The notes: generated by a model from the letters alone, not told the origin. A stretch of DNA of 64,000 nt from an uncultured Acidobacteriota bacterium (GCA_963809485.1 CAWEJX010000007.1:64001-128000), one strand, 5' to 3'. Positions 1 through 64,000 are shown, counted from the first letter of the stretch. A program made the numbers and translations.

Positions 1-1569
1 ATAGTTTTCAAATTCAATCGTGTAGTAATTCCTGAAATGCTCCCGGATATCCTTCTCGATATCCGGATCATACCCGGGCGAAACGAAGAGAGTCCTGCCG
101 TATGTCTCCTGGCGAATGTGGCCTTCCTCCACCAGGACCAGCCCTGCCTTGATGACATACCGGGGATTGGCGAACATCTGCTCCTTGTCGTCGTTATTGT
201 CATAAATGGTGATATCGGCATCGGCGCCAACTCCCAGGTGCCCTTTGTGCGAAAGTCCAAGCAGGCGCGCAGGGCCCGCCCTGGTTATTATGGCGATTTC
301 CGAGAGCGAATATTCCCGGTCGTGATCGGGCAGGGTGGTTTTGGCAATCGCCTTGGGATTCACCTTCTTCAAAGTCTCGCGCCGGTACTCGCGGTCCATG
401 AGCAGGCGGATGATCTGCGGATAGGCGACAAAGGAGGCGCCGTTGGGATGATCCGTGGACAGGGCGATACGCCAGGGATCGCGCACCAGCAGGAACCACT
501 CCAGGCCGATCGCCCATTGCGTGGTGTGCACGTGGTTTTTGTCTTTGTATTCAACCGGCACTATGCCGCAGCCTTCTTCGTTCTCCACGTCCACATTTAC
601 CCACTTCCGCCCGCTGATCTGATGCAGCATGTAAGCCAGCGGGCTGTCGCCGGTCATTGAAGTCGTGTCGCCGAACATGACCTGGCCGATATCAACGGTA
701 AGGTTCGGGTGCGTGTTCACATATTCCGCCAGTTCCGGGACCCGTGAGGTGAACAGCCCGCCCGGACGCCCTCCATAGCTGTGGAACTGGACGTGCGCCA
801 GGTGGCCGCGCCGGCCGTCCAGCGCTTGCATGGTATCCATTGTGGTTTTCCAGTTGCCGGCGACTCCCAGATTATTGCAATGGATGTGCGCGCAGTGCGG
901 CAGGTGCAGATCCATGCTCGCTTCAGTCAGCGATTGGATAATCTGGCGCGGCGTTACACCAAACCCGCTCACCTCATCGTCGATAGTGTGGGCGTTTCCC
1001 CCGGATTTCCACAGCTCGACCCCGCCCGGGTTCACCAGCTTTACCGCAAATCCGCGCGTCGCCTGCAGCAGCCAGGCGATGTAATGGCGGACCTTTTCGC
1101 GCTCCCCGGCGGCGATCTGCCGCATGATGAATTCGTTGTTCCCCATCAGCACCATGAAACCCTTGTCAATGACGGGGGTATCCATGAACTCTTCATGGGC
1201 ATGGCGCGCCACCATGGGTGGGACCGCCGCATCCATGGCTGTGGTATAGCCCATTGCGGCATAGCGATAGCCCGTAGCAAAGGTGGATGGCACAGTCCTG
1301 CCGGCACCCGAGCGGGTGACCGGTGTGCGCGACAGGGGCGCCAGGCGGTTGTCTTCCGGCCGCATTTTTCGCGCAATATTGACCTTGGGCCCCGCTATAT
1401 GGCAGTGCATGTCCACCCCGCCGGGCATAACTACCATCCCTGCCGCATCGATGGTTCTTCCGCCGGCATCGGAAGCCGCGATTTGCCCATCCTTGACGAA
1501 GATATTGCGGACCTCGCCGTTGATGCCGTTGATCGGGTCGTAGACTTCGCCATTTATGATTTTCAGCAT
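1..1569 (-). CDS. fwdA: Formylmethanofuran dehydrogenase / formyltransferase-hydrolase complex subunit A (amidohydrolase), 3'-truncated by window edge
   Basis: Not in the ORF track (no stop inside the window). Manual translation from ATG 1569 gives MLKIINGEVYDPINGINGEVRNIFVKDG...PGGVDMHCHIAGPKVN...GYTTAMDAA...KLVNPGGVE...HIHCNNLG...HVQFHSYG...STDHPNG...YYTIEFENY, the FwdA/FmdA/FhcA signatures. Confidence 0.93.
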   Translation of the reverse strand, partial: MLKIINGEVYDPINGINGEVRNIFVKDGQIAASDAGGRTIDAAGMVVMPGGVDMHCHIAGPKVNIARKMRPEDNRLAPLSRTPVTRSGAGRTVPSTFATGYRYAAMGYTTAMDAAVPPMVARHAHEEFMDTPVIDKGFMVLMGNNEFIMRQIAAGEREKVRHYIAWLLQATRGFAVKLVNPGGVELWKSGGNAHTIDDEVSGFGVTPRQIIQSLTEASMDLHLPHCAHIHCNNLGVAGNWKTTMDTMQALDGRRGHLAHVQFHSYGGRPGGLFTSRVPELAEYVNTHPNLTVDIGQVMFGDTTSMTGDSPLAYMLHQISGRKWVNVDVENEEGCGIVPVEYKDKNHVHTTQWAIGLEWFLLVRDPWRIALSTDHPNGASFVAYPQIIRLLMDREYRRETLKKVNPKAIAKTTLPDHDREYSLSEIAIITRAGPARLLGLSHKGHLGVGADADITIYDNNDDKEQMFANPRYVIKAGLVLVEEGHIRQETYGRTLFVSPGYDPDIEKDIREHFRNYYTIEFENY

Positions 1570-1594
1570 GATTCGGACTCCTCCACACCGGCCA

Positions 1595-2776
1595 TCAGAA
1601 TTTACCACGAGGAGGGCTGGCCAAACTCTCATTTTTGGGCAAGATTTCTGTCCTCAGCTTTCCGGCCTGGGCGATCATTGCACCAAGCATTTCGTCATAT
1701 GTGGGACAAGCGGCCAGGATCGTGCAGATGGGGCCGCCCCTGGGCAGTATTTCGCCGGCTGCCGGGACATCCCGTATTGCCCTTGCCGTCCATTTCCGGG
1801 TATCGGGAGCGATGGCGTCCGATTCGGCAAACAGGATCGCCTTCCCGAAGAATTCTCCGCCCGCTGCCCGGGCCGCAAGGTCGAAATCGGGAAGCTTGCA
1901 TTCCAGCACCGCCTGAAGGTGAAGGCGAAAAACAGGCAGGCCATAGGCCTGCTCCACCAATTCCATGGAGGCCGAATAGCGCGGGTTGACCTCGGTCAGC
2001 CATACCTGACCGCAGCTCAGGATGAAATCGATTCCATTAACGCCGATCAGACCATATTCCCGGGTAAGGAATCCGGCCAAGCGTCTCACCTGATCGAGAA
2101 TCGCAACGCCCGTCTCGGGATGGCAGAATTCAGGAAGAGGCAAGACATTTCCGCAGTAGCGGAATCCACGGGCACCAAACTCCGGAGTGCCTACCAGCTG
2201 CGCCGCAATCCCAAGGACGACACATTCCTGGCCATTGGCCACGAAAGAGGCGGAACAGGGCTTCCCGGGAACATATTTCTGGAGGTAAAAAGGATCACGG
2301 GGGGCCTTATTTCGTTTCAGGAAAGCTATTCCATGGCCTCCCCCGCTCAACGGCGGTCTTATAAGCCAGCAGCGGGCAGGGTCAGCTTCGCTCATCCGGC
2401 CGGCGAAGAGCGTTTGGGGGACCCGGAATCCGGCTGCTTCAAGTTTTTCGTACAACGTCGCCCAGTGGCGAACGGACTCGATCGTCTCGGGAGAATTCCC
2501 GATCACGCGGCATCTGGCAGCGAACCTGCGGATGATTTCGGGGTGATTTTCCAGGTTGGAGGTATAGGCGACACTGTCAAAATTGAGGCGCCCGCTCTTC
2601 TCATAAAGCGACGCTGCGCTATACGGGACATGGAAATCGTAGCGCAGCGAGCGGGATTCGGTCAAGGATTTCAGATCCTGATCCCCGTAGGCGTCCAGCG
2701 CGATCACCGAATAGCCGCTGCGCACTGCAGACTCAGCCATGGCGCGAACGCTTATCCCAACGACCAGGATCTTCAT
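1595..2776 (-). CDS. ATP-grasp carboligase of H4MPT/MFR-linked C1 clusters (COG2232-like)
   Basis: N-term ILVVGISVRAMAESAVRSGYSVIALDAYGDQD; SGGGHGI loop, LQKYVPG, GVNGIDF, EVNPR ATP-grasp motifs; C1 cluster context. Confidence 0.8.
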   Translation of the reverse strand: MKILVVGISVRAMAESAVRSGYSVIALDAYGDQDLKSLTESRSLRYDFHVPYSAASLYEKSGRLNFDSVAYTSNLENHPEIIRRFAARCRVIGNSPETIESVRHWATLYEKLEAAGFRVPQTLFAGRMSEADPARCWLIRPPLSGGGHGIAFLKRNKAPRDPFYLQKYVPGKPCSASFVANGQECVVLGIAAQLVGTPEFGARGFRYCGNVLPLPEFCHPETGVAILDQVRRLAGFLTREYGLIGVNGIDFILSCGQVWLTEVNPRYSASMELVEQAYGLPVFRLHLQAVLECKLPDFDLAARAAGGEFFGKAILFAESDAIAPDTRKWTARAIRDVPAAGEILPRGGPICTILAACPTYDEMLGAMIAQAGKLRTEILPKNESLASPPRGKF

Positions 2777-2905
2777 CGTATGCCTTTTCGCCGGGAAAGG
2801 AGGCCATCCGTCCGGCTTCAGCCTTGCTGTTTTTGTCTCCGGATTCCCGGTTCGCTTTTCTTACAGGCTTCCTGCTGCGGTGAATCCCGGCGCGCCGCCG
2901 AAAAC

Positions 2906-3820
2906 TCAGACAAGCTGTCTGGCAATGCCGTAGACGCCTTCGGTGTCCAAAACCAGGTCGTTTCTTTCGAACAACCGGGCGATGCATGCCTTGTGGACTT
3001 TCATCTTTGGATTGCCGATGGCGAGTGCCCCCAGCGCCCGCTTGCCGCCGTATTCGGCAAAGTCATCCCCGGGTTTGATACCCTCGATGGCCAGCGGCTC
3101 CGTCAGGTTGAAATCCAGCAGCCATTTCACGTTGACCCGTTTCGACCATGAATCCGTCGGGATCATGCGCAATCCGGCCGGGCCCGCCGCCACCACGATC
3201 TCCGCCTGATCCAGCATCGCATCCAGCCCGTCAAGGTCGGCCACATCTTTGATAGAAAGCCCTCCCCCGGCATTTGCGCAGGAACTGACACGGAAGGCTT
3301 CGGCGGCTTTGTGCCCGCTTTCCAGGGTTCGCCGCGCCAGCTCGGAATTGTAGCGCGTCCCCAGCAATTGGGGCGGGATGGAAGTGAGGTGCACGCGGCA
3401 ACCTTCGCCCGCTAGCAGAACTGCAGCCCGCAATCCCACCGGGCCGGGCCCGATCACCAGGGCCACCTTCCCTCGCAGCTCCGCCTGACGGGCCAGTTTG
3501 GCAACGGCAGTGGACGCCGTGGTGTTGCAGCCGTTGGAATCGAGCATGAGCGAGATTTTGAACGGACCGAAAAAGGTCTTGCGGGCTTCGGCCAGCAGTT
3601 GTTCGCCTGCATCCACATCCGAGCCGCCGATCCACACTGCCAGGTCCTTGAGGTCCGGGATGCCGCGGGTGAAAAACGCGCTCAGGATCAGTCCACGCAC
3701 ATCGGAAGGCGCAATCCCGCCGTAGCTCTGCACGATATCCGCTCCGGCATCGTAAGCGACAATGCAGTCAAAAGTGCTGGGGAATTTGTCGTTGTCCAGT
3801 TGAATCAGAATTTTTTTCAT
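2906..3820 (-). CDS. mtd: NAD(P)-dependent methylene-H4MPT/H4F dehydrogenase (MtdA/MtdC-like)
   Basis: MKKILIQLDNDKFPSTFDCIVAYDAGAD...FTRG...IGGSD...FFGPFKISLMLDSNGCNTTA, GPVG Rossmann loop, GALAIGNPKMKVHKACI; ATG 3820 with AAAGGA upstream. Confidence 0.9.
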   Translation of the reverse strand: MKKILIQLDNDKFPSTFDCIVAYDAGADIVQSYGGIAPSDVRGLILSAFFTRGIPDLKDLAVWIGGSDVDAGEQLLAEARKTFFGPFKISLMLDSNGCNTTASTAVAKLARQAELRGKVALVIGPGPVGLRAAVLLAGEGCRVHLTSIPPQLLGTRYNSELARRTLESGHKAAEAFRVSSCANAGGGLSIKDVADLDGLDAMLDQAEIVVAAGPAGLRMIPTDSWSKRVNVKWLLDFNLTEPLAIEGIKPGDDFAEYGGKRALGALAIGNPKMKVHKACIARLFERNDLVLDTEGVYGIARQLV

Positions 3821-3840
3821 GCCGCATCCTTTGGCTGCAG

Positions 3841-3990
3841 GAATCAAGAAGCCTGAAGCCTGAAGTTAGAAGCCGGAAGAGAAGATTGATTATCCCGATG
3901 CATCACCAGGTAGCGGAAGCGTGACAGCCGTGACCGTCAACCGGAAGGCTATTCCGGCTGCCGATTTCTGACTCCGGGCTCTTTGCTTCT
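3841..3990. repeat. Degenerate heptamer repeats in inverted arrangement (AAGCCTG-like / TTCTGAC-like)
   Basis: gaagcctgaagcctgaagttagaagccggaag at about 3848-3879 and roughly complementary ttccggctg...ttctgactccgggct...gcttct at about 3952-3990. Confidence 0.5.
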
Positions 3991-4053
3991 ATGATGAACC
4001 AGATTCAGACCAGGCCCCGAATAACGGAATGCGGCCGCAAGTTCGTGAGGCAC

Positions 4054-5055
4054 TCAGGCATGCTTTCGCACCTGCGCTCCCCGGTTTTGGGGCTGTACGC
4101 AGAAGATCTCGCCTCCACCCAGGCTATCCAGTAAAACCTTTACTTCCTTCACCAGTCGCAAGGCTTTCATTTTCCCGTCCACGAGGCCGTAAACTGCCGG
4201 GCCCCAGGAGCTTTGCCCGGCTCCCAAGGCTCCCCGATCAATCATGAAACCGATCATTTTTTCGGAAATGGAATTGGAAAAACGTCCGCCTTGAACGGAT
4301 GCGAAAAAGTCTCCGACCATGCGCTGGATGTCCGTCAATGCCTGCCCAAAACTAACGGCATCCTTCTCCACCAGTGCCGGCAGCATCTTCATCAGCAGCA
4401 GACGGCTGCTTTTCTCGGCCAGCCGAGCCGGAGCCGGAGGCAATTGCTGAAAAGCGATATTTTCCTTCTCCCCGCTGAAGCCTTTGTCTGCCTTCGGGAT
4501 AACTGTTACGAAATACCAGCTCTTTGGCACCGGGTGCCGGAACAAAACAGGAGGGATGCTGTTTTTTTCCATCCGCCCGGTAAGTCCATCGATTTCGGCG
4601 GGCGCAGGCAGGCCGGAGAGCAGACGGTGTCCGCCATCCAAAACGAAGCCCCCGCGATGGAAGGTTGCGATGCCGATTCCCGAACGCATGCCTCTTCCCA
4701 CTGCCAGCGCGATTTCCCGGGTGCTGAGCCGCAAGCCGGCCAAGGCAGCGAGAGCCGTGCCCACTGCCATGCCTATCTGGGTTCCCGATCCCAGCCCGAC
4801 ATGAGAAGGAATACCAGTCTCCAGATTCAGGCGCGCTCCGGAAGGAGCGCCATAGTGCCGGATAAAACGCCGGGCGTATTCGGCAACCCGCTCGGATTCC
4901 TGACCCTCGGCCAGAAGCCCGTCCGCACTGTCGGCTTTCAGTATCAGATGCGGCTGGGTTATGGCCAATCCGATGCTGCCGTATAGCCGGCCCTGCTCCC
5001 CATTGTTGTCCAGCAGGCCCAGATGGAGGCGTGCGCAGGTTCTGACCTCAATCAT
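4054..5055 (-). CDS. mptG: Beta-ribofuranosylaminobenzene 5'-phosphate (RFAP) synthase, GHMP kinase fold
   Basis: MIEVRTCARLHLGLLD...YGSIG, PSHVGLGSGTQ, GRGMRSGIGIATFHRGGFVLDGG, GQSSWGP; start overlaps the end of the upstream DUF447 gene. Confidence 0.9.
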   Translation of the reverse strand: MIEVRTCARLHLGLLDNNGEQGRLYGSIGLAITQPHLILKADSADGLLAEGQESERVAEYARRFIRHYGAPSGARLNLETGIPSHVGLGSGTQIGMAVGTALAALAGLRLSTREIALAVGRGMRSGIGIATFHRGGFVLDGGHRLLSGLPAPAEIDGLTGRMEKNSIPPVLFRHPVPKSWYFVTVIPKADKGFSGEKENIAFQQLPPAPARLAEKSSRLLLMKMLPALVEKDAVSFGQALTDIQRMVGDFFASVQGGRFSNSISEKMIGFMIDRGALGAGQSSWGPAVYGLVDGKMKALRLVKEVKVLLDSLGGGEIFCVQPQNRGAQVRKHA

Positions 5056-5626
5056 CCCTTCCCCTTTTTTGCAACGTAATCGCAAATTTTGCGACGTAAT
5101 CGTGAACCAGCCGGAAGGCCTCCTTTTCATCCTCACCGCCGGTCTTCTCAACTATTTCACTATAATATACCAGCCTTTCAGCCATAATCCTCCGATCGAT
5201 CTGCTCCAGGCGGGTAGCCAAAATGGTTGCCTCGATCACGGCACTGCCTGCCCGGCAAAATCCCAAAAAATCCTTTTTCCGGCCTCTGTGCAGCACCTGG
5301 CACCGCAGCTCTGCCCGCTCTTCGGTGCCTTCAGAGGAGACCAGCGCCATCTCCAGCCAGGAGCAGGCTCCCTCGAATACCGCACCGGGAATAACAAGGG
5401 CCGGGAAATGGCCGGGGACTTCTTTGTACAATCCGCACCGGACATACGCCAGAGCATTGTCTGTCAGACTGGCCACGCCGTATCCGCTTCTGAGCAAATT
5501 CCTGCACGTGCGTGTATTTCGAAATGGGCGCACGATGACAAAATCCTCTCCCCACACAAGGCCCATCGGCGCGAAATTCGGGCTGCCTGCTTCATCGAGG
5601 GTCGAAAAGATAGTCTCAACAATCAT
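5048..5626 (-). CDS. DUF447 family protein (methanopterin-cluster associated)
   Basis: MIVETIFSTLDEAGSPNFAPMG...RPFRNTRTCRNL...GFCRAGSAVIEATILATRL...EKTGG, typical of DUF447. Confidence 0.85.
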   Translation of the reverse strand: MIVETIFSTLDEAGSPNFAPMGLVWGEDFVIVRPFRNTRTCRNLLRSGYGVASLTDNALAYVRCGLYKEVPGHFPALVIPGAVFEGACSWLEMALVSSEGTEERAELRCQVLHRGRKKDFLGFCRAGSAVIEATILATRLEQIDRRIMAERLVYYSEIVEKTGGEDEKEAFRLVHDYVAKFAITLQKRGRDD

Positions 5627-5686
5627 AGGATATGCTGTTGCTGGCAGCGGCAGCATCCTGCCGCGGGATTGCGCAAGAAATTAGGG

Positions 5687-7006
5687 CTAGGGAACCAGAT
5701 AGCCCCAGCGCAGGCCTTCTTCCTGCGTATATTTTTTCCCGAGCTGCACTGCCAGAAGCGCTTTCTGCAATTCCTTGCCCAGATAAAACGCATACGACGG
5801 ATCCTCAATCTTCATCCTCTTGAAGATCGCCCGGATGTCCCTATCCTTGAAAAAGAGCCGGTTGTTGAACACGTAGATAGTATCCCGGTCGGTGAAAATG
5901 CGATAGTTCCCGTCGCGCACTTTCGCCTGCATTTTGCGCAGTTCGCTCTCACTGAAAGCATCGAATGGGGGATCCTTCACCGTAATCAGCCTGTCATCCA
6001 GGTGTTTGGGCAACAGCTTGTTTTCAAAAGCATAAAACATGAGCCTCCGGGCGATATCGAGCTCCTGAACCGCTCCGCGCGCCCAGCTGGCCACCTCGGT
6101 GGTCAATACATAATCTATCTCCAGTTCCGTGGCGATGGCAGCCAGCACGGCCGTGACTCCGGTGCTGTCGGCCGCCGTAAGCTCCGTGACATTGCCCAAT
6201 CCCATGAGCATCTCGGCCCGCGGATATTTGCGGCGCACAGCGATGAAATTTCCTATCGATTCGGTGAAGCCGAAACTGATCGGATTCAACACGGGATCGA
6301 TGATGTAAGGAACGTTCCATGCTTCAAGCCGGGCGATATTTTCCTCCAGGGAATCCATGCGCTTGCCGAAATCCGGGATGACCACAACCTTGCAGCGCAC
6401 GCGGCGCGCAAGCTCCAGGTTTTGGGAATTGACGCTAAGCAGAAAGTCCGCTCCCGCCCGGTCTGCTTTCAGGACATCATCGGCGTTGAAAGAATCCACG
6501 CTTACCAGGAAGCCCCTCTCCTTTAAAGCGCGAACGACAGTTTCTATTTCAGAGAATCCTCCCTCCAGGGGGCAACCCAAATCTATGACATCCGCCCCGC
6601 CGGCTTTGAAATAGGAGGCCCGCTCCAGTATCCCGTCCAGGCTGAGCTGGTGGGCATCGACGATTTCCGCCATGATTTTCGCGCGGTGAGCGCCATACCC
6701 GGCAGGCTGATGAGTTCTGCCCAAGAAGGACGGGATATCCTTCAGGCTTTTGGGGCCGCGGATCACTTCAATCTTAAGCTTGGCCGCGATGAGCTCCGTG
6801 TCCCCTTTACACAGTCCAGGAATCACAACGGTATCGCAGCCCATGGAATCTTCCAGGTGCCTGGCCGCAAAACGTGTATCCATCAGGGCAGCGACGGAAA
6901 TGGGCAGGATGGCGAGCCTGTATTCGATGCCGGGAGTCATTCCGTCAAGAGTGTCGCCAAGCGAAGGGGCAGCCAGCTTGCCCGTTACAAACAGGTAGCG
7001 AGGCAT
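5687..7006 (-). CDS. Dihydropteroate synthase-related protein of methanopterin biosynthesis (orf20-like)
   Basis: YLFVTGKLA, VAALM, GPKSLKD, AEIVDAH, GADVIDLGC, SVDSF, GLGNVTELTAADSTG, AFYLGKELQKA...YTQEEGLRWG. Confidence 0.87.
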   Translation of the reverse strand: MPRYLFVTGKLAAPSLGDTLDGMTPGIEYRLAILPISVAALMDTRFAARHLEDSMGCDTVVIPGLCKGDTELIAAKLKIEVIRGPKSLKDIPSFLGRTHQPAGYGAHRAKIMAEIVDAHQLSLDGILERASYFKAGGADVIDLGCPLEGGFSEIETVVRALKERGFLVSVDSFNADDVLKADRAGADFLLSVNSQNLELARRVRCKVVVIPDFGKRMDSLEENIARLEAWNVPYIIDPVLNPISFGFTESIGNFIAVRRKYPRAEMLMGLGNVTELTAADSTGVTAVLAAIATELEIDYVLTTEVASWARGAVQELDIARRLMFYAFENKLLPKHLDDRLITVKDPPFDAFSESELRKMQAKVRDGNYRIFTDRDTIYVFNNRLFFKDRDIRAIFKRMKIEDPSYAFYLGKELQKALLAVQLGKKYTQEEGLRWGYLVP

Positions 7007-7512
7007 CGCTCCAACTCCTCCCGGCTGCCGGCGACATGAACTCCGGCGAAGGTTTTGAGTTTTTCCGAATTTTCGAGATCGATCGGCCGTGGAAATATCC
7101 TGACCGTTGCTCCGTGCGTGTCCAACGAATCCACTTCGGTGACCAAATCCGTGGGGTAAACGATAACCGGCACCCGGGATTTGCCGGCTTGCGCAAACAG
7201 ATTGGTTACCAGGGTGTCGGAGATGCCGTGAACAAATTTCGCCACGGAGTTCGAAGTGGCCGGAGCAATTACCAGCACCGAGTACATGCCGCTGTAAAAG
7301 CGCGCCACCAGAGGCGAGCTGGCCTTCCCCTCGCGATAGGTCCGGATATTGGGAATATCGATGCGCACGCTGAGTTTGTATTTTTGCATCACTTCATCGC
7401 CGGCCCGGGAAAGGAATACATCCACTTTCGGTTGTTTCAGGAGCACCTGGACACAATCCTCGAGGCCGTGCCCCGCACCTGTAATTGCCCACGCAATATG
7501 TTTTTCAGCCAT
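6985..7512 (-). CDS. afpA: Archaeal-type flavoprotein AfpA / putative dihydromethanopterin reductase
   Basis: IAWAITGAGH, VFLSRAG, APATSNSVAKFVHGISDTLVTNLFAQAGKSRVP, PRPIDLEN; first gene of the C1 operon. Confidence 0.82.
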   Translation of the reverse strand: MAEKHIAWAITGAGHGLEDCVQVLLKQPKVDVFLSRAGDEVMQKYKLSVRIDIPNIRTYREGKASSPLVARFYSGMYSVLVIAPATSNSVAKFVHGISDTLVTNLFAQAGKSRVPVIVYPTDLVTEVDSLDTHGATVRIFPRPIDLENSEKLKTFAGVHVAGSREELERCLATCL

Positions 7513-7637
7513 AAGACCTCCTCACAGGCCTCTTGAGGTTTTGCAGGCCGCAATATCAAGAATGACACAAAGCACCTTCATTTTGCTACCCGCGCATCTG
7601 AGCGACAATAACCGTTTCTATTTGCGGCGGCTGTTTG

Positions 7638-7693
7638 CAGGTATCACACCCGCAAAGCCGGGGCCCTTGATTTATGAGCCGCTCAAAGCGGCT
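7638..7693. mobile_element. IS200/IS605-like end hairpins (copy of one end of the 16061-16463 element)
   Basis: caggtatc...cgcaaagccgg...cttga...gagccgctcaaagcggct matches 16064-16117 and 20879-20932. Confidence 0.6.
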
Positions 7694-7705
7694 TGTACCT
7701 TATTG

Positions 7706-7790
7706 TCGGGATCGCAATCGGCTTCGGTATCGATACAGCCTTTCGTTTCCCGATTTCGACTCCGATCTCGATTCCGACCCCAATAGCCCC
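7706..7790. repeat. Hexamer repeat hairpin (ATCGGN / CCGATN type)
   Basis: gtcgggatcgcaatcggcttcggtatcgat followed by cccgatttcgactccgatctcgattccgaccc, roughly complementary arms. Confidence 0.55.
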
Positions 7791-8010
7791 AGCGGCTGCA
7801 GCGCCGAAAATTCCTGCATAAGATACAATTGAAACACATCGCTCAAAAATTTCTTTAATATCATGGAGGCGCTTACAGCTCCGGTGGTTCGTACCTTCAT
7901 TTTTCCTGACGCCCGCAAAAAAAATCAAGTTTGCGGGGGACTAACCGTCTACAATGGATTCAAGCAGAGTTGTGGATCAGCAAATTCGCAGGCGCAAACG
8001 GAAACGATAA

Positions 8011-8493
8011 ATGCTCGATGCGGCCGCGGTCATCATAGGAATTGTTCTGATGCTCCTCGGACTGGCCGGAAGCATCCTCCCGATGCTTCCGGGGCCGCCG
8101 CTCAATTTTGCCGGCCTGCTGCTCCTGGCCGTATCCAGACACTTCTCCCCGCCGTTGACACCGGCTCTCATCATCATCCTGGGCATCGTCATGGTTCTGG
8201 TGGCTGTCATGGACCACATAATTCCGCTGATGGGCGCCAGAAAATACGGAGCGTCGAAATGGGGAATCTGGGGTTCCGTGCTGGGTATGCTGATCGGCAT
8301 GTTCGGTTCGCCCCTTGCCATGCTGGCGGGAGGCTTTGCCGGAGCCGTGATAGCCGAGTGGTTTGTACATAAGAAAAAAAAGGAAGCTCTCAAAGCAGGG
8401 TGGGGCGTAATGGTGGGAACCCTGTTTGCCACAATTCTGCGGTTGGGCGTCGCAGGGATTATGACCTACTATTTTATCATGGCAATATTGTAA
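8011..8493 (+). CDS. DUF456 (YqgC-like) membrane protein
   Basis: LAGSILPMLPGPPL, GARKYGASKWGIWGSVLG, GAVIAE, ALKAGWG; hydrophobic throughout. Confidence 0.88.
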   Translation: MLDAAAVIIGIVLMLLGLAGSILPMLPGPPLNFAGLLLLAVSRHFSPPLTPALIIILGIVMVLVAVMDHIIPLMGARKYGASKWGIWGSVLGMLIGMFGSPLAMLAGGFAGAVIAEWFVHKKKKEALKAGWGVMVGTLFATILRLGVAGIMTYYFIMAIL

Positions 8494-8626
8494 GCAGGCG
8501 CGGGCAAATCGTGTAAGCCGCGCTGACTTTAGTTTGTTTTGAGGCGGGTCCCAATAACGGAAAAAATGGAACGTTTGCACATTGAACGTTGCATGCAGGC
8601 ATATCGAGTGCTCAAGAACGGGATGT

Positions 8627-8759
8627 CCGGAAGCGCCTCATCGGCTTTTGCTCGCCGACCCGCGCCGAACAAATCGGCGTTTGTCAGCGCTTTTGTCAGC
8701 GTTTCTCAGCGTTTCATAATACGGAGCTGTCAAACTCTTTGAGCCCCCCGGCAGAGCCG
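8627..8759. mobile_element. Partial copy (other end) of the IS200-like miniature element
   Basis: About 130 bp nearly identical to 16312-16443 (cggaagcgcctcatcggct...acggagctgtcaaactctttgag.ccccggcagagccg). Confidence 0.75.
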
Positions 8760-8783
8760 TCCTCACCTAAATCCAGCCAGGCA

Positions 8784-9842
8784 TCATTTCAGCCTAAGCA
8801 TGGTGTCTTCCGAGGAATTTCCCAGCAGAAGACGGTGCCAGGCACCGCCACGGCTGGTTTGAATCCGCTCCAAAGTGCCCGCAGCGGTTACAGCCTCTCC
8901 GGCTTGCGCCTGCTCGCAAAACCTGCCCCGGAACGACACAATCTCGGTCAGAGTGTCAACCGGCGTCCCATTGAGGAAACGCACGCCTGAAATATTGTAC
9001 CGGCAAGGAGTAAAAATCGCCTCCCGGTCATCCACGATGGACGCGGTAATGACTGCCTGTCCCATCGGGGCGTAGCGCAATTGCCCATAGGCCGGGCCCG
9101 TCTCGCGGATCCCTTTGATAAACCGGACAAAATAGGGGCGCGCCCGGAAAACGCCCTGGTTCACCTTGCGGTTTTCCAGCTGCACAAATTCGTCAAACGG
9201 CATGCGAGTGTCGGCGGTCCGTTGCGCATAAAGCTCTCTGACGCCCTGAGCATCAAGCCGGCGCAGTTCTGCAACGGAAGGCTCGTCCAGCAGTCTTTGA
9301 AGAACCCTGTAAGCTTTGCGGCAGTTTTGCGCCCCGAACACGGCGATATCCAGGTCCGATTCTGCGGTGTGCATCCCGATAAGCAGGGACCCCGTAATCC
9401 CGAGGCCCGACCATGGTATCCCGGCTTCTTTGCGCAGCAGTCGGGCGAACGCAGCCGCATCCTCTTCGGGCCCCTGGAGGCCGCCCGCTTTCACAAGCTC
9501 CATGAGCCGCGCGCGGGGATCATAGATTCTCTGAACCAGGAATCTGGGAACACTTTGCAGTGTGGTTCCGAAAACCGCGTCGTAGACAAGGTAGTGAGAG
9601 TTCCCTCCAAGAAATTCCTCCTGTTCGGAGAAATGGTATAAGCGCCGGAACAGCACTCCGCCCTTCTTTCTAATCCCGCGCTGCGCATCCGGGGCATAGC
9701 GCAGAACCGCTATCCAGCGGTCTTCCGGGTGCTCCCAACCCTTGACTGCGAAAAACAGCCGTTCACGGGTTTCCAGATAAAAACTCTCGACCGCCTCCAC
9801 GGAGGCAGCCCGAGGATTCCTAAACCGGTTGTCAGGCGTCAT
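8784..9842 (-). CDS. Archaeal-type predicted nucleotidyltransferase (COG1665-like)
   Basis: FFAVKGWEHP, LRYAP, GITGSLLIG...SDLDI (GS...DxD nucleotidyltransferase motif), AIFTPCRY, SFRGRFCEQA...AGTLE; start uncertain (9842 or 9869). Confidence 0.75.
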   Translation of the reverse strand: MTPDNRFRNPRAASVEAVESFYLETRERLFFAVKGWEHPEDRWIAVLRYAPDAQRGIRKKGGVLFRRLYHFSEQEEFLGGNSHYLVYDAVFGTTLQSVPRFLVQRIYDPRARLMELVKAGGLQGPEEDAAAFARLLRKEAGIPWSGLGITGSLLIGMHTAESDLDIAVFGAQNCRKAYRVLQRLLDEPSVAELRRLDAQGVRELYAQRTADTRMPFDEFVQLENRKVNQGVFRARPYFVRFIKGIRETGPAYGQLRYAPMGQAVITASIVDDREAIFTPCRYNISGVRFLNGTPVDTLTEIVSFRGRFCEQAQAGEAVTAAGTLERIQTSRGGAWHRLLLGNSSEDTMLRLK

Positions 9843-9932
9843 CCCTTGTTTGTTCCCATCGTGCTTCACGCAAGCGCGGGGAAACCGCCCTGGTGCAGCG
9901 TCCGGCCGGGTTCTGCGGCATGGTTCTCCGAT

Positions 9933-10415
9933 TTACATGAAGGCCTTGATCAGCTCGGTCTGAATGGATTTAAGACTTGAATTTGCCTGATCCAGTTCCG
10001 CGATCTTTGTCTCGAGAGCGCGTATCAGGGCGCGCTTCTCGAGGCCGTTCTTGACCGCCACCAGCAGGTTGTCGTTGTCCCAGGGTTTTTCGATGTACTG
10101 GTAAAGGCCCACGGTATTTATAGCCCGGATTGCGTTTGCCTTGTCCGCGTATCCGGTCAGAAGCACGCGCACCGCCTGCGGCTGTATTTCCTTAAACCGG
10201 GAGAGAAACGTGATTCCATCCATTTCAGGCATCAGGTAATCCGTAATAACCAGATCAATTGCCCGGCTCCCGGCATCCGCAAGTGCGGCGCTGGCTGAGG
10301 TGTGGACGATGACGCTGTAGTCAGACCGCAGAAGAAACAGGTTGCGCAACGCTATCGTCACAAGCTCCTCGTCATCCACAATCAGCACGGTCGGCCTGTA
10401 TTCATCCATCGTCAT
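9933..10415 (-). CDS. Response regulator receiver with C-terminal coiled coil
   Basis: VLIVDDE, ITDYLMPEMDG, LLTGY, YIEKPWD. Confidence 0.9.
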   Translation of the reverse strand: MTMDEYRPTVLIVDDEELVTIALRNLFLLRSDYSVIVHTSASAALADAGSRAIDLVITDYLMPEMDGITFLSRFKEIQPQAVRVLLTGYADKANAIRAINTVGLYQYIEKPWDNDNLLVAVKNGLEKRALIRALETKIAELDQANSSLKSIQTELIKAFM

Positions 10416-10446
10416 TCTCCGCTTCAGGATACCACTCCATTTTCAG

Positions 10447-10878
10447 CTAGGCATCTTTGTCCAAAGCCACGGCGAGTTCGCGCAGTCGCTGGACCAGGTT
10501 ATTGAACAATCCTGCCGTAAGCTCGACATGATCCGCAAGGACATCGTAAAAATCTTCACGCGGGACAAACAGCAGGCGCGACTCTTCGACTGTTTCCGCC
10601 GTTGCCAGGCGCGGCTCGCTGTTGACAAGAGCCCACGCTCCGAATGTGCCCTGGGGCAAGACCCGGTCCAGAAAACGCCCGGCCCGGCTCATGCGCACGG
10701 AGCCCGAAACGACTATGTAAAGCCCGTCGGGAGGATCTCCTTCCGCATAAAGCCTGTGCCCGGGAGGGAAGGTGATTTCCTGCGTGATCGCCGCAAGATA
10801 CGACAGCTGTTCCAAAGTGACCTGCGAAAAAAGATCAACGTCCTGAAGGAACAGGGTTTTTTCCAAATTTGTCAGCAT
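10447..10878 (-). CDS. Cyclic nucleotide-binding domain protein
   Basis: MLTNLEKTLFLQDVDLFS...LYAEGDPPDGLYIVVSGSV...FGAWAL...PRLATA; ATG 10878 with AAAGGA RBS. Confidence 0.85.
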   Translation of the reverse strand: MLTNLEKTLFLQDVDLFSQVTLEQLSYLAAITQEITFPPGHRLYAEGDPPDGLYIVVSGSVRMSRAGRFLDRVLPQGTFGAWALVNSEPRLATAETVEESRLLFVPREDFYDVLADHVELTAGLFNNLVQRLRELAVALDKDA

Positions 10879-13660
10879 AGGGAAGTCCTTTCGTGTTCGT
10901 TGCTGATATTCGATCGAGCGCCCAACCGGCCATTTCACGGACATGCGGATCCCGGTTCCGCAGCAGCTGCCGGCAGATGGGCTCCATATCACGGTTGCGC
11001 TCTGACCCGACGGCATACAGCGCACAGGTCCTGAGCCATGGATCCGGCTGCTCCAGGAGCATACTCAGTGCCTCGTTCTTCGCGGGCACATTCAGGCTGA
11101 AAAAGCGCGCTGCCCGTGCGAGCAGCCGCTCAGGGGATTCCTCTTCCAGCAGGGGCATGATAAGCGGCTTGAAATCCTTTCCCAGAATGTTTTCCAGAAA
11201 TTCAAGCGCGGAAGCCCGCCGCGCCCTGTCCTGTCTCTGCAAGGCGGAATATGCGAAATAAATATCCCTCTGCGGGTAGATGAGCCCAAGAAGTCTGAAA
11301 ACAATTTCCAGCTGTTCGGCCAGGCGCTCCCGCAAAATTCTTCCCACCAGGCTGCCCTCAGTCCTGCTTCCGTTGGCTTCGAACGCCCGGCTCAGCGCCA
11401 GTTCTTCATAATACGCCATGATCTGGGCAACGGCGTGCACCTCGATGAACCGATGATGGCCGGGCAGGTCGGGATTTCCGGCATGCATCCGGCTCAAGGC
11501 TTTGACGATCAAGTATTTCAGTCGAAAATCGCCGGCATTGAGATTTTCCACCAGGCTTCCGCCCGCGGACGCATCCGGAATACGCCCCAAAATCCAGGGG
11601 ATTTCCCTGCGAACGGCCGGATCCCGGTTCTCATCGGCTAGCGCAGCGGAAAGATCGGCGACGATCCTTGTCCCGAAAAAGACCAGCGCCTGCCGGCATG
11701 CAGGCCTCAGCTCCCTGTTCGACAATAGCGGCAGGATCTCGGGCACAAGCTCCAGGCGCCCCGTTTGTCCGGATGCCATAACCGCCGCGGCCACTACCTC
11801 CGGACGCGGATCCCTCAGAAGCTGATGCAAAAAGGGCACGGACAGGGCTTCGGGGAGCCGGCCAGCCAGCCGGGCTGCCGCTTCATGCGCCGTGACGGAT
11901 TCAATCCCGTCTATGGACAGAAGGCTCCGGATCAGCTCCATGGATGGCCGGAAGGTCAGATCAGGCAGGACGGCGGCACAGCGGCCGGCTGCGATTCGAA
12001 TATGAGGATTCCGGTGCCTCAACAGCTCCTGAAGCCGGCCGGCCGTCCTGTCCGGATCGTGGAGGCACAGATACTCCATCGCCGCCGCACGGACCCCCTC
12101 CGATGAATCCTCCAGCAGGGCTTCCGCATCCGCTGCACGGCTGCCCGGCAATGCCTGCAGCGTGCGGGCCGCCTCCGCCCGCACGAGGGAGGATGGATGT
12201 TTCAGCAGGGGCAGCAGTTGAGGCGAAAAATCGTATTCCCGGGCCGATTGGAGCAGTCCCAGGGCGTACAGGACCTGCCGCTCCTGCGGACTCTCCAGCG
12301 CCGAGACCAGCAGATGAAGAGACGCGGGATCGGTGACATAACGGTTGATTTCGGACAAGTCCACGTCACGGAGGGTCAGCTGCTGCCGGAAGGCTTCCAC
12401 ATAACTCCTGCGCAGTTTCAGCGCAATTATGGCGCTTGCGACGGTCAAGGCGGCCACTATCAGCGCCGTGCCCTTCAAGCCGAGCGGCATGTAGCGGGAG
12501 GTCAGCGCAAGAATGATAAAAGCCGCGATAGCCTTGCCGGCACGATCCGCGAACACGTCTATGAACAGTTTGACCCTCCTGCGCATGCCAGCAGAAAGCG
12601 GCAGGTAAAGCAGTTCGGAACCGGTGCGATTTATGGAGTAGCGGAACACCGAGTCGCATCCGAGCGCAACTGCGGCCGATCTGAGCGAAGGGGCGAGGAA
12701 AACACCCAGAGAGGAGATCCCCAGACCGACCGGCAGGAATAAGACGGCAGCCCAGATGCCCAACCGCTGGATAACGAAATGAGTCACACCCATCTGGATC
12801 CCGATGCCGATCAGGCTGGTTACCCAGTTCAGCCGTGCGCGGAAGGATTTGATCTCAGATTCCATGAGCTGTTTCGGCAGGTTTTTGAAATTCTCCTGGG
12901 CCGCATAGTCCAGCTGCCAGTCCGCAATCTGCGAAGCGATCATCGTCAGGAGCATCAGAAGGATCATGAGCCTGAGCAGCCGGGAGCCGGACACGGTTCG
13001 GAACATGTCCCGCGTTCTTCCGGAGGAATCAAAACCCCTTGCGGACTCCCTGGCTGCAATTACGTTCCGCAGGCGGTGCCGCCATACGACCCGGGCCAGC
13101 GCGATCAAAGCGAGGCAGAGGACGGCGCAGATGTTCAGCATCGTGGCCGTGCTTTGGTGTTTCAGAAGGTCCGTGATCAGGCTGCCCGCAATAGCGCCCG
13201 CAAGAGCGCCCGCGCCGAGCAGTCCGTAAATTCGCTTGGCCTGACGGCCGTCAAAAACATACCCTGCAAGCAGCCAGAATTGGGCGACGCAGAGCACGGA
13301 AACAATCTGCACAAACATAAAATAGACGTAAGGCATAAAAGGAAGCTGCCTGGCAATCGCCCACTGCAAAAGAAGCAGGCTCCCAATGACTCCCAAATGC
13401 GTCGATGTCACCAGGCCAACCGCCGACAGGCGGCGGCCCAATTTGTGCACCAGAAAGATCAGCGGGCCGGCAATCAACGCGGTCAGCAGATAGGCTTTCG
13501 GCAGGTCGCTCGCGGGGATTTCGCTCAGGAACAAGGCGCTGCGCAGGGGCTTAAGGATGTAATTGAAAGCCATCAGGCTGAAAATATAGGAGAACATGAG
13601 GCTCGTGGCCATGCTCTCCCCGGGCCTGATCTGCCGGAATTTGCCGATCCTTTCGAGCAT
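10835..13660 (-). CDS. Npt1/Npt2 (TLC-like) nucleotide transporter fused to HEAT repeats
   Basis: N-terminal multi-TM domain (YILKPLRSALF, FWLLAGYVFDGRQAKRIYGLLG, RYSINRTGSELLYLP, KLFIDVF) followed by HEAT repeats (VRAEAARTL, VRAAAMEYL, DPWLRTCALYA); GAGGAG RBS before ATG 13660. Confidence 0.85.
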   Translation of the reverse strand: MLERIGKFRQIRPGESMATSLMFSYIFSLMAFNYILKPLRSALFLSEIPASDLPKAYLLTALIAGPLIFLVHKLGRRLSAVGLVTSTHLGVIGSLLLLQWAIARQLPFMPYVYFMFVQIVSVLCVAQFWLLAGYVFDGRQAKRIYGLLGAGALAGAIAGSLITDLLKHQSTATMLNICAVLCLALIALARVVWRHRLRNVIAARESARGFDSSGRTRDMFRTVSGSRLLRLMILLMLLTMIASQIADWQLDYAAQENFKNLPKQLMESEIKSFRARLNWVTSLIGIGIQMGVTHFVIQRLGIWAAVLFLPVGLGISSLGVFLAPSLRSAAVALGCDSVFRYSINRTGSELLYLPLSAGMRRRVKLFIDVFADRAGKAIAAFIILALTSRYMPLGLKGTALIVAALTVASAIIALKLRRSYVEAFRQQLTLRDVDLSEINRYVTDPASLHLLVSALESPQERQVLYALGLLQSAREYDFSPQLLPLLKHPSSLVRAEAARTLQALPGSRAADAEALLEDSSEGVRAAAMEYLCLHDPDRTAGRLQELLRHRNPHIRIAAGRCAAVLPDLTFRPSMELIRSLLSIDGIESVTAHEAAARLAGRLPEALSVPFLHQLLRDPRPEVVAAAVMASGQTGRLELVPEILPLLSNRELRPACRQALVFFGTRIVADLSAALADENRDPAVRREIPWILGRIPDASAGGSLVENLNAGDFRLKYLIVKALSRMHAGNPDLPGHHRFIEVHAVAQIMAYYEELALSRAFEANGSRTEGSLVGRILRERLAEQLEIVFRLLGLIYPQRDIYFAYSALQRQDRARRASALEFLENILGKDFKPLIMPLLEEESPERLLARAARFFSLNVPAKNEALSMLLEQPDPWLRTCALYAVGSERNRDMEPICRQLLRNRDPHVREMAGWALDRISATNTKGLPYADKFGKNPVPSGR

Positions 13661-14127
13661 CGATCTCCTCTGCACCCCCGAAAACCGGAGTGCTCAGACG
13701 GCGCAACGTGTTTCCGCTCTCATTCCGGATTCCGCAACCAGCCCATTTCCTGCACCCCATCCGGGCGGCATGCGGTTCCCGGCGCTCCAAAGCTCCGTGC
13801 GGTGAGTTCCAGATATCATTTCATGCCCCCCCAGGCCGGAGGATCGCCGGACTGATCCGGGACCCGGTTTTGATGTCCACAGGCGGGCGTAAGGTTAGGA
13901 GCGAGAAGCACCTGAACAAACCCGGGCTTCTCGAGGAATAGCGGGCAAGGATTTCGAGGTGAGGGGGAGACCCGGTCCCTCCAGACTACGCCCAATAACA
14001 CTAATGTAATATCGCCAGCGGCGTTTGTGAAACGCCCCTGTCAAAAAATATGCAAGCCGGGAAGCCACAGGCCCTTGCCTTTCCTGATGCATCATGAAAT
14101 TCTTACTCTATTGGTGGCCTGTGGCCT

Positions 14128-16023
14128 ATGGAGAAAAAAACACCGGCTCTGCATTCGGAGAAGGACGAGCGCAAATCCGCCGAGGAGGAATTGCAGCGGG
14201 AGCGCAATTTTGTTTCGGCAGTGCTCGACATCCAGGGCACGCTGGTGGTTGTCCTGGACACCGCCGGGAGAATCATCCGTTTCAACCGGGCCTGCGAACA
14301 GACTACAGGGTTTAGCTTCGATGAGATCAAAGGCCGGCCCTTCTGGGAGATATTTCTGGTGCCCGAGGAGGTGGAGCGGATCCGCGGGGTTTTCGAACAG
14401 TTGCGCTCGGGCAATTTCCCCAACAGCGCGGAAAATTTCTGGCGGACCAGAAATCGCGGCCTCAGACTGATATCATGGTCCAATACCGCCATGGTCGACA
14501 CAGCAGGTACTGTCGAATATGTGATCGCCACCGGCATCGACATCACCGACAGGCGCAGAGCCGAAACGGAACTGGGGAGAGCCCACGTTCAGCTGGAGCA
14601 GCGAATCGCGAAACGGACGGCCGAGCTGGCGGCCATCAACGAGCAGCTGCTGGAAGCCGAAAGAAAGCTGCGCAGGCAAAACGAAATTCTTGCCAGACTG
14701 GTGCGATACCAGGCTCCCGAAGAGGACGACGGCACCGGCATGCGGATCCTTACGGAGGCCGCTACGGAAGCCCTCGAGGTGGAGCGGGCATCGGTCTGGC
14801 TTTTCAATGACGGGTTTTCGAGCATCGTCTGCCTGGACCTCTTCGAGAGAAGCCCTTACAGGCACTCGAGCGGAAATGAGCTCGCCGCGGTCGATTACCC
14901 GGAATATTTCAAGGCCCTCGCGGAACAGCTGGCCATTGCTGCGGATGATGCACGCAGGGACCCGCGCACCAGCGAATTCACCCCTTCTTATCTGAATCCG
15001 TTGAAAATCACCTCCATGCTCGACGCCCCGATCTGGGTCGGGGGCCAAATGGTCGGGGTTCTTTGCCACGAACATGTCGGCGAAGCGCGCCATTGGACTC
15101 TGGAAGAACAGCAGTTCGCCGCATCCCTGGCGGATTACGCCTCACTGATCCTTGAAGCTCAGCACCGGCGCCGCGCCGAAGCTGAACTGCAGCAGGCGCA
15201 CGCTCAACTCGAGCGGCGCGTGGAAGAGCGCACCGCCCAACTGCGCGCGGCACAGGCTCAGCTGGTCCAGTCGGAGAAAATGGCCTCCCTGGGCATGCTG
15301 GTGGCCGGGATCGCACACGAAATCAATACTCCCGTAGGCGCCATTCAAAGCATGCACGATACGCTTCAGCGGGCAGTTCAAAAACTAAAGGGACTGCTTG
15401 ACCCGGTCTGCCGGCGCGGTGAGTCCGATGGCGCCGCGATCGAGACAATCATGAGCATAATCGAGGATGCCACCCTGGTGATCGCATCCGGTTCCGGCCG
15501 GGTCGCCGACATCGTGCGGCGGCTGAGGAGCTTTGCACGGCTGGATGAGGCAGAACTTAAAATAGCGGACATCCACGAAGGATTGGAAGATACCATGGCG
15601 CTCCTTCACCATGAGATCAAGCACGGAATCACGGTCAAAAGAAAATATGGCGACATCCCTCCGTTTGCGTGCTACCCCGGACGGCTCAACCAGGTCTTCC
15701 TCAATATCCTGATCAACGCCCGGCAGGCAATCGCGGGGCAGGGTGAGATTTCCGTTACGACGTACCAGGAAGGCAATCGGGCCGTTGTAGAGATTGCCGA
15801 CAACGGGTCCGGAATAGCGCCCGAACACCTGAGCCGCATTTTTGATCCGGGCTTCACGACCAAAGGAGCCGGCGTCGGAACAGGCTTGGGCTTGTCGATA
15901 TGCTATCAGATCATCGGGGATCATCACGGAGAGATCCGCGTTTCGAGCGAGGTCGGCAAGGGGACGGTCTTCAGGATTATCCTGCCGATGAATTTGAAGC
16001 CGAATTCCGGATCTTCTGTTTAG
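14128..16023 (+). CDS. Cytoplasmic PAS-GAF sensor histidine kinase
   Basis: PAS (IIRFNRACEQTTG...GIDITDR), GAF (ERASVWL...SMLDAPI), H-box AGIAHEINTP, N box LNILINA, DNGSG, FTTK, GTGLGL. Confidence 0.93.
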   Translation: MEKKTPALHSEKDERKSAEEELQRERNFVSAVLDIQGTLVVVLDTAGRIIRFNRACEQTTGFSFDEIKGRPFWEIFLVPEEVERIRGVFEQLRSGNFPNSAENFWRTRNRGLRLISWSNTAMVDTAGTVEYVIATGIDITDRRRAETELGRAHVQLEQRIAKRTAELAAINEQLLEAERKLRRQNEILARLVRYQAPEEDDGTGMRILTEAATEALEVERASVWLFNDGFSSIVCLDLFERSPYRHSSGNELAAVDYPEYFKALAEQLAIAADDARRDPRTSEFTPSYLNPLKITSMLDAPIWVGGQMVGVLCHEHVGEARHWTLEEQQFAASLADYASLILEAQHRRRAEAELQQAHAQLERRVEERTAQLRAAQAQLVQSEKMASLGMLVAGIAHEINTPVGAIQSMHDTLQRAVQKLKGLLDPVCRRGESDGAAIETIMSIIEDATLVIASGSGRVADIVRRLRSFARLDEAELKIADIHEGLEDTMALLHHEIKHGITVKRKYGDIPPFACYPGRLNQVFLNILINARQAIAGQGEISVTTYQEGNRAVVEIADNGSGIAPEHLSRIFDPGFTTKGAGVGTGLGLSICYQIIGDHHGEIRVSSEVGKGTVFRIILPMNLKPNSGSSV

Positions 16024-16060
16024 GCTGCATGTCCGTCAACAGATTCCCGGCAGAGTTGGG

Positions 16061-16463
16061 AGTCAGGTATCTCCGGCAAAGCCGGAGGCTTGAAAGATTT
16101 GAACCGCTCAAAGCGGTTGGAGGAGTTACGCCGGTCTTGAACGCTGACTTACGCGGGCAAAAGCCGATGAGGCGCTTCCGAGCCCCGCAGGGGCCAGCGC
16201 TCCGCGCTGGACAGTTTTCTGCGGCGGTTCTGTGGCAAGCGCCGTGCGGCAAGGAGATGAAGAGTAGGAGAAACCGGGCGTTTGCCACAGTGCCGCCACA
16301 GAAAACTCCATCGGAAGCGCCTCATCGGCTCTTGCTCGCCGACCCTCGCCGAACAAATCGGCGTTTGTCAGCGCTTTTATCCGCGTTTCTCAGCGTTTCA
16401 AAATACGGAGCTGTCAAACTCTTTGAGTCCCCCGGCAGAGCCGGGGCTTTACCAATGTAATTA
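16061..16463. mobile_element. Non-autonomous IS200/IS605-end-like miniature element with a long internal hairpin
   Basis: Terminal hairpins ctccggc-aaa-gccggag and accgct-caa-agcggt at one end, ccccggc-aga-gccgggg at the other; internal inverted repeats 16161-16181/16311-16330 and about 16213-16243/16277-16307; partial copies at 7638, 8627 and 20876; no transposase ORF. Confidence 0.7.
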
Positions 16464-16564
16464 GCGATGCATTCAGGCGCCGGATGCTTGGCGCTGCTCT
16501 AGATTCCTTTGCCGCGGGATTGATGTAGCCGCCCGGTCGCTTTACTCCTATAATCGCCGTTTAT

Positions 16565-18628
16565 ATGCAGAAAGACCTGTTGCTTCCGCCGAGTGAGATT
16601 CCGCAAAAAAAAGCCTGGAAATCCTGGAAAGGAATCGTGCTCGCTGCCTTTGTGCTTGCGCTTGTCTTCAACCGATGGCTGCCGGATATCCTGCTTGCGG
16701 TGTTTTATATCGCGGGAACGGCCGTAATTCTCAACTTGCTTTTTCACCTGCTCCGCCGTTTCAGGAACAAGGTTTTCTGGCGCGTGCGCCACCGCATCCT
16801 CGGCTCATTTATATTCGTGGGTTTCATTCCCCTCCTGGTCCTTTTCGGTGTCGCCTATCTCTCCATCTACCTGCTGCTGGGCCAGCTGTCGGCTCATTAC
16901 CTGCATGCTTCGCTGGACGAATTGAATCAGGAAGTCACTCGAATCAACACGGACCTAGGGCATCGGATTGCTCCACCGGCAGCTGGCGATGCCTTCCGTA
17001 AGGCGGCGGAAAAGGAATTCGAGGCAAATGCGGCAGCCTTCCCGAAGCTTGCAGCCCTGCTGTTGCGCAGGCAGCGTGAGGGCTCGTGGGAAAAGATCGG
17101 GAGCAATGATACCCAGGGAATCCTCGATGAATCCGCTGCTCCCGCTGCGGACAAGTGGCTGCAGGGCAAAACGGCTTTCGAGGGCCTGCTCCTTTTAAAG
17201 GAAACCGGTTTGCTGACTTCCCTCAGGCCGGCGTCTTCCGTCCCGGGTGCTTACCTTGCCGTTTTTGCGCCCCTCGACCTGCACGTCGAAGAAAGGCTCC
17301 GGCGGGAGAAGAACATATACCTGGCATTATCGGGGATGGGCACGACAGAGGTCCTGCAGAGAGAGGACGGCATTACGGTCCGGACGCGAAACGAAGGCGC
17401 CGGCAGCAGCGAAGCCGAAAGGAGCGCCGAAATCGGCGCCCTCAAAGAGCAGCTCAAGACCGACACCCGGAGGATGATCATCTGGGCGGCCGTGCTGGAA
17501 TGCCGGGACTATATAACCGGGGAAACGAAACCTCTCGGGCTCGGAGTCATTCGCGTCCCGCTTGAGACACTTAATCTGGCTTATCTATCAGGTGTCGGCA
17601 ACTACAGCACCGGCCAGTACATTCTGAAGGGCATTCTGGTTCTCCTTGCGGTGTTTGTTCTGGCGGAACTGGTCTCCCTCCTGATAGGAATCACCATCAG
17701 CCGGCGCATTACGCGTTCGGTGCACGACATGTACCTCGGCACAATGGCTTTAAAGGATGGGAACCTGCAGTATCAGATCCCGGTGCGAAGGAATGATCAG
17801 CTGGGGCTGCTGGCTCATTCTTTCAACCAGATGAGCTCCTCGATAACCCGGCTAATGGAAGAGGTGAGCGAAAAGAAAAGGCTGGAACAGGAACTGGAGA
17901 TCGCGCGCGAGGTGCAGGCTGCGCTGTTCCCCAAGCAGCTGCCGCATCCGCGCGGTCTCTCGCTTTTCGGAGGCTGCGAGCCGGCGCGCGTCGTCAGCGG
18001 CGATTACTATGATTTCATACACGAAGACGATGCCCGGCTCCATATTGTTGTCGGAGACATCAGTGGAAAAGGGATCTCCGCTGCGCTGCTCATGGCCAAT
18101 CTCCAGGCGGCCATGCGCAATCAGCTTTCAACCTTCCACAATGCCGATCCGGCCGAAATTGAACGCCGGCTTTCGGCCGTCCTGGAACAGCTGAACACCC
18201 AGATCTTTCTGAACAGCCCGAGAGAGAAATACGCGACCCTGTTTGCGGGAAGGTATGATGCCGAGTCCCGCAGGCTTTGCTACTGCAACGCCGGACACCT
18301 TCCGCCTGTTCTGCTCCGCCGCGGCGAGGTGGTACGCCTCGAGGGCGGCGGTACGGTACTCGGCCTTTTCGAGAGCGCCTCCTACAAAGCCTCATCCACG
18401 GAGCTGGAGGCCGGAACGGTCCTGGCAATTTTTTCCGACGGCATCACCGAGGCCGTCAACGATGCGGACGAAGAATTCGGCGAAGAACGCCTGGTGGAAG
18501 CGCTTCGGGCATCGGTGTCCCGAGCTCCCGAGGGTATCTACCGGCACGTAATCGAGCAGGTGCGGCTCTGGCAGGGCAATCTGAAGCAGCACGACGACAT
18601 CACATTGATCGTCGGGAAAGTGGAATAG
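16565..18628 (+). CDS. Membrane HAMP-SpoIIE (PP2C/RsbU-like) phosphatase
   Basis: TM segments, HAMP (RRNDQLGLLAHSFNQM), ELEIAREVQ, VSGDYYD, GDISGKG, NAGH, FSDG, HDDITL. Confidence 0.92.
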   Translation: MQKDLLLPPSEIPQKKAWKSWKGIVLAAFVLALVFNRWLPDILLAVFYIAGTAVILNLLFHLLRRFRNKVFWRVRHRILGSFIFVGFIPLLVLFGVAYLSIYLLLGQLSAHYLHASLDELNQEVTRINTDLGHRIAPPAAGDAFRKAAEKEFEANAAAFPKLAALLLRRQREGSWEKIGSNDTQGILDESAAPAADKWLQGKTAFEGLLLLKETGLLTSLRPASSVPGAYLAVFAPLDLHVEERLRREKNIYLALSGMGTTEVLQREDGITVRTRNEGAGSSEAERSAEIGALKEQLKTDTRRMIIWAAVLECRDYITGETKPLGLGVIRVPLETLNLAYLSGVGNYSTGQYILKGILVLLAVFVLAELVSLLIGITISRRITRSVHDMYLGTMALKDGNLQYQIPVRRNDQLGLLAHSFNQMSSSITRLMEEVSEKKRLEQELEIAREVQAALFPKQLPHPRGLSLFGGCEPARVVSGDYYDFIHEDDARLHIVVGDISGKGISAALLMANLQAAMRNQLSTFHNADPAEIERRLSAVLEQLNTQIFLNSPREKYATLFAGRYDAESRRLCYCNAGHLPPVLLRRGEVVRLEGGGTVLGLFESASYKASSTELEAGTVLAIFSDGITEAVNDADEEFGEERLVEALRASVSRAPEGIYRHVIEQVRLWQGNLKQHDDITLIVGKVE

Positions 18629-18817
18629 GATCAGCGATCGTCAGCGCCTTTTTCGGCACATGTCGGCGCCATTTTATCCCGGGATTTTCATACTTCCTGA
18701 ATCCCGGATCACCAGACGGAAGGAGCAGAAGACCTCAACCCCAGGGGTTCGAAAATGCCCCGGAAGCAAAGCGATCCCTGCCCCCTGTTAATCCATCCGG
18801 AACCGGACAGTCTCCCC

Positions 18818-19894
18818 TTACCAGCGGATGGTCACGTTGTACGAGCCACTATTGTCGCGGTAGTTGTCGTCGTTGACGCCTATCAGCAGCCGGCCGTATT
18901 CGTTCCGTTCTGTGTACGCGCGATTACGCGAACCGATGTACAGGGGCTCGGAGTCGCGCCCGTCACGGTAGCGAATCCTGGCAATGACCGCACCAACGCC
19001 CGCATCCTTGATCGGGTAGGTCGAGCTGCTGAGATTGGCGCTTCGGTTGCCGTTCGGGCCTGTGGAGCGCCCAACGCCGTATTCAATCTGACCTTCCACC
19101 GTAATCTCAACCATCATATTGGGTTCGAGGTCAATGCCCGTGTCGGTCCACGCCTGGTTGGCGTAAAGGGTGATGGTTTTTTCGCGGCCCTGCGCGGGAG
19201 TTGTTGAACGGCGGTTCCCATCGTCGTCCGAAAAGCCGCTATCGCGACTCACGGAGACATTGACGCGAAAAGCCCCGCGTGAATTCGCCATGCTCCCATG
19301 ATTGATCGTGAAATAGAGGACGCCGTCCCGGTCCGCCACAAATTCACTCGAACGGCCTACATAGATAGGGGACGAACCGAAGCCCTGCCCGATGGTGGCG
19401 ATCAGCGCGCCGTCGTTTTCGTTCGGCATGGGCGCATTCCGATCCCGTTGCCCGCGCAAACCGTCCGCACTCACCGTCGTGCGGCCGTCCAGAGTCACGG
19501 TTCCGCTGGCTTCCACCCGCACCTGCTGGCCTTCATAAACTTCAATCGGGGAACGAACCCACCGGCTTCCCAGATTAACATCGAAGCTTTCGGAAGTCTC
19601 CCATTGGCCCCGCCCCGAAAAGGTGGAAGCATCCCCTTCCCGCCGATATTCGGAGTCGCGCGGTCCCGGTTGGGCCGTGGAGCGGTCCAGAACCAGTCGC
19701 TCCACGCGTTCGGTCTTGAATTTGACCCGGTTGCCGTTGGTCAATTCAAAGATAAACTCGCCATTTTCATATCCAAGGAGAGTGCCTTTCCGCTCCCTAG
19801 CGTTTTTAAGATAAATCGTGTCGGCCAGGGCTGCGCCCGTCACGAACAATAGCAGTACAAGCGTGATCGCAGATTTTCGCATCATCCAATTCAT
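18818..19894 (-). CDS. Exported protein with two PA-IL/LecA-like beta domains
   Basis: Signal peptide ending ALA-DTIYLKN; two repeats of W..(T/S)...EI.(A/V).G...GA(L/V)IA.IG...YIG...G.L....N...(N/D).G.(F/Y).V. Confidence 0.6.
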   Translation of the reverse strand: MNWMMRKSAITLVLLLFVTGAALADTIYLKNARERKGTLLGYENGEFIFELTNGNRVKFKTERVERLVLDRSTAQPGPRDSEYRREGDASTFSGRGQWETSESFDVNLGSRWVRSPIEVYEGQQVRVEASGTVTLDGRTTVSADGLRGQRDRNAPMPNENDGALIATIGQGFGSSPIYVGRSSEFVADRDGVLYFTINHGSMANSRGAFRVNVSVSRDSGFSDDDGNRRSTTPAQGREKTITLYANQAWTDTGIDLEPNMMVEITVEGQIEYGVGRSTGPNGNRSANLSSSTYPIKDAGVGAVIARIRYRDGRDSEPLYIGSRNRAYTERNEYGRLLIGVNDDNYRDNSGSYNVTIRW

Positions 19895-20117
19895 CCGCCG
19901 CCTGAGACTTGATGGGTCTCAGGAACGAATGCCTCCGCAAAATAGTTCTCCTGCCTGATGAATCGACACATTGTCCAGCAAACCCCTGATTTTCTGAAGT
20001 ATAGCACAAGAACGGGATTATGCGGCCGAGCGCAGACCTCCCCCTAACCGACAAAATTTGAGCTCATTTTGCACCGGCAAGCTGTATGATATGAGAAATT
20101 GATTCCCGGAGGCATTC

Positions 20118-20540
20118 ATGGCTACAAAAACCGTATTGCTTGTTGACGACGACCAGGATTTGATCGACATCTATAAAACCATTCTCGAACACGCGGGCTT
20201 TACGGTCCTTACCGCGGCCAACAGCGCGCAAGCCTTGCCTATTGCGACCTCAAAACCAATCGATGTTGCTGTCCTGGATGTAATGATGGATACACCCACC
20301 GAGGGATTTGAACTTGCACGCGCAATGCGGCAGAATGAGAAGACCAGTCGTATCCCGCTCCTGATGCTGACCTCTGTCAACACTCACAATGAGGAGATAG
20401 GCTCTTTCGTGCGCTTCTCGGACCGCGACCGCGATCATACATGGCTGCCAGTGGATCGTTTTCTGGACAAGCCTATCAAGCCTGAGGATCTCGTCGCCAT
20501 CGTCCGTACGCTTTCCGGCGCGTGGTCCTTTTCCCGCTGA
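20118..20540 (+). CDS. Stand-alone response regulator receiver (hydrogenase-island subfamily)
   Basis: LLVDDD, LDVMM, MLTS, WLPVDRFLDKP; GGAGG RBS. Confidence 0.9.
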   Translation: MATKTVLLVDDDQDLIDIYKTILEHAGFTVLTAANSAQALPIATSKPIDVAVLDVMMDTPTEGFELARAMRQNEKTSRIPLLMLTSVNTHNEEIGSFVRFSDRDRDHTWLPVDRFLDKPIKPEDLVAIVRTLSGAWSFSR

Positions 20541-20875
20541 TCCGGGCAGAGGCGATAAATAAACTCGCAATACTCAAATCCTCTGCGAGAGTCACGGAGT
20601 TTGATAGTTCCAGGATTATTGAACGCCGATATACGCTGAATAAACGCTGCTCAATAATACAATGGTTGGCGTTCAAGCGCCGATGAAACTATCGCATCAC
20701 AGCATATCCGCGATGGCTACCCGTTTCAGCCTACGGGCCTGAGTCAATCATTCTGAAACCTGAAATCCCTGATCCTCAAACCAGTCCATTAATATTGCCT
20801 GAGCCGCAGCGATGAGAAAGCTGTGAAAGAAGCAGAGTAATTAACCAGCCTCCCCCATAAACTATTGATATAAAT

Positions 20876-21000
20876 AGTCAGGCACCTCCGGCAAAGCCCA
20901 AGGCTTGAATGATTGGAACCGCCCAAAGCGGTTGGAGGCGTTACGATGGTCTTGAACGCTGACTTACGCGGCAGAGCCGTGGGTTTATCAATGGAATTAA
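20876..21000. mobile_element. Internally deleted copy of the IS200-like miniature element
   Basis: 20876-20970 matches 16061-16155, then joins directly to gcagagccg.gg.ttta.caatg.aatta, which matches 16435-16463. Confidence 0.7.
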
Positions 21001-21009
21001 ATTTTTTTA

Positions 21010-21038
21010 TTGACAAATACTGTGAAATATTTCACAAT
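21010..21038 (+). promoter_or_regulatory. Sigma70 promoter overlapped by a Rex operator
   Basis: TTGACA (21010-15), 17-bp spacer, CACAAT (21033-38); palindrome CTGTGAAATATTTCACAA (21020-37) matches the Rex box TTGTGAA-N4-TTCACAA, directly upstream of rex. Confidence 0.85.
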
Positions 21039-21068
21039 GCGTATTGTTTCACAAAGGAATGATTCAAA

Positions 21069-21719
21069 GTGAAGGCAGTGCCGCATCGAACGGTTGGCAG
21101 GCTCACGCTTTACTGGCGGACGCTTAGGGATATTGCCCGCGGGGACCAAAGCCATATCTATTCCCATTTTCTCGCCTCCCGATGCGGCGTGACTGCCGCC
21201 CAGGTGAGACGTGACCTCATGGTACTCGGCTATACGGGAACCCCTGCCCGGGGCTATGATGTCCGCAAACTCAAGGATCATATTGAAGCCTTCCTTTTCC
21301 CGGCTGAGGAGCAAAAGGCCGTGCTGGCAGGCGTCGGCAATATCGGCCGCGCCCTGCTGAAGTTTTTCAGCGCACGGCGTCCCGCACTTCGCATTGCAGC
21401 CTCTTTTGAAACCAATCCCGATAAATTCAACCGCGTGATCCAGGGCTGCCCTTGCCATTCCATCGAGAAGGCCGAGGGCATCATCCGTGATCTGGGCGCT
21501 ACGGTTGGGATTATGGCCGTTCCGGACGAGGAAGCCCAATTCGTGGCTGATGTATTTGTAGCCTCAGGCATACGCGGGATTCTGAACTTCGCCCGTGCTC
21601 CGCTGAGCGTCCCGCCCGGTGTTTATGTCGAGGATATTGATTTAGCCATGTCCATGGACAAGGTAGCGTATTTCGCGCGCCAGTCCCTGAAGTCGGACAG
21701 ATCAAAGGCAGTTCATTAA
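21069..21719 (+). CDS. rex: Redox-sensing transcriptional repressor Rex
   Basis: VPHRTVGRLTLY, AQVRRDL...G..ARGYDV, GVGNIGRAL, GIRGILNFA. Confidence 0.93.
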   Translation: MKAVPHRTVGRLTLYWRTLRDIARGDQSHIYSHFLASRCGVTAAQVRRDLMVLGYTGTPARGYDVRKLKDHIEAFLFPAEEQKAVLAGVGNIGRALLKFFSARRPALRIAASFETNPDKFNRVIQGCPCHSIEKAEGIIRDLGATVGIMAVPDEEAQFVADVFVASGIRGILNFARAPLSVPPGVYVEDIDLAMSMDKVAYFARQSLKSDRSKAVH

Positions 21720-21731
21720 GGAGATCGATCT

Positions 21732-22205
21732 ATGAACGACGTGGATACCATTCTGCAGAAGCACCCGCGAGCCGGGCGCGATGCACTCATTCCTATTCTT
21801 CAGGAAGTTCAGGAGCAGCAGGGATTCATTTCGCGCGAGGCGGTCGTCCGCATCAGTAAGCACCTTAACCTGCCTGCCAGCAAGCTTTACGGGGTCGCGA
21901 CCTTTTATAACCAGTTCCGTTTTCACCCCAAAGGCAAATACCACATCATGGTCTGCCGCGGCACGGCCTGCCATGTCAAAGGGTCCAACAGGGTGCTGGA
22001 AATGGCGCAAAAACTGCTGAAGCTGAAACCGGGCCAGACGTCCAGGGACCGCCTTTTCAGCCTCGAGGTTGTTGCTTGCATGGGAGCTTGCGGCTTGTCT
22101 CCGGTTATGAACCTCAACGGAGAGTTCTACGCCAAAGTCACCCCTAAAAAAATCGTCAAAATCATACAGGAATGTAGGGAAACGGAGTCCAAAAATGGGC
22201 ACTAA
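21732..22205 (+). CDS. hydC: [FeFe]-hydrogenase NuoE-like [2Fe-2S] subunit (HydC/HndA)
   Basis: LIPILQEVQ, GVATFYNQF, CRGTACHVKG, ACMGACGLSP. Confidence 0.92.
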   Translation: MNDVDTILQKHPRAGRDALIPILQEVQEQQGFISREAVVRISKHLNLPASKLYGVATFYNQFRFHPKGKYHIMVCRGTACHVKGSNRVLEMAQKLLKLKPGQTSRDRLFSLEVVACMGACGLSPVMNLNGEFYAKVTPKKIVKIIQECRETESKNGH

Positions 22206-25200
22206 TTCAGAATACTCAAAAATGGACAATTCCGGCAAATGCTGGATCGATTTCCACGAGGTTTCCGACAGCCTGCTGGCCGATCTCAAAGCGGAGCCTT
22301 TTTTAAGCGCCCGGGCAAAGGGAGCAAAGGTAACAGCATCGGTACTGGCCGGTTTGAGGCGCGAGTCCGTCGAGCGCCCCGTGATTTTTGTGGGTGCAGG
22401 CACCTGCGGGCTGGGTGCGGGAGCTGCCAAAACAATCGCGGCCGTTAAAGACTTCCTCGCGCAGCATCAGCAAACCGCCGATGTCGTCGAGGTCGGCTGC
22501 AACGGAATGTGCTCGGACGAGCCCATCGTCGACATCCAGGTCCCCGGCCGGGCTCGCGTCAGTTTCGGCACGATCACCGGAGACAAAGTGCCTGGACTGC
22601 TCGAAGCCGTACTCCTGCAGAACCGCATCCCCGCAGAACTGGTTCTCGGTCAGTACCGCTCGACCTGCGCAAAACCGTGGGAGGGTGTCCCATCTTTGGA
22701 TGAGCACCCCTTTCTTGCGCACCAGGTCCGCGTGGTTCTGGCAACCAGCGGCATTATCGATCCGGGAAATATCTCCGAATACATTGCCCGAGGCGGTTAC
22801 AGTTCCATTGCCAAGGTTCTGAGGACCATGACCCCGGAGCAGGTCTGCGACCAGATTGAAGCCAGCGGGCTCCGGGGACGCGGCGGCGGCGGATTCCCTA
22901 CCGGCAAAAAATGGAAGTTCGCCCGGGCCGCTGTCTCGGATCAGAAATACCTGATCTGCAACGCGGACGAGGGGGATCCCGGAGCTTTCATGGACCGCGC
23001 CGTCTGCGAAAGCGATCCGCACCGGCTGCTGGAGGGCATGCTGATCGCGGCCTATGCCATCGGCGCCACCAAGGCCTACATTTATATCCGCGCCGAATAT
23101 CCGCTGGCGATCAAGCGCCTCAACGAAGCCTTTGAACAGGCCGAAGCCTGCGGCCTGATCGGCTACAACATTCTCAACAGCGGCGTCGATCTCTCAATCA
23201 AACTCAAAATGGGGGCGGGCGCTTTTGTGTGCGGGGAGGAGACCGCGCTCATCCACTCGATCGAGGGCAAGCGCGGCATGCCGCGCCCCCGGCCTCCTTT
23301 CCCGGCCGTTCAGGGGCTTTTCGGCAGGCCGACGGTCATCAACAATGTTGAGACCCTGGCCAACCTGCCCCTGATCATGGATCACGGCCCGGACTGGTAT
23401 GCCGCGATGGGAACCCAAGGCAGCAAAGGAACGAAGGTATTCGCTCTTTCCGGAATGGTGCGGCGGACGGGTCTGGTTGAAATTCCGATGGGGACCTCCC
23501 TGCGCGAAGTCGTCTTCAATATCGCCGGCGGAATCCCCAATAACAAGAAATGCAAAGCCGTACAGATCGGCGGTCCTTCGGGCGGGTGCGTGCCTGAGGA
23601 ACACATGGACATACGCACGGACTACGAAGAGCTCAAGCAGTTCGGCACCATCATGGGATCCGGCGGTCTGGTTGTGGTCGACGAGTCCACGTGCATGGTC
23701 GATTTTGCCAAGTTTTTCATGGAATTCATCCAGAACGAAAGCTGCGGCAAATGCATCCCATGCCGCGAGGGTACGCGCCGGATGCTCGAGATCCTCGAAG
23801 CGGTGACCCGCCCGCGCCGTAAAGAGGACGACCTCGACGCTTTACTGCGCGTCCAGGGGATCATGCACCTGCAGAAGCTTGGGGAAACCATACGCGCCAC
23901 AAGCCTGTGCGGCCTGGGCCAGTCTGCCCCCAATCCTGTGCTGAGCACGCTCAAATGGTTCCGCGACGAGTACGAGGCTCACATATTCGAGCGCCGCTGC
24001 CCGTCCGGTTCCTGTAAAGAGCTGGTGGGAGCTCCCTGCCAGAACGGGTGCCCGATCGGGACCGAAGTCTGGCGTTATGTCGCCCATATTTCGCGGGGAG
24101 AGTACGACGATGCATACCGCGTCATCCGCGAAGCCAATCCGTTCCCGTCCGCCTGCGCCCGTGTATGCCATCATCCCTGCGAACAGGTTTGCCGCGCCGG
24201 CGCAACCGGAGGCGAGCCGATCGCGATCCGGACGCTCAAGCGCTTTGTGGTCGACACGGTGACTCCGCCCGATAAACTCGCGGTCCTGATGACTCGCTCG
24301 GATGCAGCCCGTATCGCCGTAATCGGCGCCGGGCCGGCGGGCCTGACGGCCGCCAATTCCCTTTCAGTCCTCGGCTATAAGGTCACCCTGCTCGAACGTG
24401 AGGCACAGGCCGGAGGGATGCTTTTCGCCGGGATCCCAGAATACAGGCTTCCCCGGGAAGGGATCCGGAAGGAAATCGCGGCTCTGATGAATCCCAACAT
24501 CGACGCGAAGTTCGGGCAAGCCCTGGGCCGCGACTTCACGATCGACAAGCTGTTAGAGGATGGCTATAAAGCCGTATTCATCGCCACAGGATCGCACCTC
24601 AGCAAGAAACTCGACCTGCCCGGGCGAAGACGTACCCGGGATCCTGCCCGGCATCGAGTTCCTCAAGGCATATAACCTGCACGGCAAATCTCTCGCGCGC
24701 GGGCACGTGGGGATCGTTGGCGGCGGCAACTCGGCCATGGATGCGGCCCGTGTGGCGATCCGCCAGCAGGGTGTGGAAAGCGTCACCGTATTTTACCGCC
24801 GCACGCGGGACAACATGCCCGCCTACAGGGAGGAGGTCGAAGCCGGGCTGGCTGAAGGCGTTATCCTGGAAACGCTGGTCACGCCCGTGGCCGTTCTCAG
24901 CAAGGACGGCCATCTGATCGGCATTCGCTCCCTTCGCAACGAACTGGGCGCCCGGGATTCCTCGGGCCGCCGCAGGCCCGTACCCATCAAAGGCTCCGAA
25001 TTCGACACAGCCCTGGACACGCTGATCGTGGCTATCAGCGAGGAACCCGAATCCGCCGGCCTGGAAGAGATCGGACGGACAAAATGGGGCACGATTGCGA
25101 TCAATTCCGAGTCGTTTATTACCGATCGGCCCGGCGTTTTCGCCGGCGGCGACGTGGTGACCGGCCCGAGCACCGTGATCGCCGCAATCGCCGTAGGCAA

Positions 25201-25468
25201 GCAGGCAGCAACGATGATCGACCGCTACGTTTCCGGCAAGCTTATGAAGGTACTGCCCAAGGTCAAGCTCCCTTCCGTCTATGTGGAACCGTATATGGAT
25301 GTGGACGAGGAAACCGGTGAAGTCTTCCGGCTGGAGGTGCCGTTACTCCCTGTGATAGAGAGGAAGAAATGTTTCGCCGAAGTGGAGTTGTGCCCCACCG
25401 AGCAGCAGGCCCTCGCAGAAGCGCGGCGATGCGCGCGCTGCGATCTGGACTTCACACAAGTGCAGTGA
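22195..25468 (+). CDS. hydB: NuoF-like flavoprotein HydB fused to a GltD/NfnB-like FAD/NAD(P) module; one extra base near 24622
   Basis: Thioredoxin-like N-domain (TCG...GCNGMC), GRGGGGFPTG, NADEGDPGAFMDR, GEETAL, GGPSGG, ESCGKCIPCREG; then APCQNGCP...CARVCHHPCEQVCR and IGAGPAG; after the frameshift PGEDVPGI...VGGGNSAMDAAR...YRRTR...FAGGDVVTGP...EARRCARCD. Confidence 0.88.
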
Positions 25469-25497
25469 CCGTATCGACACATGGATTGAGGTGACAC

Positions 25498-27213
25498 ATG
25501 ATAGAAATGCAAGTGGATGGCAGGATGATTGAAGCCCGGGAAGGCGAGACGATCCTCTCGGCCTTGAAACGGGAAGGAGTTCATGTCCCGACGCTGTGCA
25601 GCATGGAAGGGCTTCTGCCGAGCGGCGCATGCCGGATGTGCATAGTGGAAATGGAGGGGCCGGGCAACTTTGTCCCCGCATGCTCCTTTCCGGTCGCCCC
25701 GGGGATGAAGATTCTGACACGGTCGCCGAAAGTGCTGGACGCCCGCAGGACGATCGTGGAATTGCTTCTCAGCAATCACCCGGATGACTGCCTGTACTGC
25801 TCCCGGAGCGGGAAATGCGACCTGCAGAAGCTCTCCCAGGACATGGGCATCCGCGAGCGTCTGTACCGCGGCAAGCGGAATGAAAGGGAGAAGGACGTAT
25901 CCGGACCCATTATCCGGGATCCCGATAAATGCATCCTGTGCGGCCGCTGCGTACGCATTTGCGAAGAAGTCCAGGCCGTCGGCGCCATCGATTTTGTCGG
26001 CCGCGGCTCCAAGGCGTACATCGGCACCGCATTCGACCAGGGATTGAATATATCGACGTGCATCAACTGCGGGCAGTGCATCGTAGCTTGCCCGACAGGC
26101 GCCCTCAGCGAGCGCTCGTACCTGGAGCCCGTTATTGCGGCTCTTGCGGATCCCGAAAAGCTGGTCGTTGTCCAGCACGCGCCCTCCGTCTCCGTCTCTC
26201 TGGCGGAGGAATTCGGAATGGAGCCCGGCCAGGATGTCGACGGAAAAATGGTAGCCGCCCTCAGGCGGGTGGGATTCCACCGGGTTTTCGACACGTCTTT
26301 CGCCGCGGATCTGACCATCATGGAGGAAGCTTCCGAGCTGGCTCAACGGATTCAGCAGGGAGGCAGGCTGCCGATGTTTACCAGCTGTTCCCCGGGCTGG
26401 ATCAAGTTCGTAGAGCAGTTTTATCCCGAATTCATCCCCAACCTCTCAACCTGCAAAAGCCCTCAGCAAATGCTGGGAGCCGTCATAAAGAGCTATTTCG
26501 CCAGCCGCGAGTCGATCGACCCGTCCCGCATCATCAGCGTTTCCATCATGCCCTGCACTGCCAAAAAGTTTGAGAGCGGCAGGCCTGAAATGGCGCCGGA
26601 GCATATCCCGGATGTGGATTATGTGCTCACGACCCGCGAATTGGGACAGCTGCTGCGCATGTGCGGCGTTGATCTGCCGGCGGTTGAGCCGCAGACCGCC
26701 GACACGCCTTTCGGCGAGCGTTCCACCGCCGGCAAAATCTTCGGTGCCAGCGGCGGAGTTATGGAAGCCGCCATCCGCACGGCACATTTTCTCCTGACAG
26801 GCCAGGAGCTGGCCAAACTCGAAATGCAACCGATTCGGGGCCTGAAAGGAGCCAAGGAAATCCGCGTAAAAATCGGTGACCTGGAAGTCGGAGCCGCCGT
26901 CGCCAGCGGTCTGGGCAACGCCCGCAAACTGCTGGATCAGATCCGGGCGGGCCGGAAAGACCTGCACTTTGTCGAAATAATGACCTGTCCCGGCGGATGC
27001 ATCAACGGAGGAGGCCAGCCGATCGGCGCCGATCCCAATGCGGTCCGCGCCCGAATGCAGGCGCTGTACAAAATCGACCAGACCGAAAAAGTCAGGGTCA
27101 GCCACAGGAATCCCTATATTACCCGGCTTTACGAGGAGTTCCTGGGCAAGCCGCTGGGCGAGAAGAGCCATCACCTTCTTCATACTCACTACACCTCCAG
27201 GGAAGTCCTATAA
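25498..27213 (+). CDS. hydA: [FeFe]-hydrogenase catalytic subunit, group A3-type (HydA/HndD)
   Basis: [2Fe-2S] (PTLC...GACRMC), His-ligated cluster HPDDCLYC, two [4Fe-4S] motifs; H-cluster motifs TSCSPGW, MPCTAKKFE, EIMTCPGGCINGGGQP. Confidence 0.96.
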   Translation: MIEMQVDGRMIEAREGETILSALKREGVHVPTLCSMEGLLPSGACRMCIVEMEGPGNFVPACSFPVAPGMKILTRSPKVLDARRTIVELLLSNHPDDCLYCSRSGKCDLQKLSQDMGIRERLYRGKRNEREKDVSGPIIRDPDKCILCGRCVRICEEVQAVGAIDFVGRGSKAYIGTAFDQGLNISTCINCGQCIVACPTGALSERSYLEPVIAALADPEKLVVVQHAPSVSVSLAEEFGMEPGQDVDGKMVAALRRVGFHRVFDTSFAADLTIMEEASELAQRIQQGGRLPMFTSCSPGWIKFVEQFYPEFIPNLSTCKSPQQMLGAVIKSYFASRESIDPSRIISVSIMPCTAKKFESGRPEMAPEHIPDVDYVLTTRELGQLLRMCGVDLPAVEPQTADTPFGERSTAGKIFGASGGVMEAAIRTAHFLLTGQELAKLEMQPIRGLKGAKEIRVKIGDLEVGAAVASGLGNARKLLDQIRAGRKDLHFVEIMTCPGGCINGGGQPIGADPNAVRARMQALYKIDQTEKVRVSHRNPYITRLYEEFLGKPLGEKSHHLLHTHYTSREVL

Positions 27214-27701
27214 TGGATGCGGGCGGCTTCCGGGAGCCGCTTGTATCACCCCGGGGAGTGAAACAGGCAAGGGAGATTACGAGAGTGAAAAAGAAAATAC
27301 TGGCAGTGGACGACGATGTGGATCTTCTCGAACAGATGACGGCCGTGCTGGCTGCAGAGGGCTACGACGTGACCACGGCCGAAGGGCAGTCGGCCGGCGA
27401 GGAAGCCTTGCTCCGGATGAAGCCTGATCTTGCCATCCTGGATCTTATGATGGAAGAGAAGGATTCCGGCTTTGTGCTCAGCTACCAGATCAAAAAGCTT
27501 TACCCGGCTACTCCGGTAATTTTGCTGACTGCCGTCGCCGGGGCGACGGGATTAAGCTTCAGCACTCAGCATCCGGAAGAGCAGTCCTGGATCAAGGTGG
27601 ATAAAATTCTGGACAAACCCGTTCGGCCGGAGCAGCTCAAGTCCGAGGTTCGCCGCCTTCTCGGAGAAGCGCCGGAAGGCAAAGCGGGCGGTCACTCTTA
27701 A
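27213..27701 (+). CDS. Stand-alone response regulator receiver
   Basis: ILAVDDD, LDLMMEEKDSGF, LLTA, WIKVDKILDKP; start at ATG 27213 (TAATG coupling with hydA) or GTG 27285. Confidence 0.88.
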   Translation: MDAGGFREPLVSPRGVKQAREITRVKKKILAVDDDVDLLEQMTAVLAAEGYDVTTAEGQSAGEEALLRMKPDLAILDLMMEEKDSGFVLSYQIKKLYPATPVILLTAVAGATGLSFSTQHPEEQSWIKVDKILDKPVRPEQLKSEVRRLLGEAPEGKAGGHS

Positions 27702-27719
27702 GCGCTATATAGGACAACC

Positions 27720-29717
27720 ATGCAAGGTGCATGCTTCGTACAGACAATAAAAGAACGGTGCCGCGTCTGTTATACCTGCGTTCGGGAATGCCCGGCCAAA
27801 GCTATTGGAATTTCCGACGGCCAGGCCCGAGTCATCCCGGAACGCTGCATAGGCTGCGGCAACTGCGCGCGCGTCTGCAGCCAGGGCGCCAAAAAAGTCC
27901 TGGACGGCACCTGCGAGGTTACGCGCCTACTCCAGGAATCCGCAAAAGTGGCCGCCATCATCGCGCCGAGCTTTGCGGCCGAGTTTGAAGAGTGCGGGTA
28001 CGAAAAGGTCGTCGGGATGCTGCGCGCCTTGGGATTTGCCTACGTCCACGAAGTCGGTTTCGGCGCCGACCTGGTCGCCCGGCGCTACCGAGAGCTTCTG
28101 GAAAAAGACACCGAAGCCAATTACATTGCCACAACCTGCCCGGCCTTGGTCGGGTACGTGGAGCGCTATTATCCGGATCTGGTACCCCGGCTGTCACCGA
28201 TTGTATCCCCCATGGTTGCCATGGCGCGTGTCCTGAGGCGTCTCTACGGACCGGACATTCCGGTCGTTTTCATTGGTCCGTGCATCGCGAAAAAGGGAGA
28301 GGCCGCCAGCGAGGCGCTGGAAGGCGAGGTCGCAGCCGTGCTTACCTTCGCCGAACTCCGGCAGATGCTGTCGCAAGCCTCCATTGAACACGAAAAAGCC
28401 GAACCCGGGGACTTTGATCCCCCGTGGAGCGGCCCCGGCGGGCTGTTCCCGATCAGCCGCGGACTGCTCCAGGCTGCCGGCATCAAGGAGGACCTGATGG
28501 ACGGCCAGGTGATGGCAACCGATGGCCGCACCAACTTTGTCGAAGCGATCCAGGCCGTCGCTTCAAACAGCCTGGATGTGCGCCTGCTGGAGGTCCTGTG
28601 CTGCAACGGCTGCGTCATGGGTGCCGGCATGACCACCAGCTCAAATCTCTTTCAGCGCCGCAGCCTGGTGGGCCGCTATGTCCAGCAGCACTGGTCGGAA
28701 TTTCGTAAAGAACAATGGGAACACGACATGGCCAGGTATTCCGACGTGGACCTCGAGCGGAACTTCCGCGCCTACGACCAGCGCGTTGCCCAGCCTTCCC
28801 GCGCCGAAATCACCGCCATTCTTGCCCGGATGGGCAAATTGAAGCCGGAGGACGAACTGAACTGCGGCGCCTGCGGCTACGATTCCTGCGTACAGCACGC
28901 CATCGCAATCCATCGTCACCTGGCAGAGACGGAAATGTGCCTGCCCTACACAATCGAAAAGCTGCGCGACACCGTCAAAGAACTTGCGGTCTCGCACGAG
29001 CAGCTCGTCAGCACCCAGGAGGCCCTCATGCATTCGGAGCGGCTCGCGAGCATGGGGCAATTGGCCGCAGGCGTAGCCCACGAGGTCAACAATCCCCTCG
29101 GCATCGTCCTGATGCATTCCTACATGCTGCTCGAGCAGGCAAATAAATTCCCGGAATGGAAAGAGGACCTCGACATGATCGTCGAGCAGGCCGACCGGTG
29201 CAAAAAGATCGTCATGCGCCTTCTGCATTTCGCCCGGCAAAACAAGGCCGTCTTCCGGAATGTGGACCTCTACAAACTGGTTCAGCACACGGTCAAGACC
29301 TACCCGTTCCCCTCCAGGGTTTCGGCGCGCGTGGAGACGACCTCCGGCGATCCGCATGTCGACCTGGACCCGGACCAGATCAACCAGGTTTTCACGAACC
29401 TCTTCAGCAACGCCTGCGATGCGATGCCGGACGGCGGCGAGCTCATAGTTGCCGTCGGAGGCAACACGGACCAGGTTTGGTTTTCAGTCAAAGATACGGG
29501 TACGGGTATTTCCAAGGAAAGCCTTGGAAAGATCTTTGAACCATTCTTCACCACAAAACAGATAGGCAAAGGGACCGGCCTTGGACTTGCGGTCAGCTAC
29601 GGCATTGTCAAGATGCACCGCGGCCAGATTTCCGCCGTGTCCAACAAAGATCCAGCTGCAGGGCCGACAGGAACCACTTTCACGGTCAAGCTTCCCCGGA
29701 AAGCTCCTGACGAATAG
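27720..29717 (+). CDS. hydS: Sensory [FeFe] hydrogenase (group C, HydS-like) fused to a histidine kinase
   Basis: Two [4Fe-4S] ([23 protein letters not shown]), divergent H-cluster motifs ATTCPA / GPCIAKKGE / [11 protein letters not shown], FeS domain [10 protein letters not shown]...CLPY, then HEVNNPL, NLFSNA, DTGTG, FFTTK, GTGLGL. Confidence 0.9.
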
Positions 29718-29732
29718 AACGGACATACATAA

Positions 29733-30134
29733 ATGACAGAGGAGAGCGTTATGGCAAAAATACTGCTTGTAGACGACGACCAGGATCTGATCGAAATGAA
29801 TAAGACCATACTGGCGCAGCGCGGCCACGTGGTGACCGTGGCATACTCTGCTGCGGAAGCCCTCAAAACCATCCAGACCGTCGCGCCTGACCTGGCGGTG
29901 CTGGACGTGATGATGGAAGACAAAACAGCCGGGTTCGACCTCGCCCGGAAGCTGCATGCGCAATTCCCCAAGATGCCGATGATCATGCTGACCGGGATTC
30001 GCAAGGAGATGGATCTCGGTTTCGGTTTCGAACCCGACGAGACCTGGCTGCCGGTCAGCAAGTTCATGGAAAAGCCGGTGAATCCGCGGATTCTCGCGGA
30101 GGAAGCAGAGAAGCTTTTGGCCGCAAACAGATAA
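29733..30134 (+). CDS. Stand-alone response regulator receiver
   Basis: LLVDDD, LDVMMEDKTAGF, MLTG, WLPVSKFMEKP; alternative start ATG 29751. Confidence 0.9.
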   Translation: MTEESVMAKILLVDDDQDLIEMNKTILAQRGHVVTVAYSAAEALKTIQTVAPDLAVLDVMMEDKTAGFDLARKLHAQFPKMPMIMLTGIRKEMDLGFGFEPDETWLPVSKFMEKPVNPRILAEEAEKLLAANR

Positions 30135-30339
30135 CCCAGTGGCTGTCGCCCCCTGAAACCCCTTCGCGCGCAGCGCTTGATGGAATTCGAAACCATCACA
30201 CCGCGCCCGGGGATTTGGAAACCGGGATTCATGTCTGCACCTCGGTTCGAAGCTGGAAACTCTGAACTGGGAACCGAATTTCTTAAACTATTCAGATATG
30301 AGATTTTATTAGTAAGCATATAAAGAGCGGAAGGTCGAC

Positions 30340-31485
30340 GTGGAAACACTAAACGTCATCGTGGTGGATGACGAATACGGCATGCGGCGGGGCGCCGAGC
30401 GGGTATTGAAGGACCTCACTCTCACACTGCCCGATATCAACGGCGAGGTCAAATTCGCTGTCCGCACGGCTGCGAGCGGAAAGGAACTGGAGGAGAAGCT
30501 GGCGTCGGCTCCTGCGGACATACTCCTCCTGGATCATATCCTGCCCGATACTACGGGGCTGGATATTCTCGACCGTCTCGGGCACGAGTCGCTGGATCTA
30601 TTGACCATCATGATCACGGCCTACGCTTCGCTGGAAACCGCCGTGACTGCCACCCGCCGCGGCGCCTATGATTTCCTGGCCAAGCCGTTCACGCCCGAAG
30701 AACTGCGCGGCGCCGTACGCAAGGCCGCCCGCCACCTTATTCTGCAGCGCCAGGCCCGCCGGCTTGCCGAAGAGAAGCGGCAGGTCCGGTTCCAATTCAT
30801 ATCCGTGCTCGCCCACGAGATGAAAGCCCCCATCGCGGCAATTGAAGGGTACCTTCAAATGATCCGCGAGCGCGCGATGGGCGACAGCCTGGTCGCCTAC
30901 GACCGAATGGTGGACCGGTCCCTGATCCGTATCGACGGCATGCGCAAGCTGATCGGGGATCTTCTGGACCTGACCGCCATCGAGTCCGGCCAGAGGCAGC
31001 GCACCCTCGTGACGCTGAACCTCGCCGAGGCCGCCCGCCAGGCGGTCGAAAACATGAAACCGGAGGCCGCCCGCCGCGACATACAGGTTGATATGAGCGT
31101 TCCGGATGGTCTGAACCTTGAGGCGGACAAGACGGAGATCGATATGATCTTCAATAATCTTGTTTCCAACGCCATCAAATATAACCGGGATCACGGGCGC
31201 GTTAAGGTAACCATAAGCCAGTCCGGGGATGAAATCCGCGTTCAGGTCAAGGACACAGGAATCGGCATGACCCCGGAGGAATGCAAGCGCCTGTTCAAGG
31301 ATTTCTCACGTATCAAAAACGATAAGACGCGCAACATCCTCGGCAGCGGCCTGGGCCTGTCCACCCTCAAGAAACTGGTCACGCTGTATAGCGGGGATAT
31401 TTCCGTCGAAAGCAAGCCCGATGTCGGCAGCACCTTCACGGTCCTGCTCCACAAAATCCAAAGGCCGGGAAATGAACAGGGATGA
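30340..31485 (+). CDS. Receiver-histidine kinase hybrid
   Basis: VVDDE...LLDHILPD...ITAY...LAKPF receiver, then AHEMKAP, NLVSNAIKY, DTGIG, GSGLGL. Confidence 0.9.
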   Translation: METLNVIVVDDEYGMRRGAERVLKDLTLTLPDINGEVKFAVRTAASGKELEEKLASAPADILLLDHILPDTTGLDILDRLGHESLDLLTIMITAYASLETAVTATRRGAYDFLAKPFTPEELRGAVRKAARHLILQRQARRLAEEKRQVRFQFISVLAHEMKAPIAAIEGYLQMIRERAMGDSLVAYDRMVDRSLIRIDGMRKLIGDLLDLTAIESGQRQRTLVTLNLAEAARQAVENMKPEAARRDIQVDMSVPDGLNLEADKTEIDMIFNNLVSNAIKYNRDHGRVKVTISQSGDEIRVQVKDTGIGMTPEECKRLFKDFSRIKNDKTRNILGSGLGLSTLKKLVTLYSGDISVESKPDVGSTFTVLLHKIQRPGNEQG

Positions 31486-32578
31486 AATCCTCGCATGGCT
31501 GCTCGAAGAGAATCCGGACCGCCTGGAGACGCTCTGGAGCCTTGCCGACGGCGTTCGCCGTGACCATGTCGGGGATTCCGTTCACATCCGCGGCCTGATT
31601 GAGTTCTCAAACTATTGCAGGAGCAACTGCCATTACTGCGGGATGCGCAGCGGGCGCAGATCCCTCGCCCGGTACCGGATGACGCAGGATGAAATCCTTG
31701 ATTCAGCCCGGGAGGCCATGGCGCGGGGATACGGCACCGTCGTAATGCAATCGGGCGAAGATCTCCATCTTGAGGTCGAGTGGCTGGCAGGCGTTATCAA
31801 AAAGATCAAGCGGGAGACCCCGCTGGCCGTCACCCTGAGCCTGGGAGAGCGGGCACTGGAGGAACTTGCGCGATTGCGGGAATCCGGCGCGGATCGCTAT
31901 TACCTTCGTTTTGAAACTTCGGACAGGCTCCTGTGGAAAAGGATTCATACTTCAGACACCAGAGGTGTGCTCCATCGCCTGGATTTGCTTCCCCGTATAA
32001 AAGAGCTCGGCTATGAAACCGGAAGCGGAATCATGGTAGGTATCCCCGGGCAGACCTGGGACTCGCTGGCGGATGACATCGAATGGTTCCGGCGGCTGGA
32101 CCTCGACATGATCGGCTGCGGCCCTTTCGTGCCCCACCCGGAAACGCCCTCGGGCCGGGAGTACGATGATCATGTCCTTTCCAATCCGTCTCCGGCCCAG
32201 GTGCTCAACACCAATCTGGTTACGTGCAAAGTCATGGCCCTCACCCGGCTTGTCTGCCCGGATGTGAACATACCCAGCACCACTGCGCTGGCCACGCTCG
32301 ACCAGGAGGACGGGTACCGGCTGGGCCTGCAGCGCGGCGCCAATGTCCTGATGGTCAACCTCACGCCGATCAAATACCGCCGCCTTTATGAGATTTATCC
32401 CGAGAAGGCCGGCATCGGTGAATTGCCCCAACCGCAGCGTGAGAGGGTCGACTCTATCCTGGCCGGGCTCGGACGCACAGCCGGAGAAGGAACCGGGGCA
32501 TCAAGGAATTTCGAAGCGCGCCGTCCGGCGATCGCTTCACTGCAAAGAGGTGATTTATGTCAGCATTGCCGAAAATAG
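31472..32578 (+). CDS. hydE: [FeFe]-hydrogenase maturase HydE (radical SAM)
   Basis: RGLIEFSNYCRSNCHYC, VMQSGED, TLSLGE, RFETSD, GSGIMVGIPGQ, IPSTTAL, GANVLM, YEIYP. Confidence 0.93.
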   Translation: MNRDEILAWLLEENPDRLETLWSLADGVRRDHVGDSVHIRGLIEFSNYCRSNCHYCGMRSGRRSLARYRMTQDEILDSAREAMARGYGTVVMQSGEDLHLEVEWLAGVIKKIKRETPLAVTLSLGERALEELARLRESGADRYYLRFETSDRLLWKRIHTSDTRGVLHRLDLLPRIKELGYETGSGIMVGIPGQTWDSLADDIEWFRRLDLDMIGCGPFVPHPETPSGREYDDHVLSNPSPAQVLNTNLVTCKVMALTRLVCPDVNIPSTTALATLDQEDGYRLGLQRGANVLMVNLTPIKYRRLYEIYPEKAGIGELPQPQRERVDSILAGLGRTAGEGTGASRNFEARRPAIASLQRGDLCQHCRK

Positions 32579-33981
32579 AAATTAGCAGGGGCGCTGTCGA
32601 TTTCATCGACGACGCGTATTTGATGAGGCTGCTCCATGGCCCGGAGCCTGAGCGGGAGGAAGTTCAGGGGACGGTCGCAAAGAGCCTTGCCAAGCAGCCG
32701 CTCACGGTCGAGGAAACGGCCACTTTGCTCAGGGTCAAGGACCCGGACCTGCTGGAAAACATTTTTCACACTGCCCGGACACTGAAAGAAACTGTCTACG
32801 GTAACCGGATCGTTCTTTTTGCGCCTCTCTACGTCGGCAATGACTGCGTCAACGACTGCGCTTACTGCGGCTTCCAAAGCACGAATAAACTTGCAGTGCG
32901 CCGCACCCTGACGCCCGAGGAATTGCGCGAACAGGTCCTGAAACTGGAAGCTGCCGGGCAAAAAAGGCTGATCCTGGTTTTCGGAGAACACCCGGGCTAT
33001 AACGCGAATTTCATCGCCGAGCAGGTTCGCACCGTATACAACACGCGCAGTGGGCACGGAGAAATCCGCAGAGTCAATATCAACGCCGCGCCCATGGATC
33101 ACGAAGGCTACCGAATCATCAAATCCTCGGGGATCGGCACCTACCAGATCTTTCAGGAAACCTACCATCACGAGACCTATGCCCGGGTGCACTCCCCGCG
33201 CACGCGCAAGGGCGATTACCTGTACCGCCTCGACGGGCTGAGCCGGGCCCTCGAGTCCGGCTGCGACGATGTCGGGATCGGCGTCCTCTTCGGCCTGTAC
33301 GACTGGCGCTTCGAAGTGCTGGGCCTTGTAGCGCACGCGATCCACCTTCGCGAACGATACGGGGTCGGACCTCATACCATCAGCTTCCCGCGCCTGCGGC
33401 CGGCCTGCGGGGTCGACTTCCCCGGCCTGGGCTCCGTCAGCGACAGCGACTTCAAGCGCGTGATTGCAACCCTGCGGCTGGCTGTGCCTTACACCGGGCT
33501 CATTCTCACGGCACGCGAAAACGCTTCCCTGAGACGCGAGCTTATGGGACTCGGCGTTTCCCAAATCGACGCCGGCAGCCGGATAGAGATCGGCGGGTAC
33601 ACCGAGCCGGAAGATAAGCAGATTACGGACCGCGAGCAATTCGAGCTCGGGGACACGCGGTCGCTGGACAAGGTTATGGGCGAGCTTCTGGAAGACGGTT
33701 ATCTGCCCAGTTTCTGCACAGCCTGCTACCGGCTCGGACGCACGGGCGAGCATTTCATGGAATTCGCGATTCCCGGGTTCATCAAGCGGTTCTGCACGCC
33801 CAACGCAATGACAACCCTCACGGAGTATCTCGTGGACTACGCTTCGCCCGAGACCCGGCGCGCCGGCGAGCAGCAAATCGAAAAGGAACTGGCAAAGCTT
33901 CCCGAGGGTCCTCAAAAAGCCGAACTCGAAAAGCGACTTAAGAAAATCAGAGAGACGGACGAGCGCGACCTCTATTTTTAG
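32557..33981 (+). CDS. hydG: [FeFe]-hydrogenase maturase HydG (radical SAM)
   Basis: FAPLYVGNDCVNDCAYC, IGTYQIFQETY, GPHTISFPR, PSFCTACYR...FCTPNA C-terminal cluster. Confidence 0.96.
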   Translation: MSALPKIEISRGAVDFIDDAYLMRLLHGPEPEREEVQGTVAKSLAKQPLTVEETATLLRVKDPDLLENIFHTARTLKETVYGNRIVLFAPLYVGNDCVNDCAYCGFQSTNKLAVRRTLTPEELREQVLKLEAAGQKRLILVFGEHPGYNANFIAEQVRTVYNTRSGHGEIRRVNINAAPMDHEGYRIIKSSGIGTYQIFQETYHHETYARVHSPRTRKGDYLYRLDGLSRALESGCDDVGIGVLFGLYDWRFEVLGLVAHAIHLRERYGVGPHTISFPRLRPACGVDFPGLGSVSDSDFKRVIATLRLAVPYTGLILTARENASLRRELMGLGVSQIDAGSRIEIGGYTEPEDKQITDREQFELGDTRSLDKVMGELLEDGYLPSFCTACYRLGRTGEHFMEFAIPGFIKRFCTPNAMTTLTEYLVDYASPETRRAGEQQIEKELAKLPEGPQKAELEKRLKKIRETDERDLYF

Positions 33982-34000
33982 CCGTGGGCCGGAAAGGATT

Positions 34001-34034
34001 TTGCACGTTACACGTTACACGTTGCACGTTCCAC
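34001..34034. repeat. Heptamer tandem repeat (CACGTTR) between hydG and aspA
   Basis: ttgcacgttacacgttacacgttgcacgttccac. Confidence 0.7.
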
Positions 34035-34042
34035 AATTAAAT

Positions 34043-35455
34043 ATGAGCCCCTATCGGACAGAACATGATTTGCTGGGCATGCGGGAAGTGCCGGCGGATG
34101 CCCTGCACGGCATTTACACCGAAAGGGCCATCGAGAACTTTCCGCTGGCTCTGCGGCCGGTAAATCCTGCCCTGATCCATGCCTATGGAGCGGTGAAGCT
34201 CGCCTGCGCCCAGGTTAACCACGAACTGGGCTGGTGGGATGAAGACAAAGCCCGCGCCATTCAGACTGCGTGCCTGGAAATGATCGAGGGTCGGCTGGAT
34301 TCCAGCATCGTCGTCGACGCCCTTCAGGGCGGGGCGGGCACTTCCACCAACATGAACGTCAACGAAGTCCTGGCCAACCGGGCCCTGCAGATCCTCGGAA
34401 AGCCGCCGGGTGAGTACCAGACCATCAGCCCGATCGAAGATATCAACCTTCACCAGTCCACGAACGACACCTATCCGACTGCCCTCAAAGTGGCGGCCAT
34501 TCAACTGCTCCGGCTGCTCGAACGCGATGTGGTGAGCCTGCTCGAGGAATTCCAGCGCAAGGAACAGCAGTTCGCCCGCGTCGTCAAGGTTGGCCGGACC
34601 CAGCTGCAGGATGCCGTGCCGATCACCCTGGGACGTGAAATGGGTGCCTACGCGGAAGCATTTGCGCGCGACCGCTGGCGCATTTACAAGTGTGAAGAGC
34701 GGTTGCGGCTCGTCAACCTGGGCGGCACGGCCATCGGGACGGGGCTCTCGGCGCCGCGGCAATATATCTTCCGCGTCGTTGACCGGCTGAGGGAAATCAC
34801 GCGCCTGGGACTGGCACGGGCGGAAAACCTTGTCGAATGCACGCAGAACGCGGACGTTTTTGTCGAGGTCAGCGGCATTCTGAAAGCCTGCGCAGCGAAC
34901 CTGATCAAGGTTGCCACGGATCTTCGCCTCCTGTCCTCAGGGCCGGACGCGGGATTCGGGGAGATACGCCTGCCGCCGCGTCAGGCCGGCTCTTCCATCA
35001 TGCCCGGCAAAATCAATCCCGTCATCCCCGAAGCGGTAACCCAGGCGGCAATCGCCGTGATGGCCAACGACCAGGCTATCGCTCAGGCTTGCGCAATGGG
35101 AAACCTCGAGCTGAATCCCTTTCTCCCGCTGGTTGCGGACGCCCTGCTGGGAAACCTGGATCTGCTGCGAAACGCCTGCAGGATTTTCCGCGAGCACTGC
35201 GTGGCCGGCATCGAGGCCAATGAATCCCTTTGCCGCACGAGAGTCGAGGGAGCAACCGCCACATTAACCGCGATGGTCGAGCTTCTCGGCTATGAAAAAG
35301 CCCAGGAGATCGCCGCCCGGGCCCGAGCCCTGGGAAAACCTGTTCGTGAAGTTGTCCTGGAGAGCGGCCTGCTGTCGCCCGAACAATTCGACGCGCTTAT
35401 CTCGCCGGAAAGCCTCGCACGCCTCGGATCACCGCCACGAGAGGAAAAACCATGA
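34043..35455 (+). CDS. aspA: Aspartate ammonia-lyase within the hydrogenase maturation operon
   Basis: RTEHDLLG, QGGAGTSTNMNVNEV, QSTNDTYPT, GRTQLQDA, GSSIMPGKINPVIPE; ATGA overlap with hydF. Confidence 0.9.
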   Translation: MSPYRTEHDLLGMREVPADALHGIYTERAIENFPLALRPVNPALIHAYGAVKLACAQVNHELGWWDEDKARAIQTACLEMIEGRLDSSIVVDALQGGAGTSTNMNVNEVLANRALQILGKPPGEYQTISPIEDINLHQSTNDTYPTALKVAAIQLLRLLERDVVSLLEEFQRKEQQFARVVKVGRTQLQDAVPITLGREMGAYAEAFARDRWRIYKCEERLRLVNLGGTAIGTGLSAPRQYIFRVVDRLREITRLGLARAENLVECTQNADVFVEVSGILKACAANLIKVATDLRLLSSGPDAGFGEIRLPPRQAGSSIMPGKINPVIPEAVTQAAIAVMANDQAIAQACAMGNLELNPFLPLVADALLGNLDLLRNACRIFREHCVAGIEANESLCRTRVEGATATLTAMVELLGYEKAQEIAARARALGKPVREVVLESGLLSPEQFDALISPESLARLGSPPREEKP

Positions 35456-36669
35456 AAGAAACACCCAAGGGGATGCGGCTGCACATCGGACTATTCGGAA
35501 GGCGCAACGTCGGCAAATCATCTCTTTTGAATGCCCTGACCCACCAGCAGGTTTCGATCGTGTCCGATGTACCGGGAACCACGACGGACCCGGTGGAGAA
35601 GCCGATGGAGCTTCTGCCTCTGGGGCCGGTGCTCTTCATCGACACGGCGGGCATCGACGACATCGGAGCCCTGGGGGAAATGCGCGCGGAGCGGACGCGA
35701 CAGGTTTTTGAGCGGACAGACCTGGGGATACTGGTTGCCGAATCGGATCGATGGGGGGAATTCGAGGAGGGCATTCTCGGCGAACTGGCGAAACGCCAGA
35801 CGCCCGTTATTGTCGTCATCAACAAATCCGATATTGCCGCGCCCGGCGTCGAAGTTGTGCAGGATCTGAAATCACGCAAGCTCGCCATCGTCGAAACAGT
35901 CGCCAGCGAGGGCAAGGGCATTCCGGGCCTGCGGGAGGCCCTGATTCGATCGGCTCCGGAGGCGTTTATGGATGCCCCCCCGATATTGGGGGACCTGATT
36001 TCGCCCGGCGAACTGGTTGTCCTGGTGGTTCCCATCGACCTGGAGGCTCCGCGCGGGAGGCTTATACTGCCGCAGGTCCAGTCGATACGCGACGTCCTGG
36101 ATCACGATTCCTACTGCATGGTGGTCAAGGAGCGCGAACTGCGCGATGCGCTGGGCCGGCTCAACCGGCCTCCGGCTCTGGTCGTGACGGATTCGCAGGC
36201 ATTCCTGAGAGTGGCGGGAGACGTGCCGTCCCAGGTTCCGCTGACGTCTTTCTCGATTTTGTTCGCCCGCCTGAAGGGCGATCTGAATGAATTCGTGCGC
36301 GGGGTTGAAGCGATCGACCGGCTGAAAACCGGAAACCGTGTGTTGGTGCTCGAGGCCTGCACGCATCACCCCATCGGCGAGGACATCGGCAGGGTGAAAA
36401 TTCCCCGCTGGATCCGGCAGTACACGGGAGTGGAACTCGAATTCGTTCACCGCCAGGGGCACGATTTCCCCGAGGACCTCAGCTCTTACGGACTTGTCGT
36501 TCACTGCGGCTCCTGCATGCTGAACAGGCGGGAAGTGATTTCCCGCGTTCTGCGCTGCCAGGAGGCCGGCGTGCCCATCACGAATTACGGGGTAGCCATC
36601 ACCTACTCGCTGGGCGTTCTGGACCGGGCCCTTTCGCCCTTCCCCGGATTCCGGAAGCCCTCCCTGTAA
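35452..36669 (+). CDS. hydF: [FeFe]-hydrogenase maturation GTPase HydF
   Basis: GRRNVGKSS, GTTTDPV, DTAG, NKSD, RLILPQVQ, TDSQAF, EACTHH...HCGSC. Confidence 0.96.
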   Translation: MKETPKGMRLHIGLFGRRNVGKSSLLNALTHQQVSIVSDVPGTTTDPVEKPMELLPLGPVLFIDTAGIDDIGALGEMRAERTRQVFERTDLGILVAESDRWGEFEEGILGELAKRQTPVIVVINKSDIAAPGVEVVQDLKSRKLAIVETVASEGKGIPGLREALIRSAPEAFMDAPPILGDLISPGELVVLVVPIDLEAPRGRLILPQVQSIRDVLDHDSYCMVVKERELRDALGRLNRPPALVVTDSQAFLRVAGDVPSQVPLTSFSILFARLKGDLNEFVRGVEAIDRLKTGNRVLVLEACTHHPIGEDIGRVKIPRWIRQYTGVELEFVHRQGHDFPEDLSSYGLVVHCGSCMLNRREVISRVLRCQEAGVPITNYGVAITYSLGVLDRALSPFPGFRKPSL

Positions 36670-36876
36670 AGCGCTTATCCGATATCCTTCATTGATTGTC
36701 GGCGTTCGTCGGCGTTTTCATCAGCGTATGTCGGCGTTACCGGGCCATGGGACCTCCAATACCCGCAAGCTCCCCCGGGATGACTGAAATAGGCGTGAAT
36801 CGAAAATCGGGATGTACTATTATTTTTGCTGTTTGTTTGCAGCTTGAAGTCATTGAAAAGCAGGACTGGAATTGGA

Positions 36877-37452
36877 ATGGCAAACACAGTCACCGTAGGA
36901 TCGAGAATCAAAGCGATACGCGAATCCAAAAACATCACCGTGGAACAGGTCGCCGAAAGGTCGGGCCTGACGCCGGAGCAGGTGGGCAGGATCGAGGAAA
37001 ACAGGAATTTGCCTTCGCTGGCGCCGCTCATAAGGATTGCCCGCACTCTTGGAGTCCGCCTTGGAACTTTTCTGGACGACAACGACAGCCTGGGTCCCGT
37101 CATCTGCAGAAAGGAAGACCGGCCCGAGAGCATCAGTTTTTCCTCCGAAATGGCAAATTCCCGCAATGATCTGAAATTTTTCGCCCTTGCCCAATCCAAG
37201 ACCGGCAGGCATATGGAGCCGTTCCTGGTCGACATCGATTCAGCCTCCGAAGGCGGCTATCCGCTTTCCAGCCACGAAGGAGAAGAATTTTTATACGTTC
37301 TGGAGGGGGTGATCGAGGTTACGTACGGGAAAAACAAATTTATCGTCAATGCCGGCGAGAGCATATACTACGACTCCATCGTGGAGCACAACGTTCACGC
37401 AGCCGACAAATCCAGGGCCAAAATCCTGGGTGTTGTTTACACTCCGTTTTAA
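36877..37452 (+). CDS. XRE-family HTH-cupin transcriptional regulator
   Basis: VGSRIKAIRE...PSLAPLIRIARTLGV; cupin HMEPF...HEGEEFLYVLEG...YYDSIVEH. Confidence 0.9.
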   Translation: MANTVTVGSRIKAIRESKNITVEQVAERSGLTPEQVGRIEENRNLPSLAPLIRIARTLGVRLGTFLDDNDSLGPVICRKEDRPESISFSSEMANSRNDLKFFALAQSKTGRHMEPFLVDIDSASEGGYPLSSHEGEEFLYVLEGVIEVTYGKNKFIVNAGESIYYDSIVEHNVHAADKSRAKILGVVYTPF

Positions 37453-37464
37453 TAATCAAAGCCT

Positions 37465-39114
37465 ATGGAACTCTTCAACAGGACGCTGGGCGACTGGCTG
37501 GAATACTGGGCCGACAGAGCCCCCGACAGGGAATACATCGTTTATTCCGACCGTGATTTGAGGTTTACGTGGAAGCAATTCAACAGGCGCGTGGATGCGG
37601 TAGCACTCGGGCTTCTCTCCATCGGCGTGAACAAAGGCGATCATGTCGGCATCTGGGCCCAGAACGTCCCCGAATGGCTGACGTACATGTACGCCTGCGC
37701 AAAAATCGGCGCTGTTTTTGTCACGGTGAACACCAATCACAAGCAGCACGAACTGGAATACCAGGTGGAGAATTCGGATATGCATACCCTGTGCATCACC
37801 GACGGCACCTGGGATTCCAAGTACGTGGACATGGTCTACGAAATGCTCCCCGAGCTCAAGCACTCCCAGCGCGGGCAGTTGAGGAGCGAGCGCTTCCCCA
37901 GGATGCGCAACGTCATCTACATCGGGCAGGAAAAATACCGAGGAATGTACAACGCGGCCGAGATTCAGCTGCTCGGCGAGAATGCGGATGAGCAGCCGCT
38001 GCTGGACATCAAAAAAACCGTGAAGCCGGACGATGTCATGATGATGCAATACACCTCGGGCACAACCGGATTCCCGAAGGGTGTGATGCTCTCGCACTAT
38101 AATCTGGCCAACAACGGGTATCTGACCGGCGAACACATGAGGTTCACCGAGAAGGACAAACTCTGCGTCTGCGTTCCGCTGTTTCACTGTTTCGGCGTCA
38201 CCCTGGCCACCACCAATTGTCTGACTCACGGCTGCACTCAGGTCATGGTGGAACGGTTCGATCCGCTCGTCGTCCTGGCGTCCGTCCACAAGGAACGCTG
38301 CACCGCGCTTTACGGGGTTCCCACGATGTTCATCGAGGAACTCAATCACCCGATGTTCAACATGTTCGACATGTCGTGTCTGCGCACCGGCATCATGGCC
38401 GGCTCGCTATGCCCGGTGGAGCTGATGCGAAGAGTGAGCGAGAAGATGTTCATGAGCATCACCAGCGTTTATGGACTGACAGAAACTTCCCCCGGAATGA
38501 CCCAGACCCGCATCGACGATCCGTTCGAGGTGCGTTGCCGGACAGTGGGCAGGCCGTATGAATTTACCGAGGTCGTCGTACTCAACCCCGAAACGAAACA
38601 AGAGTGCGCCGACGGCGAGCAGGGCGAAATATGCTGCCGCGGCTACCTGGTGATGAAGGGATACTATAAGAATCCGGAAGCCACGGCTGAAGCGATCGAC
38701 AAAAACGGCTACCTGCATTCGGGGGACCTCGGCTACAGGGATTCCGAAGGCAACTACAGGATCACCGGCCGCATCAAGGACATGATCATCCGCGGCGGAG
38801 AAAATATCTACCCGCGGGAGGTCGAGGAGTTTCTCTATCACCTGGAAGGCGTCAAGGATGTGCAGGTCGTGGGAGTCGCATCCGAAAAATACGGTGAAGA
38901 GGTAGGAGCCTTTATTATTCCAAAGCCCGGCGTCGAGCTGGACGACACCACCGTTGTCGAATTCTGCCGCGGCCAGATAGCCCGGCATAAAATACCGAAA
39001 TATGTTTTCTTTGTGGATAAATTCCCCCTGACGGGAAGCCGCAAAATCCAGAAATTCAAACTCAGGGAAATGAGTCTGGAGCTCCTCAAGGCCCGCGGCA
39101 TCACCCCTGAATGA
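37465..39114 (+). CDS. AMP-binding acyl-CoA synthetase
   Basis: [52 protein letters not shown]. Confidence 0.93.
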
Positions 39115-39411
39115 TTCCCCAAATGGACAAATGCGGCGCTCCTTTATTTTTAACGCTGACGTACGCCGATAAACGCTGACGTACGCTGAAAAAATATTAA
39201 TAAATACTATTTTCTCAGCATTTTATGTTGATTGGGTGAAGACTGCTCTGAAGAGCCTGCCTATTACATTTGATTCTTTATGGGAGTGCGGTAAAAATGT
39301 CCTGTCGCGAAACAGAATGCTTGTATCTATTATTCCTGAATAGTTTTCCTCTATCAGGAAGAGGCTGTAGCCGTCGAAAGTGACAAAAACCATAAGCGTT
39401 TTGAGGAGACA

Positions 39412-41027
39412 ATGATGAAGCGCCCAAATTTAAACCACGCGTCGTTGAGTTTATGGGCATCAAGCTTTCTTTTGTTTGCGTTCATCTCGACATACGCGGC
39501 AAACAACCGGGAAACCGCGTCGTGGACGCGCGCCGTGAAGACATCGAACGGCCCGGTGCGCGGCCGGATCGAACAGGGAGGGCTGCAGGTATTCCAAGGG
39601 GTTCGCTACGGCGCACCGCCGACGGGAGAACATCGATTCAAGCCGCCCCGGAAGCCCGCGTCCTGGACCGCGGTTGCGGCCGCCGCCAATTACGGCGCCC
39701 GCGCGATGCAGGCCACCGGCGGGCTGGGAACTGCGGCCGATGCGCCGAAGATCAGCGAAGACTGCCTCTTCCTCAACGTCTGGACCCCCGGCCTTGACGC
39801 AAAAAAACGCCCGGTCATGGTCTGGCTGCACGGCGGGGGATTCTCTTCAGGATCAGGCGGGGACGCGATCAGTGAAGGCCGTAATCTCGCACGCAAGGGT
39901 GACATCGTGGTTGTCTCGGTGAACCATCGGCTGAACGTTTTCGGTTTTCTTCAACTGAGCAGGGAATGGGGCCCTGATTACGTTTCCTCGGGCCAGGCCG
40001 GCATGCTCGATATCGTCCTGAGCCTCGAATGGGTGCGCGACAATATCCGGCAATTCGGCGGCGATCCCGGCAATGTAACGATATTCGGCGAGAGCGGCGG
40101 CGGACGCAAGGTCGCCATGCTGATGGCCATGCCCGCGGCAAAAGGGCTTTTCCACAAGGCCATCATTCAGAGCGGATCGGGCCTGGATGCGCCGTCCTAC
40201 GAGGAAGCGGTTACAATGGGCCGCGAGTTGCTGAAAAAGCTGGCGATCACGGAAGGCGACGTTAGGGCGCTTGCCGGGCAGACGCGAAGGCAATATTTGA
40301 CGCTCAGCCGCCGGAATCCTCAGGTGCCACACCCCCGGGACGTCTCACTGTGCCGACGGGGGGATTTGTACCCTGCGTCGATGGTGTCGCCCTGCCGCGC
40401 AAACCGTTTATCCCGGACGCGCCGCCGATTTCGTCCGGAGTCCCGCTGCTCATAGGCTCCAACAAGGACGAGATGACGATCTTCAGGTCCAGCGACCCGA
40501 AGTTCGGCACTTCCACGAATGACGAATTTGCGGCGCATGTTCGCAAGGCGCTGCCGGAAAAGGCGGAGGCGCTGATCCCAGCCCTGCGCTCCGCCTTTCC
40601 CGGCTATTCGCCCAGCCACCTGATGACGGCCGCCGATACGATGAAGGGCTATTGGATTGCCACGGTGTTCCAGGCCGAGCGCAAGGCGATGCAGGGCGCC
40701 GCGCCGGTTTACGTTTACCTGCTGGCCTGGGAAACGCCGGTTAATGATGGGCGGCTCCGGTCCCACCACGCGCTGGACCTTCCGCTGGTTTTCAACAATA
40801 TCGAGAGTTCCCGCAGTATGGTCGGTCCCGGTCCGGAGCCGCAGCGTCTGGCCGATCAGATGAGCGCCGCATGGATTGCGTTCGCGCGAACCGGCAATCC
40901 GAACGCGGGCGGTCTGCCCCGGTGGCCGGCCTACGACATCAAAAGCCGCGCAACGATGATATTCAATGTCGAAAGCAAGGTGCAGAACGATCCGTACGGC
41001 GAGATCCGCCAAATTTTGGTGAAATAG
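39412..41027 (+). CDS. Exported carboxylesterase type B; one base missing near 40277
   Basis: Signal peptide, SEDCLFLNVW, WLHGGG, NHRLN, FGESGGG (catalytic Ser); second frame carries GSNKDE and HALDL. Adding one G at gccgggca restores ...AGADAKAIFDAQ...GGFVP. Confidence 0.85.
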
Positions 41028-41039
41028 GCATCAGGGCGG

Positions 41040-41205
41040 GGCCACGATAGTTGCCGGTAGTGTCCCCGGTAAGAGCTCTAAAAAGCCGGACAAAATGAAA
41101 GGTCGAGTAGGCCGCTTCCGATGCGACATCCGAAATCGAGATTGCGCAGGTAAGATTCCGTTCCATGAATTCGACCGCTCGCAAGATGTTCGGCACGTAA
41201 CTCAT
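41040..41205 (-). pseudogene. Truncated AraC-family regulator (first HTH only)
   Basis: MSYVPNILRAVEFMERNL...SDVASEAAYSTFHFVRLFRALTG...Y with an AGGAGA RBS; similarity ends abruptly just before the esterase stop. Confidence 0.75.
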
Positions 41206-41400
41206 GGCCCGTCTCTCCTTGATTTCTTCACTATAGCAGTGTCCTCAAAACCGGTTTTGATCGTTTTTGCTAAATAATCGGGATCCCGGGTCCGGCCATT
41301 ATTTCCCATTGGCGGGTTATCGGTGTAAAATCCTCAGCCATCAGACTTCGGTGTGACTGTTTTGGCCGCATCGGGGCTACACTTTCCAAATTGCCTGGGC

Positions 41401-41772
41401 CTACTTGGCTTCCGCTTTCTTCTTCTCGAATTTCATCCCGTCGTGGCACTGATGGCACAGCGGGGTATCGGCTTTATGCCCGTGATGGCAATCCGTGCAT
41501 TCGACATCGCTGGCTTCGGTCAAATGGTTGTTGTGCGGGTTTCTTTCATAGTCTTTGGTTCTCTCGGCCACCGCCTCCAGCGATGTGTGGCAAGCGAGGC
41601 AGGCTTTTTTCGGAGCGGCAGCCTTAGGCTGTGCCTCTCCGTGGCAGCCTGTGCACTCCATGCCCCGGTTTTTATGGCGATCTGCCGTAACGGCGCCTGC
41701 CTCCTGGGCGATGGCTATCCCGGTCCAGAAAACTGCGACTGCAGCAGTCAAACAGAGTACGCGTCTAATCAT
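41401..41772 (-). CDS. Small tetraheme cytochrome c3 (flavocytochrome c heme subunit)
   Basis: Sec signal ending AIA-QE; four CxxCH motifs (CTGCH, CLACH, CTDCH, CHQCH) plus NPHNNH. Confidence 0.9.
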   Translation of the reverse strand: MIRRVLCLTAAVAVFWTGIAIAQEAGAVTADRHKNRGMECTGCHGEAQPKAAAPKKACLACHTSLEAVAERTKDYERNPHNNHLTEASDVECTDCHHGHKADTPLCHQCHDGMKFEKKKAEAK

Positions 41773-42062
41773 GTATCGAATTCCTTCCTGCCGCGAAACA
41801 TGTTCGCTCTTCAGCAATTATCACCGCTAAGTTGCACCTTGAGCCAATAAGAATATCAGAAGAACCCGCAATTGAAGATGGACTTCCTGCAGAATAGTTT
41901 CAATTTCAACGGATCTGCCGAAACAGACGTATCCCCTTTAGATCTGATAGTTTCAGGAATCCTGGCCCGAAACTCTCCCTAAATTTTTTATAGTGTGCGA
42001 ATCGCATGCCCGGGTGACAGGCATCAGCCTGCTGCCAGCGGCCTGGAACCGGCAACCTCTTT

Positions 42063-43696
42063 TTACTCCATGTCCTTGCCGGCCAGGTGCAGCCCGACGA
42101 GGCGGCCGAAGGTTACGCAGCGGCCGTGACTCAAACCGGGAAAGACCGTGGGATAGTCCACGGCAAACATGTCTCCCTGAACATTGCCCACTGCATAGAG
42201 CCCGCCCAGCGGTTCGTCACGCTCGTCCAGAACCTCAAGTTTTGTGTTTACCCGCAGGCCGCTGGTTGTCGCCAGGAGCGCGCTCTTCATCAGGCCGCCA
42301 TAGAAAGGCGGCTTCTCGATCGGGAACAGAAGCTCCTTGCGCTTGCCGAAGTCCTCGTCCACTCCCTTTTTCACGAGCTCGTTGTAGCGCGCAACCGTTT
42401 TTTTGAAGGCATCGGCCGGCACCTTCATTCTGGCCGCCAGTTCATCCAGCGTGTCCGACTTGAAGGCCAGCCCGGCCTTGATGTTTTCCTCCAGGGCTTC
42501 GATATCCTGGCCGGGCGACCACTCTTCATCCATGTCGCGGCCCGGGTGATCCCAGAAAAAGCCGCCGCCGATGGGGATCGTCTGCGGGACGTATTTCAGA
42601 AAATCGGAATCCAGTATTGTCCAACCGATTCCATCGGTCTGCATCATCATGCCCAGGCAGCATGCCTGGCACGCAAGGTCCTCGTTCTGGTAGCGCAAGC
42701 CGTGTTTGTTCACATGCAGGAAAAAGTAGGGCCAGGCTCCGCCCAGGGTGTGAATCATCGGGGCGTGGGTCCCTTTCTGCATGGCGGCGCCTGCCCACAG
42801 ACCCATCTTGTGCCCGTCACCCACGTTGGCGCCCAGCGGGGTATACACATTGTGGTTCACATAGGTCGCGATCGGGCAGTAGTGGCGCAGCATTTCCGGA
42901 TTGGATCCGTAGTCGCCCGTGGCCATCACAACGCCCCTCTTGGCGATGAAACGGGTGTAGTCGCCGGCCGTTCCGCCGATGACGCCGGTCACCGGTCCTT
43001 TTCCTTCGCGGATCAGGCGGACGCCGGGTGTCCTGTAGCGGAAATCGACGCCCTTCGTCTTGGCGTTTTTCTCCAGTGTTTCCACAACGTCTATGAAGGA
43101 CCCATCCTTCGTGTGAGGACCGCCCAGAATATGGTGGGTGGTCGGGTACTCGAAGTAGTTCGGACCCTTGTATTGAGCTGCCGACATTTTGGCCACCAGT
43201 CCCGCGGGCTCGGTCTGATCCAACATCCAGTCCAACACCTTGCCGCTATGCCGTGTCCAGATCCAGTAAAGCTCCTCTTTGACCTGCTTGTCGCAACTCT
43301 TGATCAGCTCGCGAATGGCTGTGGGAACGTCGATTTTGATGCCCATCTTTTTCTGAACACGGCTGTCGATGGCGGCGATATCGAAGCCGCGTGCCGAAAA
43401 CTTCTTCATCTTTTCAAGCACCACCACCTTGGCGCCGCCCTCGGCCGCCGACAGAGCAGTGACGATTCCCGCAACGCCGGCGCCGATCACCACCACGTCC
43501 GCGGTCACCGTTTTTTTGATTTCGCCGGCCGGAATAGGAGGGGGAGCGATCTCCCAGGACTTCCTGCAGTCAGACTGGGGCTGGCTTCCTTTTGCTCTGC
43601 CGACATCGGGCCGGATACGGCCATACCCGCCATCCCGGAGGCAACCGCCCCTTTTATAAATCCACGACGTCCTATCTTTGATTTCGTTTTGCTCAT
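42063..43696 (-). CDS. Tat-exported FAD-binding flavocytochrome c-type reductase flavin subunit; frameshift near 43560-43580
   Basis: MSKTKSKIGRRGFIKG Tat signal in one frame; KSWEIAPPPIP...DVVVIGAGVAG...VLEK...ATGDYG...GDGHKMGLWAGA...GLYAVGN in the next. Confidence 0.85.
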
Positions 43697-43892
43697 CGCC
43701 CTCTCATCCATATCTCACTCTCTATTCCCTGACACCGGTTTACAAAGACACAAAACGACGACGGATGAACCCGCGCGTTAAGGCAGCCAATACATGATAT
43801 CGCATGAAAAGCAAACTTGAGAGCCGAAATTCAGGAGAGCAAAAACCGACTTCAAAGCCTCCAGGCATCACAGGTGTTGCGCAACCAGGCTC

Positions 43893-44054
43893 TCAGCCTA
43901 CCTTAGTAAACTGGTCCTTGCCCACGCCGCAAAGTGGGCAGACCCAATCGTCCGGCAGTTTTTCGAACGCCGTTCCCTTGGGCACGCCGCTGTCCGGATC
44001 GCCCTCCGCCGGGTCATAAATGTAGCCGCATGCATCACATTCGTATTTATCCAT
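43893..44054 (-). CDS. rub: Rubredoxin
   Basis: [15 protein letters not shown]...[11 protein letters not shown]; GAGG RBS. Confidence 0.96.
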
Positions 44055-44552
44055 AAACACCTCATGGATATTCCTTGAATTTTGTGTCCGGGTCAAACGA
44101 GGCCACAACTATGGCACAACAATATTTGCCTTTGGAAGCCAATTCCGGTCAGATGTTCGTCAGCCCTTTTCAGCGTCCATCGGCGTTAATGGATGCGGTA
44201 GCGATCCGGCCTTGCAGGCTTCCCGGCAGCAGATCCGGGGGAATTCTGATGCACTCCAGCCTCTGGAGCTCTCCAGGAACCGTTCACGAGCCCGGATTCC
44301 CGCACAACCGTATCGTCCGCAGAATATGAGCGACATCCGCAGCATGCCCGAACGTATCTTCTTTTTCTTCAAACTGAATCCCATGTATTATAGCGTCCAC
44401 GGGGCATCGTGATATTTTGATCCGGATTGCCCCGTTCCGGCGCCGGCGGCAGACGGCCGTTTTATCGGGATATTGGCTTCCCGAGTTTGCCTTCAGGTTG
44501 CCGGGGTGCTTCTCTCCGCACAGTGCGGAGGTTTCGCAGAGACCTGGCATTC

Positions 44553-46823
44553 GTGAACAACACAGCCGTATCCGTTAAAAACGTCAGCAAGAAATACCGC
44601 CTGTATGACAGCCCGCAACAGCGGCTCAAGGAAGCCTTGCACCCGTTTCGCAAAAGGCTTCACCACGAGTTCCAGGCGCTCACGGACATTTCTTTCGATG
44701 TGCCGCGGGGTGAAACCTTCGGGATCCTCGGGCGCAACGGCAGCGGCAAAAGCACGCTCCTGCAGATCATCTGCGGCATTCTCCAGCCCACTTCCGGAAG
44801 CGTACTGACCAACGGCCGGATTTCGGCCGTACTCGAGCTGGGAGCCGGTTTCAACCCGGAATTCACGGGCAGGAACAACGTGTATATGAACGGCGCGATC
44901 CAGGGCTTCACCCGGGCGGAGATGGATGCCCGCATGGCGGACATCGAAAGTTTCGCCGACATCGGCGCCTTCATCGGGCAGCCGATGAAAACTTACTCCA
45001 GCGGCATGTACATCCGGCTGGCATTTGCCTGTGCCGTCAACATCAAGCCCGACATCCTGGTGGTGGATGAAGCCCTGAGTGTGGGGGACGTTTTTTTCCA
45101 GCAAAAATGCTACGCGCGGATCCGCGATATCATCGCGGACGGCACGACCTGCATATTCGTTTCGCACGATACCCAGGCGGTGATGAACATCTGCAGTCAG
45201 GCGATCCTGCTTCACGACGGTGCGCTCGCCTTCCAGGGATCTCCGGAGGAGGCAGTCAGCAGGTATTATGCCACCATGGGAAAGCGGGCGCCCGCGCTGC
45301 GCCCGATGGAAATGGAAGAAAAGGACGCCGGGCCGGGCGTTTCAGACCTCATGCTGCCGGAGGAAATTGAAAGGCACACCATCCTGGGGCCGGGCGTGAA
45401 CCGTTACGGAGCAGGCGGCCTGGTCGTGGCGGCTGCGCGGATCACCAACCGCGGGGGAATCGATACCCTCGAAGTCCCGATGATGGAGGCGCTGCATTTT
45501 CACATCCTGCTCCGCGCGAATGCGGAAATTTTCGACCCGAGCACCGGTATCCACCTGTACGACCGTCTCGGCAACCTTGTCTTCGCCACGGGAACGAGGC
45601 AGCTGCGTCACAGGCTGCCGGACATGAAGCCCGGCGAAGAACTCGTGGTACATCTCGAGATCACCTTCAGCGTCCAGCCGGGCGAGTACACATTCACCCT
45701 GGGAGCATCGGAGCCTTCAGACGACGGTCCGAACGTCGCCTACGCACAGGACCGCCTGCAGATGCTCGGGCCGATCCTTGTGACGGCCGACCTCAACAGG
45801 ATTCTGCCTTTTTACGGGATCGCCCGGTTGCCGATGAATGTATCCTACGGCCAGGCTTCCGGCGCGAACCGGGATGCCAAACCTGCGCCCGGCAAATCTG
45901 CGGGACGAACCTCAGCCGCCCGAATCTCATGGATGATGACGCACTGGTGCAGCTATCGATGCAGCTACTGCGGCGTGGAAACCTTTGCCGGGAAAGAACG
46001 CGGCAGGAAAGCCGCCCATGCATTTGATCACTACCCGGTTGAGGCATGGCTGGAAGCGTTCGCGAAATTTCCCCAGCGCGAACTCTATCTGAAAATCACC
46101 GGCGGCGAGCCATTCCTTGACAGGAGGAATCTGATCGCCTTCGTCAACGGTCTGAGCAAGCTGGACAATTTCCGCCGGATCCGTATCGATACTGCGGCCG
46201 TTTGGCATCCGCGAGCATTCGCGGGAATGGAGAAGGGCAAAATCCTGCTGAACGCAAGCTACCATCCGACCCAGGCAGGATTCGAGACTTTCTTTGAAAG
46301 GCTGAAGGAGATACGCGAAGACGGCTTTACGGTAGCGCTCGTGAACTATGTGCTCGCGCCGGAAAATTATGCGTTATTTCCCGATTGTTTTGAAAGGCTG
46401 GAAGGCGCCGGCTTCCTCGTCAATGTTGCAGCGATGATCCCGGCGGGAAAATATGCCGGACGGCATCAACGAGTCGCGGAAGAGATCGATCTCATTAGAA
46501 AGTACTCCCCCCCGATCGACGCCAAATACAGGCTCACCCAGCCGAGGACGAAAGGCCGTCCCTGCCTGCATCCTTCGGTCAGTTACATCATGAGCTTTGA
46601 TGGAGAAATAGCGGTCGAATGCGTCGGCAAGCCATCCAATATTTTCGAGGCCCCGATCCCGGATCTGCCCGAAGGTGCGGTCCAGTGTCCCAAAGAGCAC
46701 TGTTCCGGTTGCTTCGAAATGTATAGAGAACTCCTGGACGAACCCCTCGCGCGCCCCGGAACAAGCCTGGGCTACCTCAGCGAAATTGCTGATGAAATAC
46801 GCCGCTGGCGCCAGGGCGCCTGA
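44553..46823 (+). CDS. Wzt-type polysaccharide ABC ATPase (with Wzt_C domain) fused to a C-terminal radical SAM domain
   Basis: GRNGSGKS, ELGAGFNPEFTGRNN, YSSGM, VDEALSVGD, VSH; Wzt_C region; then WCSYRCSYC, ITGGEPF, ASYHP and terminal C...C...CPKEHCSGC. Confidence 0.85.
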   Translation: MNNTAVSVKNVSKKYRLYDSPQQRLKEALHPFRKRLHHEFQALTDISFDVPRGETFGILGRNGSGKSTLLQIICGILQPTSGSVLTNGRISAVLELGAGFNPEFTGRNNVYMNGAIQGFTRAEMDARMADIESFADIGAFIGQPMKTYSSGMYIRLAFACAVNIKPDILVVDEALSVGDVFFQQKCYARIRDIIADGTTCIFVSHDTQAVMNICSQAILLHDGALAFQGSPEEAVSRYYATMGKRAPALRPMEMEEKDAGPGVSDLMLPEEIERHTILGPGVNRYGAGGLVVAAARITNRGGIDTLEVPMMEALHFHILLRANAEIFDPSTGIHLYDRLGNLVFATGTRQLRHRLPDMKPGEELVVHLEITFSVQPGEYTFTLGASEPSDDGPNVAYAQDRLQMLGPILVTADLNRILPFYGIARLPMNVSYGQASGANRDAKPAPGKSAGRTSAARISWMMTHWCSYRCSYCGVETFAGKERGRKAAHAFDHYPVEAWLEAFAKFPQRELYLKITGGEPFLDRRNLIAFVNGLSKLDNFRRIRIDTAAVWHPRAFAGMEKGKILLNASYHPTQAGFETFFERLKEIREDGFTVALVNYVLAPENYALFPDCFERLEGAGFLVNVAAMIPAGKYAGRHQRVAEEIDLIRKYSPPIDAKYRLTQPRTKGRPCLHPSVSYIMSFDGEIAVECVGKPSNIFEAPIPDLPEGAVQCPKEHCSGCFEMYRELLDEPLARPGTSLGYLSEIADEIRRWRQGA

Positions 46824-46860
46824 CAACCTTGAACGGCATTGTCTTACCCGGCAATTCCGC

Positions 46861-48312
46861 TTAGCGACCGCGCATAAACAACGTAAATCCTTTGAGAGTG
46901 TACAGGGTCCAGGCAGGATCCCGGCTCGCCTGATCTCTGAAACCGGCGCATGGATCGAAGACCGGACTGTTGAAGCAAACGACAATACGGCGCTTTATGC
47001 CTGGCTTCGCCAGAGATCCGAGGGCGGGATTCAAATCTGTATAAATGTATTCCTTTAATTGGGGATAATAATATCCAAGCAGAGGATATATCTGCGGAAC
47101 CGAGACTATATCTCCTGGGTGTAGATTCCTGCGGAGAAATGCCGCTGCGCCGCGCCAATCCACGGGCTCATGATGAGCGTGCACGTAGCTGGTCCAGATG
47201 GACCCGCACATCAATAACACGGCAAATGCGGTCGCGTAAGCACCGGCTTTGGCCGGGGGATGCGCAAGAACCGCAAACCGTTTCCCAAGGTGGAACAGCC
47301 CGTATCCGCACAGGAGAACAATGGGAGGGAGGACATGCAGCAAATGACGAATCGAAAAGAAATAGCCTGCCCATATCTCAATTCCAAACAGCAGGGGGAC
47401 GGGCACAATCAGCCAGGTCAGAAGCCAAATCAGTTTGTATTTCTGGTTGTGGCGCATGAGCGCCCGAATGCCGAGAATTGTGCCAGCCATAAGCAGTGCG
47501 GAAACAGGATAACTGCGATCACCCAATTCCTTAATAATCAGCAACGGCAGTTTGGGATCCATTATTGCGGATGAGGGCGCAAGGGCCGGTCTGTAAAACG
47601 TGTATTGGATCCACGGGACAAAAGCTATCAGAGAGAGGACGCCAACGACGCACCAGATCAAATAATCCGATATGGGGATGGGCCCGAAAGCGGCGCCGGC
47701 TCTCGTCAGTGCTCGTTCCGGCGGATCCGTAGAATCAGGTTTAAGCAAAAGCGTGAAGCCAATAGCTGCAAATTGCGCGGTCAGTATCAAAGCGCCAAGA
47801 TAGCTGGTATAGAGAATCAGGATGTCTGCGGCCAATATCGGGATCCAGCCGGACCATCGCCGGCGCTGTCCGAACAAATGCCGGAATAGCAGATCATAGG
47901 AGATCAGAGACATCAAAAGCAGCAAAGAGTATGGTCGAGCCTCCTGGCTGAAGTGGACCGCCAGTGGGAAGAATGCAGACAGCAAAGCCGAAAAGACAGC
48001 TACCCGCGCGCCAAATAAAAAGAAAGCGAGACGATAGAAATATACTATTGCCAAAGTCCCGAAAAGGGCTGCATGGAAACGTATCGCCCATGTGGAATCC
48101 CCCGCAAGCCAGGTAACACCTCTCTGCATCAGGAAATCCAGAGGTGCAGCCAAATCCATCCCGTTCCGCAGCCTCGAAAGAATCTCCAACGGGGCAGCAT
48201 TCTGAATCATTGCAGCCTGCATTAGTTCATCAATCCATAGTTGACGGGAGCCCAAAAAAAGGAGCCTGTGCAGGAAACCGATTCCAATAATCAGGCCGAT
48301 GGCTTTCTTCAT
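46861..48312 (-). CDS. GT-C fold membrane glycosyltransferase (GT39/PMT-like)
   Basis: LWIDE, APL, AIRF, FSQEARPYSL, DWRGAA; many TM segments. Confidence 0.82.
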   Translation of the reverse strand: MKKAIGLIIGIGFLHRLLFLGSRQLWIDELMQAAMIQNAAPLEILSRLRNGMDLAAPLDFLMQRGVTWLAGDSTWAIRFHAALFGTLAIVYFYRLAFFLFGARVAVFSALLSAFFPLAVHFSQEARPYSLLLLMSLISYDLLFRHLFGQRRRWSGWIPILAADILILYTSYLGALILTAQFAAIGFTLLLKPDSTDPPERALTRAGAAFGPIPISDYLIWCVVGVLSLIAFVPWIQYTFYRPALAPSSAIMDPKLPLLIIKELGDRSYPVSALLMAGTILGIRALMRHNQKYKLIWLLTWLIVPVPLLFGIEIWAGYFFSIRHLLHVLPPIVLLCGYGLFHLGKRFAVLAHPPAKAGAYATAFAVLLMCGSIWTSYVHAHHEPVDWRGAAAFLRRNLHPGDIVSVPQIYPLLGYYYPQLKEYIYTDLNPALGSLAKPGIKRRIVVCFNSPVFDPCAGFRDQASRDPAWTLYTLKGFTLFMRGR

Positions 48313-48566
48313 AGCAAGGCGTGCTTCAATATTGGATTCTGGAGCCTTATGGCTGTTGTAAGAATTCGGGTTCGATAAAATGTCAGGCCCCTATGCTTTT
48401 GCATGTAGATTTTGTGATCTGAAATTCCGTCCAAGGCTCATTTCCCGGGGAATCCAGGCCATTAAAATCCGGCTGCAGCTTTCAGTGGTCCGGGCCCAAT
48501 GTGGTGCCTGCAATATAAAATGCATTTGCCCGATGACTATCCGGAATGCCTTGTGTCCTTCCTGAA

Positions 48567-49799
48567 TTATTTCCGGGCTCTTGCTGCAAGTGCCCTGTTC
48601 CCGAGCTCCGGAAGAAAAAGGACCGGCGCAATGATCAGGACGCTGCAAAGAGCCGCCAGCCCGAAGAGGACCGTAACATTCGGGCCTGCCAGCGGGGTAA
48701 TGATAAAGGTCGGGATCAGGACGGCGCCGAACACCTGCAGGCTGGAAATGATGCCGCCCGCGCTGCCCGCATAAACAGCGCCGATTTCAGGCAACAGCAT
48801 GGGAAGCGAGAAAATCAGCGGCGCGATGGCAGTCTGCATGAAACCTGCCAGGATCAGGGCGATGACGAGGGCCGCGCCCACCGGCAGTTGCCAGGACCAG
48901 AACGCGCCTGCGGCGCCCAGCAGGGCGATAAGGATCAGGTATGGTTTCATGACACCCATGCGGTTGCAGATCAACGGACCCATGAAGCTGCCGAAGATGC
49001 CTCCGAAAGTGCCCAGGGAGCCATAGAAGCCTGCCTTTACCGGATCGATGCTATGCAGGTCATGCAGCACGTTCGGGAGAAAAGTATTAAAGGTCATCGA
49101 GCAGCCCATGACAAAGAACAGGCAGATGCCGCCCATCCAGATGCTTTTGCTGCGGGCAGCCTTGCCGAGATACTGGATTGCGGGCAGGACCGGCAGGTCG
49201 GGCGCTCCTTCAGGCTTGTTCCTGGCGAGCAGCGCCCAAAGGATAAGAATGACAAGGCAGACCACACCTGAAAAAATAAAGGCGCTGCCTTCCGAGGGAA
49301 AGAGCGCCGTAGTGGCCGTCCCCAAAAAACTGGCGAGCATGGGGCTGATCATGTAGAGACCCACAACGGTGCCCATCTGCTCAGGAGGGAACCAGGCGCC
49401 GAACAGCTTTGCGAGGTTGCTGGTCAGAAGAGACGAGGCGATTCCAACCAGGAGCATCAGGAATAGAAACGGCCAGAACGACGTTACGCCGTAGCGGAAG
49501 GTGCAGCCGATTGCGGCGAGGACCAGGCCGACGGTGATGACTTTCTTCATGCCATAACGGTCGGCCAGGGTGCCTCCAAGGATACTGATTATGATGGAAC
49601 CCGTCATCGGGCCGGCCATCAGCGCTGCAAACTGTGACGTCGATATGTGCAGAGCGGGCATAAGTTTATATGCCAGCGGCGGGAGTTGGAATTGCGCATA
49701 GCTGCCGATGAATCCGGCCAGCATCGCGACACCCAGGATCACCCACCTGTAAGGTACTATGACCGGCTTCCCAAAATCGCTCATTTTTTGGCGCCTCAT
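48567..49799 (-). CDS. MFS transporter
   Basis: About 12 hydrophobic segments; GTLADRYGMK motif A; WFP. Confidence 0.88.
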   Translation of the reverse strand: MRRQKMSDFGKPVIVPYRWVILGVAMLAGFIGSYAQFQLPPLAYKLMPALHISTSQFAALMAGPMTGSIIISILGGTLADRYGMKKVITVGLVLAAIGCTFRYGVTSFWPFLFLMLLVGIASSLLTSNLAKLFGAWFPPEQMGTVVGLYMISPMLASFLGTATTALFPSEGSAFIFSGVVCLVILILWALLARNKPEGAPDLPVLPAIQYLGKAARSKSIWMGGICLFFVMGCSMTFNTFLPNVLHDLHSIDPVKAGFYGSLGTFGGIFGSFMGPLICNRMGVMKPYLILIALLGAAGAFWSWQLPVGAALVIALILAGFMQTAIAPLIFSLPMLLPEIGAVYAGSAGGIISSLQVFGAVLIPTFIITPLAGPNVTVLFGLAALCSVLIIAPVLFLPELGNRALAARARK

Positions 49800-50030
49800 C
49801 TCTCAGATATTCTTCAGGATATTCGGATATCGGACCGCGTCTGTTTTTAGGATAGTTGACCTTACATCGTGTCAAGCGTCCTTTGCAAGGCTTTGCCCAA
49901 ATTTCCGGAGCTTTTTCGATATCCGGGCCCTATCGCCATTGAAATATGCTACTACCGACATGGACAAACTATGCCATAATCACCATCATTCTAGGGCTTT
50001 CCACAACAGTTTCGGAAAGGAGAAGGTCAA

Positions 50031-51506
50031 TTGTTCAGGCACATTCCCAAAGGAACCCATGTCGGAAGGCGTGATTTCATCAGGACCACAACCATGGCGG
50101 GCATGGCGGCGAAACTTCCGGGGACTTCCCTTATGGGTCAGGAGTCCGGGGATTCACCGAAGCCCGGGCCTGACGGAACGAAAAGAAGGTTGCTTTGCCT
50201 GACCGACTCCCCGCCTGCATTGGAAAAGTTCTTCGAATCGGTACGGGCAATTAAGGAAGCCGATCTCCTTGTGAATCCGGTCAAGGTTAGTTTTCAAAAG
50301 CCGCAGGAAGTGATCGACTCCATCCGGGGCAACGAGGCGGATATCATTCTTATGTGCCTGCCGCGTTTCACCTTCAGCTTCGGAAAGCTTTATGACTCTC
50401 TGGGAGATCCGGGCATCCCAATGGTGATTTTTGCGCAGAGTCCCGACCTGATCCTGATTGATGCCAATTTTGCGGCATCACTGAGGGCCAATGGCGCAAA
50501 GGTGTTGTTCGCCACTTCACAGGCGCAGGCCATCGAGATGCTGCAAGCCGTCGCTGCTCCCAGGATTCTCGAAGGCAAGCGGGCTGTCATCTATGGCAGA
50601 CCGTTTGACTCGACCAGCGTGCCGGCGCGCAACCTGAATGAGGATTACGTCAACAGGCGGACAGGGGTCAGGATCCAGTACCGTCCGATGGATGAGCTGA
50701 TACAGCTTTATAAACTCACGGACGAAGCCGGCGCCGTAAAGGAAGCGGAGAGGTGGAAAAAGGAGGCGGCGGCAGTCGTTGAGCCTTCGGACAAGACCAT
50801 TCTTGACGCGAGCAGGCTCTATGTCCTGCTGCGCTCGATTATCGAAAAAGAGGGATTATCCGCGGTCTCCATCGACTGCCTGGGCCTCCTCTTTAATCCC
50901 AATCCTCCGTTGCCGTACCCGTGTCTTCCATTTGCGCGGCTGCGCGACGAAGGATTCACCGCCGCGTGTGAAGCCGACGTATGCGGGCTGCTGTCCTCAA
51001 TGTTTTTGCAGGAGATCAGCCGGAAGCCTTCGTTTTTATGCAACGTGCTGTCGGTGAACATGCAGCAGTCGAGCACCGCGCTCAGCCACTGCGTTGCTCC
51101 GTTGAAGCTGATGGGGCGTGAAGCTTCCCCGCTGCCGTACAAGCTCCGCGACTATCACGGTATGGGAAAAGGTGTTGTGCCCGAAGTGGCGTTCCCGGTA
51201 GGAATCGAGGTGATCGCGGGCGCATTCACCAAGGATTTGAAAAACTTCGTGCTCTGGCCCGGAAGGATCCAGGTAGGAGCGAAGACCGACACGGATACGC
51301 CCGCCCCGGCATCTCCCGCCGGCTTCAGGCGCATGACCTGCTCGAATTACGTGGAAGTAAAAATCAGGGATGCCGATCGTTTTCTGCAGAACATCGCGGG
51401 CATCCACCACATCATGATTTCCGGGAATTACACAACGGCCATGCAAGACGCGCTGCTTGCCATGAATGTGGGCCTTATCGGTCCTTCAGATTTCACCGCG
51501 CCGTAA
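50031..51506 (+). CDS. Tat-signal protein related to the L-fucose/L-arabinose isomerase C-terminal fold
   Basis: GRRDFIRT Tat motif; AVSIDCL...PCL...ACEAD...SHC...HH pattern of fucose-isomerase-like proteins; start uncertain. Confidence 0.6.
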   Translation: MFRHIPKGTHVGRRDFIRTTTMAGMAAKLPGTSLMGQESGDSPKPGPDGTKRRLLCLTDSPPALEKFFESVRAIKEADLLVNPVKVSFQKPQEVIDSIRGNEADIILMCLPRFTFSFGKLYDSLGDPGIPMVIFAQSPDLILIDANFAASLRANGAKVLFATSQAQAIEMLQAVAAPRILEGKRAVIYGRPFDSTSVPARNLNEDYVNRRTGVRIQYRPMDELIQLYKLTDEAGAVKEAERWKKEAAAVVEPSDKTILDASRLYVLLRSIIEKEGLSAVSIDCLGLLFNPNPPLPYPCLPFARLRDEGFTAACEADVCGLLSSMFLQEISRKPSFLCNVLSVNMQQSSTALSHCVAPLKLMGREASPLPYKLRDYHGMGKGVVPEVAFPVGIEVIAGAFTKDLKNFVLWPGRIQVGAKTDTDTPAPASPAGFRRMTCSNYVEVKIRDADRFLQNIAGIHHIMISGNYTTAMQDALLAMNVGLIGPSDFTAP

Positions 51507-51507
51507 A

Positions 51508-51552
51508 GAAATTGGGGAAATTGGGGGAAATTGGAAATTGGGGACATCCCAT
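51508..51552 (+). repeat. Stutter repeat (GAAATTGG)x4 ending in GGGACATCCCA
   Basis: gaaattggggaaattgggggaaattggaaattggggacatcccat. Confidence 0.75.
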
Positions 51553-51666
51553 AATGGTTCTGAAGCCGATCGGACTTCAAGCAAAAAGACCGTTGCCGAT
51601 AATGAGCCTTATTCCACTTCCTATCTGCTAAAATAGTAGACAATCACAAAGACAGGAGACCCCACC

Positions 51667-51927
51667 ATGGAAGAATCCGAACCAACCAAAGAGGAGTTGC
51701 TGAAACGCATCGCGGAGTTGGAGCAGCAGGCCCAGACCAGGAAACCGGTGAGCCTGGAGTTTCGGGTCAGTGAAAAAGGGGGTATCAGCGTTTACGGCCT
51801 GGGGCGGTTCCCCGTAACGCTTTATTACGAGCAGTGGATGAGGCTGCTGGACCGCGCCGCGGAACTGCGGGACTTTATCGAAGAAAACAAAAGCAGACTG
51901 AAAATGAAGCCCCGCGCCGGTGAATAA
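51667..51927 (+). CDS. Conserved small hypothetical protein
   Basis: AGGAG RBS; coiled N-term, then FRVSEKGGISVYGLGRFPVTLYYEQW. Confidence 0.75.
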   Translation: MEESEPTKEELLKRIAELEQQAQTRKPVSLEFRVSEKGGISVYGLGRFPVTLYYEQWMRLLDRAAELRDFIEENKSRLKMKPRAGE

Positions 51928-51932
51928 CTGGT

Positions 51933-51987
51933 GAATGACCGGGAATGAGAATGACGGGAGAAATGACGGGAATGACGGGACACCCAC
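51933..51987 (+). repeat. Stutter repeat (GAATGACGG)x~5 ending in GGGACACCCAC
   Basis: gaatgaccgggaatgagaatgacgggagaaatgacgggaatgacgggacacccac. Confidence 0.75.
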
Positions 51988-52261
51988 TTCCTATTAAGTT
52001 CGCAGGGCTCCGGCTGTAGTCCTGGATCAAAATGCATTCGCTGCCAAGCTTTGTGGGCGAAGACGCCCGGTTGAGGTATCGACGAGGATGCCCATTGGTG
52101 TCTGGCTTGGGGACTCTCTAACCGCTATTCAGGAACCGGCTGAGATCAAAATTGCATCAAAATTCGACATCCGGGCCGGTTGGAATCCTGGAGCACTGTT
52201 GGATTTTCTTCCCACACCTTAATGAATCCACATCGCTCTCAGATAGCCACAGGAGGCAGGC

Positions 52262-53305
52262 ATGAGAGTCTTTCTCACAGGAGCAACCGGTTTCATCGGA
52301 CAACACCTTGCCGGAGCGCTTATCAAGCGCGGCTGGAGCGTGATCGCTCTTGTGCGCAAACCTGACAGCCCGCAATCGCAGGCCGTGCGAAGAGTTGGCG
52401 TGCAACTGGCACCAGGGGACATCACCGTGCGAGAATCGATGCGGGCGCCCATGAGCGGCGCAGATATCGTGGTACACAATGCCGCAGCCTATCAATTGGG
52501 TACAGACAGGTCAGAGAAGCAGAGCATGCGGTCGGCAAACGTCGATGGCACGGAGAACGTACTGGGTCTTGCCCATGAACTAAAAATTCCGCGCACCGTT
52601 TACGTATCCACGGTTCTGGCGACGGGGGAGACCGGAACCGAGATGCGCGATGAAACCTATAAGCGGCAATATCCGTGCCGCTCAACCTATGAACAGACGA
52701 AAATGGAAGCCCACGAAACTGCCGGCAGATACAGGGAGAGAGGGCTTCCGCTTATCATCGTTTGCCCGGGCCCTGTGATCGGCGCGAATGACCACTCCGT
52801 CTGGGGCTATTTCCAGCGCATGTACGTAAATCGCGTTCTGCCGCCCATGGCATGGGCCCCCGGGTCGATCTTCTGTTGCGTTTCAGTGGAGGATCTGGCC
52901 GAAGGCATAGCGCTGGCAGCTGAAAAGGGCCGGATCGGGGAAACATATCTGCTGTGCGGAGAAGCTCAGTCTTTTGGCGAGATCCTCAAACTATGGAGCA
53001 GGAAACCTGGTGCCTTCCATACAAAAATCTGGCTTCCGGCTCCTCTTGCGGCTCCAATGTTTGCACTCCTGGAGCCGATACAGAGAATGGTTGGCTTACC
53101 CGCCGTCCTCTCACGTGAAACCGCCCGAACCGCGGCGACAAATATGCATTATTCCGGCGAAAAGGCAAAACGGGAGTTGGGCTGGAAGCATTGCTCTGCG
53201 GAAGAGATGTGGTTGCGCACTATTGATAGGGAAACTCAATTTCTGGCCAGACGCAAAACTCAGAAATTGGTTCAGCGCCTCAAGCCGCTGGATTTCGCTG
53301 AATAA
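52262..53305 (+). CDS. NAD-dependent epimerase/dehydratase (extended SDR)
   Basis: LTGATGFIG, GDI, HNAA, YEQTK (YxxxK); AGGAGG RBS. Confidence 0.9.
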   Translation: MRVFLTGATGFIGQHLAGALIKRGWSVIALVRKPDSPQSQAVRRVGVQLAPGDITVRESMRAPMSGADIVVHNAAAYQLGTDRSEKQSMRSANVDGTENVLGLAHELKIPRTVYVSTVLATGETGTEMRDETYKRQYPCRSTYEQTKMEAHETAGRYRERGLPLIIVCPGPVIGANDHSVWGYFQRMYVNRVLPPMAWAPGSIFCCVSVEDLAEGIALAAEKGRIGETYLLCGEAQSFGEILKLWSRKPGAFHTKIWLPAPLAAPMFALLEPIQRMVGLPAVLSRETARTAATNMHYSGEKAKRELGWKHCSAEEMWLRTIDRETQFLARRKTQKLVQRLKPLDFAE

Positions 53306-53490
53306 GGGATTGGCGCATGCCTTCAGGGACCGCATGGCCCACCGCCGTCTCAATTATCCCGCAAGGCTGCATCATAACTTGCGACTAGCCGGGCGGAGGC
53401 GGCCTTCCGGCCGCTCCTGCAAAATGTGGATCCCCCTTCCCAATAAACCGCTTGTTCAGGTGACATTCCGGCCCGATCTCACAAAGCCAA

Positions 53491-55020
53491 TTACCTATAT
53501 TTGGGTTCACGCCGGGGCACAGCAGGCCGGTTGGCTCCGTGCGAGGGTTTGAGAGGCGGACGCGACATTACTGAAGGAGCGGGGAATCGCGGCATGCATT
53601 CGGCCTGGGAGGAGCCGAACTCCATGGCGCCGATGTCCGGGGCGCTGCCGCCGGGGCGCTCGCGGTTGAAGTAGTCCAACGTGTTTCCGGCTATGGTGGC
53701 GCCGGCGTCCACTGTCAGGCTGTCGGGGTTCACCAGATCAAAATCCGATACGGTGGTTCCCGCGATGTCGGCAAAGCCGAGATTGACATAATTGGGATCC
53801 TCGGGACCCGAGTAGCTGACAAAAAGATTGTTGCTTCCATCAAACGCCGAGTCAATCAACCAGTTCCGGGGCCTGGAGATGCCGTCCAGAACATACAGGT
53901 TATTGGTCAGGTGCACGGTTCCGGGGACAAGCTGGCCGCCGCTCATACCCGATGACTCGGCGGTGAAGATGATCCAGAGAATTCCTGCGTTGCGCGATCC
54001 CGGATGCTGGATGAGGGTGTTGCTGTAAAAGTGAACATTTTCAAGGTTGGTGTTGTTCACTTGAAGCAGGCCCATCCAGGCACTGTCGACGATCAGGTTG
54101 TTGTGGAAGGACAAATCCTTGAAAAGCCCTTTGCCCCGATCGCCAAAGTACGAGGCGGCTTCAAAGAAGCCGCAGTTGTTGTAGGAGAAATTGTGGTGCA
54201 CGTGAACATTTTCGATGGTGCCTCCGGATGATGCGGAAACCTCGGTGGCGCCGCCGTCGCAATCGCCGTTGCTTCCCACCCATCTGGCGGGGCCTGTGCA
54301 GTTGATGAACGAATTGTAGGACACCTCATTGTTTGAGGCATTGATGAAAATGCCTTCGGCGCCGCCCACCAGGTTCGGATCCACGCCCGGATTTTCGTCG
54401 ATACCCATGATGAGGTCGTGAACGTAGTTGCCGCGAACGAGAGAGCCTTCGGCGCCCAGCATGATGCCGATATCGCAGTCGTCGATTCCATTGTTTATAA
54501 ACGTTGTTGCGGCTCCCAGAAAGGCGGTGATGCCCCCGACGATGCCTTTGGTGATCCCGTCCCGGTCGAAGTCAAAATCATGCACCATGGTGTTGTCGCC
54601 CCGGGCACCCGAGAAATGCAGGCCGTCGATAGTGAGAGGCTTAAACGAGAGCACAACGGGGCCTCTTCCGGGTTCGCTCGACACTCTGAAATGGGGCAGA
54701 GGATCGTTTTGGGGACCGTAGTTGGTGTATACCTTTGCGTTGTAGCCGAAGCGGACGTTGTTAAAGTAAGTCGGAATGGCCAATTTTTCGTTGAAGACGC
54801 TGCCGCGTTTGAAGCGAACCACGGTGCAGGAAGCATGGATGGCTGATTGGGATTTCACCGGAGTGGCTTCCGAAAGACCGTTGTTCGTGTCGTTCCCGTT
54901 CACGCTGTCCACGTAACAGGTTGTTTCGCCTTCGTCGTAGGCATCTTCCACCGTGCAGGTTTGATAGCGATCGGTATAAACAAAGGCAGCGGTATGATAT
55001 ACAGGTGATATACAGGACAC
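53491..55020 (-). CDS. Parallel beta-helix protein with choice-of-anchor-Q-like tail, probably N-terminally truncated
   Basis: YVDSVNGNDTNNGLS...FKRGSVF, Asn-ladder repeats, DAG...DYFNRERP..APDIGAME; the start falls inside a stutter repeat and there is no signal peptide. Confidence 0.65.
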   Translation of the reverse strand: MSCISPVYHTAAFVYTDRYQTCTVEDAYDEGETTCYVDSVNGNDTNNGLSEATPVKSQSAIHASCTVVRFKRGSVFNEKLAIPTYFNNVRFGYNAKVYTNYGPQNDPLPHFRVSSEPGRGPVVLSFKPLTIDGLHFSGARGDNTMVHDFDFDRDGITKGIVGGITAFLGAATTFINNGIDDCDIGIMLGAEGSLVRGNYVHDLIMGIDENPGVDPNLVGGAEGIFINASNNEVSYNSFINCTGPARWVGSNGDCDGGATEVSASSGGTIENVHVHHNFSYNNCGFFEAASYFGDRGKGLFKDLSFHNNLIVDSAWMGLLQVNNTNLENVHFYSNTLIQHPGSRNAGILWIIFTAESSGMSGGQLVPGTVHLTNNLYVLDGISRPRNWLIDSAFDGSNNLFVSYSGPEDPNYVNLGFADIAGTTVSDFDLVNPDSLTVDAGATIAGNTLDYFNRERPGGSAPDIGAMEFGSSQAECMPRFPAPSVMSRPPLKPSHGANRPAVPRREPKYR

Positions 55021-55093
55021 CCATTAACCAGCATCAAACGGAACGTAAGCAGGACGCAAGCACGCAAGCAGGACACCCATGAAAAAAGGGTGT
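54995..55093 (+). repeat. Two stutter repeats each ending in AGGACACCCAT
   Basis: tgatatacagg-tgatatacagg-acacccat and acgtaagcagg-acgcaagc-acgcaagcagg-acacccat; the second is followed by gaaaaaagggtgt (hairpin). Confidence 0.75.
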
Positions 55094-55169
55094 ATAAATC
55101 AGGAGCTTTTAAAGTATCGTTTTAAGAATCATCCTGCAAACGCGAAACGAAGCGCATAAGGAGACCTAT

Positions 55170-55667
55170 ATGGACAGGGTAAAGCTCGCCGCTGTGTCGG
55201 CATTTGTGCTTGTAGCGGTAACTGTTTCCCTCTCATTCTCCGCCGAAAAGGATATCGTGCGTGCGAAAGACCGTGTGGAGATTGAGCAATTGATGTGGCG
55301 CTACATTCAGGCGCTTGACTCGGGTAATGCTGAAGCCTATGCAGCCCTGTTCGCGCCGGACGGGCAGTTCGGCAGGGGTGCCACGGCTGTCAAAGGACGG
55401 GAGGCACTGAAGAAAATGGTCTCAGATGCCAGGCAAAAACTGGATGCCGAGAAACAGAGCGGCAAGAAAATGCCGCGCATGTTTCACATCGTGACAAATC
55501 CCCATATTGAATTCATCGACAAAGACCATGCGCGTTACTATGCCTATTGGATGGGGGCCTTCGCGTCGGGAGGAGGAATTACCTCGGCCGGCCGTGAGGT
55601 CAATGAGCTTGTGAGGTTGAATAAGCAGTGGTTCATAAGCGTGCGTGATGTAGATCCTCAGGATTGA
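55170..55667 (+). CDS. Exported SnoaL-like / NTF2-family protein
   Basis: Signal peptide; DRVEIEQLMWRYIQALD...YAALFAPDG...GREAL...HIVTN...W..SVR; AAGGAG RBS. Confidence 0.82.
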   Translation: MDRVKLAAVSAFVLVAVTVSLSFSAEKDIVRAKDRVEIEQLMWRYIQALDSGNAEAYAALFAPDGQFGRGATAVKGREALKKMVSDARQKLDAEKQSGKKMPRMFHIVTNPHIEFIDKDHARYYAYWMGAFASGGGITSAGREVNELVRLNKQWFISVRDVDPQD

Positions 55668-55927
55668 GGAAGCAGGAATCGCGCGCACATTCCGGTACTG
55701 GAGGGATAAGCAGGAGAGTTGTTGGCCCAAATATGAAAGATCTTTTGAGAAGCCCTTCTATTTGCTTGATATTGGCGTTTTCGATCCTCTGCTAAGTCAG
55801 CAAGGGGAAGGAGGAAGGTTGACACCCATAATCTGCTTGTTGCCCACAATCTGCCTGTTGTCATCTGCTATTCTTTTTAGTCTCCAACTTTTGTTCAAGC
55901 CCCCCAGCATTCCCCAGGATTCTTCTG

Positions 55928-56139
55928 GTTACCGCACTCTTTCAAGGCTTTCGGGTGTAGAATTGTGCTAAGTCATTAAGAGCAAATCAGGATGAGCAAT
56001 ACCGCTGCGGATACAACAGGACTCTTAGCATATGATGGATGGTTACCGCACTCTTTCAAGGCTTTCGGGTGTAGAATTGTGCTAATTCATTAAGAGCAAA
56101 TCAGGATGAGCGATACCGCTGCGGATACCAACCAGGACT
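55928..56139 (+). repeat. Direct duplication of about 98 bp (period 113 bp)
   Basis: ggttaccgcactctttcaaggctttcgggtgtagaattgtgctaa...caggactc at 55928-56025 and 56041-56139. Confidence 0.85.
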
Positions 56140-56150
56140 CCCTTTCAGGC

Positions 56151-56790
56151 ATGACGGCATCCGGACGATGGTTTGTGCTTCTGTCACCGCTGGCGGTTAT
56201 AGGGCTCGGGCATTTGACAACGCGTCTGTTTTCACATTTCATCGATGCTGGGCATGGCTCTGCGATCGTGATTGTCATCATGTAATTATTAGTATTCTGG
56301 GCATGGGCTCCTTTGCAGATCGTGTATTGGTTCGCCATGGCCATGGTAATTTATTGGAGCGGTGGATTAGGCGAGGTAATCTCTGCTTATAAAAGGATTA
56401 GCGGATGGCGATGGTGGTTGGCTGGAATCGCAGTCGGCCTGATGACATGTCCTGTACTCCTGCATAATTTCGGCTTGCTTCGTGACTTTCAACTTGTGAT
56501 GCCCTGGTTGCTTCTGGCTTTTATCAACCCATTCTTCGAGGAAAGTTATTGGCGTGGATTGTTTGGTCAGGTAACAAGCGCTAGCCGGCTTTTTTTTGCA
56601 TGCTTGTACCCCACCATTTTTTTACAGCAGGGCATCCGCTGCAGTGGGGCGTATTTTCGGTTGTCTGACGCAGATGGGAAATGATCGCATCCATGCTTAT
56701 CATGGGCATGGTTTGGAGCGCCATTTACCTATATACCCGAAGCCTTAAGGCAGCGACCTTTTCGCCTATGTTAGTCGACAGCGCAATGGC
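56151..56790 (+). pseudogene. Degraded CPBP/Abi (CAAX-like) intramembrane protease
   Basis: Fragments over several frames: ...FINPFFEESYWRG..., F.AGHPLQWG, IYLYTRSL; internal stop and frameshifts; ends approximate. Confidence 0.7.
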
Positions 56791-56853
56791 ATCCGGTGGG
56801 TATATACTCTATCCGACAACGATAGGACATACGGTTTTCGGATTCGAAAAGAA

Positions 56854-58623
56854 ATGATCAAAATCCCTTTGTATCCGCACACCCGCTACACTTCGGCGAC
56901 CATGCCAAAGTCACAAGCTTCAAAATGGATTGCGGTTCTGGCAATCTTCGTTTTAATCGAAATTGTATTTTGCCCGTGGCCTCAAGTTTCGGCGAAAGAT
57001 ACGAGTTTTAAGAGGATTATAAGGGGTACCGTCCGTGACGACCAAGCTACTCTTCCCGGCGCCGTGGTCCGAATCCAGACAACGCAGCATAGCACGGTAA
57101 CCGGTGCCGAGGGAGAATTTAAACTGGCTGTACCCAAGATTTTCAGCGGTCCAGTTAAACTCACAGCCTGGGCTAAAGGATATTTCATTGGAGGGCCGGT
57201 TGAAGCCTCGCCTGGGCAAAACAATGTGACGATTACGCTTCATCCACACAGTAAATGGGACAATCGCGAATACAAATGGTTGCCTTCCTTCCGATCTGCA
57301 GGTTCCGGCGAAAATCAGGGCTGCTCCGAATGTCACTTTCGAGGCAAGGTTGATTCAGGACCCACTCTTCCCGTTGACGAATGGCTCGAGGACGCTCATT
57401 CCCAATCCGCCGTCAACCCACGTTTCCTCACTATGCATGCCGGAACAGACATGTCAGGTCGCCGGAGCGCCGCAACCGCGTATAAGCGTCTAAGTGACTC
57501 CAGCCTAGTTCCTCTTCCCCCAAATCCTGCAGAGCCCTATTATGGACCGGGGTTTAAGCTCGACTATCCGAACCATACCGGCAATTGCGGTGCCTGTCAT
57601 GTTCCCTTGGCGGCGGTCAATTCACCGCTAAATGTCAATCCTGTTTCAATCCAGGATGTCGAGGCCGAAGGCGTCAACTGCGACTTTTGCCATAAAATTT
57701 GGGATGTCCACCTCGATCAAGCCACAGGGCTTCCTTTTCCCGACCAACCCGGGGTGCTTGCCTACGAATTCCGGAGACCGTTTCAGGGACATCAGTTCTT
57801 TGCCGGGCCCCTGGACGACATCGCGCCTGGCGAGGACACCTATTCAAAGCTTCAGAAGAGCAGCCAGTTCTGTGCTCCGTGCCATTTTGGAGTTTTTGGT
57901 GATACGGTTGTTTACGATTCCTTCGGGGAGTGGCTGCGAAGCCCTTACAGTCGAGAAGAGACAGGAAAGACTTGCCAGGATTGCCATATGCCGAGGTCGA
58001 AGGCCGAATTCTTTGCCCACGCCGGAAAGGGCGGGCTTAAGCGCGATTCCAATACCATCGCCAGCCACAGGATGACTGGGACCAGAGACCTGGACCTTCT
58101 CCAGAACGCCGTTTCAATGTACCTTGAAGCGGAATACTTGCACGAAGGGATCCGGGTCAGAACGACGGTTGTTAACGATCGCACAGGTCACCACGTCCCA
58201 ACGGATACCCCGCTTCGGCATCTAATACTTATGGTCCGAGCGTGGGATAGCGATGGTTTTGCGCTGCCTCTCAAGGCGGGTCCCGTCCTTCCGGAGTGGT
58301 GCGGTTCTGGTAATCCGGCAGATGGCTACTACGCCGGGCTTCCCGGAAAGGTGTACGCCAAACTGCTCGAAGAGACATGGACTGGAGTATCCCCAACCGC
58401 TGCCTATTGGAACGCAACCCGAATAGTAATGGACACCCGGCTTGGAGCGTTTGAATCCGATGTCGGTGAATTCCTGTTTTCTGCTCCTGACTCGGGAAAT
58501 GGACGAATCGAGGCTGTCCTTCTCTACCGGAGGGCCTATAAGAAGCTTATGGATCTCAAGGGCTGGAGTGATCCCGACATCGTTATGGAGTCAGCTGCGG
58601 TCTCGGTCTCTCAAAAGCACTGA
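56854..58623 (+). CDS. Exported multiheme cytochrome c (5 CxxCH) with N-terminal carboxypeptidase-regulatory-like domain
   Basis: IRGTVRD...LPGAVVRIQ...TVTGAEGEF; CSECH, CGACH, CDFCH, CAPCH, CQDCH; TGHHVPT; start may be 56902. Confidence 0.85.
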   Translation: MIKIPLYPHTRYTSATMPKSQASKWIAVLAIFVLIEIVFCPWPQVSAKDTSFKRIIRGTVRDDQATLPGAVVRIQTTQHSTVTGAEGEFKLAVPKIFSGPVKLTAWAKGYFIGGPVEASPGQNNVTITLHPHSKWDNREYKWLPSFRSAGSGENQGCSECHFRGKVDSGPTLPVDEWLEDAHSQSAVNPRFLTMHAGTDMSGRRSAATAYKRLSDSSLVPLPPNPAEPYYGPGFKLDYPNHTGNCGACHVPLAAVNSPLNVNPVSIQDVEAEGVNCDFCHKIWDVHLDQATGLPFPDQPGVLAYEFRRPFQGHQFFAGPLDDIAPGEDTYSKLQKSSQFCAPCHFGVFGDTVVYDSFGEWLRSPYSREETGKTCQDCHMPRSKAEFFAHAGKGGLKRDSNTIASHRMTGTRDLDLLQNAVSMYLEAEYLHEGIRVRTTVVNDRTGHHVPTDTPLRHLILMVRAWDSDGFALPLKAGPVLPEWCGSGNPADGYYAGLPGKVYAKLLEETWTGVSPTAAYWNATRIVMDTRLGAFESDVGEFLFSAPDSGNGRIEAVLLYRRAYKKLMDLKGWSDPDIVMESAAVSVSQKH

Positions 58624-58879
58624 GATTTTAGGAGATATGCATCAAAAAGGCATCACGTTTGTGACTAAGAACTTCCCAACATGATATCGGGCGATTTGAT
58701 TGAGATGCCAACTGCACGAGCCCTGCGCTTGACGTAAAACTGGAATGTGAACCCGATTTTGACCGCAGCCCCGGAAGCCATCGATTCACAGCCCTGCAAT
58801 TTTGAGCCCACTAATCACCAAATTGCCTGGAAAGCCCCAGGTATTCGCATCTGATTCTCCGATAATCTGTAATCTGTAA

Positions 58880-59116
58880 ATGTATTCTGTGGGTGTATTG
58901 TGTGGGTGTCCCCATTATCCCAGTGTGGGTGTCCCCGATATTTCCCCGATATTCCTTTCCCCGATATTCGGTGGGTGTCCCCGATATGTTCCGGTGGGTG
59001 TCCCCGATATCCGTCCCCGATATCCGTCCCCGATATCCCGATATCCTTCCTCTCCGATATCCTTCCCCATATTCGGTGTCCCCGATATTCCCGATATCCC
59101 CGATATCACCCGATAC
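58880..59116 (-). repeat. Long irregular stutter array of TGGGTGTCCCC / CCGATAT units
   Basis: Four TGGGTGTCCCC, one GGTGTCCCC and about 12 CCGATAT copies with irregular spacing; reverse complement of the GGGACACCCA core. Confidence 0.85.
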
Positions 59117-59161
59117 TCACTGTTGGGGCGTTAGTCATTTCCAGCACCGTGGAAATCGAGG

Positions 59162-59713
59162 CTAGGCTGATTTATCGAGCTTCTTGAAAATTGAGACCGC
59201 GACGGGTTCAAACAGCGTGGCGTAGGCAGTGCCGATCATGAAAAAAATCGCTCCCCAGAGCCAATTAATGTTCGATGGATTCGCATTCTCCTTGAGCGCA
59301 AACCAGATGCCGTAAGTTCCGAGAGCAAACGCGGCCATATTGAACCACGTGTCCTTCAGCACCACCACATGAACGAGAGTAAGCAAATACGTTACAAGCA
59401 ACGCGCAGATGCCGAATGCAACGATAGCACCCAACCCCCAGCCTAAGAGCAAATCCAGGAGGCCGAAAAAGCATACTCCGTAGGCTGGCCCGCAGGCGGC
59501 GCTGCACAGCATATTCGGCAAAGTCTTGAACGACCCTCGTTGGGCCACGACAAGACCAAGCCCCGCAAACGCGCACCACAGAAGATTGAACAGCGGATGC
59601 ATCTTGCTCGCATCCATCGGATTGAAATTGAATAGGACCGCCCAGACAATGCAAAAGAAAGTAATGCCGATCGTAACCGTAGTGGCAAGAATGAAAAAGA
59701 ATTTCTTCGACAT
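59162..59713 (-). CDS. DUF1097-like membrane protein
   Basis: Hydrophobic, about 183 aa; LLWCAFAG, SAACGPAYG, FNMAAFALG; AGGGGG RBS. Confidence 0.6.
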   Translation of the reverse strand: MSKKFFFILATTVTIGITFFCIVWAVLFNFNPMDASKMHPLFNLLWCAFAGLGLVVAQRGSFKTLPNMLCSAACGPAYGVCFFGLLDLLLGWGLGAIVAFGICALLVTYLLTLVHVVVLKDTWFNMAAFALGTYGIWFALKENANPSNINWLWGAIFFMIGTAYATLFEPVAVSIFKKLDKSA

Positions 59714-60057
59714 CGTTATCCCCCCTGTTTCTGCAAATAGAATATCCCTGGTACGCAACGAATATGAAAACCTGTTGATGCCGCTGACTGGCCGGGAATC
59801 GGCTACCGAAAATCGCTCCCATTATCGCACGTTTGCAGGCAATCCATGCAGGATCATGAGCAATTTCAGAACGGCCGCCGCCACGCCCCTGCCATCCGCA
59901 TTGCGGATCGATTGGTACCTTGCGGAACTCTGCTTCAGAGCCGTCATCCCTGCCTTTTAGGATTCCACTTCCTCCTTCCGTTTCAGCAGCCTATAATGAG
60001 GCCCAAGAACCACCAATTTCTGCCATGCGGCATGGAAATTTTCGCTCGGAGGAATTC

Positions 60058-62700
60058 ATGCCCGAAATCGGCCAAAACCTTTCGCACTATACCCTCGTGA
60101 GGAAGATCGGCGAGGGCGGTATGGGGGAAGTTTTTCAGGCGAGGGATCAGAGACTAGGCAGGGATGTGGCCATTAAAGTCCTGACGAGGGAGTTCGCCAG
60201 GGACACCGACCGGATCGCCCGATTCCAGCGCGAAGCCATACTGCTTGCTTCTCTTAACCATCCCCACATCGCCGCCATATACGGGCTGGAGGAATCCGGC
60301 GGAACCGATTTCCTTGTTCTTGAACTGGTCGAAGGCGAAACGCTGGCGGACCGGATAAAGACCGGTCCTATCCCTTTCGAGGAATCCCTGAGATTGGCCC
60401 TCCAGATCGCTGAGGCTCTCGAAGCCGCACATGAAAAAGGCGTTATCCACAGAGACCTCAAGCCGGCAAACATCAAGGTGACTCCCAAAGGCACGGTGAA
60501 GGTGCTCGACTTCGGATTGGCGAAAGCCTTCGCCGGTGACAGAACCGAGGACCCTTTGGGCTCCGCCGCATTAAACAGGCCGGCGACACAGTCAGGTGTC
60601 ATCCTTGGAACGGCCGCATATATGTCCCCCGAGCAGGCGCGGGGCGAGAGAGTAGACCAGAGAGCCGACATCTGGACCTTTGGCGTGGTGCTGTATGAGA
60701 TGTTGACCGGCGGGCAGCTATTTGGCGCCGCGACCTTTCCGGAAACAATCGCTGCCGTGCTGACAAAAGAGCCTGAATTGGAGAAAATTCCCGCCGCAGT
60801 GCGTCCTTTGCTACGCCGGTGCCTTCAAAAGGACTCCAACAGGCGCCTGCGCGACATCAATGACGTGAAACTAGAGCTGGAAGAAGTTTTGGCAATTCCG
60901 AATGAGATGCCGGCTCCTTCGGTCGCTGTTGCGGAGCATCGGACGAAGCTGCGGATGATGCTTCCCTGGCTGGCGGCTGCACTGATTGCAGGCGGAATTA
61001 TTGCCGGCTCGACCGTTTGGAGGCTCAAGCCTCCAGAGCCTCATCCCATCGCGCGCTTTTCCTGCAGCCTCCCTGCAGATCAGACTTTTGTGCCCGACAC
61101 GCAGGTCATCGCCATTTCCCCGGACGGCAGCCGTTTTGTGTGCGCGACCAACCAGGGCCTATATTTGCGCATGATGGACCAGCTCCAGGGGAGGATCATT
61201 CCCGGAACGGAGGGCCAGGTCGGCAATCCATTCTTTTCGCCGGATGGACAATGGGTGGGATTTTGGTCCGAACGCGACCGGCACCTGAAGAAAATTCCAG
61301 TCAGCGGCGGATCACCGGTGACAATCTGCGCTGCAGCCCAGATCAACAACGTCCAGTGGAGTGCGCACAATGTAATTTTGTATGACGAAGATGCCAGACG
61401 CATCATGCGGGTTTCCGCGAACGGAGGCACTCCGGAAAAGATCCTTGAAAGCAAAAACGAGCACCTTTTTGCACCACAACTCCTGCCCGATGGGACAAAC
61501 CTGCTTTTGGCACTGAGCTCCGTTACCCGATATAGAGACCTGAAGGTTGCCGTGCAGTCTCTCGAATCGGGCACCCGTAAGGAACTGTTCGCGGGATGGG
61601 GAGCGCGCTTTCTCCATACCGGACACCTCGTGTACGTCCAGGGAGGAACCTTGTTCGCCGTTCCCTTCGACGCAGACAGGCTTGAGGTGACGGGAGATCA
61701 TGTTCCCATGGTCCAGGGTATTGCCGGGGCTCCGCCGAGATACGCCGTTTCTGATTCCGGCGCACTGATTTATATGCAGAGTGAAGGAGAATCAAGCGAG
61801 AAACGCCTTCTATTCTGGGTAGACCGGAACGGCAAAGAGGAAGCCCTCGACGCGCCGCCCCGCGCCTATGTGTATGCTCATCTCTCCCCCGATGCGACGC
61901 GGGTAGCCCTCGATATTCGTGACCAGGAAAATGACATCTGGATCTGGGACCTGGTCGGCAGGACGCTGGCCCGTCTCACTTTTGATCCCGGTATGAATTG
62001 GGGCGGGATCTGGACTCCTGATGGAAAAAGGCTGGTCTATAGCACCGAGCGAAATGGCGCGGCGAACATCTGGCTGAGGCCGGCGGACGGTTCCGGCTCG
62101 CCCGAGCCGCTGACCAATATGCCCGAGGCGGGACTGTTCGCGGAATCATTTTCACCCGACGGCAAGCAGCTCCTGATAACCGGACAAATCCCCCCGGTAA
62201 ACATAAGCCTCCTGAGCATTGGCGCCAGTGCGGCGCCCAAGCCATTGCTGGAAAGCAAATTCGACCAATTCAATGCCCAAATCTCACCGGACAGTCGCTG
62301 GGTGGCTTACCAGTCCGATGAAACGGGCCGCACGGAGATCTACGTGCGTCCCTTCCCGAATGTCAATACCGGACGTTGGCAGATTACGACCGAGGGGGGC
62401 ACGCGGCCCTCGTGGAACAAAAACGGGCGCGAAATCTTTTACTATCTGCCTCCGGGGACCATGATGCTGGTTCCTGTTGAAACGGGGACATCCTTCAAGG
62501 CCGGCGTGCCCAGAGTCCTCTTCAAAGGAGAATATCCGGCCCCGGTAAACAGAACGCAGTACTCCGTCACCCCCGACGGCAGGCGGTTCCTGATGATCAA
62601 GGATGCGGGCGCTAAATCCGGCATCGCCGCACTGCAACAGCAGGTAAACATAGTCCTCAACTGGACCGATGAACTGAAGCAATGGGTGCCGGTGAAATGA
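60058..62700 (+). CDS. Ser/Thr protein kinase with TM segment and PD40/TolB-like beta-propeller
   Basis: IGEGGMGEV, VAIK, HRDLKPAN, DFGLAK, YMSPEQ; repeated SPDG units; GGAGGA RBS. Confidence 0.93.
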   Translation: MPEIGQNLSHYTLVRKIGEGGMGEVFQARDQRLGRDVAIKVLTREFARDTDRIARFQREAILLASLNHPHIAAIYGLEESGGTDFLVLELVEGETLADRIKTGPIPFEESLRLALQIAEALEAAHEKGVIHRDLKPANIKVTPKGTVKVLDFGLAKAFAGDRTEDPLGSAALNRPATQSGVILGTAAYMSPEQARGERVDQRADIWTFGVVLYEMLTGGQLFGAATFPETIAAVLTKEPELEKIPAAVRPLLRRCLQKDSNRRLRDINDVKLELEEVLAIPNEMPAPSVAVAEHRTKLRMMLPWLAAALIAGGIIAGSTVWRLKPPEPHPIARFSCSLPADQTFVPDTQVIAISPDGSRFVCATNQGLYLRMMDQLQGRIIPGTEGQVGNPFFSPDGQWVGFWSERDRHLKKIPVSGGSPVTICAAAQINNVQWSAHNVILYDEDARRIMRVSANGGTPEKILESKNEHLFAPQLLPDGTNLLLALSSVTRYRDLKVAVQSLESGTRKELFAGWGARFLHTGHLVYVQGGTLFAVPFDADRLEVTGDHVPMVQGIAGAPPRYAVSDSGALIYMQSEGESSEKRLLFWVDRNGKEEALDAPPRAYVYAHLSPDATRVALDIRDQENDIWIWDLVGRTLARLTFDPGMNWGGIWTPDGKRLVYSTERNGAANIWLRPADGSGSPEPLTNMPEAGLFAESFSPDGKQLLITGQIPPVNISLLSIGASAAPKPLLESKFDQFNAQISPDSRWVAYQSDETGRTEIYVRPFPNVNTGRWQITTEGGTRPSWNKNGREIFYYLPPGTMMLVPVETGTSFKAGVPRVLFKGEYPAPVNRTQYSVTPDGRRFLMIKDAGAKSGIAALQQQVNIVLNWTDELKQWVPVK

Positions 62701-62784
62701 CACGGGAAGCTTCGGAATCACCCATTTCGGCACACCTGTCCTGTTTCAATTTCTGTGATGCGCTCTGTTCCAAATGGAGGAATA

Positions 62785-63324
62785 ATGAGAAGACTGTTAG
62801 TTTTTGTCCCCATGATTTTTTTATCCTGTTTTAGTGTCGGCTGTCAGCAGAACGGAAAGGCAGCGGGAGAAACAGTGGCAAACTCAGATACTTCATCCTG
62901 GCAAGTCACGCAGGTCGGCGTCGTCGTCAAGGACGTCAAACAGGTGGCAGAACGGCTGGCATCCCTCGGAATCGGACCCTTTCAGGAGATGGAGCTGCCC
63001 CCGGACAGGCAGGAGCTGTTCCGCGGCAAGCCGGCGCTCGCCGATGCCAGGATCATGGGCGCGACATTGGGAGGCATTCAGCTCGAACTGATCCAACCGC
63101 TGGCCAAAGAGTCGCCGCACCGCGAGTTTCTTGAAAGCAAAGGCGAGGGCATCCAGCACATCATGGTTGCCGTGGACGATATCGAAAAGGAGATCAAGCG
63201 GCTGACGGACAAAGGCTGCACCGTTTTGCTCGATATACGCATGCCCGGAGGGCACCACGGCGCATACATCGACCTGCACGCCGGCGGCATTATCGTGGAA
63301 ATGTTCCAGAAGAGACCCAAATAA
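62785..63324 (+). CDS. VOC/glyoxalase (methylmalonyl-CoA epimerase-like) protein with a lipoprotein signal
   Basis: MRRLL...SVGC lipobox; QVGVVVKD, LELIQP, GEGIQHI, IVEMFQ; GGAGG RBS. Confidence 0.82.
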   Translation: MRRLLVFVPMIFLSCFSVGCQQNGKAAGETVANSDTSSWQVTQVGVVVKDVKQVAERLASLGIGPFQEMELPPDRQELFRGKPALADARIMGATLGGIQLELIQPLAKESPHREFLESKGEGIQHIMVAVDDIEKEIKRLTDKGCTVLLDIRMPGGHHGAYIDLHAGGIIVEMFQKRPK

Positions 63325-63328
63325 GCCC

Positions 63329-63352
63329 GGCTGCCACACCGAACCGGCAGCC
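63329..63352. terminator. Hairpin between convergent genes
   Basis: ggctgcc-acaccgaacc-ggcagcc; no clear U-tract. Confidence 0.35.
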
Positions 63353-63398
63353 TGTTGCCGCATCTCTGAAGCTTTTAAGACATCCCCGTATCACGCAT

Positions 63399-63908
63399 TC
63401 ACTGAATCGATGGGGTCTCATCGGCTGTCGGCCCATAGATGGGGGGCAAGGGAACATTCTGCAATCGAAGATAAACGGACAACTGTCCGCGATGATGGAT
63501 CATGTGATTCAATATCATGGTGCGAATAACCGAGGTTCGAGGCATTTCAAAGATGATCTGCTCGCCCATTCTCAGGCGCCAAGAAGCCAACAGCCTTTCG
63601 TCCGGCTGCTTCTTCAAAGCTTCAACAGCGGTGGCGAGCGCCTGATCAAACAATTCCAAAATGCCGGCACGACTGTCGGGTTCCGGCGTTCCAAAACTTG
63701 ACGAAACGATATCGTAATCATCCTGATGCAAAACAGAATTCAGCAATTGGACAAGCCTGGCGATGTGGACAGCCAAATGCCCCATGGACATGGATTTTTC
63801 ATGCGGCTTCCATGCGAGTGTACTCTCAGGCAAGCGTTCCAGCAGTCTTCGGGTTGTGGCCGATTCCTGTTGCAGTTCCGTCAAGAAAGGTTGATTTAAG
63901 CTCATCAT
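63399..63908 (-). CDS. DinB/YfiT family protein
   Basis: TRRLLERLP...WKPHEKSMSMGHLAVHI...NHMIHHRGQLSVYLR...PPIYGP. Confidence 0.9.
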   Translation of the reverse strand: MMSLNQPFLTELQQESATTRRLLERLPESTLAWKPHEKSMSMGHLAVHIARLVQLLNSVLHQDDYDIVSSSFGTPEPDSRAGILELFDQALATAVEALKKQPDERLLASWRLRMGEQIIFEMPRTSVIRTMILNHMIHHRGQLSVYLRLQNVPLPPIYGPTADETPSIQ

Positions 63909-64000
63909 TTCTCCTCTCATCTTCCGGTAATTCTATAGTTTGCCGCGTCCATTTACTATAAAGGCTCCCTCGCTGAACTGCTACCTGATAAAGCGGGCAG

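Follow-up and report, generated by a model that had tools for sequence, protein, structure and literature searches.

The [FeFe] hydrogenase gene cluster of an uncultured Acidobacteriota bacterium described here encodes a hydrogenase-like domain fused to a histidine kinase, together with receivers that carry no output domain, and it raises the question by which route a hydrogen signal could leave such a module. From our point of view, the best answer, to which we give a probability of roughly one half, is that positions 20118-36669 of the window (the whole 64-kb stretch of DNA analysed) represent an operon under Rex repression that encodes an NADH-linked [FeFe] hydrogenase of the HydABC type, its maturases and, embedded among them, a signalling module of two kinases and three receivers, and that this module would work as an H2-sensing relay from the HydS-kinase to the receivers and the receiver-kinase, with protein binding as its output and Rex acting in parallel. 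A Pfam scan and direct reading of the sequence delimit a single plus-strand cluster in the order receiver, Rex, HydC, HydB-GltD, HydA, receiver, HydS-kinase, receiver, receiver-kinase, HydE, HydG, aspartase-like lyase and HydF (Table 1), and all elements named in an initial annotation of this DNA are present at or near the positions given there.

Table 1. Features of the hydrogenase gene cluster, with positions counted from the first letter of the window.
Feature	Position	Strand	Basis
REC1, single-domain receiver, 'LPVD' clade of alpha-4-less subfamily	20118..20540	+	Pfam Response_reg 65.1 bits; subfamily profile 133.5 bits; tree placement
Sigma-70-like promoter TTGACA-17-CACAAT	21010-21038	+	sequence scan
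Rex-type perfect inverted repeat TGTGAAATATTTCACA, overlapping promoter	21021-21036	+	sequence scan
Second, weaker Rex-type half-site	21038-21053	+	sequence scan
Rex, NADH/NAD+-sensing repressor	21069..21719	+	PF06971 and PF02629; NCBIfam NF003995 190.5 bits, cut-off 126
HydC, NuoE-like [2Fe-2S] subunit	21732..22205	+	PF01257, 172.6 bits
HydB (NuoF-like flavoprotein) fused with GltD/NfnB-like FAD-NAD(P) module	22195..25468	+	Pfam; tblastn
HydA, catalytic [FeFe] hydrogenase subunit	25498..27213	+	PF02906 318.6 bits, PF02256; NCBIfam NF040763 823.7 bits, cut-off 765
REC2, single-domain receiver, clade almost only next to HydS-kinases	27285..27701	+	Pfam; subfamily profile 173.2 bits; tree placement
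HydS-kinase: two [4Fe-4S] ferredoxin motifs, H-cluster domain, C-terminal 4-Cys FeS domain, helical linker, HisKA (His454), HATPase_c	27720..29717	+	Pfam; 13-sequence alignment; AlphaFold2
REC3, single-domain receiver, 'LPVD' clade; open frame from 29733	29751..30134	+	Pfam Response_reg 65 bits; subfamily profile 152.1 bits; AlphaFold2
Receiver-kinase: ordinary receiver domain with helix alpha-4, then HisKA and HATPase_c	30340..31485	+	Pfam
HydE-like radical SAM maturase; inner ATG 31472	31421..32578	+	PF04055; conserved position beside HydG and HydF in related loci
HydG-like radical SAM maturase	32557..33981	+	PF04055 and PF06968 BATS; conserved position
Aspartate ammonia-lyase-like gene, between hydG and hydF	34001..35455	+	PF00206 and PF10415; NCBIfam NF008909 631.1 bits, cut-off 510
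HydF maturase GTPase	35452..36669	+	PF18133, PF18128, PF01926

The model matched by HydA, NF040763, is entitled 'NADH-dependent [FeFe] hydrogenase, group A6'. HydB-GltD is spread over two frames of the window (22195-24675 and 24560-25468), and comparison by tblastn with the 1118 aa that locus L009 encodes in one frame places a one-base frame change at about 24623-24624, which reflects an error of assembly or else decay of the gene. The lyase-like gene is also present in related loci, and the name HydE is one that we presume from conserved position.

The sensory [FeFe] domain fused to HisKA and HATPase, with ATTCPA (residues 137-142) as its first H-cluster motif, had been proposed before and was borne out by alignment and by the Pfam matches (Fer4 twice, Fe_hyd_lg_C PF02906 with 174.2 bits, HisKA with 44 bits and HATPase_c with 85 bits). 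A four-cysteine [4Fe-4S] domain (PF04060 at residues 380-409, 28 bits, cut-off 23) and a helical linker join the H-cluster domain to a complete HisKA/HATPase transmitter, with HisKA at residues 445-507; such a C-terminal domain behind the H-domain is a described HydS feature (excerpt of PMC13104023). In a BLAST alignment the lone cysteine of ATTCPA pairs with the cysteine in TSCSP of HydA, and among 61 HydS-like frames of related loci ATTCPA is the most frequent form (18), with 12 frames that do not match the motif pattern. All 13 aligned fusions have C140, C188, C295, C298 and H454, the four cysteines line up with cysteines of HydA, and according to two alignments T139, G186 and L293 occupy the CpI positions C299, M353 and M497, which are those changed in sensory enzymes (excerpt of PMC10055695). 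These residues mark the sensor as an H-cluster protein of the HydS type, which keeps the four cluster cysteines but has neither the proton-relay cysteine nor either of the flanking methionines. Besides the invariant H454, the N, G1, F and G2 boxes of a HisKA-type kinase can be read directly from the sequence; the AlphaFold2 model has a mean pLDDT of 70, with values below 50 for the linker and the DHp region. No PAS family is among the Pfam matches of the HydS-kinase, which places it outside a strict definition of group C (M2f) by a PAS domain after the C-terminal cluster; in the available part of PMC11406978, kinase-bearing forms are placed under both C1 and C3.

All four receiver domains of the module retain the acidic pocket, the acceptor Asp, the Thr/Ser and the Lys; D9, D10, D52 and K108 are invariant in 70/70 receiver sequences, and the beta-4 Thr/Ser is present in the alignment blocks. 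The three bare receivers have D(V/L)MM(D/E)....GF and W(L/I)(P/K)V...(L/M)(D/E)KP in common, and their stretch from beta-4 to beta-5 is about 6-13 residues longer than in the receiver at 9933-10415 and in the receiver domain at 30340, so that the alignment agrees with the initial annotation, which had reported the common motifs and a longer segment absent from the 9933 receiver. The extra length is real, but the 'extended' segment is predicted as a low-confidence loop in place of helix alpha-4: the AlphaFold2 model of REC3 (mean pLDDT 89.9) shows the strands and helices 1-3 and 5, residues 82-103 form no helix and have a pLDDT of about 56-61, compared with at least 92 in the remainder, and the Foldseek matches of the model are ordinary CheY-like domains (TM 0.77-0.84). 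For the bare receivers, the prediction is hence a loop with a conserved aromatic residue in place of helix alpha-4, and the TG..F and aromatic-PVD motifs of this loop are conserved across phyla. Although the receivers noted at 27213 and 29733 are genuine, their starts probably lie elsewhere. REC2, in whose region Pfam finds Response_reg with 55.4 bits in frame 26997-27701, more likely begins at GTG 27285 than at ATG 27213, since AGGGAG lies 8 bases upstream and the resulting 138 aa match the length of its relatives, and REC3 probably begins at ATG 29751, as its homologues comprise 127 aa.

A profile built from the receivers of HydS loci sets the subfamily clearly apart in the window's own genome (113-173 bits for members versus at most 81 bits for every other receiver), where all four members lie within 7 kb of a hydrogenase catalytic gene, compared with 2 of 37 ordinary receivers and 2.0% of the genome that close. 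Given the origin of the profile, matches at orthologous HydS loci are expected, and in 401 Acidobacteriota genomes a HydS-like gene is no more than 12 kb away for 37 of the 130 matches. An [FeFe] or [NiFe] catalytic gene is found within 7 kb at 50/91 of the other Acidobacteriota loci and a catalytic hydrogenase gene within that distance at 49/80 loci of Planctomycetota, counts that include related and thus non-independent genomes. No such gene lies within 7 kb at the remaining 41 and 31 loci, respectively. Part of these loci are short contigs, others are unrelated, and others again have HypF, HdrBC-like genes or a molybdopterin (FdhA-type) protein alongside one of NuoEF type; the matches of low score have the weakest hydrogenase linkage. 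The subfamily is accordingly linked to hydrogenase loci of several unrelated classes. It is distinct, as had been suggested, but not restricted to group C sensors, as most Acidobacteriota members adjoin HydS-less hydrogenases, namely [FeFe] HydABC with a GAF kinase and [NiFe] groups 3 and 4. The accompanying kinases carry HydS, GAF, 6TM-GAF or sCache-HAMP or are a bare 240-aa transmitter. In the receiver tree, the clade of REC2 is nearly confined to neighbours of HydS-kinases, and the 'LPVD' clade of REC1 and REC3 is found at both [FeFe] and [NiFe] operons.

Where 2.5 kb or more of downstream sequence was available (47 HydS-kinase loci), an adjacent receiver of the alpha-4-less type occurs in 39, a receiver-kinase within 3 kb in 43 and both in 38, an association that is not due to chance, and the gene order HydA / HydS-kinase / receiver / receiver-kinase is repeated across many phyla. 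The receiver-kinase itself (Response_reg, HisKA with 44 bits, HATPase_c with 97.9 bits) is 35% identical to a second copy in the same genome, which together with a receiver precedes a group-3b-like [NiFe] operon. Since no sensor kinase is encoded immediately beside this operon, one HydS-kinase may feed both hydrogenase loci; the [NiFe] locus could also have a sensor of its own in a Cache-HAMP kinase, which is encoded on the same contig about 3.5 kb past the gene for the small subunit.

A scan of the 134 plus-strand ORFs that surround HydS-kinase loci and had no other label (51 + 83) found no DNA-binding response regulator. The module had been described as devoid of DNA-binding output, which holds for its receivers but not for the locus, where Rex is encoded and its putative operator overlaps the operon promoter. 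The repeat TGTGAAATATTTCACA, which we take to be of the Rex operator consensus type, is the sole perfect TGTGAA-N4-TTCACA match in the 64 kb, and 14 related loci have the same box directly before rex. A Rex protein and a putative inverted-repeat operator at the promoter thus point to a Rex regulon.

Taken together, we imagine that H2 at the H-cluster would alter autophosphorylation of His454, that the phosphoryl group would be handed on both to the adjacent REC2 and to the receiver-kinase's own receiver domain, and that this domain, once phosphorylated, would set the activity of the receiver-kinase towards REC3 and REC1 of the 'LPVD' type, an order of transfer that follows gene order only. A point against such a relay, and specifically against its step from H-cluster to transmitter, is that H2 does not reduce the C-terminal cluster of TamHydS, a group D sensor (excerpt of PMC13104023). 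The term phosphorelay, used initially, is only loosely apt: kinases and receivers are present, but Pfam detects no Hpt family in any gene of 20118-36669, and the system is therefore not a classical His-Asp-His-Asp relay. As the receivers carry no output domain, they would act by binding a partner protein through their remodelled alpha4-beta5-alpha5 face, while Rex would control transcription in parallel by reporting NADH/NAD+.

It is possible, albeit clearly less probable, that the bare receivers lack any target and, each co-expressed with a hydrogenase operon, drain phosphoryl groups from the local kinases, as known for the phosphate sinks CheY1 of Sinorhizobium and LovR of Caulobacter, and that the true output is a DNA-binding or sigma-54-type regulator encoded elsewhere and phosphorylated by the receiver-kinase. 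The receivers are frequently the first gene in the hydrogenase operon, they accompany kinases with very different sensors, which fits a generic kinase-directed role, and five HydS-kinase loci (L016, L023, L038, L039 and L049) have a receiver-kinase without an adjacent bare receiver, so that the signal must exit there by another route. However, a receiver that served only as a sink would have no need of a remodelled surface with motifs conserved across phyla, as found in the loop, and no candidate for the distant regulator was identified.

We consider it unlikely that the HydS domain reports the cellular redox state (reduced ferredoxin or NADH via its Fe-S clusters) instead of H2, with the module only resembling a hydrogen sensor. 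The HydS-kinase does have three accessory clusters besides the H-cluster site (Pfam), GAF or Cache sensors sit on other kinases in the same slot, and the H-cluster binding motifs of Hydrogenedentota group C1 proteins are barely detectable, which leaves H2 sensing open there (excerpt of PMC11406978). Against this stand the four cysteines invariant in the 13 fusions, the presence in the cluster of HydE, HydG and HydF, which could mature an H-cluster, and the relatives TmHydS and TamHydS, which bind the H-cluster and react with H2 (excerpts of PMC10055695 and PMC13104023). That the receivers bind Rex and so couple the H2 signal to Rex-dependent repression is improbable, as Rex was found in only 2/91 Acidobacteriota loci by marker scan (L114 and L137) and REC1 lies upstream of rex across a gap of 528 bp that contains the operon promoter, although a subfamily receiver stands beside rex in the window, L013, L043, L060 and L061 and both form one 388-aa open frame in L059, a frame from a single metagenome bin that may reflect a lost stop codon. 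The earlier suggestion of HydABC, the maturases or Rex as targets found no support, and a target specific to HydABC or Rex is disfavoured for the family as a whole, because its receivers span unrelated hydrogenase types, mostly without Rex.

The relay that we favour resembles multi-kinase networks with single-domain receivers, such as Myxococcus RedCDEF, Rhodospirillum centenum CheA3-CheS3, Caulobacter DivJ/PleC-DivK and LovK-LovR, in which bare receivers serve as intermediates, sinks or allosteric effectors: there are two histidine kinases, one gated by its own N-terminal receiver, and no DNA-binding output in the operon. It differs from them in its hydrogenase-like input domain, in receivers without a predicted alpha-4 helix and in the neighbourhood tie to hydrogenase operons. 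In the HoxBC-HoxJ-HoxA system of Ralstonia / Cupriavidus (HupUV-HupT-HupR), the metal site is unrelated, HoxJ is a kinase separate from the sensor and HoxA is an NtrC-type DNA-binding regulator, whereas here a single chain combines sensor and kinase, with bare receivers and a second kinase as partners. That [NiFe] regulatory system, HydDB group 2b, likewise uses a low-activity hydrogenase as H2 sensor for a histidine kinase controlling hydrogenase genes (excerpt of PMC5037454), sensing being a prediction in our case.

The sensor class itself is already catalogued, in the available parts of the literature, as HydS group C (M2f, Thermotoga maritima TmHydS), group D (M2e, TamHydS), HydDB C1 'histidine kinase-linked (putative)' and the Hydrogenedentota kinase-domain 'BfuT' (PMC5037454, PMC10055695, PMC13104023, PMC11406978, bioRxiv 10.1101/765248). 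Like groups C and D as presented in these excerpts, the window protein has an H-domain with the cluster cysteines and with the proton-relay Cys and two methionines replaced, N-terminal ferredoxin clusters, a C-terminal 4-Cys cluster and a gene beside a bifurcating-type HydABC and Rex; unlike PAS-bearing HydS, it leads from the C-terminal cluster domain straight into the transmitter. The same excerpts name the sensor-kinase fusion, with kinase-bearing members as putative sensors, but not the receiver and receiver-kinase partners, and 'response regulator' does not occur in PMC11406978. The description of the system as undescribed therefore stands, within the literature searched, for the receiver and receiver-kinase part but not for the sensor-kinase fusion (PMC5037454, PMC11406978, bioRxiv 10.1101/765248). 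The hydrogenase-linked receiver type offers a practical entry point to bacterial hydrogen sensing, a problem still unsolved.

The HydS-kinase, in which a sensory [FeFe] H-cluster domain is fused to HisKA and HATPase_c, belongs to a single plus-strand cluster (20118-36669) that extends from REC1 to HydF according to the ORF listing and Pfam, in a genome of 6.0 Mb in 21 contigs (95.7% complete, 7.3% contaminated). What the initial annotation had observed here, namely that this kinase, three single-domain receivers (REC1, REC2 and REC3) and a receiver-histidine kinase hybrid (receiver-kinase) are part of a hydrogenase operon, was confirmed by Pfam, alignments and a conserved neighbourhood. None of the receivers, the receiver-kinase or the HydS-kinase reaches the cut-off of any NCBIfam model, and an Rfam scan of the window gave no match. 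The start of REC2 was moved because AGGGAG precedes the chosen GTG, and that of REC3 because its homologues are 127 aa long.

Features of the hydrogenase cluster in the window
Feature	Position	Strand	Basis
REC1	20118-20540	+	ORF listing and Pfam
Rex	21069-21719	+	Pfam; NCBIfam cut-off passed
HydC	21732-22205	+	Pfam
HydB fused to GltD/NfnB-like module	22195-25468	+	Pfam
HydA	25498-27213	+	Pfam; NCBIfam 'NADH-dependent [FeFe] hydrogenase, group A6' above cut-off
REC2	27285-27701	+	Pfam; start set at GTG 27285
HydS-kinase	27720-29717	+	Pfam
REC3	29751-30134	+	Pfam; start set at ATG 29751
Receiver-kinase	30340-31485	+	Pfam
HydE-like	31421-32578	+	Pfam
HydG-like	32557-33981	+	Pfam
Aspartate ammonia-lyase-like	34001-35455	+	Pfam; NCBIfam cut-off passed
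HydF	35452-36669	+	Pfam

HydB and its GltD-like extension occupy two frames that overlap at 24560-24680, with a one-base frame change around 24623 in a C/G run; in a related locus (L009, 77% identical) and several others the HydB-GltD protein is a single frame of about 1118 aa, and either an error of assembly or recent inactivation would explain the frame change. HydA carries FTSCSPGW, with one Cys in the first H-cluster motif, which in 57 HydA frames from HydS-kinase loci reads TSCSP (43), TSCCP (8), SSCSP (3) or SSCCP (1), with no match in two. Upstream of the cluster, 9933-18628 holds an ordinary receiver (9933-10415, minus strand), a 946-aa HEAT-repeat protein, a PAS-GAF histidine kinase (14128-16023) and a HAMP-SpoIIE (PP2C) phosphatase (16565-18628), and in a Verrucomicrobiota locus (L035) STAS and Cache-HAMP-SpoIIE genes likewise stand upstream of the Rex-Hyd cluster. 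Tetrahydromethanopterin-linked C1 genes lie at 1-7512, including Mpt_N (2906-3847) and the pterin-binding DUF6513 (5687-7006).

In the HydS-kinase, Pfam finds two ferredoxin-type cluster motifs, the H-domain, a C-terminal 4-Cys FeS domain, HisKA and HATPase_c, in this order. Its first H-cluster motif is ATTCPA, as had been read before, and the 13 fusions aligned (61-80% identity) all have C140, C188, C295, C298 and H454, the phospho-accepting residue. When aligned with the HydA of the window, T139, G186 and L293 replace the prototypical proton-relay cysteine and two methionines; according to a passage in PMC10055695, these three positions, the proton-relay Cys and two Met, are altered in sensory hydrogenases. 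The H-domain and the ATPase domain are confidently modelled by AlphaFold2, and residues 400-468 score below 50, which makes the helical link into the DHp a weak prediction only. The same genome encodes a second HydS-like protein (L090, G000:C1:322001-342000, at 5903-19501) of 439 aa (Fer4, Fe_hyd_lg_C, FeS) that has no kinase. Its gene is followed by genes for a DRTGG protein, a HATPase_c-only protein, NuoE-, NuoF- and NuoG-like proteins, MvhD and the [NiFe] small and large subunits; HdrBC-like genes lie upstream, and another 2-3 kb on, in L091, come a Cache-HAMP kinase and a sigma-54 activator. The arrangement resembles that of group D (TamHydS).

REC1, REC2 and REC3 share DxMM....GF and a lengthened beta-4/beta-5 stretch ending W(L/I)(P/K)V..(F/I)(L/M)(D/E)KP, and both features are, in agreement with the initial annotation, absent from the receiver at 9933-10415; the receiver domain of the receiver-kinase lacks them as well. 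Every row of a 70-sequence alignment of this subfamily has the acceptor Asp, the Lys and the acidic pair, and at least 90% of the rows have the MM. An AlphaFold2 model from this alignment (mean pLDDT 89.9) contains strands 1-5 and helices 1, 2, 3 and 5, and residues 82-103, the expected helix alpha-4, form a loop (pLDDT about 56-61), from which the usual receiver output face alpha4-beta5-alpha5 is predicted to be rebuilt. A Foldseek search of the PDB with this model returned ordinary CheY-like domains only and no solved alpha-4-less relative. In a tree of 167 receiver sequences the subfamily splits into two clades. REC2 belongs to the 'W(I/V)(K/R)AD' clade, whose members sit almost exclusively next to HydS-kinases; the 'LPVD' clade includes REC1, REC3 and a fourth receiver of the same genome (on contig C21) and is found before or behind [FeFe] and [NiFe] structural genes. 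In a profile search of 1.84 billion representatives, the 150 best rows were almost all multi-receiver proteins with additive scores, and the 3058 proteins at E ≤1e-30 can therefore not be read as subfamily members.

A pattern scan with one genome per species yielded at least 600 matching stretches, and a full HydS-kinase is present in 54 of the best 80 loci, which were kept. By record title, these 54 loci come from Acidobacteriota, Planctomycetota, Myxococcota, Bacteroidales, Ignavibacteria, Thermoleophilia/Actinomycetota, Verrucomicrobiota, Elusimicrobiota, Hydrogenedentota, Fibrobacteraceae, Bdellovibrionales, Spirochaetota, Smithellaceae and Clostridia. The usual gene order is Rex-HydC-HydB-HydA-HydS/kinase-receiver-receiver/kinase-(HydE, HydG, HydF), and where HydB has the GltD-like extension, as in the window, the receiver precedes the sensor kinase instead of following it. 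Where the downstream flank reached 2.5 kb or more (47 loci), a subfamily receiver adjoins the HydS-kinase in 39 cases, a receiver-kinase stands no further than 3 kb away in 43, and the two occur together in 38; where the upstream flank reached 6.5 kb or more (40 loci), HydA is present in 34 and Rex in 23. Five HydS-kinase loci keep the receiver-kinase and have no adjacent bare receiver, which suggests that the step from sensor to receiver-kinase is the core. As an informal contrast, about 20 loci with the kinase half only held one subfamily receiver (in L078).

The proposal of a dedicated receiver subfamily stands in so far as the type is distinct and linked to hydrogenases, but it is not confined to HydS, as only 37 of 130 Acidobacteriota matches have a HydS-like gene at 12 kb or less. 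Within the genome of the window, the profile sets four receivers (113-173 bits), three of them in the window, apart from all others (at most 81 bits), and the fourth follows a second receiver-kinase (35% identical to that of the window) directly before a group-3b-like [NiFe] operon. A catalytic hydrogenase lies within 7 kb of 4/4 subfamily receivers versus 2/37 other receiver domains, with 2.0% of the genome being that close. At the second site (L089, G000:C21:10001-30000), the receiver-HisKA-HATPase gene and the fourth receiver (8944-13228) are followed by the [NiFe] operon (Fer4_22, NAD_binding_1/DHODB, Oxidored_q6); no sensor kinase lies between the pair and the operon, and a Cache-HAMP kinase (14097-16664) is located about 900 bp past the small-subunit gene.

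The 130 matches (profile E ≤1e-27) come from 71 genomes and 45 genera among 401 Acidobacteriota genomes. A long-frame HydS-kinase occurs in 27 of the 401, 24 of which have the receiver too, and 47 receiver-bearing genomes are without such a sensor. The remaining Acidobacteriota matches, taken with 7 kb of flank on each side, make up 91 loci, for which distances were derived from the annotated flanks and not from a PF00374 genome search, in which only about 3 candidates received a score in each genome. By a strict catalytic test ([FeFe] H-domain of at least 100 bits, or [NiFe] large subunit with an N- or C-terminal cysteine motif), 50 of these contain a hydrogenase (13 [FeFe], 37 [NiFe]), and Pfam confirms both [NiFe] subunits, large and small, in group-3-like and group-4-like forms, as well as HypA, HypB and HycI. 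Several of the 41 negative loci are 3-5 kb contigs that end inside a HydC-HydB-HydA row, L151 and about five more have a marker pattern that in L151 stems from a molybdopterin (FdhA-type) and a NuoEF-type protein, others carry HdrBC-like genes or HypF, and the remainder look unrelated. In 301 Planctomycetota genomes, 97 matches (46 genomes, 86 loci) were obtained, and the same test found a hydrogenase in 49 of 80 loci (33 [FeFe], 16 [NiFe]; the six lowest-ranked loci were dropped, and failures cluster at the lowest scores), whereby the counts for both phyla rest on a profile built from HydS loci, on related genomes that are non-independent and on a flank of 7 kb, a short reach on fragmented bins.

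The sensor kinases beside subfamily receivers vary (HydS-kinase, GAF kinase, 6TM-GAF kinase, sCache-HAMP kinase or a bare 240-aa transmitter), and a receiver-HisKA-HATPase protein of about 370 aa is the recurring companion. [FeFe] clusters without HydS (L093-L101, L146, L147, L150) have the order receiver-HydC-HydB-HydA-kinase-HydG, and in the two that were scanned (L094, L098) a kinase of about 435 aa with a GAF domain takes the slot of the HydS-kinase after HydA. In L151, Pfam shows a molybdopterin (FdhA-type) gene and a NuoE/NuoF-type gene immediately after a subfamily receiver, and the marker scan detected the same HydA-like/HydB-like pattern in L152, L153, L157, L163 and L166, with no Pfam hit in those of their neighbours that were scanned; the receiver link may thus extend to formate-dependent enzymes.

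The cluster had been described as having no DNA-binding output. No response regulator with a DNA-binding domain is indeed found nearby, and 0 of 134 unlabelled plus-strand ORFs around HydS-kinase loci (51 downstream, 83 upstream; 128 minus-strand ORFs left out) combine a receiver with such a domain, but the operon holds Rex together with a promoter box. A perfect inverted repeat, TGTGAAATATTTCACA (21021-21036), falls inside a sigma-70-like promoter (TTGACA-17-CACAAT, 21010-21038) and, judged by the operator consensus, is a putative Rex operator. The Rex-box pattern, an inverted repeat with an N4 spacer, lies directly upstream of rex in 14 related loci, and in a fifteenth (L045) the box is inside the rex match. 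By eye, no sigma-54 promoter was seen upstream of rex.

What the data show are the components with their catalytic residues intact, a neighbourhood that is conserved, and the Rex site; the most likely route would run as follows: H2 at the H-cluster would modulate autophosphorylation of His454, REC2 and the receiver domain within the second kinase would take up the phosphoryl group, this kinase would act on the LPVD-type receivers, and these would bind some protein via their rebuilt face, with Rex acting in parallel at the promoter. From our point of view, the alpha-4-less receivers could be pan-hydrogenase adaptors, with each [FeFe] or [NiFe] operon having its own copy, that, once a kinase sensing H2, redox state or a metabolite has phosphorylated them, directly bind the hydrogenase, its maturation machinery or an mRNA/ribosome complex, thereby switching output post-transcriptionally; we give this reading a chance of roughly one in five. 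The bare receivers may instead be phosphate sinks whose expression is coupled to the operon, with a distant regulator as the true output, and redox state rather than H2 may be what the HydS domain reports. Docking on Rex is a further possibility for the receivers, given that a receiver adjoins rex in five other loci and shares one frame with it in L059, but the marker scan found Rex in only 2 (L114, L137) of the 91 Acidobacteriota receiver loci. A complex prediction for the Rex dimer with REC1 from our own alignments scored 0.00 against a mark of 0.32, which speaks neither for nor against binding. The frame in L059 (4581-5744, one Gaiellales bin) joins rex and an LPVD-type receiver in 388 aa and is either a natural fusion or the result of a lost stop codon; in its relatives L060 and L061 the two are separate genes, 70-80 bp apart.

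As for the earlier interpretation as an undescribed system, the sensor class is already known, but no published account of the receiver/receiver-kinase wiring was found. The Elusimicrobia preprint (10.1101/765248) notes a fusion of a group C enzyme with the ATPase domain of a kinase close to Rex, and for Hydrogenedentota kinase-bearing sensors are reported to adjoin group A3 enzymes, in a text in which 'response regulator' occurs 0 times (PMC11406978). Searches of open-access PubMed Central and bioRxiv turned up no description of the receiver and receiver-kinase partners, nor of a receiver family linked to hydrogenases; supplements, such as the gene-neighbourhood figures of PMC11406978, may show the neighbours. 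The wiring around the sensor and the receiver type linked to hydrogenases are a new form of two-component signalling. Contributed here are a census from the receiver side, the split into two clades, the alpha-4 helix predicted to be lost and the second receiver-kinase/receiver pair of this genome.

The locus bears on how the signal of putative [FeFe] hydrogen sensors is transmitted. Fusion to a kinase means that the sensor can be read out directly, by comparing autophosphorylation in the presence and absence of H2, and the locus names the likely first acceptors. By record title, the module is also carried by an Elusimicrobium minutum and a Kuenenia stuttgartiensis bin, and a preprint ties such sensors to Ignavibacterium album and Caldithrix abyssi, so that genetic tests in cultured strains may be possible. 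That one receiver type recurs next to both [FeFe] and [NiFe] hydrogenases, and does so in two phyla, suggests that hydrogen metabolism in anoxic soils and sediments has a common control element which has gone unstudied; if they exist, pan-hydrogenase adaptors would be a so far undescribed layer of hydrogenase control that is common to several phyla.
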